The notes below the pieces were generated by a model. That model was not told where the DNA came from and ran no database searches. It worked only from the letters and a program-made list of their open reading frames with translations. Both the position numbers and the translations under genes were made by a program. A stretch of 64,000 bases of DNA from Selaginella moellendorffii (lineage: Eukaryota > Plantae > Lycopodiophyta): contig NW_003314319.1 of NCBI RefSeq assembly GCF_000143415.4, positions 320,115 through 384,114 on the forward strand. The letters are read 5' to 3'. Below, piece after piece: positions 1 through 64,000 of this stretch. Numbering within the stretch: position 1 is the first letter of the stretch; each line of letters opens with the position of its first letter.

Positions 1-3000
1 ATTGGCGAGGAGGAGAATTGGGATGTTGGGGCAATGCCGGAATCTTCTGACGAGGAGGACGGTGCTGCCAAAAAGAAAAAGATTGCTGGTAAGAGTCTTG
101 TTCTTTTCCCTCTTTCAGATGAAGGAATTGTGGTGTTGTGTTGTAGATCCGAAGAAGAAGAGAGATGTGCCCAGTAGAAAGGAGAGGGAGCTCATGGCAG
201 CAGCTTCGCTCATGGGGAAGCAGAGTGTCTCCAGTATGTTTGCTGCTGCTGGGTCGGGAATGAGCGTCAAATCCTCCAAAGCTAGAGACTTCGATGGAGC
301 GGACCAGGTGCTGGATGACGTTCTCGCTGCTGTAGGCGCGGACAGTGTTCATCGGGAGAGGAAGAAGAAGCATCGACAAACATCGGAGGCAAAGGAGGAC
401 AGTCACTTTTCCAGGGAAATGCCATCTCTTATGGCTGATATGGAAATAGCTGCCAAGGTGGAGGAGGACTCACTTCCACCACCACCTTCTACATCAGAGA
501 AGCAGGCAGAAGACTCTGCGGTTTCCACTTTTCTTGTAGCTGATGCGGAAGTAAAAATCAAGGTGGAGGAGCCAAGTCAAGAGCTTCCACCACTGCCGTT
601 CAACGCGGATCATAGCACGAGTAAAAATGAACGAATCAAAGCGGCTGAAGATTCTTCCGGCCTAGGAGAAATGCCAGCCCTCCCGGCTGACGAGATGGGA
701 AACCTTTCATTTTTCTTCCTGGATGCCTACGAGGAGGCGTTCGGTGCAAACGCCGGGACTGTTTTCCTCTTTGGAAAGGTACGAAGTTCAGCTATAAACT
801 TACGTCTCAGGATTGGTTTCGATGCAGGTTCAAAGAGGTGGAAAATATGTCAGCTGTTGTGTTGCCGTGAGAAATATCCAGCGGTGTGTTTTTGCAGTTC
901 CTGGTCCGTCGGTATTTCCAGACGGCCTCGTCAACACTCTGGAACAAGAAGCAACATCATCCGAACTGAAGGTGAAGCTTCAGGTGGGGCCTTGAATTTT
1001 AGACATTGTTCCTGCTCTGACAATGCAGATTCCAGGAAATGGCTAGAGAAATGAAAATGGAGCTCTCAGAAAAGTTGATGGAGCTCAACGTTTCGAAGTT
1101 TAGCATGATACCTGTGAAGGTATAACATAGTTCAATATCTTCAAATCACAAATATTTTCTTTTCTCCAGAGGTCATATGCATTCGACAGAATGGATGTGC
1201 GATCAGGAGCTCATTATTATTTAAAATTAAGTTATCCCTTCAAGGTTTGCTTTCCATTTAGTTTTAATTAGTTAGTTTCGTATCCCGTAGGATCCGACGC
1301 TTCCGGGTGATCTGAGAGGAGCGCACTTCACCAGTGTATTCGGAACACGGACAAGGTGAAGGCATGCTTTAATTATGAGTACTGTTAGTTTTGACAGTTT
1401 CTTTCAATATTGCATAGTGCGCTGGAAACTTTTCTCATTAAAAGAAGAATCAAGGGACCTTGTTGGCTGTCCATCTCGAACTCGCACCAAATACCATGCT
1501 CTTCTCAGGTTGGTAATGACGAAAGATAGATTATCTTGACACTATCCTGTTGTTTCAGATCAGCTGGTGTAAAGTGGAGGTTTCCGTGGATTCTCCGAAA
1601 GACGTAGCTAATATATCAACTTTGAAACCTGCGTTTGAGATCCCGAGGCTGATTGTTGCTAGCATCTGTCTGAAGACGGTAGTCAATCAGAAACAAAATC
1701 TAAATGAGATTGTCTCTGCATCGGTAGTGTTTTGCGAGCGCGTAAAGGTATACTGGTCACATTTGATTTTGTGATGAACTTGTGACATGATTTTTCTGCA
1801 GGTAGATGCACCCATGCCGCAGTCCGAGTGGAACAAGCAAGAGATGCTAGAACATTTTAGCATCGTCCGCAAGCTCGATGGCGGAGTATATCCGATGGGA
1901 TTTTCTTCTGAGGTATCACTCATTAATAACAAGAGCGGGTGCAGCGTTTTGAGCTGTGAGGGGAGGTAAGCTTGGCAACGTGGGCCACTTATCCTGATTT
2001 CTTTGTTTCCTGCAGTGAGCGTGCCCTATTGAATTGTCTGATGATCAAGCTTCATCAACTAGACCCTGACGTGTTAGTTGGACATAACATTTCGGGGTTT
2101 GATCTCGACGTCCTCCTGCATCGCTTGCAAGTACGAAAGCTATGCGATTACGACATTTGCTCATTGATGTGTATCAGGCGTGCAAAGTTCCAAGCAACGT
2201 GTGGTCTCGAGTCGGGCGGCTGAAAAGGTCTCAGATGCCTAGGCTGGTTGGTGGTGGAAATAATTTTGGTGGAGGAGCGGGTCCAGGAGTAATGTCGTGT
2301 GTTGCCGGCCGTTTACTATGCGACACATATCTTTCTTCTAGAGAGCTTGTGAAGGAAGTAAGTTTTTGTGACATAATTTCTATCATACTGAGCATTTGAA
2401 TTGTGCAGGTGAGCTATACTTTAACGCAATTGTCGAAATCTCAGCTGGGAAGAGAAAGAAAAGAAATCTCCCCATCAGAGATTCCAAACATGTTCCAAAC
2501 GTCGTCCACCCTGTTTGAACTGGTATGAGTTTCTCTTTCGCAGTGGTTTTGCGTTTACGGTATATATTTACAGATTCAATCTGGTGAAACCGACGCTTGG
2601 TTGTCGTTGAGTTTGATGTTTCACCTTAGTGTTTTACCGCTTACACGGCAACTCACTAACATTAGCGGTAATTTGTGGAGTAAAACCTTACAAGTAAGTT
2701 ACAGATGACAACTGCCATTCTTATCTCATGTTATGAACAACAGGGTGCAAGGGCACAAAGAGTTGAATATCTGCTCTTGCATGAGTTTTATGGACGTAAA
2801 TATATTGTTCCTGACAAAGTATCTGCTAGTGAAAAAGAGAAAGACAACGAGAAAAAGAGGAAAACAGCACAACAAGATGAAGACTTTGAGCCGGATTCTG
2901 CAGTCGAGGCAAAGAACAAGAAAGCTCCGGCTTACACTGGCGGGTTGGTTCTCGAACCGAAAAAGGGGCTTTACGACAAGTATATTTTGCTTCTGGATTT

Positions 3001-5746
3001 CAATAGTCTTTATCCATCTATAATCCAGGTATTTTGTCGTTAGTATTCAAAAGCTCACGGTTTCTTTTTCTTTTTCATGAAATGCCTTAGGAATACAATA
3101 TATGTTTTACTACTGTTGAGCGGTCCTCAGATGGTTCAATATCCTCTTTGCCAAATGCGGATGCACCTGGTGTACTCCCGCAGGTACGCCGGTATGCTTG
3201 TACAGGGGACTCCTCTCATCTGCTGTCTTTGTCAGGTCTTGAAAGCATTGGTTGATCGCAGGAAACAGGTGAAGCAATGGCTTAAGAAAACAACGGATGT
3301 CTTGAAATACCAGCAGATGGACATACAGCAGCAAGCTCTCAAACTTACTGCTAACAGGTATGGATCTTAGCTTCTGTACAAGATTCTCAAATGCAGAAGC
3401 AATCAGTATGTACGGTTGTTTGGGATTTCCCAACTCGAGGTTTTATGCCAAGTTCATTGCCGAATTGATAACTTCACAGGTATTTTATTCTTTCTGAAAA
3501 AACTTGTTCTTATGCATACTGTGATAGGGACGCGAAATACTTCAAAGTACAGTGGATCTTGTCCAAAACGTCTTGAATTTAGAGGTACTAATGTTTTATC
3601 TACTTAAGATATTACAGTTATCTCTGTGACCAGGTGATCTATGGGGATACTGATTCAATAATGATCAATACGGGGCTGGACGATCTTTTAAAGGCCAAAA
3701 GCATTGCCGCGCAAGTTATTAAGGAGGTAAGATTTGATTAGATTATCTTGAATTTGACTCTTCGAAGTTCAGGTTAACAAAAAGTACAAACTACTGGAAA
3801 TCGACTTAGATGGCGTTTTCAAAAGAATGCTTCTACTTAAAAAGAAGAAGTATGCCTGCGTGAAAGTTGAAACCAGTGCTGACGGAAAACTTCGAGAGGT
3901 AAACAAGTTTTTCTTTGATTGTGAGCTCTAGGAAGTTGCGGTGCAGGTAATAGAGCAAAGAGGACTGGATATAGTGCGAAGAGACTGGAGCCTTCTATCG
4001 AAAGATGTGGGAAACTTTATTCTCGAGCAGATTTTATCGGAAGGGTAAGTTTCTTGTTCTTTAACAAAAATTCATATCGCGACGAATTTTACAGTTCACG
4101 GGAGGATGTTGTTGACGCTATCCACGATAAATTAAGAAAGGTGCGTTCTTGTTTGTTTTTCGTTTTTCTAATTAGTTTTTCTTCTCATAGTTGCAAGATG
4201 ATATGAGAAATGGCAGAATTGAACTTGAAAAGTATGTCATCACAAAGAGCTTAAGCAAACGACCAGAGGACTACCCTGACAGTAAAAACCAGCCTCATGT
4301 TCAGGTTGGCATCTCTTAAATCTCTCTCTTTTCTTTTGTCCTATGGAAATTGTACTTTTCAGGTTGCTCTAAGACGAAAACAGGAAGGCCATAAATGTTT
4401 CCCTGGAGATACTATTCCATATGTCATATGTTGTCAAGAGGTACGAAATCTATTTTTCTCAATACATCAACATAAATAGAACTGCAGGGTGTGCTTGGTG
4501 TTCCACTGGCTGAGAGGGCAAGGCATCCAGACGAGTTAAAAGCCGGAGGTGGTGGATGGATTATCGACGTAGACTACTATTTATCTCAACAGGTTCGCTA
4601 GTTCGTTAATATTTTTCTACTATCGAAAACTGGCAATTTCTAGATTCATCCCGTAGTCTCAAGACTATGTACACCCATTGAAGGTACCGATCCAAGTCAC
4701 ATTGCCGATTGTCTGGGTCTGGATCCATCCAAGGTCATATTCTACGCGTCTTTTCTCTCTAGGTGCTCACATTTCTCACGCTGACAGTTTCAACAACGCT
4801 CAGTGTCAACCACACTTGATAAAGAAGATGCGCTTGTGGCCACATCTGTTCTTGATGATGAAGACAGGTAGTGTTTTTTGTTATGCTGTGGAAGATCTCA
4901 CTTCGTTCTGACAGATATAACCGGTGCGAGGCTTTGGAACTGTTGTGTTCGAGTTGTGCTGCTAGATATCCATTTCCTGGAGTAAGTCACGTTCTTACTT
5001 TGGTTGGAGAGGATCAATCGGAGGACGAGAATGCCGGCACTCAGTCTCTTCTCAGTAAGCTTCTAGTGTGTCCTCATTGTTCCGTTGGACAATCTCAAAA
5101 CGTTACTGCTCCAAAGCTCACCAATCTGGTACTTTTTTCATTTTTTGTACTTCAGATGAGCCTTTATCGATTGTTTCTCCTCAGGTCCTGGACCGCGCAG
5201 CAGAGTTTATTCAACGGTACTATGATTGTTGGATGGTGGTACGTATGCTCCTTGAACTGAAAGAGCGCAACTGACATTTTCTTTATCTTTATTTCTCAAG
5301 TGCGACGACGAGATGTGCAACCACACGTCGAGGGACACGATCTTGAGAATAGTAGGGGATGCCGAGCGAGGTGCAGTGTGCCCAAACTTTCCAAGATGCA
5401 ATGGTCGTCTTGTCCGCCAGGTTAGCATCCCAGCACCTTTTCATGCTTCATTTTCTCTTAACGCTGCACGTGAAGCAGTACTCGCAAGTGGACTTGTACA
5501 ATCAGCTCACGCATTTCTTCCGCTTGTTGGATGTCAACCGCGTCCTTCAGAAGGTAGTTTGGCATGGTTCCAAGCCTCTTCTAACGACCACTTTTCCAGC
5601 AGATCCCAGAAAGAAACTCGAAGGCCGCTGTAGCCGTGAACAACCTGAGGCCTCTGGTCGATCTTCCAGCCCAAGAGATCAAAAACATCCGCGACAGGTG
5701 CGCTTACCGCTGGGTTCAAATGAGCTCCTTGTGCGTTTCTGTGTAA
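1..5746 (+). CDS. POLA1: DNA polymerase alpha catalytic subunit (family B), multi-exon, 5' end outside window
   Basis: Spliced exons give [91 protein letters not shown] (~3634-3657), [15 protein letters not shown] and C-terminal Cys clusters (CSSC..CPHC; CDDEMC..CPNFPRC). About 30 short GT-AG introns. Stop TAA at 5744-5746. Confidence 0.97.
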
Positions 5747-5776
5747 AGCCGAAGAAGTCTCAAATCCTTGAAGACA

Positions 5777-7849
5777 TTACACACTTTTGTACGCATTTGC
5801 AAGGAGCACGAAGGACGCTCCTTCCTCAAACTCAGATGGAGGTTTCAGATATCCAAGGTTGGCACTCTGATTCCTACAATTCGCTAACAAGCACCTCGAA
5901 TCTGATGCATCAGGCACAAACGGTATGCTATCGACCAAGTCTTGTACATCGTCGAGACGTCCAGCCCGGCTGAGCACGTCCACCATGCAACTGTAGTGCT
6001 GCTTACAAGGCTGGAGCTCGAAATCCACAACCATGGACCTGAAAACGCGCATAGCATCGAAAACCTTGCCTTGGGAGCTATAGGCGCTGAGCAGCGACAC
6101 GAAGCAAGCCCCATCGGGCACTTGCGTAAGTCTCATCGTCGAGGAGGTCTCTAAAGTTTTATCCAAAACGGTGGAGCTTTTAAATCTTCCAGTGGTGTAG
6201 CAATGGGAAGCCAGCAAAACGTTCCAGGAGACCGTGTCGTGCTCGGGCATTCTCTGGAAAAATGCTAGCACAAGCTCCAGATGCCCGGCTTGGGCATACA
6301 CCGCAAGAATGTTGGTCCACGAGTGTATGTCCTGCTGGGCCATACCATTGAAGAGAAGGAGAGCTTCGCTGATATGCCCGCGCTGGGTATATGCCGCCAG
6401 CATCACGTTTAGTGAGACCAAGTCGAGCCGCTCGCGCCGCCTCATGGAATCAAACAGGCATCTGGCGTCCTCCACATGCCCGAGCCGCGAATATGCCCCC
6501 AGCATTGCGTTCCACGACACGAGGTCGTGCTGCGGCATCCCGTCGAACACGGCCCTGGATTCGCGGGGGCTGTCGGCGTGTTGGGAGCACGCCAGCAGCA
6601 TCGCGTTCCACGAGACGAGGTTGCGCTGCGGCATGGCGGCGAAGAGCTTGCGCGTCTGCTGGAGATGCCCGGCTTGGGCGTGCGCGGAGATTATTACGTT
6701 CCACGCGACGAGGTTGTGGTGTGGCATGGACTCAAACATGACTCGGGCGGTGGAGAGATCGCCGCTGTGAGCGTGGGAGGAAAGCATCGTGATCCACGGA
6801 ACCAAGCCCTTGTGGGGCATACGATCAAACATCTCTTTTGCTTTACTAAGATGCCCGTTTTCCCCATACGCTGCAATCATGGCTGTCCAGGAGACGAGAT
6901 CTCTCTGCGGCATTTCGTCAAACAACGCCTGCGCTTGCGAGAGGCTTCCGTTTTGGCAGTAGCCACTGATCATCGCGTTCCAGCAGACAAGGTTTCTCTC
7001 CGGAATCTCGTCAAACAGCGCCCGAGACTGCACAAGATGCCCACTTTTGGCGAATTCCGTGATGAGAGCCGTCCATGACACAAGATCCCTCTCCGGCATA
7101 GTGTCAAAGATGGATCTTGCTCGTTGCAAACTTCCTCCTTGCGCAAACGCGCTGAGAAGTGTGTTCCAGGAGAAAAGATCCGTCTCTGGCATGGAATCAA
7201 ACACCCATCTAGTCTCCTCAAGATACCCATTTGCAGCATATGCTGCGAGCTTGGCGTTCCACGAAACAAGGTTCCACTGCGGCATTTCGTGGAATATCCA
7301 CTCCATCTGCTCGACATTATCATTCTGCCCAAATCCCGCAAGAATCGTGTTCCAAGACGCAGTGTCGCGCCTTGGCATCGCCCTCTCGAAAATTTCCCCT
7401 GCCTCCTCAATATGCCCATTCGCGGCATGCGCTGCTAGCACCGAATTCCAGCACACTACGTCGTGGGTCGGCATCCGGGCAAAGAGATCCATCGCGCGCT
7501 CGAGCTGCCCATTGCGCGCGTAGAGATTGAGCATCGCGGTCCAGGAATTGAGCCCCCGGTGTGGCATGGATTCGAAGACGCGCTGAGCCTCGCGGAGGTG
7601 CCCATTGCGCGAGTAAGCTACGAGCATCACTTGCCAGGAGAGCGCGTCCTTGGGCCATGTCTCGTCGTCGAAGATCTGGCGCGCGAGGGCTGCGCTGCCG
7701 CATCGCCCGTAGGCCTCGATGAGCTTGTTGGAGACGAAGGCGTCGATTAGAGCCCTATCCTTCTCGATTCTAGACTGGATTGCCTCCGCCGCCGGGAGGG
7801 TCTTGCAAGATTGGAGAAGATCGAGGCATTTGCCCCGATCCAGTAGCAT
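5777..7849 (-). CDS. Pentatricopeptide repeat protein, PLS/E-type with tandem short (~31 aa) motifs, intronless, no DYW domain
   Basis: 690-aa ORF of repeated (D/N)LVSWNAMxxAYAxxGHLxxAxxxFxxMP units ending in HYSCMVDVLSRAG..VPD (E-motif region). Confidence 0.95.
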   Translation of the reverse strand: MLLDRGKCLDLLQSCKTLPAAEAIQSRIEKDRALIDAFVSNKLIEAYGRCGSAALARQIFDDETWPKDALSWQVMLVAYSRNGHLREAQRVFESMPHRGLNSWTAMLNLYARNGQLERAMDLFARMPTHDVVCWNSVLAAHAANGHIEEAGEIFERAMPRRDTASWNTILAGFGQNDNVEQMEWIFHEMPQWNLVSWNAKLAAYAANGYLEETRWVFDSMPETDLFSWNTLLSAFAQGGSLQRARSIFDTMPERDLVSWTALITEFAKSGHLVQSRALFDEIPERNLVCWNAMISGYCQNGSLSQAQALFDEMPQRDLVSWTAMIAAYGENGHLSKAKEMFDRMPHKGLVPWITMLSSHAHSGDLSTARVMFESMPHHNLVAWNVIISAHAQAGHLQQTRKLFAAMPQRNLVSWNAMLLACSQHADSPRESRAVFDGMPQHDLVSWNAMLGAYSRLGHVEDARCLFDSMRRRERLDLVSLNVMLAAYTQRGHISEALLLFNGMAQQDIHSWTNILAVYAQAGHLELVLAFFQRMPEHDTVSWNVLLASHCYTTGRFKSSTVLDKTLETSSTMRLTQVPDGACFVSLLSAYSSQGKVFDAMRVFRSMVVDFELQPCKQHYSCMVDVLSRAGRLDDVQDLVDSIPFVPDASDSRCLLANCRNQSANLGYLKPPSEFEEGASFVLLANAYKSV

Positions 7850-7894
7850 ATTCCTTAGGGCGGGAGGGTGAATATTTACTCGAATATACCTCTT

Positions 7895-8730
7895 TTAAAA
7901 TTCTTCTTCTTCGTCTTGTTCTTCATCGTCGCTGCTGCCGCTAAAGTTCTCCTCGTCCTCCTCGTCTTGATCGTGATTCTCTTCAGATATTATTTCCACC
8001 GGATCGTTGGCTCGCTGATGATCTTCCGGAGTTTCTACTGCGACATCTTCTTGCTTTCGATCGTCCAGGAACCCTTTCAAGTTCTTGACGTTTTCCATGG
8101 CGCGGAAAAACTCGACGCTGTCGCCTTGCTCCGACCTGCGCTGGAGGAAGTCCTGGAGGAGCTTCGGGTAGCCGCTGATGAAGTGGGAGCTCTCCCAGGT
8201 TGCGTCCCTCACGGACAGGTTCTCCCACTGCACCAGGAACGACGTGCACGTCGAGCTTGGGAAGAACTCCTGCTTGAAGTCGATGATCCGGAGTGGCTCG
8301 ACGTAGAGCTTGCTTTCCTCTACGACCTCCGAAACCAGATCAAAGACCGGGATCGAATCGTCGTCAATCACCTCGGCAGTGAATTCTATGCAGCGAAAAG
8401 ATCTGGCTATAAGAAATCATTCAAAGGAAAAACTCTTACTTCGATCTCTTAGAGCAGCGGCGTCTCTGGTTTTGTGGATCTTCGGATTTGCATCGTATAA
8501 GGCGTCCACCTCGGTTGAGCTTATGAAGTCTGTGGTCTGCTGAGCAGCAAACAAGCGCGTGTACATTTCCGTGACATCGCACTGGAAATCGCTGCCTCGG
8601 GGAGTAAGCTTGGGCGACTGGCTGCCGCTAAGAGGACTCTCAGTCTCCCTGGGTTTCTGAAAAGGATAAAACTCTGCCACAGGCCGAGAACGTTTGTTTA
8701 CTGACAAGAATCCCAGAGTTTGCGAAAAAA
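7895..8730 (-). CDS. Chromodomain-like protein with acidic C-terminal tail, spliced (5' end uncertain)
   Basis: EPLRIIDFKQE..FLVQWENLSVRDATWE resembles a chromo domain. ORFs 8417-8707 and 7895-8371 are in the same frame, and a 54-nt GTAAG..CTTTTCGCTGCATAG intron (8439-8386) removes the intervening stop. Confidence 0.65.
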
Positions 8731-9085
8731 CCTGATTCCGATGGAAAATTGTTGTTGCCGATTTGTTTGATCATTCCTTAGAACACACCTCAAACAAAAA
8801 ATCACTACTACCAAAGAGAAAATCAAGGCAGGGACATGCCCAGTCAAGCGCTAAACTACTCCTACGTGAAGAGCAAAAGAGAAGAAGTACCCGAGTCGAA
8901 AGCGTATACACCCTCGGAGCTCTGGCACCGTTGTTGGCAGGCTGGACGAACCAACCTCTCGTTTCCAGCAGCCATGGCATCATCCACAAAGCCTGACGTT
9001 TTCCTGCCACACAACAGCGACAGTTTACCGTTTAGAGCATCCAAACAAAGCAGCAAGAACATCCAATCACTGGGAAAGAGAGAGC

Positions 9086-9583
9086 TTACTCGTCTAGTTT
9101 GTCACCAATACCAGTAGCGATCTCTTCCGTGGTTGAGACTGGCGAGGCCTTGGCCATGCGACTGAGCCGGCTGGGCTTGCCCCGGTGCTTGTTCTTGGCC
9201 GCCGCCGCCGCTGGAGCCGGCCTTGGAACCGCTGGCCTCGACTGTGGCGCGTGGATATCCACCGATGAAATCGTGTAGCTGCTACTCCCCTTGAAGGGCT
9301 TCTTGGGGCCGTCGGGCTTGGGCATCGCGGAGGGCGTCAGGCCATGCGATCGGCCATTCCCGGCGCGGTGGAGGCGGCAGCGAAAGGATCCCGCGTGTGT
9401 CGTCGGCGAGCAAGTGCATGTCGGCTTGCCTCCAGGCGATCGCGCGCCACCGCTGGAATCCGTGGCTCCGGCGGAAGAGCTCCTCCTCGACGGCACATTG
9501 TCCTTCTTGCTGGAGCTCTGCCCGGCCGTCGGCGTGAGATTTCGAGGCTTGAGCACCTTCTTGAGGAGATTTGTGCCATGCAT
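9086..9583 (-). CDS. Plant serine-rich protein with CxCSPTTHxGSFRCRLH motif
   Basis: 165-aa ORF containing TCTCSPTTHAGSFRCRLHR, a conserved motif of a land-plant Ser-rich protein family of unknown function. Confidence 0.8.
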   Translation of the reverse strand: MHGTNLLKKVLKPRNLTPTAGQSSSKKDNVPSRRSSSAGATDSSGGARSPGGKPTCTCSPTTHAGSFRCRLHRAGNGRSHGLTPSAMPKPDGPKKPFKGSSSYTISSVDIHAPQSRPAVPRPAPAAAAAKNKHRGKPSRLSRMAKASPVSTTEEIATGIGDKLDE

Positions 9584-10328
9584 CGGTGCGAAATCTGTGA
9601 AAGTGCGCTCTCAGGGAGAGAAATTTCCAGAGAATCCTCAAATTTACCGCCGATCATCCGCCGGGGCGCTCGCTCCCGATCAAGATCCAGCAACACAGGC
9701 ACAATCCGACGCGCTCGATCCCTCTTCTTGCTGGCGACCCGCGTGGCGATCGACCGATCGGCTCCGGCAGTCACGGAAAGCGATCACTCGAAGCCCTAGA
9801 AACTGGGCGCCCAGAGACAAGAGCAAAAGTTTTGGAAAAATGGCGCTCTCTATCATCTAAACGGAGATTGGATTAATTTCTTTTTTTTCTTGTTGCTAAG
9901 CAGCTAACTGCATACGGCTCTGGCCCATTCCGTGCGGCCCAAAGGGCGGAATGGCCACCTCTCTCTCCTCGCATTCGCATGGGAGGAATGTGACTACGTG
10001 TTTTCACGAGCACGGCACTGGGGTGTTCTTCCACTTCTGCCCAAAAATTGGAAAAGCTTTAAGCTTTGGTGGTCAGATCCACAGTCGCTGTGCTCGAAAA
10101 ACCTGTGAATCTTCGATTCCTTGTTTTTTTTATCTCCAAACAATGCATCGATCGTCGCGCGCTTCTTCGCTGACACCTGGTTCTTAAATCACAGGAGAAT
10201 TGGTTTGTTTTCTTCTCGAGTGGTGGAAACCAAGAAACAACCTACCATGGGAAAAGAAACTCGGCAAAAGACCTAAAAGAGAGAACCCAGTAAAACTTAC
10301 ACTCTCGCTCGCTCAATCGACAGTAGAA

Positions 10329-10351
10329 GATCGATCGATCGATCGATCGAT
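10329..10351. repeat. (GATC)5 palindromic microsatellite
   Basis: gatcgatcgatcgatcgatcgat in the 3' region of the small gene. Confidence 0.85.
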
Positions 10352-10361
10352 GTATGGACAG

Positions 10362-10592
10362 CTACTTCTTCTTCTTCGGCGATGATGATCCACCGGAGGT
10401 GGGATTCCCGCCCTTGATATACCAGCCGAGGGAGAAGAAGAAGAACCCTGCTAGCAGCGCGCTGCCCCAAGCATTGCTGTAGTACTTGGCGTATGTCCTG
10501 GTAGCGTAGCGCCACTGCTCGCGCAGTGTCTGCGGATCCGGATTGACAGGATCGGGAGGATTTGGAACAAAGCCCCCAGCCGGCACCGCCAT
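10362..10592 (-). CDS. Small single-pass membrane protein, 76 aa
   Basis: ATG-started ORF with LREQWRYATRTYAKYYSNAWG followed by a hydrophobic segment SALLAGFFFFSLGWYIKG. Probable 5'UTR intron just upstream (GTGCGG..TTTTAG). Confidence 0.75.
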   Translation of the reverse strand: MAVPAGGFVPNPPDPVNPDPQTLREQWRYATRTYAKYYSNAWGSALLAGFFFFSLGWYIKGGNPTSGGSSSPKKKK

Positions 10593-13229
10593 AGCTCGCT
10601 TTGCTCTGACCTAAAATCCAAGAAAATTCATATATCGAACCTTGGACCTCGAGTGAGAGAGAATCTCCGCACCTCAACGGATCATGAATATTCTTTACTT
10701 TATTCTATCCATAAGATTGGAGTAAGATGGATCGATCTTGCGCTCGATCGCCTCTTCCAGGATGCTTGACGCGGACCATCACTGCTCTCTGGATGTATGT
10801 GAGGGTGGAAACGCTCAAGAAGCTCGCGAGTTCCCTCGGTGGTGTATCTCCGCTGGGCGAGACAGAAATTGGATTCCAGCTGCAATGACAATCGATCGTG
10901 AATACCACTGAATCTCAAGTCCTAAAAAATGTGGAGCAAATGCTCTGCGCTGTTTCAGGTGATATCACCTCTCTAGCAAATAGAGATTAAATGGAGATAT
11001 TTGTGTCTCGCCGGGTCTTTTTTACTTCTTGATTATTGCCAGAAACCAGATTGGAAGCCTGATCCGCGGCTCTGGGTCCTTGAGGTTTCAAAAGCTGAGA
11101 TTATTCGTATCCGGGAGAAAATGCGGGGGAATTCCAGAGCGTAGGTACGTGGGAGCGCTGGAAGATTTGCAAGCAAGGATGACCAAGGTCGATATGAGTT
11201 CCCCCGGCTCGCAGAATCCGGGGCAACAGCAGCAAGATTGTCAAGTCAGTGGCCGGGAAGATTGGCAGATTCGCAATGCCGGTGCCCTGGCCGGGATTTC
11301 GCGCAGATTGCCGAGCAAGCTGGGTGAAAGAACAGACTCTTTTCTTCCGTTTGCTACCAAAGTGGAAAGTCTCGTTTTCAAAGTGATGTGGTTTGCCTTT
11401 ACTGCCCACACACCAACGACACTGTCCAGATTATAAACCCCCAAGTTTTTGTAGTACACTCTTTATCTCTTTCTTTTCTGTTTCGTTTGCATGTCATACG
11501 TGTGAGCGACCGCATTCTAGTGTTACACGAATTTTTATGTCCAAGCTGTGCTTAGGGTATGTATGGCGTGTTATTTATGGCGTGCAATTCGTACAAAACG
11601 TAACTTTGCATGCGTAAATGTTTTTCACGTCCATCAATGACTAATCCATGCTTCTGAATGTGGGTTACGCATGGCTCAGGAATGGCTTGGGGTGCTCGCG
11701 GTGGGCAAGCTCAAGAGCATCATGCACAAGTGATCAGACCAGCCTCAAGCTGGGAGGAGAACTCACAGCAGTTCAAGAACCATAGCAATACTTGGATTGT
11801 TGATGCCAAGGGCCAAGTATTGCAAGCACTATGGCAAGTGAGGATTGTGACAAGCTAAACCTGTTAGTGCACGATCAAGCACTCAACAATCCATCCTTCC
11901 TGTGCCAGCTCCACATCCTGGAGAGGTCTTGAAGATCCACAGCGTGATGGCAATTGCCAAGACCTCAGAAGCATCATCCTCAAGTTTCGGTTATCATGAA
12001 GGCCAGCAAGCTGCTCGATAGATAACTCGGGACAGTCCAAGGAGGTTTTCCAACTATGGAACCTCCAGCTCCTCCTCCGCAAGAACAATCCCACCATGAC
12101 CAAGCTGTATAGGGATCTGCCCTTTATCATATGCCTGACTTCGGCATGTGATATCTAGCTTGAACACCTGATGGCTTTCTGCTAGGAATATTGGCACTCA
12201 CTGTACTTTCACTTGCTCGAACCTCTTAGCTCTTAAAGCACAGGAAAGTTACAAAATTTTGTCACTTAGCAAGATTTTAAGCTCTCATGTATTGTATTAG
12301 AAGCTAACTTCCACCATGGTGTTTCTGGTGCCTGGACAACACACGACCTGGTGTTTCCGATCAATTGCGAGTGAAATCTCTCCTCTTCTAGCTTTGCTGC
12401 AGATGGAGGCAATGCTGAAAATCATTCTGGCGATGCTTGTGGCAGCTCTTGTTGCCAACGTTGAGCTGCATAATGATTTCTCACTCAAAGGCAACATCTT
12501 GTCTTCCTCCGTGCAGCTGCCTTTGTCAACTTCCTCTTGGTCATGTAAACTCCTGTGGAATAGCAGTGGAAAAAGCCTTTATCAATACAAATTAAAATGC
12601 TTCATGTTGTTGATTTGGTAATACTCCTAAACAAGGATTTGCCAGCAAGAGGATCAAATAAGCCATAGAATAAGATCCAACCTTGAAGCATGCCTAGGAG
12701 AAGATTGATTAGATGGCAACCTTCATGATTTTTAGCTTTCATGATCAAAACACCTCTAGAAGACCAACACCACCACAACTAATTCCACCTACACAATGAA
12801 TTTGCTACAACTTACTCACAGCTAGAGAGCAAATACCCTAGGCCAAGAGCCTGCAACAGAAGTTCTGATCTACATACTATTAGCTCAATGCCTTGTTTGT
12901 ATGAATGAATACATTAAAATTATCTACAGCCACAAAATTATCCAAAGCACCCATGTTAATAAAGATCTTAACAAAACTACCTCCGAGCTTCCCTTGGAGG
13001 GTTAGTAGATGTTGCAAATGATTCTTTGCTAAAGTTTCTCGTGTAATAAGTAACTTTGAGCTAGGAATTAGATCACGTACCTCAATTTAAATTTCGCTTG
13101 ACTTAATGGCCATATTGGCCTTGTTTGGGTAGGGATATTCTTTTGAGAAGTGTCCTAGTTCACTACAATTGAAACATATGTTGTTTCCCACGTTATTAAT
13201 ATACTTTATTTTCTTATTAGTGGGTTTAT

Positions 13230-15259
13230 CTCTTTTTGCTTGACTCCCCTTTATACTTGCTTTTTGGCTATTAAATTTGCTTTTCCAAAACCTTGAGGAC
13301 TCATTCTTAGAGAAACTCTTCTTAAATTTTCCCTTGCCATATGTCCCCCTTAGTTTAGCTCTCTTGCTAAATGTGGACCTTAACCCCTATTGTGTTCCCT
13401 TTTTGCAGATTATCATTGAAATGCACCTTAATAGCTACATTTAATGCTTCCTTGTAGCTAGTTGGGTTTCAATGTATCACCTCATCTTGAGCTTAGGTCT
13501 ATAAGCTTGAAATGAAGGCATGGAATGAATCTATGTCACCCATGTCTGTGACAAGGATCCTCTTAGCCATAAACTCATTTACATACTTTTGAATTATTCT
13601 TATCTGTTTTAGCCTACTCAACTCATCCCTTAGGTGTAAAGTAGCATTTGGAGGAACATAAATTGCACGAATCCTTACCTTCATCATCTCCCAAGTGGCC
13701 ATTAATCCTTCGTTAGCCTTTGTTGTTCTCCACCAAGACTTAGCATTATCTACTAAATATAATTTTGCATATGGGACCTTTTTTAAGCTTGATAACTACA
13801 ACACTTGGAAGTAATCCTCTATATTGTAAAAATAATCCTCCACCACCTTATAGTCATTCACTCCCTTAAAGGCTTTGGTTTGTACTTGGGAATTACTTGA
13901 GTGACTGATTCTACTTTAGTTTGTTCAACCTTGTTCGGTTCCACCTCAGTCTCTGCCAAAGGGTCCACGCTTTCTGCACTACTAGCATCTGCAGTCTTTT
14001 GTTTTTTCTTCTGCTTCTCGTTATGCTTTAGTTTGTATATGAAAGTTTCTAGCAGAGTATTGATCTGTGCCAATTGTTTTTTTAGAACGATCAATCGAGC
14101 CTTAGACGACCGAACTTACCACCAGACTCCTATTTGGAAGTTCCCTCACTAGAGTCCTTTTTATATAAAGATTCCTCATCCATAGCTTTTTGTTTGACTA
14201 GAGGCTTTAGCTTTTGAGGAGGTTCTATCTCCGCCTTGGTTCTCTTATGCCCTGCCTTAGCCATCTCTCAGCAATTTGCCTTTATCCTTCACTAAAACTA
14301 AGAAAAAGGCTCTGATACTAAATTGTAAGCCATAAATTTTTTCTTTTCGATTTGTTAATTTACCTCATTGCCTTGGCTTTAGTTAACTTCCCTTGCCAAA
14401 GTTCCCACCTATGCTACTAACACCTATTTGGTCCTACTTGACTTTAGTTACTCACTACACGAGCAACGAGATGTTAGGTATCAATTCATGAATTCCCAAA
14501 TTCTTTCCTAATCCCCCTCTCTAGATTCCTATAGACATAAACAACCAAACACATTAACATTCCAAGTTCCTGAAATCCCTTGGTACCACAAGGTTTGATC
14601 TTAGGACTTTCTAAATCCAAAGTTTAGGTGCATCACTTACCTTGGGACTTTGGGGGGAAACATCATGGCTTAACAGCCCGATATGGGTACCTTAGATGCA
14701 AGTTGTTCTTGCTTCCTCGAGTGGCCTTTCTGGCACCACCCGATTCCATACTCACTCCCACCCAAGGCTTATAACCCTCAGTCTCAACCTCAAGTCAGTT
14801 TAGAAGCACCACTAAAGAATTCCTACAAGATTAGTTCCTAAACCTCATTATCCTTACTATACTTTTGGAACCCCCTGCAGTCCCCCCCCAGAAGACACAC
14901 ATTTTGGGCTTTCATCCCACAACTTATATTAGTATTTGGACTTGGTCTCCAACTCGATCTCGGACTTGGTCTTGGACTCGATCTCAAACCTGATATTGAA
15001 CTAGGTCTTGGACTCAGTCTCGGACTCAGTCTCAAACCCAATCTTGGATCTTGAACTCGGTCTCGGCTCCGTCTCGAATTTGGTCTCGGGTCTTGGAAAG
15101 GATCTCAAATTTGATCTCGGACTCAGTCTCAAACTCTATTTCAGAGTGAGTCTCGTACTCAATTTCAAATTCTGTCTCATCCGATGAACTCTTTATTGTT
15201 CTAATCATGTTTTCGGGGATCCTTTAGTCTACAACACTTTGGGGAGTTGGTTCTTTACA
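13230..15259 (-). mobile_element. Degenerate Ty3/gypsy 5' end (family B): LTR 14324-15259, Met-tRNA PBS, decayed gag
   Basis: TG..CA-bounded LTR. PBS TAGTATCAGAGC (minus, 14309-14320). Gag-like fragment TWEMMKVRIRAIYVPPNATLHLRDELSRLKQ..YVNEF at 13499-13702. The LTR start matches 51470 onward in opposite orientation. Confidence 0.8.
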
Positions 15260-16254
15260 CAAATATAATAAAGCTATACTCAACAAATGATCACTAATAA
15301 TCCTCTATGAATCTATCTTCTATAGTAAGATATAATGCACTTCATAATAAGCACAAGAAGAATCATTAATAATCAATATATCCTTAATTGAAATCCAATA
15401 AAGAACAAAAATTTTAACTCTTCTTCTCTTAAAACTAACATAGTCCATGACTAAATCATGTTTCAAGGAAAAACCAAAACTTACTAAACAATCACAACTT
15501 GTCATTTAGCTCATTTGAATGCTAATATAGTTGTTAATAAAGCTACAACTAAACCATCAACACTATTTGCATTTGACTAATGAAACTCAATATCTAAAGA
15601 GACATTTTATCTTATTTGAATCTCAATGTCAACAATAGAGCATCACTTTAATGCCATCAACATCAAAACAAAACTAATATAAAGCAAGAGTGAACCACCA
15701 CTCAAACACTCTTTAGCAACCAAGTTAACCAAAGTCAAAGATACTTTACTCAGTATCCAAGACTAAATTTTCAATAATACTCAATTTAAATAACACTTCA
15801 TTAAAGAGTGAATCACCATATCCAAGACTCAATACAATTCAATACACAAACTAAATACAACTAAATGCTATAAACAACAATATGCTAACATGGAAAAAAC
15901 TATGTATATTTAACGACATGATCCTTTGCAACACTATCTGGTAAAGCAAGCCCATCACCACTAAATCATATTAAGTGAAGGTTAACATTCCTTGATGAAG
16001 TCTACAACAACCATTAATCACAAAGTAACCAACAATATATAGAAATATAGATAAGTATGGACAAAATGACCCCTTGAATCAAATTGTATAGTAATAAGCT
16101 CGCTAATATGTATAGCCAATAACTTTGAACATGCCTTGAAGAGGCTAGTTATGCATGATTAACACTTACCTGAAACTAAAGGGAAGACCATAAGATGGAC
16201 TTATACAGGTATACAACTTCCTAATAAACAAGGCTATAATATATATATTATTCA

Positions 16255-16555
16255 TGTCTATTGTATTAGCTCTTATTTGGTCCTTTTTGGCTTTAGCTAC
16301 TCACTGTATGAGTAACAAAGTGTTAGCCATCCATCCATAGATTTCCAAATTCTATTCCAAATGCTAATCCCAACCTTAAGTTGGTTTAGAAGCCTTGGAC
16401 CTCAGACTTGACCTCGAACTCGGTCTTAGACTCAATCTTAGACTTGGTCTCGAACTTAATCTCAGATTTTGGACTTAGTCTTGAACTCGATCTCAGACTT
16501 GGTCTCATTTTATGAAACTTTAGTTTATGACACCTCGGGGAGTTTGTTCCTTACA
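16255..16555 (-). mobile_element. Internally deleted copy of the family B LTR
   Basis: Matches 14415-14510, then jumps to the hexamer repeats and the LTR terminus (ggggagtttgttccttaca). Confidence 0.7.
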
Positions 16556-17469
16556 CTCAACTATATACCTTTCCCATCCAGCAATCTACTTGAAGTGTCA
16601 ATAGATTCACCAATAAACTATAACAAATGAATGCTACAATTTTTCTGTAACCTCAATGGGCAACTCTAAAGGAACCAAGGTACTAACTTAAGCTTAGCAT
16701 AATGAATCACTATCGAGAACCAAGTCAAAGCTATATTAATGTTATTATTTGTAAGTAGACTATTGACCACTTTGGGGTTGATCATTGTTTAAATGAACAA
16801 CTTTATAAACATATTACTTACAACCACATGGATATGATATAAGTATCACAATAACTTGATTATCAATTGAGTAAAACCGTAACTAATGCCTATGTCACTA
16901 CTATGTAAATATCAAATGCCAACTCTATTAAAAAAAATGCAATATAATGCCACATCCCACCAATAGATTTACAACACCTAACACCACTAACTTTTTTTCA
17001 TAACATGAACAAACTCATGCTACTTTCTATCTAATCAAACTTAAAGCTAGTCTAACACCAAGCTATTCAAGGAGCAATAATAAGGATTTCCTAGAAAAGA
17101 ATTACGTATTACAACCTAAGTTTATAAATAACAAGCTTAGACAAAATTATTAATGCTTCAGTACCATCCATCCCATGACTCATCACTTGTAAGGCCATCA
17201 TAACAAATATGCATCAAAGTAAGGACTTTTGATTGCATGATGTGAACATGAGTAATGAGTCATATTTCATTACAAATCATCTCTTGAAGAAAAGATAATT
17301 TATGTGTTCGATACTTTGTCCCTAATGATTATCTTTTTAGACTCAACTTTGACCAAATCTTAAACTTGCATTTGCCCTACCTTCAGTCCAATTCAGAAAA
17401 GGTTTATGAGAGAGCATAGCAATGACTACTTCAATCAATAGACTAATCCCCACAATCTTAATTGATTCA

Positions 17470-18015
17470 CTCATAATCATGCCTAGTAAAGTTCTACAAG
17501 TGCTATGTTAAACAACTATAGACTAGCATATTTGCCACTCTTTGAAAACCCAAGAGAGGTTTACTTTACTTATGGTATATGGAATAACTCATAATAACCA
17601 CTGATAGGCTAACTTTAGTCCTGTCAACTCAAAATGTAACCTTAAATTATTAATATGCCTTACTCACTTGCCCAAGGGCAAACTCATGCAAATGATACAT
17701 CTTAGTCTAAAGCTCAAGCTTATATAATATCAAAAAGGTAATTACTAGTTGTTCAATCTCATTGGATAGTTCTCACTAAGACTCATTCTTTAATACTAAA
17801 TTTAGCACATGTGGTTTTCACTTTTTATTTTATGATAATTTACCATAAGATAACCATGAAGCAAAACCTAAACCCTCTATATCCCACGTGGTACATGCCA
17901 TATGCCATATACCACATGTCCAATAACAATGGAGCAAAACCCAAATTTCAGGGCATTGGGCCACTAAATGAAAGGATAAAGCTAAACTCCTAAGTATGGA
18001 GCCAAGGAGCAAAGG
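17470..18015 (+). repeat. Dispersed repeat, inverted homolog of 34305-34945
   Basis: Collinear similarity in reverse complement. ORF fragments HWIVLTKTHSLILNLAHVVFTFYFMIIYHKITMKQNLNP and HWIVFVKTHPLIPNITHIVFTLHSMVIYHRITMKWNLNP correspond. Confidence 0.75.
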
Positions 18016-18340
18016 AAGTAGAGTATAAAACTACTTTCGAGCTTATAGCCCAATGAGCGAAGAAACAGAAGCACAGAGCGATATAAGAACAATCCTAGAG
18101 CATCTAGCATCTTAATGCTAGGATCAACACGCAAAATAAAGCTAAATAGAGTCTGGCACTATTTCAATATACTGGTGGTTTAGCGTGAGAATATAGGTCC
18201 ACCAGTTGACATGGTATAAAATTTAGGTTTATATCCAAGTTGGATGCAGAGCAATAGCTAAACTATACCTCAAGATGGTTGGCCATGCCTTATTGGTAGT
18301 AAGGAAAGAATATTTAAAAATACTAGTTAATAGGTAACTT

Positions 18341-18680
18341 TCAATACCTACAATCACATTCATAACAATCAGCTATTTTGAGCCAAGTTTGTCTAAGAAG
18401 TACTTTATAGAAACAGTGTTCTTTAGCTATCATGAGTATGATGAGAGTCATTTTGAACTCTTGATCTTTGATTTTGATTGGGATGTTGCAAATGATTCCA
18501 GATGGTTGTATACTTTTATTATCAGCCATCTTGATGTTGAAGGGTGCTGGTTGAATTGGTCTAAGTCCCATTGCTTTGCATGCTAAGTAATATTAACACT
18601 TGCACTATCATTGATAATTGTTTAAGGAATTTTGTTCTTTCCTATCTAAATTGGTATGCATGACACATCTTCGTCAAAGT
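18341..18680 (-). mobile_element. Degenerate retroviral-type aspartic protease (gypsy remnant)
   Basis: IINDSASVNI (decayed DSGAS) followed by GLRPIQPAPFNIKMADNKSIQPSGIICNIPIKI..YKVLLRQTWLK, with stops. Confidence 0.75.
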
Positions 18681-20059
18681 CACCAAGTTGGATGATAGAT
18701 TTGTCAAGTACAGAGTGATCTGCAAAAGGTCTTGAAGGGTAAATGTGATACTTTGTTGGAGAATTTTGTTTATAAGTTATGGTTTCTTTTCAAATGTGGT
18801 GGAAGTGGTGGAAGATAAATTTGGGGTTATTTATTTGTAGCAAGTCTTCTACCCTCAAGAGTTTTTGTTAGTGTAGGTTGATAGTCTTTAGTTTTATTGA
18901 TGCACATTGTTATGCTTTATTGTTGTTTGAAGTGTATTGTTGATTGGCAAAACCGTGGCATACCGTGGTTGGCCCTAGTATAATCTCAATTGCAATTAAC
19001 ACTTGGGAAAGTTTGCTATTAAAAGCTAATATGATTGATATAAAATTTTCTTGTTTATGTATTCCTAAAAGATTAATGAAAGTGTGGAAAAAAATATAAC
19101 CTCGATAAATCAAAGTTAAGTTTTGAGTTCTTGTAAAATAGTCAAACCAAATGTTGTAATTTTTTGTGTATATTCCCATTGTTTTTAATTTTTCTTGTTA
19201 AGTTTTTTTATTAGTCTCTTCTTCATCTTTAATCTTCAAAGCATTCTTCTTTGCAATGCAATAATTACTCTATTTCTTTAGGTAGCACTTAGTATAGGGT
19301 TTAGTATAGTTTTGAAACCTGTTGAGGAGATAATTTTTATATCTTGTATATATTTGATTTTTGAAGGGATAGTTGTGCTACTTCATCAATCTTTTACAAT
19401 TTTTGAAGTCTTTGTTTAGTGTTAGAGAAATTGTTTTAGAGTTTGTATAGTTTTGAGTATCAAAAAATTATTCTATTTGTCAAAACCTTGAATCTTCGTC
19501 CCGAATCAATTATAATTGCTTCAAGTTTGAAGAAGAGTTGTGGAGTAGATTTTCACCATATTTAATCAAATTAAGTAGTTTGTTTTTGTCAAAATTCTTT
19601 ATGGCTTTCAAAATTTCTTCATTTTTCTTGTTTTTCTTGTTTATCTTTGCTTTTCTTGAAATCTCTTACCAACAATCTATTTCATCTTATAATGCCTCAT
19701 ATCCCACCATAGTTGCCAATGAAAACTTGTGGAAGGTTTACATGCTAGAAACTTGTACTAGAAAAAAAAGAAAGAGAAAAAGAATAAAAGTGACAGAGAA
19801 AATAAGGGAAGAGTTGCACTTGCTTGACCTAATCTTGTACTCTATTTTAGCTAAACATAAATAATCACACAAAAAATAAAAGGGAAGAGTGACTTGAGTC
19901 CTTCAATCTCTAAAAAAGCTTTTGTCAAGGTCATGAGCAAGGATAAACTTAGCATCGCTTAAATATTTTAGATTTTGAGTATGTGGACGTGCATTAAAGA
20001 AGTACAAAAGAGATAAATATAGGGTTTATGTGTTAACTCACCCCTTTAATTAATCATAT

Positions 20060-20230
20060 ATAGTGGCAACTACCACTTTTCTTATTCTTGAGAGCAACCT
20101 TAAGGGAAATTAATTTTACAAGTCCTATGTTATACAACCTAAGCCAATTGGGTAAAAGAATGATCACTTGATTATAGAACCTTTTTTTTTATCCTATTAT
20201 CCTGACTTAGTGCCTAATAATCCTCCCCTC
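20060..20230 (-). mobile_element. LTR terminus (family C U3) with adjacent polypurine tract
   Basis: Homologous to 21990-22071 and 26045-26117. PPT GAGGGGAGGAT lies on the minus strand at 20220-20230. Confidence 0.6.
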
Positions 20231-20258
20231 ATCAGAGAATGATTGTCTATGATCATAT

Positions 20259-21342
20259 TGTAAGCAACTAAATTTTCCATTCTACTTTAGTCACTTAACC
20301 ACACCTTCGACCACTTGAAGGAGTCTCACTCACAACCTCCATAAGTCCTATTCTAGACTTAAGGACTTGCTAGCCCCAAGGATGGCATCCATTCCACTCA
20401 GCCATTGCACTTGATCCAAGTGCTCCACATATCCGATCCCATGACTAACACCCCAAGGTACCACTGACATACCAGCCCGTTACACTAAGGCCATGCCCAT
20501 TCACCTCAGTCACACAAGTGGTCCAACACCACCTGCATCGCAGTCCCATCTTTCAAAGATTGGGCCATCCGTCCATGAGTGACTATCCTAGGTCCACTCC
20601 TTAGCATCCTTAAGATGCCAATAGACATGGGGAACAACTTTTCCCAATATCCATTTTATAGTCCCTACCAAGTCCTTTTTCTATCTATAACCGTGTTCGC
20701 CATCACTGCCACTGGGATAAGGCCCATAGGCCCGACTACTAAGTCCCACTGTCCTCTGGGACTTCCTTACCACATTACTGTATCATTGGTCATTACACTA
20801 GAGGACCACCCCTCTTCCTTTCCATAGTCTAGGATTTTAAGACAACATTTCAGAACACTATGGCCCTACATAAGCCTCATGGGTACTCTCCCCACCTTCC
20901 ACCTTTAGGTGCTCTAGCCATAGGCTTAGAGCGAAGTTCCATTGAGCCATGCCAGGTATCCAAGTAGATAGTGCCACCCACACTTGGACTGGGAGCATCA
21001 ACCATTCGATTTCCCGGGGGAACTAGAGCCGGCTCTTGAACACTTCACCAAATTACCCCACTTGTCAGTCCATATTCACTCTAGCCTTAGACATCCCAGT
21101 GGTTATCCCATCACCCAACACCTGGGTACAGCCTTTCTAGGCCAAACTAGCCTTTCCTGGCCAAATTGGCTCCACTAGAGTCCTACCCCTACTATACTTT
21201 TGGTGCTCACCAAACCCCCTAGGATTTGGGAGACGACCACTTTGGGCTTTCACCCTCTCAGACTCGAACTCAACCTCGGACTTAGACTCGGACTCGAGCT
21301 TGGGCTCGGTCTCAGCCTCAGCCTCGGTCTCGGTCTCGGTTC

Positions 21343-21373
<31 letters not shown>

Positions 21374-21950
21374 AATCTCAATCTCGGTCCCGGTCTTAGT
21401 CCCGGTCTTGGTCTTGGTCTCGACTTCGGACTCCATCTCGGGTCCTTCTCGGACTCCATTTCAGATTCCATCTCGAGTCCATCTCAGACTCCATCTCGGG
21501 TCCATCTCAGACTCCATCTCAGACTCCATCTTGGTCCATCTCGGACTCCATCTCGGGTCCACCTCGGACTCCATCTTGGACTCCTTCTCGGTCCATCTCG
21601 GACTCCATCTCGAGTCCATCTGGGACTCCATTTCGAGTTTATCTCGGACTCCATCTCAGGTCCATCTCGGACTAGAGCTTTTAGTCCAAACGTGTTATGC
21701 TCGTTTGGCTTTCGCTTCGGCCACTACCACGCGGCACTTTTTCGGCTCCACTTTGGGGCATAGGAATTTGTGTCTCACAATTCCACCGCCCATAGACGAA
21801 GTTCGATGTCCTCATTAAACAATAAACCATTTTATAAAGTAACACTAGCATGTATTACCTTTCCCATCCTTGGCACCTAACCCACATTTGTCAATGGTTT
21901 GACATTGAAGGCTCGCCATGCCTTGTTCAACCTCTAAGGAGCATAGTGTC
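20259..21950 (-). mobile_element. Family D 3' LTR (20259-21779) with PPT and short 3'UTR remnant
   Basis: TG..CA bounded and the reverse complement of LTR 26754-28393. 21780-21950 matches the pre-LTR region 32290-32454. Confidence 0.9.
21260..21670. repeat. Degenerate hexamer/12-mer arrays inside the LTR (TCGGTC, TCGGACTCCATC)
   Basis: Directly visible. Source of the spurious ET/PR/GL/SV low-complexity ORFs. Confidence 0.9.
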
Positions 21951-22075
21951 TCCAACATAGAGACCAATGCTAGGAATCTATCCCTTGTATTCCTGGCCAA
22001 CTGGCTAAAAGGGTAATCACTTTATTGTATAGCCCTTTCTTTATCCTATTATCCGAACTTGGTGCCTAACAATAA

Positions 22076-22238
22076 TGTTATGATTTAGCACAAAAAGACA
22101 AAGATCTAGTCTCTCTAGACTACATTATATCTCCTTTTGAAGGTCCTCACCACCCAACCATCCCCGAGCTACCTCAAAAGTTCCACTATAAGCCCTAAGG
22201 TAGGTTAAGTTCCTTACCCAAACATGCCTTAATATACC
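22076..22238 (-). mobile_element. Older LTR of family A, split by a nested insertion (other half 26118-26170, then internal fragment to ~26255)
   Basis: Diverged copy of 22239-22415. The sequence resumes at 26118-26170 after the TSD ATACC. Confidence 0.85.
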
Positions 22239-22544
22239 TGTTATGATCCGGTGCAAAAAGACAGAGATTTAGTTGCCCTAGATTATGCTATGCCACCTCT
22301 TGAGGTTCCTCACCACCCAACCACCCCCGAGCTACCTCAAAAGCTCCACTGTGCCGCCGCTCCACCGTGAGCCCTAGGGTAGGTTAAGTCCCCTACCCTA
22401 ACATGCCTTAATATACCCTTGAGCCTCCCTTTGACCGACGTTGACCACGTAGTCAAAGCTGGCACCTAACAATTCTTCCCCCCAACAAAGTCCTTGTCCC
22501 AAGGACAAGTTGTATTGGTGATCACCCTTTCTGGGGAATCCTGC

Positions 22545-23777
22545 TCAAGCTCCTGGTCCATCTTCCACAGCCGTATACATCAAGGAGGCATTGGGCCCGT
22601 CACTCCGAGATAGTACACCTTTCAACTGGCTGACATAAAATACCAGATGAATTTTCACCCCAGCTGGCAGCCGCACCCGATAAGCCGCTTTACCAATGCG
22701 CTCCAGCACTTCATATGGACCAGCATATCGATGGGAGAGTTTATCACTCTTCCCTGTCCGTAAAGGCACCAAGGTGTTCCGCCGCTCACTTGACGGAAAG
22801 ATCACTCGCACAAAGACGAGATCACCCACCTTATATTCCCGGAATTGACGATGCTCATTGGCAAACTTCTCCGCTCTATCCTGAGCTGCTTGCAAATTCT
22901 GTTTGCACACCACCAGAATCTCATCAAGTTCTGTGGCCAGATTAGTTGCCTCGGAATCAAGCTTATCTTGAACGTCCTTACTCAAATGCAATCCCAACTC
23001 CACCGCTATTCGAGGATGCCTTCCAAACATGGCAAAGTAAGGACTTAGCTTGGTTCCACTGTGTTGGCTATTGTTGTAAGCAAATTGCACCAACGAAAGA
23101 TATAGATCCCACTGTCCTTGCCTTTGACCAATGCTACAACGTAGCATATCCTCCACCACCTGATTCACACGCTCGGTTTGCCCATCTGTCTGAGGATGAT
23201 CTCCACTTGAGAGTTTCAAAGTCACTTGCATAGCCTTTGCAAAGCTTTTCCAAAATCCACTGGTGAACTTTGAATCTCGATCACTAATGATGTCCTCTGG
23301 CAAACCAAAATCAGGAAAAACCTTCTCCAAGTAAACCGCAGCCAAGTCTGAGGCAGTGACAGTCTTCCGAAGAGCCAACAACCGCACATACTTCGTCAAC
23401 CAATCCACTATGACCCATACTTGCTCCTTTTGCCTCTGTGTTCGTGGCAAACAAGTGATGAAGTCCATAAAGATACTACACCAACAGCTCTGAGGAATAG
23501 GTAAAGGTTGCAAAAGTCCCCCCGACTTCTCCTGTGGCACCTTAACCCGCTGACAAAGCTCACATGATTTACAATACTTGAGGATATCAGCCTTCATATT
23601 CCTCCAATAAAAGTTGCACTTAATCAATTCATATGTCTTCTTCCCCCCAAAATGACCGGCCTCTGGACGATCATGATAGTGGAATAAAACTTGAGTAATT
23701 AACGCATCCACCCGTGGCAAATATACATGGCCATTGTAGTAGAGAATCCCATCCACCAATGAGAAAGGAGCTTCCAT
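22545..23777 (-). CDS. Retrotransposon integrase (H2C2 zinc finger, DDE core, GPY module)
   Basis: HYHDRPEAGH..CELC, MDFITCLP, IISDRD, TDGQTERVN, YAGPYEV. Confidence 0.95.
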   Translation of the reverse strand: MEAPFSLVDGILYYNGHVYLPRVDALITQVLFHYHDRPEAGHFGGKKTYELIKCNFYWRNMKADILKYCKSCELCQRVKVPQEKSGGLLQPLPIPQSCWCSIFMDFITCLPRTQRQKEQVWVIVDWLTKYVRLLALRKTVTASDLAAVYLEKVFPDFGLPEDIISDRDSKFTSGFWKSFAKAMQVTLKLSSGDHPQTDGQTERVNQVVEDMLRCSIGQRQGQWDLYLSLVQFAYNNSQHSGTKLSPYFAMFGRHPRIAVELGLHLSKDVQDKLDSEATNLATELDEILVVCKQNLQAAQDRAEKFANEHRQFREYKVGDLVFVRVIFPSSERRNTLVPLRTGKSDKLSHRYAGPYEVLERIGKAAYRVRLPAGVKIHLVFYVSQLKGVLSRSDGPNASLMYTAVEDGPGA

Positions 23778-23873
23778 CTAGTCTCGCAAAGAGGCCACCT
23801 CAGCATCCTGAGCCTGAGCATGCTCAACCAATTGCCCAAACTCGCTGACCACCTTACTCAAATGATGACAAAA

Positions 23874-24120
23874 TCATGTTCGTAACGTCGTCACATGACG
23901 AACACGAGATAAAGCATCTGCCACCACATTTGATTTTCTCGGACGATGCTCAATAGGAAACTCCCCAAACTCCATGAGTTTGACCATCCAACGAGCTTGC
24001 CTAGTGTTCAACTCCTTTTGTGTGAAAAAATACACAAGTGGTTTGTGATCTGTCAACACCACGAACACTGCACCATAAAGATAGTGTCGCCACGTCCGCA
24101 AAGCATGAACAATAGAGGCT
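23874..24120 (-). pseudogene. C-terminal half of retrotransposon RNase H
   Basis: IVHALRTWRHYLYG..VLTDHKPL..RQARW..NVVADALSR. Confidence 0.9.
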
Positions 24121-24134
24121 GAATAAATCCAAAC

Positions 24135-25964
24135 TCAAGTAACTCCTTGACTTGTCGTTGAACTTCTTGCTCCTCCGTATAACTTAACCAAAATGGATGC
24201 CAGTAAATTGGCCGCATCCTCGGCTCCAATGTAATCCATGCTCAGTGTCGTAACGGAGGTAACCATGAGGAAGTCAGATAGATTAACATCAGAAAACTCG
24301 TCAAGTACATCCCATACTGCTACTTCTCCCCCACACGTGCCTTGGTCCCCCAAGTCACGAACAAACAGCAAGTAACTCGAAAGTGTTTTTCCATTACGAC
24401 AAGCCCGCTTCAAAGATGTAGCAGAGAGCATAACAACTGGTGGTTGAACGCCCTCGCCAAACCACACATCTTTAATGCCACTATACTCCAGCGAGATACG
24501 CTTAATACTCCACTTTATCTCTGGATCCACCTTCACCAACCATGGCATCCCAAGAATGAGATCCACAAGATGAATATCCGCGAGATAAAAAGTCTCCACA
24601 AGTGTGGTTTTGCCAACCAACACTTCCAGCCCCTCGACACAAGCATCGAAATGTTGAGTAAAGGTGGCTGCACCTTCCACTGTGTATGGAAGAACTCCGC
24701 GTGTGACCAGGCTATGCTCCGCAACAAACTTTGCCGAAACAAAGTTGTCATCACTCCCACTATCCAGTAAAATCCGCACTGGATCGCCACGGAACACGCC
24801 CTCCAGCATTAAAGCTGATTCACGTGTATCCTCGAGCTCCATCTTGTTCCACACACAGTTGAGCTGACGAGCAACAATCGAAAGTCGCTTCCTCCGACCA
24901 AAATGGTCGTTCTCCTCATCCTCACGCTGCAAAGTTTGCAACTTTTTAGTATCGGACTTACCATGAGAAGAAGATTGGCCATTCTTCTTGTCCTGCTGCT
25001 TGTTCTTCAACTGCGGACAATCAGCCTTATAGTGTCCAAGTTCGCCGCAATGATGACAACCCTGTCTATAATTCTTTACAAAGAACTTCTGCTTCTTGGA
25101 CCCCTTTACATCTGAAGTAGTCACCACCGACTTCAACTTGTGATGCTTGTTCCCATCCTTGTGTCCACGGCGATCATCACGACGATTCTCGATAGAAGGA
25201 CTCCGCGAACACTTGCGAGACTTGTGCTTGTCATTGTCAAGTCGACGAGCTGCATCAAAGAGCTCCTCCAAACTCTTTGTAGGCTGAGAATGATGCAAGT
25301 GTTGCCGCATGCTCTCACTATGTAGGCCATCAATAAAGTAGGACTTGTTCTGATCTAGATCCTTCGTTGGAACACGACTAATCAAGCGAGTAAGCTTCTC
25401 AATATGGTCCCCAAGCGTCATTTTCCCTTGCTGGAAATGTCGAAGTTCTGTATGAGCATTCTCCACGTTGTAATGAGGGGCAAAACGTAAATGGAAAGCA
25501 GCCTCAAACTCATCCATGGTAGACACTGGTGGTTTCTTATCCGCAACACGGGACTCCTCAAGCCAATTCCACCATTGAAGACCCGCATCACGCAAAACTA
25601 TTGGAATAGCCACTAAAGCCTCTACATTCGGAGTTCCCCTAGCAGCCAAGAACTTCTTCACATTGGCTAGCCAAGCAAGACACTCATCCACACCACCATC
25701 ACCGGAAAAAGTTGGAATCTTGAGTCGATCTACCAAAGAAGGCTTACTTGGAGCGCTACCCCATCCAACCGCGAGTGCCTCAACACACCCACGCATGGTA
25801 TCCATCATGCCATGCATCTCGTCTTGCATCTCTTGCTGATTTTTATTAAGGGCTCGCAGCTCATGAACCACATCTTGAATGGTCCAAATTTCCGCAGCTT
25901 CGTCGGCACCATCGTCGGCACCACCATCGACAATAGGATTCCAGCGTTCAGCTTGGTCGGCCAT
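24135..25964 (-). CDS. Gag-protease polyprotein
   Basis: Gag core (IPTFSG..WW..FHLRF..FQQG), zinc knuckle CHHCGELGHYKADC, protease LLDSGSDDNF..LILGMPWL. First ATG after the PBS is at 25964. Confidence 0.93.
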   Translation of the reverse strand: MADQAERWNPIVDGGADDGADEAAEIWTIQDVVHELRALNKNQQEMQDEMHGMMDTMRGCVEALAVGWGSAPSKPSLVDRLKIPTFSGDGGVDECLAWLANVKKFLAARGTPNVEALVAIPIVLRDAGLQWWNWLEESRVADKKPPVSTMDEFEAAFHLRFAPHYNVENAHTELRHFQQGKMTLGDHIEKLTRLISRVPTKDLDQNKSYFIDGLHSESMRQHLHHSQPTKSLEELFDAARRLDNDKHKSRKCSRSPSIENRRDDRRGHKDGNKHHKLKSVVTTSDVKGSKKQKFFVKNYRQGCHHCGELGHYKADCPQLKNKQQDKKNGQSSSHGKSDTKKLQTLQREDEENDHFGRRKRLSIVARQLNCVWNKMELEDTRESALMLEGVFRGDPVRILLDSGSDDNFVSAKFVAEHSLVTRGVLPYTVEGAATFTQHFDACVEGLEVLVGKTTLVETFYLADIHLVDLILGMPWLVKVDPEIKWSIKRISLEYSGIKDVWFGEGVQPPVVMLSATSLKRACRNGKTLSSYLLFVRDLGDQGTCGGEVAVWDVLDEFSDVNLSDFLMVTSVTTLSMDYIGAEDAANLLASILVKLYGGARSSTTSQGVT

Positions 25965-26753
25965 CACAACCAATTCTCTGATACCAATGTTATGATCCGG
26001 CACAAAAAGACAGAGATTTAGTCACCCTAGACTATGCTAAGAATATTCCTACCCAACTAGCTAAAGGGGTGATCACTTGATTGCAGGGCCCTTTCTTTAC
26101 CCTATTGGTGCCTAACAATACCCTTAAGCTCCTTTGACCGACATTGACCATGTGGTTAAAGTTAGCACCTAGTCCATCTTCCACAGTCATATACATCAAG
26201 GATGCATTGGGCCCTTCACTTCGAGATAATATACCTTTCAAATAGCTAATATATGAGTATTTTTCTTGCCGATCAATAATACTTTATATTCTTTAAGTTA
26301 TCTTATGCAAGTTGTTTAGCATGCTATCTACACTTTTTGATAGTTAAATTTAATCATTATGTTTTTTGATGATACACTGGCTATTGAATTTTATTAGATA
26401 GTAAATCCTATTTTTTCCAATTATGATGATCTTGGTGGTTCCTGTACTCTAATATTGATTTATCAAATAATAACTTACTTGCAATACTTTTGTGTTCTAA
26501 TATAAGACTTATTTATTGATAATTAAGTCTCTAAAATATCATTGTTTGTGACTTTGATATTTACCACCTATTGATCTTTGGGTTTGGGCCAGTATAGGCA
26601 TACTGGCTTCGGCACTTCATGTGCATGGTGAAATCTTTAATCATGGGGTAACTACTATCGATTGGTCATATCACCCGCCTCTTTATTGATGTTCCTTATT
26701 TCCTTTTCAAGGGCGTAATCGTGTAAACAACTATAATTGCTTATTTACAATGG

Positions 26754-29700
26754 TGTGAGACACAAAATCCCTAGGCCCCAAAGTGGAGCCGAAAGGGTGC
26801 CATGTGGTAGTGGCTGAAGCAAAAGCCAAATGAGCGTAACACGTTTGGACTAAAAGGCTCCGACTTGAAAGGTCGAGAGCGGGAGTGGAACTCCCAACAG
26901 AGTGCTCAAGAAACGAGCATGAAGCGAGCAATAAGCGAGGCTCCAAAAAGGGACCCAAAAGGACCAACACATGACACGTGGAAGTGTCCAAGATGGAGTC
27001 TGAGATGGACCTGAGTTGAAGTCCGAGGTGGAGTTCGAGATGGAGTCCGAGATGGAGTCTGAGATGGACCGAGATGGAGTCCGAGATGGAGTCCGAGATG
27101 GACCCGAGATGGAGTCCAAGATGGACCGAGATGGAGTTTGATATGGAGTCCGAGATGGACCCGAGATGGAATCTGAGATGGAGTCCGAGGTCGAGACCGA
27201 GACTGGGACAGAGACCGAGACCAAGACCGGGACAGAGACCGAGACCCAGACCGAGACCGAGACTGAGACCGAGACCGGGACCGAGACCGAGACCGAGGCC
27301 AAGCCCAAGACCGGGCCCGAGCCTGAGCCCGAGCCCGAGCCCGAGCCAGAGTCCGAGTCCGAGTCCGAGTCCGAGTCCAAGTCCGAGTCCGAGTCCGAGT
27401 CCGAGTCTGAGAGGGTGAAAGCCCAAAGCGTTCATCTCCCAGATCCTGGGGGGTTTGGTGAGCTCCAAAAGTATAGTAAGAGGGAGGACTGTAGTGGAGC
27501 CAGTTTGGCCAGGAAAGGCCAGTTTGGCCCAGGAAGGCCAAACCCAGTGTTGGGTGATGAACTGACCACTGGAAAGTCCAAGACTAGAGTGAATACGGAC
27601 CGACAAGCAGGGTAGCTTGGTAAAGTGTTCAAGAGTCGGCTCTAGTTCCCCTGGGAGATCGACTGGCCGATGCTCCCAATCCAAGTGTGGGTGGCACTAC
27701 TTACTTATATACCTAGTGTGGCTCAATGGAACCTCGCTCTAAGCCCATGGCTAGAGCACCTAAAGGCAGAAGGTGGGCTCGCGTAGGGCCACGGTGTTCC
27801 GAAATGTTGTCCCGAAGTCTCAAATGGGGGAAAAGAGGAGGAGTAGTCCTCTAGTATAGTGACTATGAATACGGTCACATGGTGAGGAAGTCCCAGAGGA
27901 CAATGGGACTTAATGGCCAGGCCTACGGGTCTTGATCTAGTGGCAATGTTGGTGAACATGGCCATGGACAGGAAAAAGGACTTGGCAGGAACTGACAAAG
28001 GGATGTTGGGGAAGGCTATTCCTCATGTCTGTGGGCATCCTAAGGATGCTAAGGAGTGGATCTGGGATGACCACTTGTGGACGGACGGCCCAGTCTTGGG
28101 GAGACGGGATTGTGATGCAAGTGGTATTGGACCACCAGTGCGGCAAAGGTGAATGGGCATGGCCTTAGTGTAACGGGCCGATATGTCAGTGGTACCTTTG
28201 GGTGTCAGTCTTAGGACTGGACACGGGGAGCACTTGGACCAAGTGCAAGGGATGAGTGGCATGGATGCCATCCTTGGGACTAGCAAGTCCTAAGTCCTGA
28301 ATTGGACTTAAGGAGGTTATGAATGAGACTCCTCCAAGTGGTCGGAGTTGTGGTTAAGTGACTAAAGTAGAATGGAAAATTTAGTCTCTTACAATTTGGT
28401 ATTAAAGCTGTTCTTTAGTCCGACTTTTATTGGTGCTCAAGTATATCACCACTTGTGTTAGCATCGGAAGGTCCTAGGAGTGGACCTATCCTTGAGGAGT
28501 AGCAAGTCGGGAAGACATGGCTCTCCACTACAATTCAGGTGTGAATTTGTAAGTGAGATGGTGGATAGAAAAGGGCCAATAATAGAACGACTTTGGGATC
28601 TTGGGAACAATATAAGGGTTTCCTTAGAGAGTTAAGGATGTGATCTAGATGAGTGTTTGACGTAACCAACTGGCTAATGTAGTTGTGGTAAACAACTGTA
28701 GTTGGGATCATGTGAAAGATGCGGACTCCAAAAACAATAAATGAGTCACAAGATTACCCTTATATAGTTGAGGTTGGTACTCATAAATTTGAGACCGGAA
28801 TTGGTGACCGTGGGAGGTCAAATACAAAAGAGGACACTAGTCCTTGAAATGGTAGCCAAGGCTACCTTTAATAAATGCTGGAAAAACCTAAGGAGTTGGG
28901 GGTGTACTTAAAGATGAGTTGTTATTCTCATCACATGGACAAGTAGTCTTAAGGGGCAAAAGTTAGCCCCAAAAAAATCATCAAGTGTCTAAGTAACACT
29001 TGCAAAGATTGTCCTTGTGAGTAGGATATGAATACAAGAAGTTGTATTCCAGCGAGTTGGCACCTTGAAAACTAAGACCTCGTAGATTGTTGGATTAGCA
29101 ACATCCAAAATGCTAGATGACTCAAGTGGAGTCAGGGAATGGTCCTAAGGGATTGGTTGAAGCATTTGGACTAAGGTGTATGGTGCCCCATGAGGTATAG
29201 GGAGGATCATAAAATCCAAGTATGAGAACAATAGGTATCTCATTGATGGCAAAATGTGCCATACTAAAGTTATGGGAAAGATGTTCCCAGAAAAAAGCAA
29301 CTTTGGCCCAAAGTTGGGTGCAAACACTATAGTGCGGTGCTAACGAATAGTTAGCATGAGGAACAATATTGGTCTTGGCAAGACCTAAACACTAATAAGT
29401 AGTGTTATAAGGATAGGCTCGTGGGGCCAATAGTGTGGAGACACCAAATGTGCCAAGGTGTGATACCTTGAAGTTATGTTGGTGGGTTCATAAGAACCCC
29501 TTGCCAAAGGGAATCCCAACGGAAATGGGAATGGCATAGCCTAAGCTGGAAGGCATGTGGTAGAGTGTGGTGACCAAAACAATGATGGAAGTGTGGAAGC
29601 ATCAGCAATGAGTTATAGGACTTGACAACTATGAGGCAACAAAGCAAAAGGTGCAAGATAATTTGTTAAATTGGTAGAAGGTAGCTACCCAAGACTTCTT

Positions 29701-32700
29701 AATGGCATAAGGAAGTTAAATATACCCTTATAGAGGATAAATTTGCTTATGTTGCAATATAGTAAGTCAATGTTGAAAAGGGGAATGCTCATTGTCAAAG
29801 AGGCCATCATTGGGACATCCAAACACTCTAGAACACCCGGAGGTGGTGTTTGATGTCGCGAGGGCAATAGATAGGGCCCAAGGGACTAAGTCCCTAGCGA
29901 ATGATGGATAAAAAGTGCTATCCAAATGTCCAAAGTTGCAAAGACAGAAGAAGTCCGTCTATCCAAATCGGATAAAGCCAAAAATGGAATTTTGGCAAAA
30001 TTAGTGATGGGCATATAAAGGCCTATATGTAGCAACGTTAATCCTGGTGTGTGGGATTATAAGGTGAGCATACCTAAATTGAGGAACCACTCCCTAGGCT
30101 GTTGGGTAGGTTCATCCCCAAGAATACTTGCTAAGGCATGGTAGAAAGTGCAAAGTTATCCTCCTAATTTGGACATGAATAACCGAAGGAAATGTATAAT
30201 GCCAAAAGCAAGTAGTAAGGGGATAGAACCAAACCATAGGAATCAAGGAGCATAACCAAAGGTGGTTATGTTAGTTAGGAGTGGAGAATCAAGTGGACGC
30301 TCGAGTATATTATTACTAGCAACCGTGGTGCCATGAAGAGTCTAAAGCATGGAATTGTCCATGCTAGACTATATGGCAATTGGAAAGCTTGCAAAAGGAG
30401 AAGCCTTAGCAAGCTAAGGGACAAAGTTCCTTCAAGTTCCCAAAGACAATTCTAGGTAGCTTAGTACCTAGAAAGGCCAAGTGTAAATGGTTCATAGAGC
30501 GCGCAAAATCAGAGTGGCACAGCAAAAGCGTGGTCTTGAAGCTAACCATGAGGCAAGGCTATCAAGGTTGGGGAAGTAATTCCAGAGTGTTCAAAAAGAG
30601 GGTTTTAAACGAAAGTCGATGGTTAAGGACTTTCACGCTTATGCATGAACCATGTTACGGTGGCCGAATGACTTGTTAAGTGAGATTGGCAAGTCAGAGG
30701 GACAAATCCCCTAGTTGAAGTTGCTAACTTCAAAATGAGTGGCCTATGGGGCCAAGTATGGAGGAGTCCATGCATGATCATAGACTTGTCAAGTGAGAGG
30801 ACTTAGCAATGTGGGGGAACTAGGTTCCTAAGCTGTGATCTATAACGCACTTTGAGTATAAGTTGGTGCACCGGCATGGGGAGTCATGCCAGGCATCTAG
30901 GGTGATGTCGTCCGTAGATGCATATACAGAGGTTGGGTTCGAGTCCCAACCCTCTAGTGCTTGGGTTTGAGTCCCAAATCACTAGGGCATGGTGATGGTT
31001 TGGAATATGAGGACACTCATATTTCGGTGGTCATAGACTCTCAGTGAAGAGATTGGTTTGGGCACACTGCTAAGCGAGGGATGCCTCGGAGTCATGATGC
31101 ACAGTTAGATTGCTTAGAGTGAAAGCTCGGCATATCTAACTTGAACACTTTGGTGCAAAGGGCACCAAGGACGTGGTGAATGAGATGGGGATACCTAGTC
31201 TTAGTTGCTATGGATCCTTGGTTAGAAGGGCTGGCTTGGGCGCACTGCCAAGTGTGGGGGATGCCCCCGAGATCATAGTCAACAATTTAAAAAGGTCTAG
31301 AAGATTTAGTTCCTATTGGTAAACCTATTAAGGGGTCAATATGAGATCATCAGGTGATCTTGTGGCTAAACAAAGATAAGGTCTTTGTTTGGGTTAAGGA
31401 ATATGATTCTCAGTTCAAAGTGTTGATTTGAACTATTGATAATGGTGTGGCTTGGTCGAGGTGACCAAGTGAGAAGGACACCTAAAGGGAAATCAGTTGT
31501 GCCAATACGATGGTATAGTAAGTCCAAGAAAGTAGTCTCGGGGAGAGACCCATGGGAGGGTCGCAAAGTTGGGCCGTGGACGAAGCCCATAGCAGAAATT
31601 GCTAAAGAGACCTACTAGGGGTGAGCACCCGCTGAACTTAGCAAAGTAAAGCCTTTGCCTTGAAACCAAAAGGATATCTCGAGAATGAAGGTAGTGATCC
31701 TATGTTGCTCAGTGCAACAATCAATGGATAAAAGCAAAAGACTAGTGGCCAAGTGTGGGCCATGAAGTTCATTGAAAGGAATCCAAATGGCAAAGTTGAG
31801 CATGGAACACTAATATGTTGGATGCTAACGGATTGTGAGAAAGGAAATGTGCTTCCAAGGATGGATTCCCAAATGCTCCAAGTTGGCAAAGGTGAAAGCT
31901 CCAAGGGAGGGAGTGGCAAAGTAGCTAAAGGATAAGGTTGTGGATAGCTCTAGCACAACTTACGATGGCTGGAACTTGGTGCCAAAAGTGGCATACAATA
32001 GAAAAGAGGACGATGGCGCCCTCAAGTGGGAAGCTTCCTAGGATGGGAAGTGAAGTTGCACAATATGTGTAGTGAAAGGTGTCGAAGACACCAAAGAAAT
32101 TGACTTCGAGAAATCAAAATTAAAAGTTCCAAGGTGAATTTGTCATGTCAATAGAAGTTGGGACTACTTAAGAATGAGTAGTGGAATTGAGTTAGAAAAG
32201 GTGTCTTTAACGGGTTTAACGAGAACTAAACCAATAAAAGGGAGCAAACCACCCCAAGTGGCCGAATGAGTCTTTATGTTAGAGAGACTATGCCCCTTAG
32301 AGGATGGACAAGGCAAGGTGAGCCTTCGGGGTCAAACCATAGACAAATATTGGCTGGGTGCCAAGGATGGAAATGGTAATACCTGCGGGTGTTACTTTAT
32401 AAAAGGGTTTATTGTTCGATGAGGACATCGAACTTCATCTATGGGTGGTGGAGTTGTGAGACACAAAATCCCTAGGCCCCAAAGTGGAGCCGAAAGGGTG
32501 CCACGTGGTAGTGGCCGAAGCAAAAGCCAAACGAGCGTAACACGTTTGGACTAAAAGGCTCCAACTTGAAAGGTCGAAAGCGGGAGTGGAACTCCCAATG
32601 GAGTGCTCAAGGAATGAGCATGAAGCGAGCAATAAGCGAGGCTCCAAAAAGGGATCCAAAAGGACCAACACATGACACGTGGAAGTGTCTGAGATGGACC

Positions 32701-33030
32701 TGAGTTGAAGTCCGAGGTGGAGTTCGAGATGGAGTCCGAGATGGACCCGAAATGGAGTCCGAGATGGACCCGAGATGGAGTCCGAGATGGACCGAGATGG
32801 ACCCGAGATGGAATCCGAGATGTCAGTGGTACCTTTGGGTGTCAGTCTTGGGACTGGACACGGGGAGCACTTGGACCAAGTGCAAGGGATGAGTGGCATG
32901 GATGCCATCCTTGGGACTAGCAAGTCCCAAGTCCTGAATTGGACTTAAGGAGGTTGTGAATGAGACTCCTCCAAGTGGTCGGAGGTGTGGTTAAGTAACT
33001 AAAGTAGAATGGAAAATTTAGTCGTTTACA
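26754..33030 (+). mobile_element. Non-coding LTR element (family D, LARD-like), 5-bp TSD AATGG
   Basis: TSD at 26749-26753 and 33031-33035. 5' LTR 26754-28393. PBS-like TGGTATTAAAGC at 28397-28408. PPT before the 3' LTR 32455-33030, which has an internal deletion of about 1 kb. The ~4 kb interior has no long ORF. Confidence 0.92.
26993..27410. repeat. GATGGAGTCCGA / GACCGA / GCCCGA / GTCCGA arrays in the LTR
   Basis: Directly visible tandem 12-mers grading into three hexamer variants. Confidence 0.9.
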
Positions 33031-33035
33031 AATGG

Positions 33036-33945
33036 TTTAGGTTTGGTTTCTTTGCTCAAGAGGGTTAATGCCTTTGGCTTCTCTCTTTATGTCCCTGCGA
33101 GTAGGGGTATATCACACTTTTGTAAGCTAGGTGATACCTAGAGCCACAAGGGTGGCTAACTCTATTGGTCATTTCTTTGCCAGCAATGGCCAGAAAATGT
33201 TTGAGTGTAACACACTTGCATTAGACAAAGAAGTTCCTTTCTAACTTATTTAAGTTGGTGCATTTCTCATAAAGTGTGAATGCCATAAACTATTTTTGGA
33301 GTTGTTTCCTTGGTAGTGTTCTAAATTAGAGTATGTATCGACGAGGACATCGATCTTCCCTAAGGGGGGAGAATGTCGCAAATATAACTGTGGGTATCAA
33401 AAGTTATCTATTAATTAGTCCTTTCAGATATTCTTTCCTTACAGCCATAATGGCAAGAGGTCAATATTGTTATCAATTCCTACTTAAAATAGTTGAAAAA
33501 CTAGTCAATGACTGTACACTTAAATCGGATAAACATAAGGTAGGAACCATATGTGTTTCTTGCTAAGCATATTCGGCTTAGTTTGAGAAACTCCTATCAT
33601 TAGCTTGGACTTGATAGTATCAAGAACCTTTGTGATATTGAACTTAATCCCTCAATATTCACTAAATGATAGCTACCGTATTTGCCAAACACCCTCACTA
33701 TCATGCCTTTTATGTTAGTCTCATTCCAGTCCCAAATGCTATTTATGAAAAGTGTCTAAATTTTCTCATTTGGCATATTTACAGAATGTAAAGATTGTCC
33801 TAAACATAATGGTGTTCATCTTATGTCTAAATTCACAATCTAGGGATATTCTATATTTAGCAAATTTCAAATTTGTCCTAGAGACTAACTTCTAGTACTA
33901 AGGGTAGCTAAAGGTGAAAGCGTAAAGCATATGTTCCTTAGAGGG
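33036..33945 (+). mobile_element. 3' end of an older gypsy element interrupted by family D: decayed integrase tail, PPT, LTR starting at 33374
   Basis: GAGGACATCGATCTTCCCTAAGGGGGGAGAA followed by TGTCGCA is a typical gypsy 3' end/PPT/LTR junction. 33880-33945 resembles the family B LTR at 51885-51945. Confidence 0.6.
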
Positions 33946-34300
33946 CGGGGGGGGGGGGGGGGGGGGGGGGGGGTTTTAAGGGTTTTAAAAAATAAAAAGG
34001 GGGAAATTGGGCCTTTTCCCCCCACCCAAAAAAAAAAAAAAGTCCCCCTTTGATGGCCGGCCCTTTTGGGGATTTTAATTGGGGTCCAACCCCAAATTCC
34101 AACCCAATTTAGGGGGGAAAAACCCCCGTCCCCCTTTTTGGCCCCCGGAAAGTTAAAAAAACCCCAAAATTTGGGGGGGCCCCTTTTTGAAAAAAAACCC
34201 AAAAATGGGAAAATAAAAGCCTTTAAAATTTTCCCAAGCACTTTTGGGCCCTAACCCTTTCCCCCCTAAGGGGGAACCCTAAAAAAAACCTTTGGGCCCC
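33946..34300. other. Probable low-quality sequence after a long poly-G tract
   Basis: Almost entirely homopolymer runs, beginning immediately after ~27 G. Confidence 0.75.
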
Positions 34301-34304
34301 AATG

Positions 34305-34945
34305 TCATTGCTTCTTGCCTCTATACTTAGGAGTGTGGCACCGTTCTTTCGTTCAATGGACCAAAGCCTTGAAACTCGGGTTCTACACTACTGTCCTTTG
34401 GACACATGGCATATAACATGTGGCATATGGAGGGTTTAAGTTCCACTTCATGGTTATCCTATGGTAAATCACCATAGAATGAAGGGTGAAAACTATATGT
34501 GTTATATTTGGTATTAGAGGATGAGTTTTAACAAATACTATCCAATGAAATTGGGCAATTAGTCTCATTGTATACGCAAAGATGAAAACAATGATTTAAG
34601 TGGGTATATATCTAAATGCAAAAGCTTTGCATTTGTTCTTTGGGTATGGATTTTGGTTACTTTTTTATACCATATTATGTGAGCTTGCGCTTGGGCTTAT
34701 AAAATGGATTGAAATGTTTTGTTTGCATGAGTTTGCATTTGGGCTTGTAAGTAAGGCACATTAACAACTCAAAGTTACACTTTAAGTTGGTAGGAATAAT
34801 GTTAGTCTATTGGTGGTTCCATGAGTGGTTTCATGTACTATGGGTAAAAGTAAATTTTCCCTAGGTTTGCTATAAGTGGCAAATAGGCTAGTCCATAGCT
34901 GTTTAGCATAGCACTAGTGGATCCTTCCTATGCATGATTATAAGT
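34305..34945 (-). repeat. Dispersed repeat, inverted homolog of 17470-18015
   Basis: See partner feature at 17470-18015. Confidence 0.75.
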
Positions 34946-36074
34946 GGGTTTTAAGTAGCCATTAATCAATAGGAATTGAACTTATGTCATTTTCTTTGAT
35001 ACCACATGTAATGCACCCTATCTCTCTCCCCTTAAACCATAATGAAAAAGCCTTTAGTGGTTATTTTATCCCCATTTATCCTCTAAAGTTTTAAAGATCC
35101 ATAGTGATAGTATATCCAAATCTTATTCCATGATCACATGTGCTACAAATATGTTAACATACTGGAAAGTCCAAATTTCAAAGCTTACAATTTAGCATCT
35201 AAGAAACCTTGAGTTCGACTTTATTAATTAAATACACCATATCACACCATATGTTGATATTAATATTTAATAGTTCAATTCCCTTTAGTTAGGCTCGACC
35301 CAAGGGATAACCTTTGCTCAAGAAAACATGAATTTACATAGAAGCATAGTGGATTATAGCCAACAAAAATGACATTTGGCATTCAAAAGGTCTCAAGTAT
35401 GACTTTATTAATTGGCTAGAGGAATCATACCATATCACACCACATATTGAGATTGACATTTAATAATCTAGTTTCTTCTGGTTGGGTTTTTTTTTTTTTT
35501 TTTTTGAGGGATAACTTCCATTTATGCCTTTTGAAGCATGATGCAATGTAAGCAATTGAGAATGACTCAAAAAAATGGTTTATAAAAGTTTAAATATAGA
35601 AGGAAATGAGCATCTATTTTCCCAAATGGTTAAAGGTCTTCAAATACTTGGAATTAAGCATATTTGGATTTAAATAGTATTAAGTATAGCGGATTGTAAG
35701 TATTAATGTTTATAGCTTTATAAATTAAGAAAAAAAATATTTAGATCTTCACTTCAGAATTTAATTCTAAATAACACTTTAACCTCTAAATTATGAATAG
35801 TTATATTTTTAGTTTTTCACTTTCTATTTTTTAATTTCTAAAACTTTAGTATCTAATAATATTATTTGTGGTGCATAATAGGGTGACAAAATAGGTGAAA
35901 GATATAAGCTCTTTTACACTTCCAACTCCACATGTCAATCACCATTCACTTTGCTATTCTTCCATTCACAATATTGAGGTTGAATCATTGTCTAAAAATA
36001 GATATTCCAATTTTTCATATTCAAAATATGGAGGACAATATCAGCTTTCACAAGTTGAAGACATCCAATTTGTG

Positions 36075-36751
36075 CATTCCAGGTAACTCAAGGCACCTCC
36101 ATCACAGGCGCCAACACAACCCCAGAATCCCCGGGAGGCCAGCGCTTCGACTCTGTCATGGGAGTAGATGGAGCCCTCTCCATCCTCGCCGATGCCATGG
36201 CCTTCGTCCAGCTTGGCTTCGAGTATATGAGCCCCGACACACCCAAGAAGGAGATTGACACCATCCACTTCACAGTGGACGGCATGCCTGGGGTGGCCTA
36301 CGCCATTGGTGTGGAGATCCATCTCAGCGCACAGTTTGTTGCTACTTTCACTGGAGACTTGGTTTTTGAGCTCCGAGGCGTCTTGTACCACGAGATGACT
36401 CACATTTGGCAGTGGTTCGGCAAGGACGGGAGCCGGGCGCCGCAGGGACTGATCGAGGGGATTGCCGACTTTATGAGGCTCAAGGCTAAGCTAGGTGTGT
36501 CGACCAATGGGTTTGTGGGGTCGGGGAGCCACTGGGACGAGGGGTATACCGTGACTGCACTGTTTCTAAACTATGTCAACGATCTCTATCCCAGCTTTGT
36601 GGCAGAGCTTAACAAGAAGCTCTATGACGGGTGGAGTGAAAACTACTTCCAGGATCTGACTGGAAAGAGTGTGGATCAGTTGTGGAGCGATTACAAACTG
36701 AACTTTGTTTATAGATTTTGTCTGAAGAATGGAACCAAATTGTCATTATGA
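36075..36751 (+). pseudogene. 5'-truncated basic secretory protein (BSP/PR-17) copy
   Basis: Nearly identical to 59746-60414 from FQVTQG onward, but lacks the ATG and signal peptide, and a small 3' deletion alters the C-terminus. Confidence 0.85.
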
Positions 36752-37615
36752 AATATACATCAATTAAGAGTCTTAGATAATGGTAAAACTAAATAGCCCT
36801 TTAGCTATTACAACCTAAATTTATAATTAAAGAGTTTATAAAGAGTAAATTATTATAATTGAATACTTTAGATTATTTTTTGGATTGTTTAAGCAAACCT
36901 GTAAGTTATAAATGTATTTATGATTATTGATCATTTAGATTATTCAATAATAGTAAACAGGAATGACACTATTATAACCAAACATTGCTACATGCATAGT
37001 GCAGCTATTAAAAATGCAAAATAATGAGAATTTTAATGGTTTGTTTAATATTCAAGATAATATACTTTAAAACTAAAGCATTAGTGTTAGTAAATAGATT
37101 TTGTATTTGTCTTTGGGCAACTTGCCATGTGGCAATCTTCATTATAATTTTTTTCCTATGCTCTCTCTATTTTATAGTTAGTTAATTATTATTTACTTTT
37201 TGAGTTTCTAATCTTTCATGTAATTTATTATCATGAAGATTATTGTATACTGCTTCTAATCACTTTATCTACCAAAAGAAGTCTTACACTGTATTTAATC
37301 TCACCAAATTAAATAGTAAATATTTGCTAATGATTGTTACAATTTTTTCCTTTTTGATCATATATATTAATATCCATTGCATACAAGAGAATCTCATGGT
37401 CTTTCTTTTGCATGATTATCTGTCTTATTGAGAAATTATCCCATAAAACATCAACTATTGATGGGCTGGTTTGACTTTGCATTTAAAATAATAACTCAAG
37501 TGAGTAATTGCATATAATCTAAAATTTTTAGGCTAATCGGATTATGCGTAGAAGTTTACTATTCATTTCAGCAGCTTGTAGAAGTTTTACTTTTCATTTC
37601 AGCAGCTAACATCTA

Positions 37616-39282
37616 TTAATCAATTAATCTCTTTCGAAGAGTGACACTATAAAACTTTGTTGTTCTAATGGACAAGATCAAGCTCACAATGGATGCAAAC
37701 AAACACACTCCAGCCATTACGAAAAAGGTTGTTCTGTAGCAATGTGGTCCATGGCAAAGGAGCTCATCACCATCCAAACTTCCATTGCTCGGTCCAAGCT
37801 TACTCTCGCAGTCGTATAAAACTCCTGCCACCCGGACGGACAAAACATAAGTTCCCAGAGCCTTAGCGACGTAAGTTACATTTTGGAGCGTCCCATAGAA
37901 CCTGAGCCCGAAGATCTCCGCTATCATGGTGTAAAGAACCGACCACTGGCCACCGATTGACAGCCCAATCAAAACCCAGCCGTAGAAGAGCGCTCCGGGA
38001 AGCCCAAGAGCGATTATCAAGCTCCCAAGCGACAGAAGCAAGAGAACCAGGCACAGGAAGAAGGGCCTTGCGACGCCATAGCTGGCGAGGCATATGTCCG
38101 AGATGAAGCCAACGCCAACGCCACCGTTGAAGTCCCAGATGCTAAGGAGGGCGATGAAAGTGTTTGTTCCGGCCTGGGAGTAGCCAAGGGACGTTCCAAT
38201 CTGGCCGAAATTGTTGGTCACGGTTAGCACAGCGCCAATGCCACAGGTTGAAGCCACGAAGATGAGAAACATGTCGATGCTACAGAGCGCCTGGAGGATT
38301 GTGAAATCGTCTCCTCGCTTGACGGGCGATCCTTTAAAGAAGAAGATCGAAATGTGCGAGGCGATGGCTGGAGCAGCGGCGTCTGCCCCATGATCCGGAG
38401 GATCTACGTCTTGATAATCTGTTTGAGGAGTTTCTATCGCTGCGTTCTCCACTAGATCAACATCAACTTCTTCGCGAAGGCGATGCCGGAGGGTTTTGGA
38501 TTCCTGTCTCAGAACCACAAGAACTGGGATGGAGAGAATGATCAGCATAATGGAAAAGAAGGCCTTGATGATCCGAGACTCTAGGCGCACGAAGTGCTGG
38601 AGGATGATATAGCCATGAGATATCCAGCCAGGATCAAAGTTACTGACAAGAAGACGAAGAGCGTTCTCGAGTCATTGTAGCGACCGTCGAGTGGGACGGA
38701 TCGAATGGAAAACGCGAAGAGAAGGCACAAGAGTGATGGAAACCAGGCCAGCAAGAGAACGAATGAATCGTCATTGCGAGAGAAAAAGGCCTGGTAAAGC
38801 AGCGTGAACATCGCAACGCTCAATCCCTGCGTACTGTCGAGAAGACTAAGAACCATGCCCTGGTTCTTGGGGAAATTCTTGGCACAGGCCACAAGAACAG
38901 CGGTGGTGGTGAAGGCTGCCGATGCGCCGATCATAAAGAGATAGAAGCACAGTTCCCAGACATGGGGTTGTGCTATTCTCTGCGTTGTAGCCAGCCATAT
39001 CGTGAAGTATCCAGCAAAGTTTAGCGCGAATCCAAGGAGGAGCACGACCCAGGGCCCGGTGAGATCATAGAGGAGGCCGGAGAGAATCCCGACGCTGGTG
39101 CCAACGTCCTTAAATAAGCTTATGGTGTTGATATTTTTTTGGTTGTAGTCGAGGGACAGCTTGAGATGCTGCGAGAAGAGGCTGAAGTTGTTGAGTGCTC
39201 CTCCCGTGGAGATCATGAGGAAGAAACTTGCCAATGCAACCATCCATTGACTGTTGTAGAGGTGTTTGATCGTCCCAACCAT
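37616..39282 (-). pseudogene. Nodulin-like MFS transporter (NFD4-like), frameshifted near 38610
   Basis: Two overlapping ORFs (233 aa + 324 aa) with FKDVGTSVGILSG, AKNFPKNQGMV, RGDDFTILQAL, EIFGLRFYGTL and CHGPHCY. Confidence 0.88.
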
Positions 39283-39811
39283 GATCCTAAGCTAAACTTT
39301 AGATTGAAATAAGAGTGGAGAGCATATATATTTAAAGGAAGAAATTCAAATCGAAAGAGAACATATTCACTGTCTTAGTTTTTCTACCCGGCTCTTTCAG
39401 AAAGAAATTGTGTCCAAGCAGCGCACAACAAGGACTGAAGACCAGGAAGATCTGCAAGATGTAGCTCTAATTTTCAATCGTGGCATTCTTGCATCCATCA
39501 GTCTCATGCTTACAACTATCTATTTATGTTATTTCGGTAATCTTGTGACTGATGGATGTAGAAAATCGAAGCCGCGATGTCGGCTCCCTCCTTCGCTGCT
39601 GCTGCCGGCTTCGTCGCTTACTATCCAGAGTCTCGAAAAAGAAAAGACGTGATGTTTTAAGGAATTGAGGCGATGGCCAGGTGGGCTGCCACCTAGAAAG
39701 AAGGTCTTTCGCGGCCACCAACTTGGACTTTAACATCATGAAAAATCAACTATATAAACCCACCAATTCTATGCAACCTCATTCATCTTGTTTCCTCCTA
39801 ATTTTGTAGCT

Positions 39812-41036
39812 ATGCCTTCCTTTGTTGCAAATGTCAATCAGCAGACTGATGTTCTTCCAAAGGGTGTCAAAGCTCTCATGGATAATGGCCTCGTTACCAT
39901 TCCTGGCCGTTATATCAAACCTCCCAGCCACCGAGCTGTGAAGCATTTGATCGTTCCTGGAGTGGAGATCCCTGTGATTGACATGGCTGCATTGGAGAGT
40001 GACCGAGAGAAATTTGTTCAAACTTTGTGCAAGGCTTCGAGTGAATGGGGCATCTTTCAGGTATTTTGATGTGTACCTGCTCAAAAGGATCATTCATAAT
40101 ATGATGTCACATGCAGGTGATCAACCACGGGATTCCTGTTGCAACCATGCAAGGCATGGTCCATGGAGTGCTTGAGCTCTTTGATCTTCCTATTGAGGAG
40201 AAGATGAAGTATTATACGGAGGAGGTGTTTGTGCCCGTGCGGTACTGCACGAGTATGACACCTTCTCAAGAGACTCATATGGAGTGGCACGACCACTTTC
40301 AGCACTACTTTTCAAACAGAGAAAAAGAGCATCCATGGCCGGAAAAACCAGCCTGCTACAAGTAAATGAGCTTGACTAATCTGGATTTCATGAGATTGCT
40401 TGGTTTCTTGGATATTGCAGGAGGCTCGCTTCCAGCTATGTTTCAAGCGTGAGACATCTGAGTCAGACTCTGATGTCTGCTTTGTCTGAAGGACTCGGGC
40501 TGGATTCAAACTGCCTCGCGAAATCGTTTGGAGACTCGGAGATGATCTTGCGATCAAATTACTATCCGCTGTGCCCAAATCCCGACCTTGCTCTTGGGAT
40601 GAATGGCCACACCGATAGTGGCGGTTTGACAATCCTGTTTGAAGATCAAGTTGGCGGACTCCAGGCCAGGAAAGGTGATCTCTGGTACGACTTGAAGCCT
40701 ATAAAGAATGCATTCATTGTGAACATCGCTGATCAGCTTGAAGTAAGTGACTTGGATTGATTTTTATCATGGCTTTGTTCTTTTCCATGCCAGATTTTGA
40801 GCAATGGAAAATACAAGAGCATTGAGCACCGAGTCCTTGTCCAGCCTGATCAAACTCGTCTCTCCATCGTGGCATTTTGCAATCCATCACGGGATGCTGT
40901 GATAGGACCCCTGCCAGAACTTATTGATGAGCAAAACCCGCCACTCTACAAGTCAACCTTATACCAAGAGCACATCACAAATGTCTACACAAAATATTTG
41001 GATGGCAAGCATTCACAAAAGCTCCAAATAAACTAA
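39812..41036 (+). CDS. 2-oxoglutarate/Fe(II)-dependent dioxygenase (DOXC class), 4 exons
   Basis: Exons 39812-40060, 40117-40361, 40421-40742, 40794-41036. Motifs IPVID, WGIFQVINHG, NYYPLCP, HTD, SNGKYKSIEHR and RLS are intact. Confidence 0.93.
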
Positions 41037-41459
41037 ACCAACGAGCTGTTAACTAAATAAAATAATACAAATAATAAATCTTCTCGCCATCCCCCTGTCA
41101 AGGCAGCTCAGTTTCGCAAGATCTGATCCAGGGTCGAGCTCCTTGCCTTATTTTATAAGAGAGAACTGTCTCCAAAGATCTCTACAAAGGCAGGATGCTC
41201 CACAGCTCCATTCTTGCTTCGCCGTTGCTAAGTTCATTTAGTGCTCATGTACGTGGAACTGCAGCAGGCCTGGAGATCTTCAATATCTACTAGCTTGAAA
41301 GATCTATTGTGTTCCTAAACTCTCCAGGCCGAGACACCCCATTATCACGTCGAAGACCCTTCAAGCATCCGTGAAGCTTTGCAATCATGGATCAGTGATG
41401 CATGGAAGAGGTCCTAGCTCTAGAGGCCCTGGAAGCGCCAAAGTGAAGCAAGTCCAAGA

Positions 41460-41713
41460 GTGCATTGGTGGACAGGTTCACGGCCGAGGCAACCCAGCTG
41501 CGAATCAACAGTCATGGACAGTGCACTAGTCGTCTATATGAATTGCTTGGCATCATTTGGCCACCTCATCTCACTGAATCTCAGCACCAATTCACTCTCT
41601 GGCACAATCCTTAGATTGCTGGGTGATATTCCAATGCTATGGACGACCTTGAATCTTGATGCTCAACTAAATCTGCAAGATCATTAACAAGGAGATTCCA
41701 AAATCTCTAGAGA
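41460..41713 (+). pseudogene. Plant extracellular LRR gene fragment
   Basis: LISLNLSTNSLSGTI..LG; no complete gene. Confidence 0.7.
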
Positions 41714-42535
41714 ATCTCACAATCAAACTTGCCTAAAGCATTGGCCCACCAACCTTATTTCCCTCTTAAGTCGGGTTGTGATAACAAGTGTTTCATTGCC
41801 ATATTATTCGTGTAAACTTTGAAGTGTCTCCCAAGGTAATGTCACCACTCCTTGAGTGTTTTGATCACCGCAAATAATTTCTTCTCATGGGTAGGCCACT
41901 TTTGCTAAGCTTTCTTCAACTTCTTTGAGAAGAACATTATCTTGCTTCAAAACTGTGCCTAACGCAAAGTTTGAAGTATCCATTTCTACCTCAAAGTCTT
42001 TACCAAAGTTTAGTAATGCCAACACAGGAGCCTTCCTCAACTTCTTTTGAGATGGATAAATGCCACCTCGCTGTCCATACCATTTTCCCTTTTCCTGTTT
42101 AGTCCATTAAAGGTAGGGGTATTTTTAAATAGTGTTTGAAAACTTTCAGTAGTAGTTACATAACCCTAACAATGCTCTTAATTTGTGTACATTCAATAGT
42201 TATTCCCATTCCTAGATCGCTTAGACCTTTTCAAGATCCACCTTGAGCCCATCTTTGCTTACCACATGCCCAAGAAACTTTACCTCTTATTGAGAAAAGT
42301 TATATTTGTTCGTTTTAATATATAGTTGGTGTTCTTTTAATTTCTCAAACACCTTCGTCAAGTGTTCAACATGCTCTTCTAGCGTCTCGCTATAAATCAA
42401 GATATCTGTCAATGTAGATGACCACAAAATGCTTTAGGTAAAGTACAAAAATGTGGTTCATCAATGCCGAGAACGTTCCTAGTGCATTGCACAGCTTAAA
42501 GGGCATCATTAGAAACTCAAAACTTCCATTCTAAA
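41714..42535 (-). mobile_element. Decayed gypsy RT/RNase H fragment
   Basis: Minus strand reads FEFLMMPFKLCNALGTF, VVIYID.., KFLGHVVSK, FEVEMDTSNFALGTVL and THEKKLFAVIKTLKEW. Homologous to 49205-49460. Confidence 0.85.
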
Positions 42536-43279
42536 TCTAAAATCGTATGTGTCAAATGATGTGTAAACTTTCTCAAAGCTAGAGGTGCAAGTAGTAGCAG
42601 TGAAGGACCTTTCAGACAGACTCCACGTCTGGGAGCCATAGTGACGGACCATGACAGCATTGCTGGCTTAAGTGTTCCCATCAACACCATGCCCATGATG
42701 GTGTTTATCAGGTGAATCTCCCACTGTTTGTATGCGTTCTATATATGCTTTTGTTTATACAGGTCTGTGTTTCGTGCTTTGAGGGAGAGTGAGTGTGCCC
42801 GTGTACTCGGGCTGTTCCCGTACCTCCAAGTTTGGCACAACCTCAGCATGAGCCAGGCTACACCATGTGCAATCGATGGATCTGATGAACCTCCGCGCCC
42901 AAAACCAAAACACTAATTGCGTATATGGTGTGGTATTAATTCCATAAGGAAACGTGTGAAGTTAATAAGTATATAAGCTGTCCTAGATAAATTTCCTTGA
43001 TTATTCCTTGGTCACGCTCTCTCCAAAAAATCAAATCATCAAAACGAACCTGGAAATTTGGTTGCAGATAAAAATAATGGAAACTCTGTATGTGAATCGC
43101 TGTGGAGAATTCGACAATGCAGCATGTCAGGTGGCTACGCTCAGAGCAAGCAAGTTACGGAAAATGTAGACTGCAAATGCAATGCTGGCAGCATACGAAC
43201 CATGCTGGCTTGTAACCTCTTCCTAGACCATTCTCATGCTATGCCCTGGCTGAAGCTGTATTAATCTTCCAAGGGAAGG

Positions 43280-44180
43280 GATGCTATGGTCTTTGTGCGC
43301 CTGTTGCAGCCGCCTGAGAAACCTTCCAAAGTATGACAGCCGACATCCACATTCAACCGAATTAGTTCTGCATGGTCGATCTGTTCGGTACAACACGACT
43401 TCTGTTTGTTCCCAAAGGATATCTATGCCTGGGAGATCCTACCCGCCTCCTGTACAAACATGCTGGCCCAGCACTAATATGTACGTGATGCTCGAGAAGC
43501 AGAAGCCAAATGTGCTCACTGCTGCTGCTGTAATATCTGTCTCAGTGCATTTACAATATGAGGAACCGTTGCCGGACCCGGCTGCACCCATGCTCGTTTT
43601 TAACTGTGCCATTTGAAGCTGAAACGCCTTCTTTCCCAACCGGGTTAAGCAATCCGGCGGTTCTATCCGCAAAAATCTTAGGTGTGCCGCCAGCTGCAGT
43701 GCCCTGGAACAAGATCAGGAGAGAGATTTTATAGGGTATTGACATGGTTAAATGGGGAGCTGGAACACCATAGCCTCAATTGAGATTCTTCAGTATGGAT
43801 TGACAATGCACCAGATGCTCCATTCCTTTGTTCAGCACTAGCTGTCACAGCTCTGTGGATCCGGCTGGCTCGAGAACGCCTTTCTTGGCCTTTGCCCCAC
43901 GAACCGGTTCGAAATTGCTGCGAACATAGAGATGCCAAGCGACTCTCAGGCGTCTTGATCCTGGAGAAAATCGAAAGTCAAGTTACAAACATATGCAAAC
44001 AATTGGATGAAATCGAACCTCAGCCCAGACGCTGCTGCATTCGGCTTTTCAAATAAACTGTATCTCTTTTAGTTCTGGCAAGGCCGAGACCAGCAGCCGG
44101 CTCTCCGGAACGAATATCCGAATGAGAACGAGAAGCCTGCCATCCCTAGGGCTTAACGAGCAGACTTGTAAATCTCGAAT
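43280..44180 (-). other. Possible spliced gene remnant of unknown product
   Basis: GT..polypyrimidine-CAG intron-like segment (~43961-44018) and short GC-balanced ORFs. No recognisable domain. Confidence 0.25.
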
Positions 44181-44884
44181 ATGGCGGATCCAGGTAGCTG
44201 CATTTGGCTTCGTGCTGCTGGAAGCGGCTGTGCTGTGTCCAATGCTGGGTGCCTTCGTGTCCTGCCCAAAGGGTCACCGTTTCAAGATCTGCGCTTCATG
44301 CGGGCAACAAAATAAGGCTGGTCTTGTCTCCCACGAGCTCACTCTACTGGTATGTGCTTCAATTATCTGCATTTCTCGTGGACTTGAGTGTAAAGCTCCT
44401 CAGGATTCGTCTGATTGTAGGATCTTTGCTGCTCATGGAGCTTGCTGTGCTGGTGCAACTATGGGTGACCATCAAGCAAGAAAAGAGACAGCACTTTTCA
44501 GTGAAGCTGGAATCGATGCCGCAATTCTGGTGAATGCTTCCAGCTTGCTTCCTTTGTTCTTCTTAAAAGAGCGTCCAGGGTGCATGGATGCAGAAGGACC
44601 GGACCCAGCGATCAGTCAACTGACAAGTCTCAAGGACATCCTGGTATTGAAATAGAAGACGATATGACTTGTTTCGTCTTGTTGCACTGTGTTGAAAGAT
44701 CACGCTGACTTGACGCTGTTTGCAGATCCAGCAAACTTACGGCCCCATAGCACTAAATTCAAGAGAGACCTGGATGCTCGTGCAAAAGAAGAAGAGGAAC
44801 TCTTCTACGTACGTTGGAACTCAGGCGTTCTCATACCGGGTATGTCAGGATTGCTTCGCTTATCTTCTCTTTTCCGCTTGTTTT

Positions 44885-47001
44885 CTAAATCACGAGTCCG
44901 CTTAACAGCTCGGTTCCCAATCTCAACTTGCCGAGGCTTCTGCAAGCCGCCAGCACGGCCCTCCACACCACAGCATCGCCCTCCACTGGAGAGCTTACCA
45001 CGAAACGTACCATCTCCTCAAACTTCCCGGCTCGCCCTAGAAGATCGACCATGCACACGTAGTACTTCGCAGCGGGGGCGATCCCATAGTTGCTCCTCAT
45101 CGACACAAAGCTGCAGTGAGCGTCCTAGAGCCCGGCGTGGCTACACGCCGAGAGGACGCTGACGAAGTTGATGGAGTTTGGCATGGTGTCGGATCCCATT
45201 TGCATCACTCGGAAGAGCGTGAGAGCTCGCACCGCGTGGCCGTGGCGATCGTAGGCTCCCACCATTGCACTCCAGGTTATCACGTCTTCTCTTCGCAGCT
45301 GGAAGAACAGCGTCCAGGCTCCCGTATTTGCTGTAGAGATTGAGCACTGCGTTGCCGAGTAGAACGTCCAGCTCCACTCCCCTCTCGCAAATCCAGCCGT
45401 GGACTCGCTTGCCATCTTTCAAGGAGGAGATCTCCGTGCAGGCAATGATAGCGTTTACGGAAGTGTGGTTGTTCATCCGGAATCCTTCTAACTGCATGTG
45501 TGAATCGAGTACGATTTTTCCATGCTGGTACTGTACGTAGATCGTGATCAAGGCTTTCCACGACGTCGCATCCTTGTGAGAGATCTTGGCGAAGGCTTCT
45601 CGTGCATCAAGCAAGCTCCCACACTTTGCAAACATGTTGACGAGCGCGTTCCCCACGATCTTGTTAGAGGAGTCATAGCCGGACTCCACGGTGAATCTGT
45701 CGGCCCCCGCGCAGAAACGCCGGGGACGAGCACGCATTGAGCGCCGCCAGGAGAGTTACGTTGTTCGGCCTCACGCTCTCTAGCTGCATGCGCCAAAGAA
45801 ACACCATCCCCTGCAGTCCTTTTCCATTGCCTTGCTCCGCGAGAGCTGCAATGATCGACGACCAGGCGACTGCGTCTGGACAATCCATGCTCTGGAAAAC
45901 TCTCCTCGATTCAAATGCGCTGCCACACCTCCCGGGAATACATGGTTATCAGCGTGTTTCCTACAAATGGGACGCTCTGGAAGCCACACTCTTCGATCAA
46001 ACCGTGGACAAAACATCCAGCCTTGAGGACGCCGCAAGCCTCTAAAACCGCCACGAAAGCTCATCTGGCTCGACACCATTGAGCAGCATCAGACAAAAAC
46101 ACTCGAGGGAAGACCTCGTTTCCTCGTGTTCTACGTAAGCGCTGATCATGGCAGACCATGCAAACTTGTTCTTGCAGCTCATCCGCTCAAAAATCTCTCG
46201 CGCTTCCGCAAGGCTGCCACACTTTGCATACATATGAACAAGGCTCGTTCCGGCTGTGACGTCCGTCTCATGGAGAACATCCTCCGGAAGACAAGAGTGA
46301 ATGAGTCTGCCGGTCTTCAGGAACATTGGGCCGCAGCAAGCCTTGAGGAGTGTAACGAATCCGATTTTTCCAATCTTGACGCCCTCGAGCTGCATGACAA
46401 AGAGCATTTTCACTGCATCCGACTGATGCCCATTTTGGGCATATGCTGAAACAATGGCGTTCCAAGACCCTGTGTTTCGGAAATACATTCTATCTAAGAA
46501 AGCTCTGGCTTGGTCGATTTGGCTGCATTTTCCATACATGTTGATAATCTCATTTGAGATTATCACATTCTTCTCCAGCCCACGATCCGCTATTATTTTG
46601 TGTACCACAATGCCCCCTGCGAGAGCGCCGTGTGTGGGGCAAAGATTGAGCGCTGGCAAGAGGGCGGTTTGATCCGGGAGAATTCCCTGCTCCTCCATCT
46701 CGTTCAGCAGGCCAACAGCCCCTCCGATTGATCCACATGAGCCGTGAGCCGTGATGAGCGCGCTCCACGAGAGAGAGCTCCTCTTACTCGCGTCAAGGCT
46801 TTGGAACACAGCCTTGGCATCGTCCAAATGCCCGCACTTGCCATACATGTCGATGAGGTGATTCGCGAGACGCCCATCCCTTTCAAGGCGGCCCAGACGG
46901 GAGATATGGGCGTGGAGCTTCCTACCACCATCGACCAATCGCAGGGATGTGCAGGTGAGGAGGAGATGGATGAGCTCTTCCGGCTCCAGGCGATCTGGCA
47001 A
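44885..47001 (-). pseudogene. PLS-class PPR pseudogene (several frameshifts and stops)
   Basis: Fragments NHLIDMYGKCGHLDDA, SLVHMYAKCGSLAEA, NALVNMFAKCGSL, FVSVLSACSHAGL and YVCMVDLLGRAG..VWRAVLAAC occur in different frames. Confidence 0.9.
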
Positions 47002-47429
47002 AGATTAAGGGCATACGAAAACAAAGAAGAGAAAGAAAAGGAATGTAGAGAGTATCAATCCTAGTGCCTCTCGCATGCTAATTGAGCGCTCTAGTAGACT
47101 TGGTGGTGAGATTTTCTCTTTGTCCCGAAAGTTTTCTCTCGCATCCTTGGAATCCTTCCATCTTTGCGATTTCTCTCTCCTTTTGCGATTTGTTTCTAAA
47201 ACTTTCTTTTTTGCAGGTGCCACCCTTTGTTTTTCTCATCGTTTTGATTAACAATGGGGTCTACCTTTAGGAAAGATGCCGGAAAAATAAAGTAAATAAC
47301 TGTTTTATCATCTGTCTTATTGAGAAACTATCCCAGGAAACATAGACAATTATTCAATGGGCGAGTTTGACTCTACATTTGAAATAATAACTCAAATGAT
47401 ATAAGGAGGAAATGAAAAACATAAAGAAA

Positions 47430-47461
47430 ATGGCAATTTTTCTCCTCATTATCCTAGCAAC
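47430..47461 (+). pseudogene. Orphan 5' end of the BSP gene (MAIFLLIILAT) with its upstream region
   Basis: atggcaatttttctcctcattatcctagcaac is identical to the reverse complement of 60383-60414. Confidence 0.9.
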
Positions 47462-48240
47462 GGAAGAAACTGTGTCAGGCAGGGAGACTTGAACAAAGAA
47501 AAGTTTTGCTTCTTTCAGTCGGCCATTTTGGTTGTAGACATTGAGCATAATGTTGCATGATCTGGTGTCAGGGTTCAGGATAGAGGCAAAGATCTCCAAG
47601 ACCTGCTGCAGTTCCTTGTGAGCCCCATACCTAAGCACCAGGAAGTTGCAATGGCACAGATTGGAAACAAGCATGGAGCTGTGGAGCCTGCTGCCCTCCT
47701 GGCACATGCCTTGAGACGGTGTCCCAGTTTCTCCACAGATCCATTGCACCATGGGCTCTTGCTGGAGCTGCCATATTGTGGTGAGAATCTTTCTGAATCC
47801 TTCAACAATCATATGATAATATATTCTGGTATATGTTCCAAGATACTAGGGTTCTCTCAGGCATGGATTTCCAAGCAGCCATTCGTCCCAAATGCCACGA
47901 GCTCTACATTCCATGAGATGACACAGTGTTTTGGACCTGCAAGACTTGAGCGAGGTGCCCCGCTTGAGAAAACCCTGAAAGTAGTGAGTTCCATGAAAAT
48001 GGATCCGCATCAAAGCATGTTCATTTCTTCAACGTATCCAAGTTGGGCATTTGCTGCAACAATAGCATTCCAGGAGATGATATTGCAGAAAGGCATTTTC
48101 TAGAACATGATATTCACAGGATTAATGGAGCTGTTTTGTGCACCAGATGACATCAAAGCAGTCCAAGAGATCATGTTTCTTTTGATCAAACATAAACTTT
48201 GTGTGATCAACACATTGTTTTGACCATAGGTTGACATTGC
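47462..48240 (-). pseudogene. Decayed PPR fragment
   Basis: DTRSCNIMLNVYNQNGRLKEAKLFF..PDTVS and ISWNAIVAANAQLGYVEE. Confidence 0.75.
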
Positions 48241-48255
48241 GATGTTCCACAACAC

Positions 48256-49203
48256 TTTAAGTGATTAATTTTTCCATTCTATTTTAGTCATTTAATTACA
48301 TTTCTGACGATTTAAAGGAGTCTTATTGACAATGTCTATAAATCCAATTTAGGACTTAAGATTTGCTAGCCTTGAGAATAACATCTATGCCACTCAACTT
48401 TTGCATTTGATCCAAATGCTCCATATGTTTGATCCCATGATTAACACCCAAAGGTATCACTAATATATTAATCTGTTACACTAAGGCCATGCCTATTCAC
48501 CTTTGCCGCATTGGTGGTCCAATACCCCTTGCATCTTAGTCCTATTTTTCCAAGATTGGTTATCCATCCATGAGTGGTTCTCCCAAATCCACTCTTCAAC
48601 ATCCTTAAGATGCCCACAAATATAAGGAACAACCTTCCCCAATATCCTTTTTTAGTCCCCACCATGTCCCTTTCTGTCTATGCCCGTGTTTGCCAACATT
48701 GCCACTAAATCAAGGCTTACAAGCTTGACCATTAAGTCCCACTATCGTTTAGGACTTCCTCACCATGTGGCCATATCTTTAGTCAGTACCCTAAAGGATT
48801 ACTCCTCTTCCTTTCCACAATTTAGGACTTTATGACAACATTTTGGAATACTATGGCCCTATATGAGCCTCATAGGTACTCTCCCCACCTTTTGCATTTG
48901 GGTGCTCTAGCCATGGGTTTAAAGTGAAGTTCCGTTGAGCCATGTTAGGTATCCAAGTAAGTAGTGCCACCCATGCTTGGATTGGGAGCATCGACTATTT
49001 GATCTCTTAGGGGAACTAAAGCCAACTCTCGAACACTTCACCAAACTACCTTGCTTGTTGGTTTGTATTCACTTTAGTCTTGAACTTCCTAGTGGTTATT
49101 TTATCACCCAACACCTAGGTACAGCCTTCTTAGGCCAAATTGACTCTACTAAGGTCCACCACTAAGGTACAACCCCCACACTCTCCCTACTATACTTTTG
49201 GTG
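48256..49203 (-). mobile_element. Truncated, older family D LTR
   Basis: Collinear with 20259-21205 but with many C>T and G>A changes. Confidence 0.85.
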
Positions 49204-52150
49204 ATGAGATGTTTTAAACTTTGTGTTGGGCACAATTTTGAAGCAAGATTAGCATTCTTCTCGAAGAAGTTGGACAAAACTCAGCAAAAGTGGCTTGCCC
49301 ACGAGAAGGAATTGTTTGTGGTGATTAAGGCACTCAAGGAGTGGTGACGCTACCTTAAGAGACACTTCAAAATTTACACAGATAATATGGCAATGAAACA
49401 CTTGTTAACACAGCCCAACATGAGAGAGAAACAAGGTCAGTGGGCTAATGCTTTGGCCGAGTTTGATTGCAAGATTTTGTATAAATCTAGGAAAAACAAC
49501 ATTGTGGTAGATGCTCTAAGTTGAAAAGTGAGCTTGAAGTTAGTGATATCCAGCATGATAAAAACCTTTTGGAATGATGTGCAAACAGCGTATGAGAACG
49601 ATGGTCTAGCACAAGAAGTGTTGTTGAGGAACCAAGAGGCACGGGAAGCTCACTAAAGAGGTGAGTTGCCAACGGAAGAGAAAACAGGCTATGCAAAATG
49701 CAATGGACTCATCTATTATAAACAAATGAAAATATATGTTCTAAAAGGGGAACTAAGGAAGGTAGCCTTAGAAGAATGTCATAATGGACTTCTTGTGGGA
49801 CACGACAAAGTGCCCGAGACGATGGGCTTATTCAAGAGGAAGTATCACTGGCCAGATATAGCTAAGGACGTCCAAGATTAATCGTCCATGGAAATGTTTT
49901 ATGATAGACTTCATCATAAGACTCTCCCCAAATTAGGGGTTTGATGCAATATTTGTGGTGGTGGACCAATTTTCAAAGATGGCACATTTCATACCCATTA
50001 CAATTGAAGTGGATGCAAAAGGTGTGGTGAAGTTGTTCTTCGAATAAGTGGTTCAAGTGTGGGGAAGGCCAAAAGAGATTATCTCAAATTGAGATAAGAT
50101 CTTCACTAATAGGTTCTAAAGAACTCTCTTAGAATAACATCGCACCAAATTGAAATTTAGCACAACTTATCACCCATAGACAGGTATTAGGTATTAAGTC
50201 AAGTTTGATGGCACTAACACTTCTTGACAGATGGACAAACAAAAAGGGTGAATAGGCAGTTGGAGGATTATTTATGATGCTATATCTCCAGAGATTAGAC
50301 TGATTAGGTAAGTCATTTAGGACTTGTGGAAATGTGCTATAAAACACACCACACTCGAGTATTAGGGTGAGTCTATAGGAAGTCATCAATGGGCGAGCTA
50401 TTGAAGGTCCTGTGGAACTCAATGTGACCGAGTATCATGGGGAGTCACCCACAGTGGAGGCATTCATGGCAGAAAGACTCAACATTTAGAATCTAGTGAA
50501 GGATTCCTTGGAACAAGCTCAACAAAGGCAAACCAAATATACAAACCAAAAGCATCGAGATGTAAAGTTCTAACTTGGGGAGAAGGTGTGATTTAACACC
50601 AAGAACTTAAGGCTACCAAGTGGGATTGATTGAAAGCTAACTCAAAGGTAAAAATGCATGTATTCCTGGAAATTAACTGATCTTGAGTTCCTTAAGCAAG
50701 TTTGTGAGACTTTACAAGATTGAGGCACAAATTGATAAGGTGGCTTACTATATTTAACTTCCTCGAGAGATGAGGAAGATGCACTCTATGTTCCATGTGA
50801 ACTTACTCAAGCTGTATTTTGAGGATTTGCTTCGCAAGGACCAAATAAAACTTTTACTTAAGGTTATCCAAGGGGAAAAGGAATACAAAATCAAAGCCAT
50901 CCTCAATGCACACAAGAGCAAGTAACAAAGATGTGAGGTGAGGGAGTTCCATGTGAAGTGGAAAGGATTTCCACATTGCAAAACAACATGGGAATTAAAG
51001 GAAAACTTAGTGAACGTGTGGGATCTAGTAAATGAATTTTTGCAAGGTAGAACTCTATATACTTATGCAAAATTCAATTAAAGAATCTATTTAAGAAATT
51101 GAGCAATGTCATATGTTAGGACCCGAAGGGGCGCCAAAGATAAGCTAATTAGCATGGGTTAACTAGGTCAACCAAGCATAAAAAACTACGCTCAACTCCC
51201 CACGGGGATGTTAAATCCATAGACTATTCTATGGAAGTTGGGTTCAAGTCCCAACCCTCTAGTAAAGCAAAGCTAGGTTCAAGTCCCAACCCTATACTAG
51301 GGTGTAGTGAGGGGAGGGGGTATAGAGACACCTATATTCCGTTGTCATGGGCTATTGGCTGGAAAGGCTAACTTAGGCACACCAATGTCCCCGAAAACAT
51401 GGTACAAGTCATAGGATTAAAAAGAGGTGTTTGATGTGGGCATTGAACTTCTTTTATGGGTGATGGAGTTGTAAGGAACCAATTCCCCAAGGTGTTGAAA
51501 GCTAAAGGATCCCTGAAAATATGACTAAAATGATAAAAAGTTTATCAAATGAGACTAAGTCTAAGATCGAGTCCAAGACCAACTCTAAAACCGAGTTTGA
51601 GACTGAGTCCAAGATCAAGTATAAGACCGAGTCTGAGACCAAGTTTGAGACCGAGTCCAAGACCAACTCTAAGACCAAGTTTGAGACTGTGTCCAAGATC
51701 AAGTATGAGACCGAGTCTGAGACCAAGTTTGAGACTGAGTCCAAGACTGAGTTTGAGACCGAGTCCGAGATCCGAGATCGGATCTAAGACCGAGTCCCAG
51801 ATCGAGTTCGAGACACGAGATAGAGTCCAAGGTCAGGTCCAAGATTGAGTCCGAGATCGAGTCTGAGACTGAGTCTAAGACCAAGTCTAAATACTAATAT
51901 AGGTCATAGGGTGAAAGCCCAAAGCATGTGTCTCCCGGGGGGGGGGATAGTCTACAGGGATAGTAGGGATATAATAGGGATAGTGAGGTTTAGGAACTAG
52001 TCTTGAAGAAACTCTCTAGTGGTGCTTTCAAATTAATTTGAGGTTGAGATTAGGCTGAAGGGCTTTGGGTGGGAGTGAGCATGGACTCAAGTGGTGCCAG
52101 AGGGGCCACCCAAAGAAATGCTCAAGAGCGGCTCCTGCTCCTAAAAAGGG
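49204..52150 (+). mobile_element. Decayed chromovirus (gypsy) 3' half: RNase H, integrase, chromodomain, PPT, family B LTR from 51470
   Basis: [66 protein letters not shown]. The LTR start TGTAAGGAACC matches the 15259 terminus. Confidence 0.85.
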
Positions 52151-52559
52151 CATCTCTTTTACTATAAAATCACCATATCAAAGAAATTATATCCCTCTCT
52201 TCCTTCCTAAAGAATATCCTCCCCTCTACATTATGTGCAAACTCAACAACATAGTATGGTATCCACTCAAACATAACACTTCTGCTAACTTGGCATACTA
52301 AATATCCTCGTCCATGATAAGGCATTCTATGATGGAAAGGGCCTTTGGCAAATGTAGGAATCAGGCAGTTCCATACTACTTCATTCCAATTGAGCATACT
52401 ATTAAAGAATTATCTAGCCTGGAAGTAGTGTGAATGCTAGTACATCAAGTTCTAAGTGATTAGATCCCACTCGCATATACCATCAAACATTAGTTAAGAC
52501 AAAATATACAAATAAACACAACCCTAGTATTGTGCTTACATGTAGACTCTTTACTCTCC

Positions 52560-53800
52560 TTAGATCTCAACATCCTTAGTGTCATCATACTCCATCACTC
52601 CCCCTCAACTCAAGTGCTACCTAAAGTTAGAGCTTGATGTGCAAATGTTACCTTATATTCCAACATTCCCCCTCTACTTTTAAGGACAAACTTGAGGTGC
52701 AGATGTTGCTTTATACTATTGTTTTTGTAAGAAGTATTTTTTCATGAAATCCTCTATATCCATGAGATCTTCTAATTGCCTAAGGAGATCCACTATACAG
52801 TAGTAATGATCTTTACCAAGTTTGATAATAAAATCATTGCCTATCAATTCATTGTGGCTACATTCTATGAGGATGCTGACGAAAAATATCTCATTCAATG
52901 CTAGAATCATCAATTAGAACTTTTCCACCAACTCCTTCCCTTGCCCATAATGCACAAATGCTGCCACTGTTACATTCCACTCTACCAAGGTAAACTTACC
53001 ATTGTATACTAGTAGTCTTTGGTTGCCAAACCAAAGCCAACCATAATGTTTTAATTGCTTTGGTTATAGTTTTGTATTCTGCACAAATAGCTAAGTTAAA
53101 GAATTTAGAAACATACCTTAGAGAGAATGATATTCTATTGTCTAGATCTTCCACTTCAAAAATTTAAGTAGCTAAATACACCATCACACTAGCTAAATTC
53201 TAGTGTACAGCTCCTTTATCTCCTCTTCAGTGCAAAATCCATCAGCTTTGGAGTTTATGACTTTGCAATGCTAGAATGGAGTATAGCAATATGGACATTC
53301 ATGTATGCACAAAAAACTTAAAATAATATATAAGCTTATCAAAATCTGTCATTCATTGTTCCTTAATGCCAATGTACTAAAATCATAATCACCAAGTGAG
53401 TAGATGTAGGTGTTCCAATCAGTTTAGGCACCTTTAAAATCCAAAGCTAAAAAGAAATTAGAAGTGTTACGAGATTGGTTAGTACTACTATTCAAATAGT
53501 TAGTAATAAAGAATCAACCCCATTGTAGCCAACTAGATTATTGTGATGCAACCTTTTTGCCACTATTCATGCATATATAACTCTTTGGATTATGCCCCTA
53601 GTTTCGCATAGTGGTTCTAAGAGCTTTCTTTTACATCATCTACAATACACAGAAGTGTTAAATTTAAATTTGAGGAATACATGAATTTCCAGTTGGTTAG
53701 CACTTAAGATACACTTGGAATAAAGAGATAGCTTAGTACTTATGTTATGTTGTGTATAGCTTCAGTTGGCACAATCTGTACAAAGCTACTCTATGTCCAT
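52560..53800 (-). mobile_element. Possible Ty1/copia remnant (RNase H/RT end, PPT)
   Basis: GAGGGGGAG-type tracts at ~52598 and ~52666 on the minus strand, and a KDHYYCIVDL fragment weakly like copia RNase H. Heavily decayed. Confidence 0.4.
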
Positions 53801-53899
53801 TGGAGAATGTGGGAATATTCATCACTTTATATATTCCATAGTGAGCATCTCTTTCCCAATATCTTGTTTTGCCTGTGATCATATGACAAATGTTTGAAG

Positions 53900-54210
53900 G
53901 GAAATGTCATATGATGGTTCAGAAATTTGTAAAAAGTAAACCTCCATCGACATGAAAATGTATGCCTTGAGATGTCAAGATGGTTCAAAACTTTGTAGAA
54001 AATAGTTCTAACCTCCATCAACATAAACTCGATATGTCATGATGGTTTAAAACTCTGTAGAAAGTAGCTCCCAACCTCCATCTACATGAATTCAAGATGT
54101 CACGATGGTTTGAAACTCTATAGCAAGTAATTCCTGACCTCCATCAACATGAAAATGTACCAAGTTGGTTGGAACTCTATAAAAAGTAGTTCCCAACCTC
54201 CATTGACATA
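53900..54210. repeat. Tandem repeat, ~5 copies of a ~60-bp unit
   Basis: Recurring gatggtt(c/t)aaaact(c/t)tgtagaaagtagttcc(c)aacctccatc(a)acatga. Confidence 0.8.
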
Positions 54211-54773
54211 AAGCGTCTACAAAGATATTTCCATCTTGTTCAATTTACTCATGAAATCTAAGAAGAAAGAAATACATATAAGTATTTCTCCACAAGTTCC
54301 CAGCAACTTCCCCAAGCTCAAATGGCATGAACTGCAAGAGCTCCTCAGAAGCTCTAAGCCATCAAGAATGACCAATCAGATCCACAACACAAACAAAGTG
54401 ATTTTCACTTGCATGGAGATGCAAATCAGATTATCTATGTAGCCCTTGCTGCATGACTGCATATTGACAAAAGAATGGAGAATGTTGATGAGGTTGTTGG
54501 GTGTCACATTTATTCCCAGCCACAACTATAAAACCAAAGCTTCAACGTGGGTCGTATATCATAGACTTAGAATAAAGAACTAAGGGCTCACAGTGGAGCA
54601 GCAAATAAAGCTAAAATTCTTGCAAATATATGCCGCCCCCTTGGCAGCTGCAATATTAAATGCCCACTGAGTTGGAGCGCTTGAAATCTCAATGGATTCA
54701 TCCCACACAGCGGGATTGCTGCTCCTTTGTGAATGGGAAGGAGTGACCTCAAGGGAAGCTGATCTTACAAGTC

Positions 54774-55091
54774 CTAAGCAAAATCTTGAGAAACAAAAAG
54801 CGACAGGCTAGTTTTGAGGAAGTAGATGGCAGTGACCTCTCCAGAGATTTTGGAATCTCCTTGTTGAAGATCTTGCAGATTTAGTTGAGCATCAAGATTC
54901 AAGGTCGTCCATAGCATTGGAATATCACCCAGCGATCCAGGGATTGTGCCAGAGAGTGAATTGGTGCTGAGATTCAGTGAGATGAGGTGGCCAAGTGATG
55001 CCAAGCAATTCATATAGACGACTAGTGCACTGTCCATGACTGTTGATTCGCGGCTGGGTTGCCTCGGCCGTGGACCTGTCCACCAATGCAC
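54774..55091 (-). pseudogene. LRR gene fragment (less decayed copy)
   Basis: LGHLISLNLSTNSLSGTIPGSLGDI. Confidence 0.7.
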
Positions 55092-55514
55092 TCTTGGACT
55101 TGCTTCACTTTGGCGCTTCCAGGGCCTCTAGAGCTAGGACCTCTTCCATGCATCACTGATCCATGATTGCAAAGCTTCACGGATGCTTGAAGGGTCTTTG
55201 AAGTGATAATGGGGTGTCTCGGCCTGGAGAGTTTAGGAACACAATAGATCTTTCAAGCTAGTAGATATTGAAGATCTCCAGGCCTGCTGCAGTTCCACGT
55301 ACATGAGCACTAAATGAACTTAGCAACGGCGAAGCAAGAATGGAGCTGTGGAGCATCCTGCCTTTGTAGAGATCTTTGGAGACGGTTCTCTCTTATAAAA
55401 TAAGGCAAGGAGCTCGACCCTGGATCAGATCTTGCGAAACTGAGCTGCCTTGACAGGGGGATGGCGAGAAGATTTATTATTTGTATTATTTTATTTAGTT
55501 AACAGCTCGTTGGT

Positions 55515-56739
55515 TTAGTTTATTTGGAGCTTTTGTGAATGCTTGCCATCCAAATATTTTGTGTAGACATTTGTGATGTGCTCTTGGTATAAGGTTGACT
55601 TGTAGAGTGGCGGGTTTTGCTCATCAATAAGTTCTGGCAGGGGTCCTATCACAGCATCCCGTGATGGATTGCAAAATGCCACGATGGAGAGACGAGTTTG
55701 ATCAGGCTGGACAAGGACTCGGTGCTCAATGCTCTTGTATTTTCCATTGCTCAAAATCTGGCATGGAAAAGAACAAAGCCATGATAAAAATCAATCCAAG
55801 TCACTTACTTCAAGCTGATCAGCGATGTTCACAATGAATGCATTCTTTATAGGCTTCAAGTCGTACCAGAGATCACCTTTCCTGGCCTGGAGTCCGCCAA
55901 CTTGATCTTCAAACAGGATTGTCAAACCGCCACTATCGGTGTGGCCATTCATCCCAAGAGCAAGGTCGGGATTTGGGCACGGCGGATAGTAATTTGATCG
56001 CAAGATCATCTCCGAGTCTCCAAACGATTTTGCGAGGCAGTTTGAATCCAGCCCGAGTCCTTCAGACAAAGCAGACATCAGAGTCTGACTCAGATGTCTC
56101 ACGCTTGAAACATAGCTGGAAGCGAGCCTCCTGCAATATCCAAGAAACCAAGCAATCTCATGAAATCCAGATTAGTCAAGCTCATTTACTTGTAGCAGGC
56201 TGGTTTTTCCGGCCATGGATGCTCTTTTTCTCTGTTTGAAAAGTAGTGCTGAAAGTGGTCGTGCCACTCCATATGAGTCTCTTGAGAAGGTGTCATACTC
56301 GTGCAGTACCGCACGGGCACAAACACCTCCTCCGTATAATACTTCATCTTCTCCTCAATAGGAAGATCAAAGAGCTCAAGCACTCCATGGACCATGCCTT
56401 GCATGGTTGCAACAGGAATCCCGTGGTTGATCACCTGCATGTGACATCATATTATGAATGATCCTTTTGAGCAGGTACACATCAAAATACCTGAAAGATG
56501 CCCCATTCACTCGAAGCCTTGCACAAAGTTTGAACAAATTTCTCTCGGTCACTCTCCAATGCAGCCATGTCAATCACAGGGATCTCCACTCCAGGAACGA
56601 TCAAATGCTTCACAGCTCGGTGGCTGGGAGGTTTGATATAACGGCCAGGAATGGTAACGAGGCCATTATCCATGAGAGCTTTGACACCCTTTGGAAGAAC
56701 ATCAGTCTGCTGATTGACATTTGCAACAAAGGAAGGCAT
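55515..56739 (-). CDS. 2-oxoglutarate/Fe(II)-dependent dioxygenase (DOXC class), second copy
   Basis: Same 4-exon structure. Retains the consensus NYYPPCP, HTD, EHR and RLS. Confidence 0.94.
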
Positions 56740-57268
56740 AGCTACAAAATTAGGAGGAAACAAGATGAACGAGGTTGCATAGAATTGGTGGGTTTATATA
56801 GTTGATTTTTCATGATGTTAAAGTCCAAGTTGGTGGCCGCGAAAGACCTTCTTTCTAGGTGGCAGCCCACCTGGCCATCGCCTCAATTCCTTAAAACATC
56901 ACGTCTTTTCTTTTTCGAGACTCTGGATAGTAAGCGACGAAGCCGGCAGCAGCAGCGAAGGAGGGAGCCGACATCGCGGCTTCGATTTTCTACATCCATC
57001 AGTCACAAGATTACCGAAATAACATAAATAGATAGTTGTAAGCATGAGACTGATGGATGCAAGAATGCCACGATTGAAAATTAGAGCTACATCTTGCAGA
57101 TCTTCCTGGTCTTCAGTCCTTGTTGTGCGCTGCTTGGACACAATTTCTTTCTGAAAGAGCCGGGTAGAAAAACTAAGACAGTGAATATGTTCTCTTTCGA
57201 TTTGAATTTCTTCCTTTAAATATATATGCTCTCCACTCTTATTTCAATCTAAAGTTTAGCTTAGGATC

Positions 57269-58935
57269 ATGGTTGGGACGATCAAACACCTCTACAACAG
57301 TCAATGGATGGTTGCATTGGCAAGTTTCTTCCTCATGATCTCCACGGGAGGAGCACTCAACAACTTCAGCCTCTTCTCGCAGCATCTCAAGCTGTCCCTC
57401 GACTACAACCAAAAAAATATCAACACCATAAGCTTATTTAAGGACGTTGGCACCAGCGTCGGGATTCTCTCCGGCCTCCTCTATGATCTCACCGGGCCCT
57501 GGGTCGTGCTCCTCCTTGGATTCGCGCTAAACTTTGCTGGATACTTCACGATATGGCTGGCTACAACGCAGAGAATAGCACAACCCCATGTCTGGGAACT
57601 GTGCTTCTATCTCTTTATGATCGGCGCATCGGCAGCCTTCACCACCACCGCTGTTCTTGTGGCCTGTGCCAAGAATTTCCCCAAGAACCAGGGCATGGTT
57701 CTTAGTCTTCTCGACAGTACGCAGGGATTGAGCGTTGCGATGTTCACGCTGCTTTACCAGGCCTTTTTCTCTCGCAATGACGATTCATTCGTTCTCTTGC
57801 TGGCCTGGTTTCCATCACTCTTGTGCCTTCTCTTCGCGTTTTCCATTCGATCCGTCCCACTCGACGGTCGCTACAATGACTCGAGAACGCTCTTCGTCTT
57901 CTTGTCAGTAACTTTGATCCTGGCTGGATATCTCATGGCTATATCATCCTCCAGCACTTCGTGCGCCTAGAGTCTCGGATCATCAAGGCCTTCTTTTCCA
58001 TTATGCTGATCATTCTCTCCATCCCAGTTCTTGTGGTTCTGAGACAGGAATCCAAAACCCTCCGGCATCGCCTTCGCGAAGAAGTTGATGTTGATCTAGT
58101 GGAGAACGCAGCGATAGAAACTCCTCAAACAGATTATCAAGACGTAGATCCTCCGGATCATGGGGCAGACGCCGCTGCTCCAGCCATCGCCTCGCACATT
58201 TCGATCTTCTTCTTTAAAGGATCGCCCGTCAAGCGAGGAGACGATTTCACAATCCTCCAGGCGCTCTGTAGCATCGACATGTTTCTCATCTTCGTGGCTT
58301 CAACCTGTGGCATTGGCGCTGTGCTAACCGTGACCAACAATTTCGGCCAGATTGGAACGTCCCTTGGCTACTCCCAGGCCGGAACAAACACTTTCATCGC
58401 CCTCCTTAGCATCTGGGACTTCAACGGTGGCGTTGGCGTTGGCTTCATCTCGGACATATGCCTCGCCAGCTATGGCGTCGCAAGGCCCTTCTTCCTGTGC
58501 CTGGTTCTCTTGCTTCTGTCGCTTGGGAGCTTGATAATCGCTCTTGGGCTTCCCGGAGCGCTCTTCTACGGCTGGGTTTTGATTGGGCTGTCAATCGGTG
58601 GCCAGTGGTCGGTTCTTTACACCATGATAGCGGAGATCTTCGGGCTCAGGTTCTATGGGACGCTCCAAAATGTAACTTACGTCGCTAAGGCTCTGGGAAC
58701 TTATGTTTTGTCCGTCCGGGTGGCAGGAGTTTTATACGACTGCGAGAGTAAGCTTGGACCGAGCAATGGAAGTTTGGATGGTGATGAGCTCCTTTGCCAT
58801 GGACCACATTGCTACAGAACAACCTTTTTCGTAATGGCTGGAGTGTGTTTGTTTGCATCCATTGTGAGCTTGATCTTGTCCATTAGAACAACAAAGTTTT
58901 ATAGTGTCACTCTTCGAAAGAGATTAATTGATTAA
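57269..58935 (+). pseudogene. Nodulin-like MFS transporter, same frameshift (~57941)
   Basis: Translations identical to the left copy. Confidence 0.88.
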
Positions 58936-59745
58936 TAGATGTTAGCTGCTGAAATGAAAAGTAAAACTTCTACAAGCTGCTGAAATGAATAGTAAACTTC
59001 TACGCATAATCCGATTAGCCTAAAAATTTTAGATTATATGCAATTACTCACTTGAGTTATTATTTTAAATGCAAAGTCAAACCAGCCCATCAATAGTTGA
59101 TGTTTTATGGGATAATTTCTCAATAAGACAGATATTCATACACAAGAAAGACCATGAGATAAATCATTTCTCTTGTATGCAATGGATATTAATATATATG
59201 ATCAGAAAGGAAAAAATTGTAACAATCTTAAGCTTCATGATAATAAACTACATGAAAAATTAGAAACTCAAAGAGTAAATAATAATTTAACTACTATAAA
59301 ATAGAGAGAGCATATGCCCAAAGACAAATATAAATTTTTTTTACTTACACTAATGCTTTAGTTTTAAAGTAGCAATGTTTGGTTATAGTAGTGTCATTCC
59401 TGTTTAGTATTATTGAATAATCCAATGATAAACATATTTATAAATTATAATACAAAATTAATTTTAATTAATAACAACTGTTACATGGATCCTAGACTAT
59501 CCAAGCTATCCATTACCATTATAGGTTTGCTTAAGCAATCAAAAAAATAATCTAAAGTATTCAATTATAATAATTTACAGTTGACAATTATAACAAATTT
59601 AATGGGTGACTCTTTCATTATAAATTTAGGTTGTAATAGCTAAAGGGCTATTTAATTTTACCATTATCTAAGACTCTTATTTGATGTATATTTCATAATG
59701 ACAATTTGGTTCCATTCTTCAGACAAAATCTATAAACAAAGTTCA

Positions 59746-60414
59746 TCATTGAAATTTCTGTTTGAAATCACTCCACAACTGATCCACACTTTTTCTAATC
59801 AGATCCTGGAAGTAGCTTTCACTCCACCCGTCATAGAGCTTCTTGTTAAGCTCTGCCACAAAGCTAGGATGGAGATCGTTGACATAGTTTAGAAACAGTG
59901 CAGTCACGGTATACCCCTCGTCCCAGTGGCTCCCCAACCCCACAAACCCATTGGTCGACACACCTAGCTTAGCCTTGAGCCTCATAAAGTCGGCAATCCC
60001 CTCGATCAGTCCCTGCGGCGCCCGGCTCCCGTCCTTGCCGAACCACTGCCAAATGTGAGTCATCTCGTGGTACAAGACGCCTCGGAGCTCAAAAACCAAG
60101 TCTCCAGTGAAAGTAGCAACAAACTGTGCGCTGAGATGGATCTCCACACCAATGGCGTAGGCCACCCCAGGCATGCCGTCCACTGTGAAGTGGATGGTGT
60201 CAATCTCCTTCTTAGGTGTGTCGGGGCTCATATACTCGAAGCCAAGCTGGACGAAGGCCATGGCGTCGGCAAGGATGGAGAGGGCTCCATCTACTCCCAT
60301 GACAGAGTCGAAGCGCTGGCCTCCCGGGGATTCTGGGGTTGTGTTGGCGCCTGTGATGGAGGTGCCTTGAGTTACCTGGAATGTTGCTAGGATAATGAGG
60401 AGAAAAATTGCCAT
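59746..60414 (-). CDS. Basic secretory protein (BSP/PR-17-like), secreted HExxH metallopeptidase-like, intact
   Basis: 222 aa with a hydrophobic signal peptide MAIFLLIILATFQVTQG, PGGQRF, LYHEMTHIWQW, APQGLIEGIADFMRL, WDEGY and KSVDQLWSDFK. Confidence 0.93.
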   Translation of the reverse strand: MAIFLLIILATFQVTQGTSITGANTTPESPGGQRFDSVMGVDGALSILADAMAFVQLGFEYMSPDTPKKEIDTIHFTVDGMPGVAYAIGVEIHLSAQFVATFTGDLVFELRGVLYHEMTHIWQWFGKDGSRAPQGLIEGIADFMRLKAKLGVSTNGFVGLGSHWDEGYTVTALFLNYVNDLHPSFVAELNKKLYDGWSESYFQDLIRKSVDQLWSDFKQKFQ

Positions 60415-60821
60415 TTTCTTTATGTTTTTCTTTTCCTCCTTATATCATTTGAGTTATTATTTCAAATGTAGAGTCAGTCTATGTTTCCTGGGATAGTTTC
60501 TCAATAAGACAGATGATAAAACAGTTATTTACTTTATTTTTCCGGCATCTTTCCTAAAGGTAGACCCCATTGTTAATCAAAACGATGAGAAAAACAAAGG
60601 GTGGCACCTGCAAAAAAGAAAGTTTTAGAAACAAATCGCAAAAGGAGAGAGAAATCGCAAAGATGGAAGGATTCCAAGGATGCGAGAGAAACTTTCGGGA
60701 CAAAGAGAAAATCTCACCACCAAGTCTACTAGAGCGCTCAATTAGCATGCGAGAGGCACTAGGATTGATACTCTCTACATTCCTTTTCTTTCTCTTCTTT
60801 GTTTTCGTATGCCCTTAATCT

Positions 60822-62938
60822 TTGCCAGATCGCCTGGAGCCGGAAGAGCTCATCCATCTCCTCCTCACCTGCACATCCCTGCGATTGGTCGATGGTGGTA
60901 GGAAGCTCCACGCCCATATCTCCCGTCTGGGCCGCCTTGAAAGGGATGGGCGTCTCGCGAATCACCTCATCGACATGTATGGCAAGTGCGGGCATTTGGA
61001 CGATGCCAAGGCTGTGTTCCAAAGCCTTGACGCGAGTAAGAGGAGCTCTCTCTCGTGGAGCGCGCTCATCACGGCTCACGGCTCATGTGGATCAATCGGA
61101 GGGGCTGTTGGCCTGCTGAACGAGATGGAGGAGCAGGGAATTCTCCCGGATCAAACCGCCCTCTTGCCAGCGCTCAATCTTTGCCCCACACACGGCGCTC
61201 TCGCAGGGGGCATTGTGGTACACAAAATAATAGCGGATCGTGGGCTGGAGAAGAATGTGATAATCTCAAATGAGATTATCAACATGTATGGAAAATGCAG
61301 CCAAATCGACCAAGCCAGAGCTTTCTTAGATAGAATGTATTTCCGAAACACAGGGTCTTGGAACGCCATTGTTTCAGCATATGCCCAAAATGGGCATCAG
61401 TCGGATGCAGTGAAAATGCTCTTTGTCATGCAGCTCGAGGGCGTCAAGATTGGAAAAATCGGATTCGTTACACTCCTCAAGGCTTGCTGCGGCCCAATGT
61501 TCCTGAAGACCGGCAGACTCATTCACTCTTGTCTTCCGGAGGATGTTCTCCATGAGACGGACGTCACAGCCGGAACGAGCCTTGTTCATATGTATGCAAA
61601 GTGTGGCAGCCTTGCGGAAGCGCGAGAGATTTTTGAGCGGATGAGCTGCAAGAACAAGTTTGCATGGTCTGCCATGATCAGCGCTTACGTAGAACACGAG
61701 GAAACGAGGTCTTCCCTCGAGTGTTTTTGTCTGATGCTGCTCAATGGTGTCGAGCCAGATGAGCTTTCGTGGCGGTTTTAGAGGCTTGCGGCGTCCTCAA
61801 GGCTGGATGTTTTGTCCACGGTTTGATCGAAGAGTGTGGCTTCCAGAGCGTCCCATTTGTAGGAAACACGCTGATAACCATGTATTCCCGGGAGGTGTGG
61901 CAGCGCATTTGAATCGAGGAGAGTTTTCCAGAGCATGGATTGTCCAGACGCAGTCGCCTGGTCGTCGATCATTGCAGCTCTCGCGGAGCAAGGCAATGGA
62001 AAAGGACTGCAGGGGATGGTGTTTCTTTGGCGCATGCAGCTAGAGAGCGTGAGGCCGAACAACGTAACTCTCCTGGCGGCGCTCAATGCGTGCTCGTCCC
62101 CGGCGTTTCTGCGCGGGGGCCGACAGATTCACCGTGGAGTCCGGCTATGACTCCTCTAACAAGATCGTGGGGAACGCGCTCGTCAACATGTTTGCAAAGT
62201 GTGGGAGCTTGCTTGATGCACGAGAAGCCTTCGCCAAGATCTCTCACAAGGATGCGACGTCGTGGAAAGCCTTGATCACGATCTACGTACAGTACCAGCA
62301 TGGAAAAATCGTACTCGATTCACACATGCAGTTAGAAGGATTCCGGATGAACAACCACACTTCCGTAAACGCTATCATTGCCTGCACGGAGATCTCCTCC
62401 TTGAAAGATGGCAAGCGAGTCCACGGCTGGATTTGCGAGAGGGGAGTGGAGCTGGACGTTCTACTCGGCAACGCAGTGCTCAATCTCTACAGCAAATACG
62501 GGAGCCTGGACGCTGTTCTTCCAGCTGCGAAGAGAAGACGTGATAACCTGGAGTGCAATGGTGGGAGCCTACGATCGCCACGGCCACGCGGTGCGAGCTC
62601 TCACGCTCTTCCGAGTGATGCAAATGGGATCCGACACCATGCCAAACTCCATCAACTTCGTCAGCGTCCTCTCGGCGTGTAGCCACGCCGGGCTCTAGGA
62701 CGCTCACTGCAGCTTTGTGTCGATGAGGAGCAACTATGGGATCGCCCCCGCTGCGAAGTACTACGTGTGCATGGTCGATCTTCTAGGGCGAGCCGGGAAG
62801 TTTGAGGAGATGGTACGTTTCGTGGTAAGCTCTCCAGTGGAGGGCGATGCTGTGGTGTGGAGGGCCGTGCTGGCGGCTTGCAGAAGCCTCGGCAAGTTGA
62901 GATTGGGAACCGAGCTGTTAAGCGGACTCGTGATTTAG
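60822..62938 (+). pseudogene. PLS-class PPR pseudogene, second copy
   Basis: Fragments identical to 44885-47001. Confidence 0.9.
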
Positions 62939-64000
62939 AAAACAAGCGGAAAAGAGAAGATAAGCGAAGCAATCCTGACATACCCGGTATGAGAACGCCT
63001 GAGTTCCAACGTACGTAGAAGAGTTCCTCTTCTTCTTTTGCACGAGCATCCAGGTCTCTCTTGAATTTAGTGCTATGGGGCCGTAAGTTTGCTGGATCTG
63101 CAAACAGCGTCAAGTCAGCGTGATCTTTCAACACAGTGCAACAAGACGAAACAAGTCATATCGTCTTCTATTTCAATACCAGGATGTCCTTGAGACTTGT
63201 CAGTTGACTGATCGCTGGGTCCGGTCCTTCTGCATCCATGCACCCTGGACGCTCTTTTAAGAAGAACAAAGGAAGCAAGCTGGAAGCATTCACCAGAATT
63301 GCGGCATCGATTCCAGCTTCACTGAAAAGTGCTGTCTCTTTTCTTGCTTGATGGTCACCCATAGTTGCACCAGCACAGCAAGCTCCATGAGCAGCAAAGA
63401 TCCTACAATCAGACGAATCCTGAGGAGCTTTACACTCAAGTCCACGAGAAATGCAGATAATTGAAGCACATACCAGTAGAGTGAGCTCGTGGGAGACAAG
63501 ACCAGCCTTATTTTGTTGCCCGCATGAAGCGCAGATCTTGAAACGGTGACCCTTTGGGCAGGACACGAAGGCACCCAGCATTGGACACAGCACAGCCGCT
63601 TCCAGCAGCACGAAGCCAAATGCAGCTACCTGGATCCGCCATATTCGAGATTTACAAGTCTGCTCGTTAAGCCCTAGGGATGGCAGGCTTCTCGTTCTCA
63701 TTCGGATATTCGTTCCGGAGAGCCGGCTGCTGGTCTCGGCCTTGCCAGAACTAAAAGAGATACAGTTTATTTGAAAAGCCGAATGCAGCAGCGTCTGGGC
63801 TGAGGTTCGATTTCATCCAATTGTTTGCATATGTTTGTAACTTGACTTTCGATTTTCTCCAGGATCAAGACGCCTGAGAGTCGCTTGGCATCTCTATGTT
63901 CGCAGCAATTTCGAACCGGTTCGTGGGGCAAAGGCCAAGAAAGGCGTTCTCGAGCCAGCCGGATCCACAGAGCTGTGACAGCTAGTGCTGAACAAAGGAA

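Follow-up and report, generated by a model that had tools for sequence, protein, structure and literature searches.

A circularly permuted duplicate in Selaginella moellendorffii, opened at a single base of a BSP gene and most economically read as a re-integrated DNA circle

How can a gene be broken at a single base, with its two parts at opposite ends of a duplicated block and in the reverse of their original order? The question is raised by a 64,000-nucleotide window (the whole stretch of DNA that was analysed) of Selaginella moellendorffii scaffold GL377623.1, part of one Sanger-era assembly; the window contains no N. Two copies of the same unit lie in it. The right arm (54791–64000, minus strand) is an inverted paralog that comprises block B, an intact BSP gene, block A and an LRR end without gypsy join. 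The intact BSP gene (59746–60414, minus strand; 222 aa, PF04450) spans the B/A join at C 60383. The left copy (36075–47461, plus strand; 11,387 bp, the ~11.4 kb estimated by an earlier sequence-only reading) is made of A (5639 bp), a piece of a gypsy element, G (816 bp), a 4-bp filler and B (4928 bp). A (36075–41713) matches the reverse complement of 54838–60383 and B (43823–47461) that of 60383–64000, so the order of the blocks is flipped while A and B share one orientation relative to each other. As that reading had claimed, A starts and B ends on one shared C, which falls in codon 11 of BSP. The left copy opens with a 5'-truncated BSP gene (PF04450; 36075–36751, plus strand), without the promoter and the first 10 codons, and closes with the missing start (47430–47461, plus strand), consisting of the promoter region 5' of the ATG at 47430 and 32 nt, or 10 codons plus 2 nt, the last base being the duplicated C. 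The two ends of the derivative adjoin, with a 1-base overlap at this C, in L001, L002, L004 and L006. The rotation is thus a real circular permutation, opened at a single duplicated base in BSP.

The genes carried by the left copy are mostly dead. The truncated BSP gene has lost its stop through a 14-bp deletion at 36698 and is annotated as a 215-aa protein (P0002), an open reading frame for which the other assemblies hold no record. The nodulin-like/NFD4 MFS transporter gene (37616–39282, minus strand) has a frameshift common to both arms. The 2OG-Fe(II) dioxygenase copy (39812–41417, plus strand), the counterpart of a gene called in the right arm, contains a 64-bp insertion (41085–41148) found elsewhere only in the right arm. 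Its YYPLCP motif, like an extra stop in the LRR fragment, is confined to the left copy, as had been noticed before. A broken PPR gene lies within 42841–47130 on the minus strand, and G itself (41714–42529, minus strand) is a decayed gypsy RT/RNaseH fragment.

The join that would have closed a circle can be located by comparison with the other copies of the unit, which are L002, L007 and one partial copy on GL377623.1, L003, L006 and L008 on GL377588.1, and L004 on GL377674.1. The A/G join at 41713/41714, previously taken for the closure, is found exactly as such in L002 and L006 and is an older join that the left copy has in common with these two. The closing join is instead J2 (42529–42534, plus strand), the putative circle closure, where the gypsy end meets the filler TCTA (42530–42533) and the start of B. 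There is no homology between the joined ends, and J2 is seen in this copy alone among the copies compared. The further array copies that might have explained the block order by ordinary tandem duplication and deletion do exist, but none shows J2, and a head-to-tail pair with J2 and both BSP genes whole is absent from all annotated members of the BSP and MFS cluster, each of which was located. Past the window, B of the right arm runs to extended position about 65280–65281, followed by an upstream block, U, to 69435; the continuation that had been predicted beyond 64000 is therefore present for 1289 of 2109 bp, and it reaches 42534, not 41714.

The right arm had been proposed as donor. It lacks 816 bp of the circle (G) as well as the ancestral 3' region of BSP, and was rejected in favour of L002, which has the full unrotated order. 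L002 lies in direct orientation at a distance of 52 kb upstream of the left copy; its allele is L006. The complete unit, in unrotated order and not in tandem, occupies 5233–16381 of L002 and 5298–16410 of L006, and only these two hold the whole B-BSP-A-G span with the identical A/G join.

The similarity between the two arms is a poor guide to their origin. They share 6654 identical bp in two tracts, one that contains the MFS gene (37417–39780, 0 differences in 2364) and one in B (42841–47130, plus strand, 0 differences in 4290), and block A is a mosaic rather than a uniform copy. Between 36501 and 37416 (plus strand) no homogenisation with the right arm is seen: the left copy groups with L002/L006 (10 shared sites), the right arm being the odd one, about 4% away, and the two arms are strongly different over 36520–37416. 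The BSP 3' part of the left copy likewise groups with L002/L006, and its B clusters with L002 (30 derived sites in common within the identity tract; FastTree 0.96). The J2-proximal part of B (42534–42840, plus strand) bears 13 left-private changes, 12 of them C>T/G>A and 9 at CpG. Left and right differ at 16 positions in the 298 bp beside J2 and at none in the next 4290 bp; 9 of 18 CpGs are altered beside J2 and 6 of 13 in G, changes for which methylation is a plausible cause. Since private, mostly CpG-type changes persist at J2 despite 6.65 kb of identity, J2 is old and the arms were homogenised afterwards, and the near-identity of left and right reflects this later exchange, probably gene conversion, not the duplication event. 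Position 42541 carries an L002-specific T>A that is present in the left copy and absent from the right arm; directly at J2, the donor is indicated by this single position, which lies 8 bp away from the join. A single source fits the left copy, as B goes with L002, the BSP 3' part with L002/L006, and the unconverted 42541 is L002-specific. Left A and G, on the other hand, lean to L006 over L002 (3 sites; 12 vs 2 with a distant outgroup). Fisher tests on such shared sites overstate significance, as the sites cluster in tracts.

The acceptor site was compared with the allelic scaffold (L008, on GL377588.1), where the left flank (35703–36074, unstranded) matches 12300–12571, reversed. Homology stops exactly at 36074, with the last 92 bp identical; this position is the flank side of junction J1 (36074/36075, plus strand; flank/BSP codon 11, TTTGTG/CATTCC). 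Past this point the allele continues not into 47462 but into a different 144-bp piece, which matched nowhere else and shares at most 4 bp (GGAA) with the right flank. As to the empty site expected on the other haplotype, homology ends at 36074 and the block is missing, but the flanks 36074 and 47462 are not joined on the allele, and there is no clean empty site. A deletion at the acceptor must consequently be assumed if a circle was inserted. At J3 (47461–47465, plus strand; CAAC/GGAA), the GGAA may combine a duplicated G with 3 bp from the allelic continuation GAAAAGC, or it may have arisen by chance. The right flank (47466–48256, minus strand), a patchwork of pieces from nearby, contains two decayed PPR-gene pieces present also beside other unit copies. 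A second permutation considered in this flank was dropped, its third piece being only 72% alike and inside a transposon. The block missing from the allelic scaffold begins at J1 and extends from 36075 to about 69840 (34 kb). At its other end the allele has an inverted piece beside a third MFS copy; because this end looks derived, the block may have been deleted from the allele. No gene was found across the allelic flank join, either by Pfam or among 1.84 billion representatives, which gives no support to the join being an old coding sequence. Unit copies at the locus occur in both orientations, with at least two inversions between haplotypes, and the locus is inversion-prone.

We consider it probable that a circle from the L002 lineage re-integrated here and then exchanged sequence by gene conversion with the paralog next to it. 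A B-BSP-A-G segment of 11.2–11.4 kb from the L002/L006 locus would have circularised when the gypsy remnant was joined non-homologously to the beginning of B (J2, with its 4-bp filler), as a free or replicative circle. It would then have opened in codon 11 of BSP, with one base duplicated, and joined a break at 36074 whose right side lost sequence, landing 7.4 kb from the older inverted paralog. Recombination between the inverted arms would later have homogenised two tracts, of 4.3 and 2.4 kb or more. The 1-base overlap of the reciprocal ends, the restriction of the whole unrotated span to L002 and L006, the lack of homology and short filler at J2, the age of J2, the fit of the left copy to one source, the contrast between U of the right arm and B in sites shared with L002, and the allele's stop at 36074 count for this reading; the missing clean empty site, the inversion-prone locus, the leaning of A, G and U to L006 and a working path without a circle count against it. 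A circular intermediate opened in BSP, as the sequence-only reading had proposed, remains the most economical reading, but its closure point and donor were wrong and the rival of an inversion plus a crossover in B had been missed.

This rival, which we regard as unlikely, starts from two direct units fused at J2 by a deletion or a half-homologous template switch. One inversion, cutting within the first of the BSP genes and within the flank, would leave the B blocks as inverted repeats of each other, and a homologous crossover in B would flip the middle into the present order. A single inversion through BSP makes the reciprocal 1-base breakpoints automatic, with no circle needed. In silico, once a crossover at 45000/62823 is reversed, followed by a single inversion, the direct order U-B-A-G/B-A returns, BSP is rejoined and the flanks meet. 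Inversion and non-allelic homologous recombination between inverted low-copy repeats produce reciprocal breakpoints, flip isomers and conversion tracts between arms; here the arms have clearly recombined and inversions are common. The position of the copy beside its paralog is accounted for, as is the leaning of U (8 sites, mostly one cluster), A and G to L006. The scheme needs, however, a prior fused direct pair, of which none was found at this locus, no tandem copy of J2 being on record, and calls either for one more gypsy-type unit or for a template switch no further than about 0.8 kb from J2. It also predicts that U of the right arm should be of the left B or left A-G type, whereas among 1836 columns U has none in common with L002, against 20 among 2835 for B, and that J2-proximal B should be of right-arm type, whereas 42541 is L002-type in the left copy only. 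A variant with the flip through A is disfavoured, left A near J1 grouping with the gypsy-type copies and the right not.

Replicative template switching (MMBIR/FoSTeS) is distinctly less probable. A single event with several switches would have inserted copies of A-G, then of B, then of more sequence at a break at 36074, accounting for much of the 34-kb block without any closed circle. That the whole block is missing from the allele starting at J1, that the junctions show filler and no homology, and that the right flank is a patchwork all suit it, but without a circular template there is no reason for the third switch to fall on the starting base of the first, and the derived look of the allele's other end means that the missing block may be a deletion. 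Still more improbable is an assembly artefact, in which repeats of a heterozygous plant would have been collapsed or joined into chimeras in the Sanger assembly. Read collapse could produce the perfect 6.65-kb identity, and the assembly is a single one; it could, however, touch the identity tracts and not the junctions, whose 0–1 bp overlap offers no repeat for mis-joining in a window free of N, while J2 has its own gradient of private changes and the independent allelic scaffold ends exactly at J1. The block order and the common breakpoint would also follow if A-G and B had each been inverted in place in a copy that was intact at first. This scheme predicts the gypsy continuation as left flank and reversed U as right flank, and it is refuted, since the corresponding sequences of L001, L002, L004 and L006 match neither flank. 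Transposon capture (Pack-MULE, CACTA, Helitron or LTR transduction) was also rejected: the insert ends inside BSP coding sequence, and neither terminal repeats around the junctions nor a target-site duplication as for transposon capture was found.

The preferred circle reading has close counterparts in human segmental duplication pairs derived from circular DNA (Chicote et al. 2020, PMC7450558; Takahashi and Innan 2020, PMC7188851). Alike are the flip from A-B/C-D to B-A/D-C, with two parallel dot-plot lines, the non-homologous closing join with few inserted bases, the one-base duplication at the opening and one breakpoint in a repeat element. The present copy is smaller (11 kb compared with 22–3918 kb), and its acceptor is not clean, whereas the human sites have indels of 1–27 bp only. 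It also lies in a low-copy-repeat cluster by an inverted paralog and was later partly overwritten by it, a setting that allows a route without a circle which the human papers had no need to weigh. The setting carries two warnings of method: the standard signature of a circle can be mimicked by one inversion plus a homologous crossover where an inverted paralog lies close by, and conversion at a later stage can suggest a donor that is not the true one.

Yeast, fish, cattle and humans all offer documented cases in which non-transposon DNA circles went back into heritable chromosomes. Gene-bearing or chimeric circles, such as the EPSPS replicon and transposable-element circles, exist in plants too (PMC12722694, PMC10462705, PMC12975422), and for chromosomal re-integration these papers point to yeast, cattle and cancer, and to no plant case. 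The S. moellendorffii copy would be, by comparison, a fixed, base-resolved footprint in a lycophyte and, if true, would extend the re-integration route to plants. More tentatively, and with considerable doubt, repeated re-integration of gene-bearing circles into the heritable genome might help to build the low-copy repeat clusters of S. moellendorffii; here both circle and target might have been cut with a 1-base stagger, duplicating C in BSP and G in the flank, after which the inserted copy might have overwritten its neighbour, spreading the dead MFS and PPR allele. As summarised in PMC7450558, the cattle KIT colour-sidedness translocations, the tilapia vasa duplication and the wine-yeast five-ORF cluster are likewise permuted insertions, inherited and taken as re-integrated circles. 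Those cases are serial or multi-site, some with a phenotype, whereas S. moellendorffii has one insertion of mostly dead gene copies with no known phenotype, and the dead state of the copies means that no new function is implied.

The left copy (36075–47461) and the right arm, an inverted paralog that starts at 54791 and runs beyond the window with the intact BSP gene (PF04450; 59746–60414), align by self-BLAST as the two parallel blocks described in the sequence-only reading, 36075–41713 (block A) against 60383–54838 and 43823–47461 (within block B, 42534–47461) against 64000–60383. The gene is opened at a single base: the C of codon 11 is both the first and the last base of the left copy, and its far end holds the first 32 nt of the coding sequence, starting with the ATG at 47430. 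The YYPLCP change and the extra stop in the LRR fragment at the end of A were confirmed, in the left copy only. Database records place the intact BSP protein on scaffold GL377623.1 of the Selaginella moellendorffii assembly GCA_000143415.2, and the window begins at position 320115 of that scaffold. Loci around related proteins were fetched: the 18 kb past the window end (L001 and L005; extended positions continue the window numbering), further unit copies on GL377623.1 (L002, L007), and loci from GL377588.1 (L003, which contains a BSP cluster, L006 and L008) and GL377674.1 (L004). Of these scaffolds, GL377588.1 is allelic to GL377623.1: L008 1–7311 matches window 5591–12884 at 94%, and L007 and L003, as well as L002 and L006, are allelic pairs.

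The proposed closure at 41713/41714 had to be abandoned. There, A joins G (41714–42529), an 816-bp decayed gypsy RT/RNaseH fragment, and the identical join is found in L002 and L006, followed by the remainder of the element. The right arm does continue to match the left copy past 64000, as predicted, but the match stops at 42534 instead of reaching 41714. Since G is absent from the right arm, the A/G join is common to L002 and L006, and B is preceded by another block, U, in L001, L002, L004 and L006, the new join is that of G to B at 42529/42534 (J2), made without homology and with four filler bases (TCTA). The left copy corresponds to L002 5233–16381 (11,149 bp), or to its allele, L006 5298–16410, in rotated order. 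An unannotated 655-aa gene call (L001 3934–7754, extended position 66481 into B) spans U and the start of B, and is thus truncated by J2 in the left copy.

The identity of the two arms is a mosaic. They show no differences over 42841–47130 and 37417–39780 (6654 bp together) and have in common 57 derived sites and one frameshift in the MFS transporter gene; differences number 16 in 298 bp beside J2, 12 in 565 bp beside G and, in the 3′ region of BSP, 38 over about 710 aligned bp. Thirteen changes adjacent to J2 are private to the left copy, 12 of them C>T or G>A and 9 of them at CpGs, of which this stretch has 18; in G, 6 of 13 CpGs are changed. This pattern suggests a spread of methylation out of G and into B once J2 had formed, which would make J2 about as old as the split of the left copy from L002/L006. 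Had the identical tracts gained private changes as fast as the unconverted stretch, they should hold about 45, and none was observed; these tracts were therefore homogenised later, gene conversion of one inverted arm by the other being a likelier cause than read collapse. The MFS copies at 38581–38590 and 57961–57970 carry the same one-base frameshift, absent from six other copies (555–556 aa), and probably represent a dead allele spread by conversion. The two arms alone carry a 64-bp insertion (41085–41148 and 55403–55466), for which none of the fetched loci offers a source. The right-arm BSP 3′ end and downstream sequence (59234–59936) is about 4% from every other fetched copy, with many indels, in surroundings near-identical to the left copy.

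The right arm, about 7 kb away and inverted, had been taken as the donor, but its near-identity is secondary, a product of the later homogenisation, and it lacks G. The donor lineage is instead probably that of L002/L006, L002 lying 52 kb upstream in the same orientation as the left copy, and a single source in this lineage would account for the left copy. In the BSP 3′ region the left copy, L002 and L006 form a star at 1.2–1.7%, with the right arm about 4% away, and at 42541, outside the converted tract, a T>A change common to the left copy and L002 is missing from the right arm. In B, both arms have 30 derived sites in common with L002 (tree support 0.96), and quartet sites grouping the right arm with L002 number 20 in 2835 columns of B versus 0 in 1836 of U. 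Against this, A and G are slightly nearer to L006, and eight U sites, mostly in one 200-bp cluster, are common with L006; allelic recombination or an assembly phase switch may blur the picture. L002 alone has 68 bp of the BSP promoter in inverted orientation (L002 9927–9994).

The left copy probably arose from a circle of the L002 lineage and later underwent conversion with the neighbouring paralog: a segment of that lineage would have been closed at J2 and opened in BSP, and after insertion conversion would have occurred between the left copy and the inverted arm. As an inverted paralog lies only 7.4 kb away, the sufficiency of inversions alone was examined. If a crossover in B (45000/62823) is undone, a single inversion between J1 (36074/36075, left flank to BSP codon 11) and J3 (47461/47462, BSP start to right flank) restores a direct U-B-BSP-A-G/B-BSP-A order in which BSP is whole again and the two flanks meet. 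Read forward, a fused pair of directly oriented units would be inverted once through BSP and then flipped once by homologous recombination in B. This path would create the three new junctions that the circle model also requires, with reciprocal ends at no extra cost, at a locus that often inverts and whose arms have recombined. U and base 42541 speak against this history, no tandem copy of J2 is on record, and we regard it as rather unlikely. Multi-switch replication is improbable, and an assembly artefact very improbable, as the junctions have neither gaps nor repeat overlap, J2 carries private changes and an independent allele stops at J1. Two in-place inversions are ruled out by the flanks.

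Relative to the window, the allelic scaffold carries an inversion that reaches from about 12.9 kb to extended position 74.4 kb, and it lacks all of 36075 to about 69840. Its match to the left flank (92 identical bp) stops exactly at 36074, which supports J1 as a true breakpoint, but other sequence follows, GAAAAGC and then a 144-bp piece with no other copy in the fetched DNA. With no clean empty site, every model has to assume that the acceptor lost sequence on its right side. The right flank begins with GGAA, ahead of its PPR homology, which starts at 47466; these four bases may be one duplicated G followed by three bases left from the acceptor, or they may be there by chance. The allelic join at 36074 lies inside a 59-codon open frame (L008 12156–12389) with no homologue in Pfam or among 1.84 billion representatives. 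Between window position 12884 (approximately) and extended position 74401, the haplotypes differ from each other (versus L008) by a large inversion, a small second inversion (L008 11759–12155) and a 34-kb presence/absence block.

In its flipped block order, its closure without homology but with a few inserted bases, and the micro-duplication at the point of opening, the left copy resembles human circular-DNA-mediated duplications (PMC7450558, PMC7188851); here, in contrast, the empty site is not clean and an inversion route formally works. The examples of re-integration given in plant reviews come only from yeast, cattle and cancer (PMC12722694, PMC10462705, PMC12975422), and no base-resolved plant case was found in the literature searched, which is limited evidence of absence. 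The rearrangement is real and its mechanism of a known kind; the taxon is new.

Downstream of BSP, every unit repeats the BSP promoter motif at 83% identity (37415–37503, 47307–47399 and 59048–59133); the repeat probably dates from an older tandem array of BSP. A 95–98% partial copy of the DNA polymerase alpha gene (1–5320) lies 130 kb upstream (L007 3280–7159), joined to block A of another unit. Nested gypsy elements occupy 20254–33031 and 48258–52146, their LTRs bearing 6/12-bp purine-rich tandem arrays, and at least four related LTR pieces occur, in both orientations.
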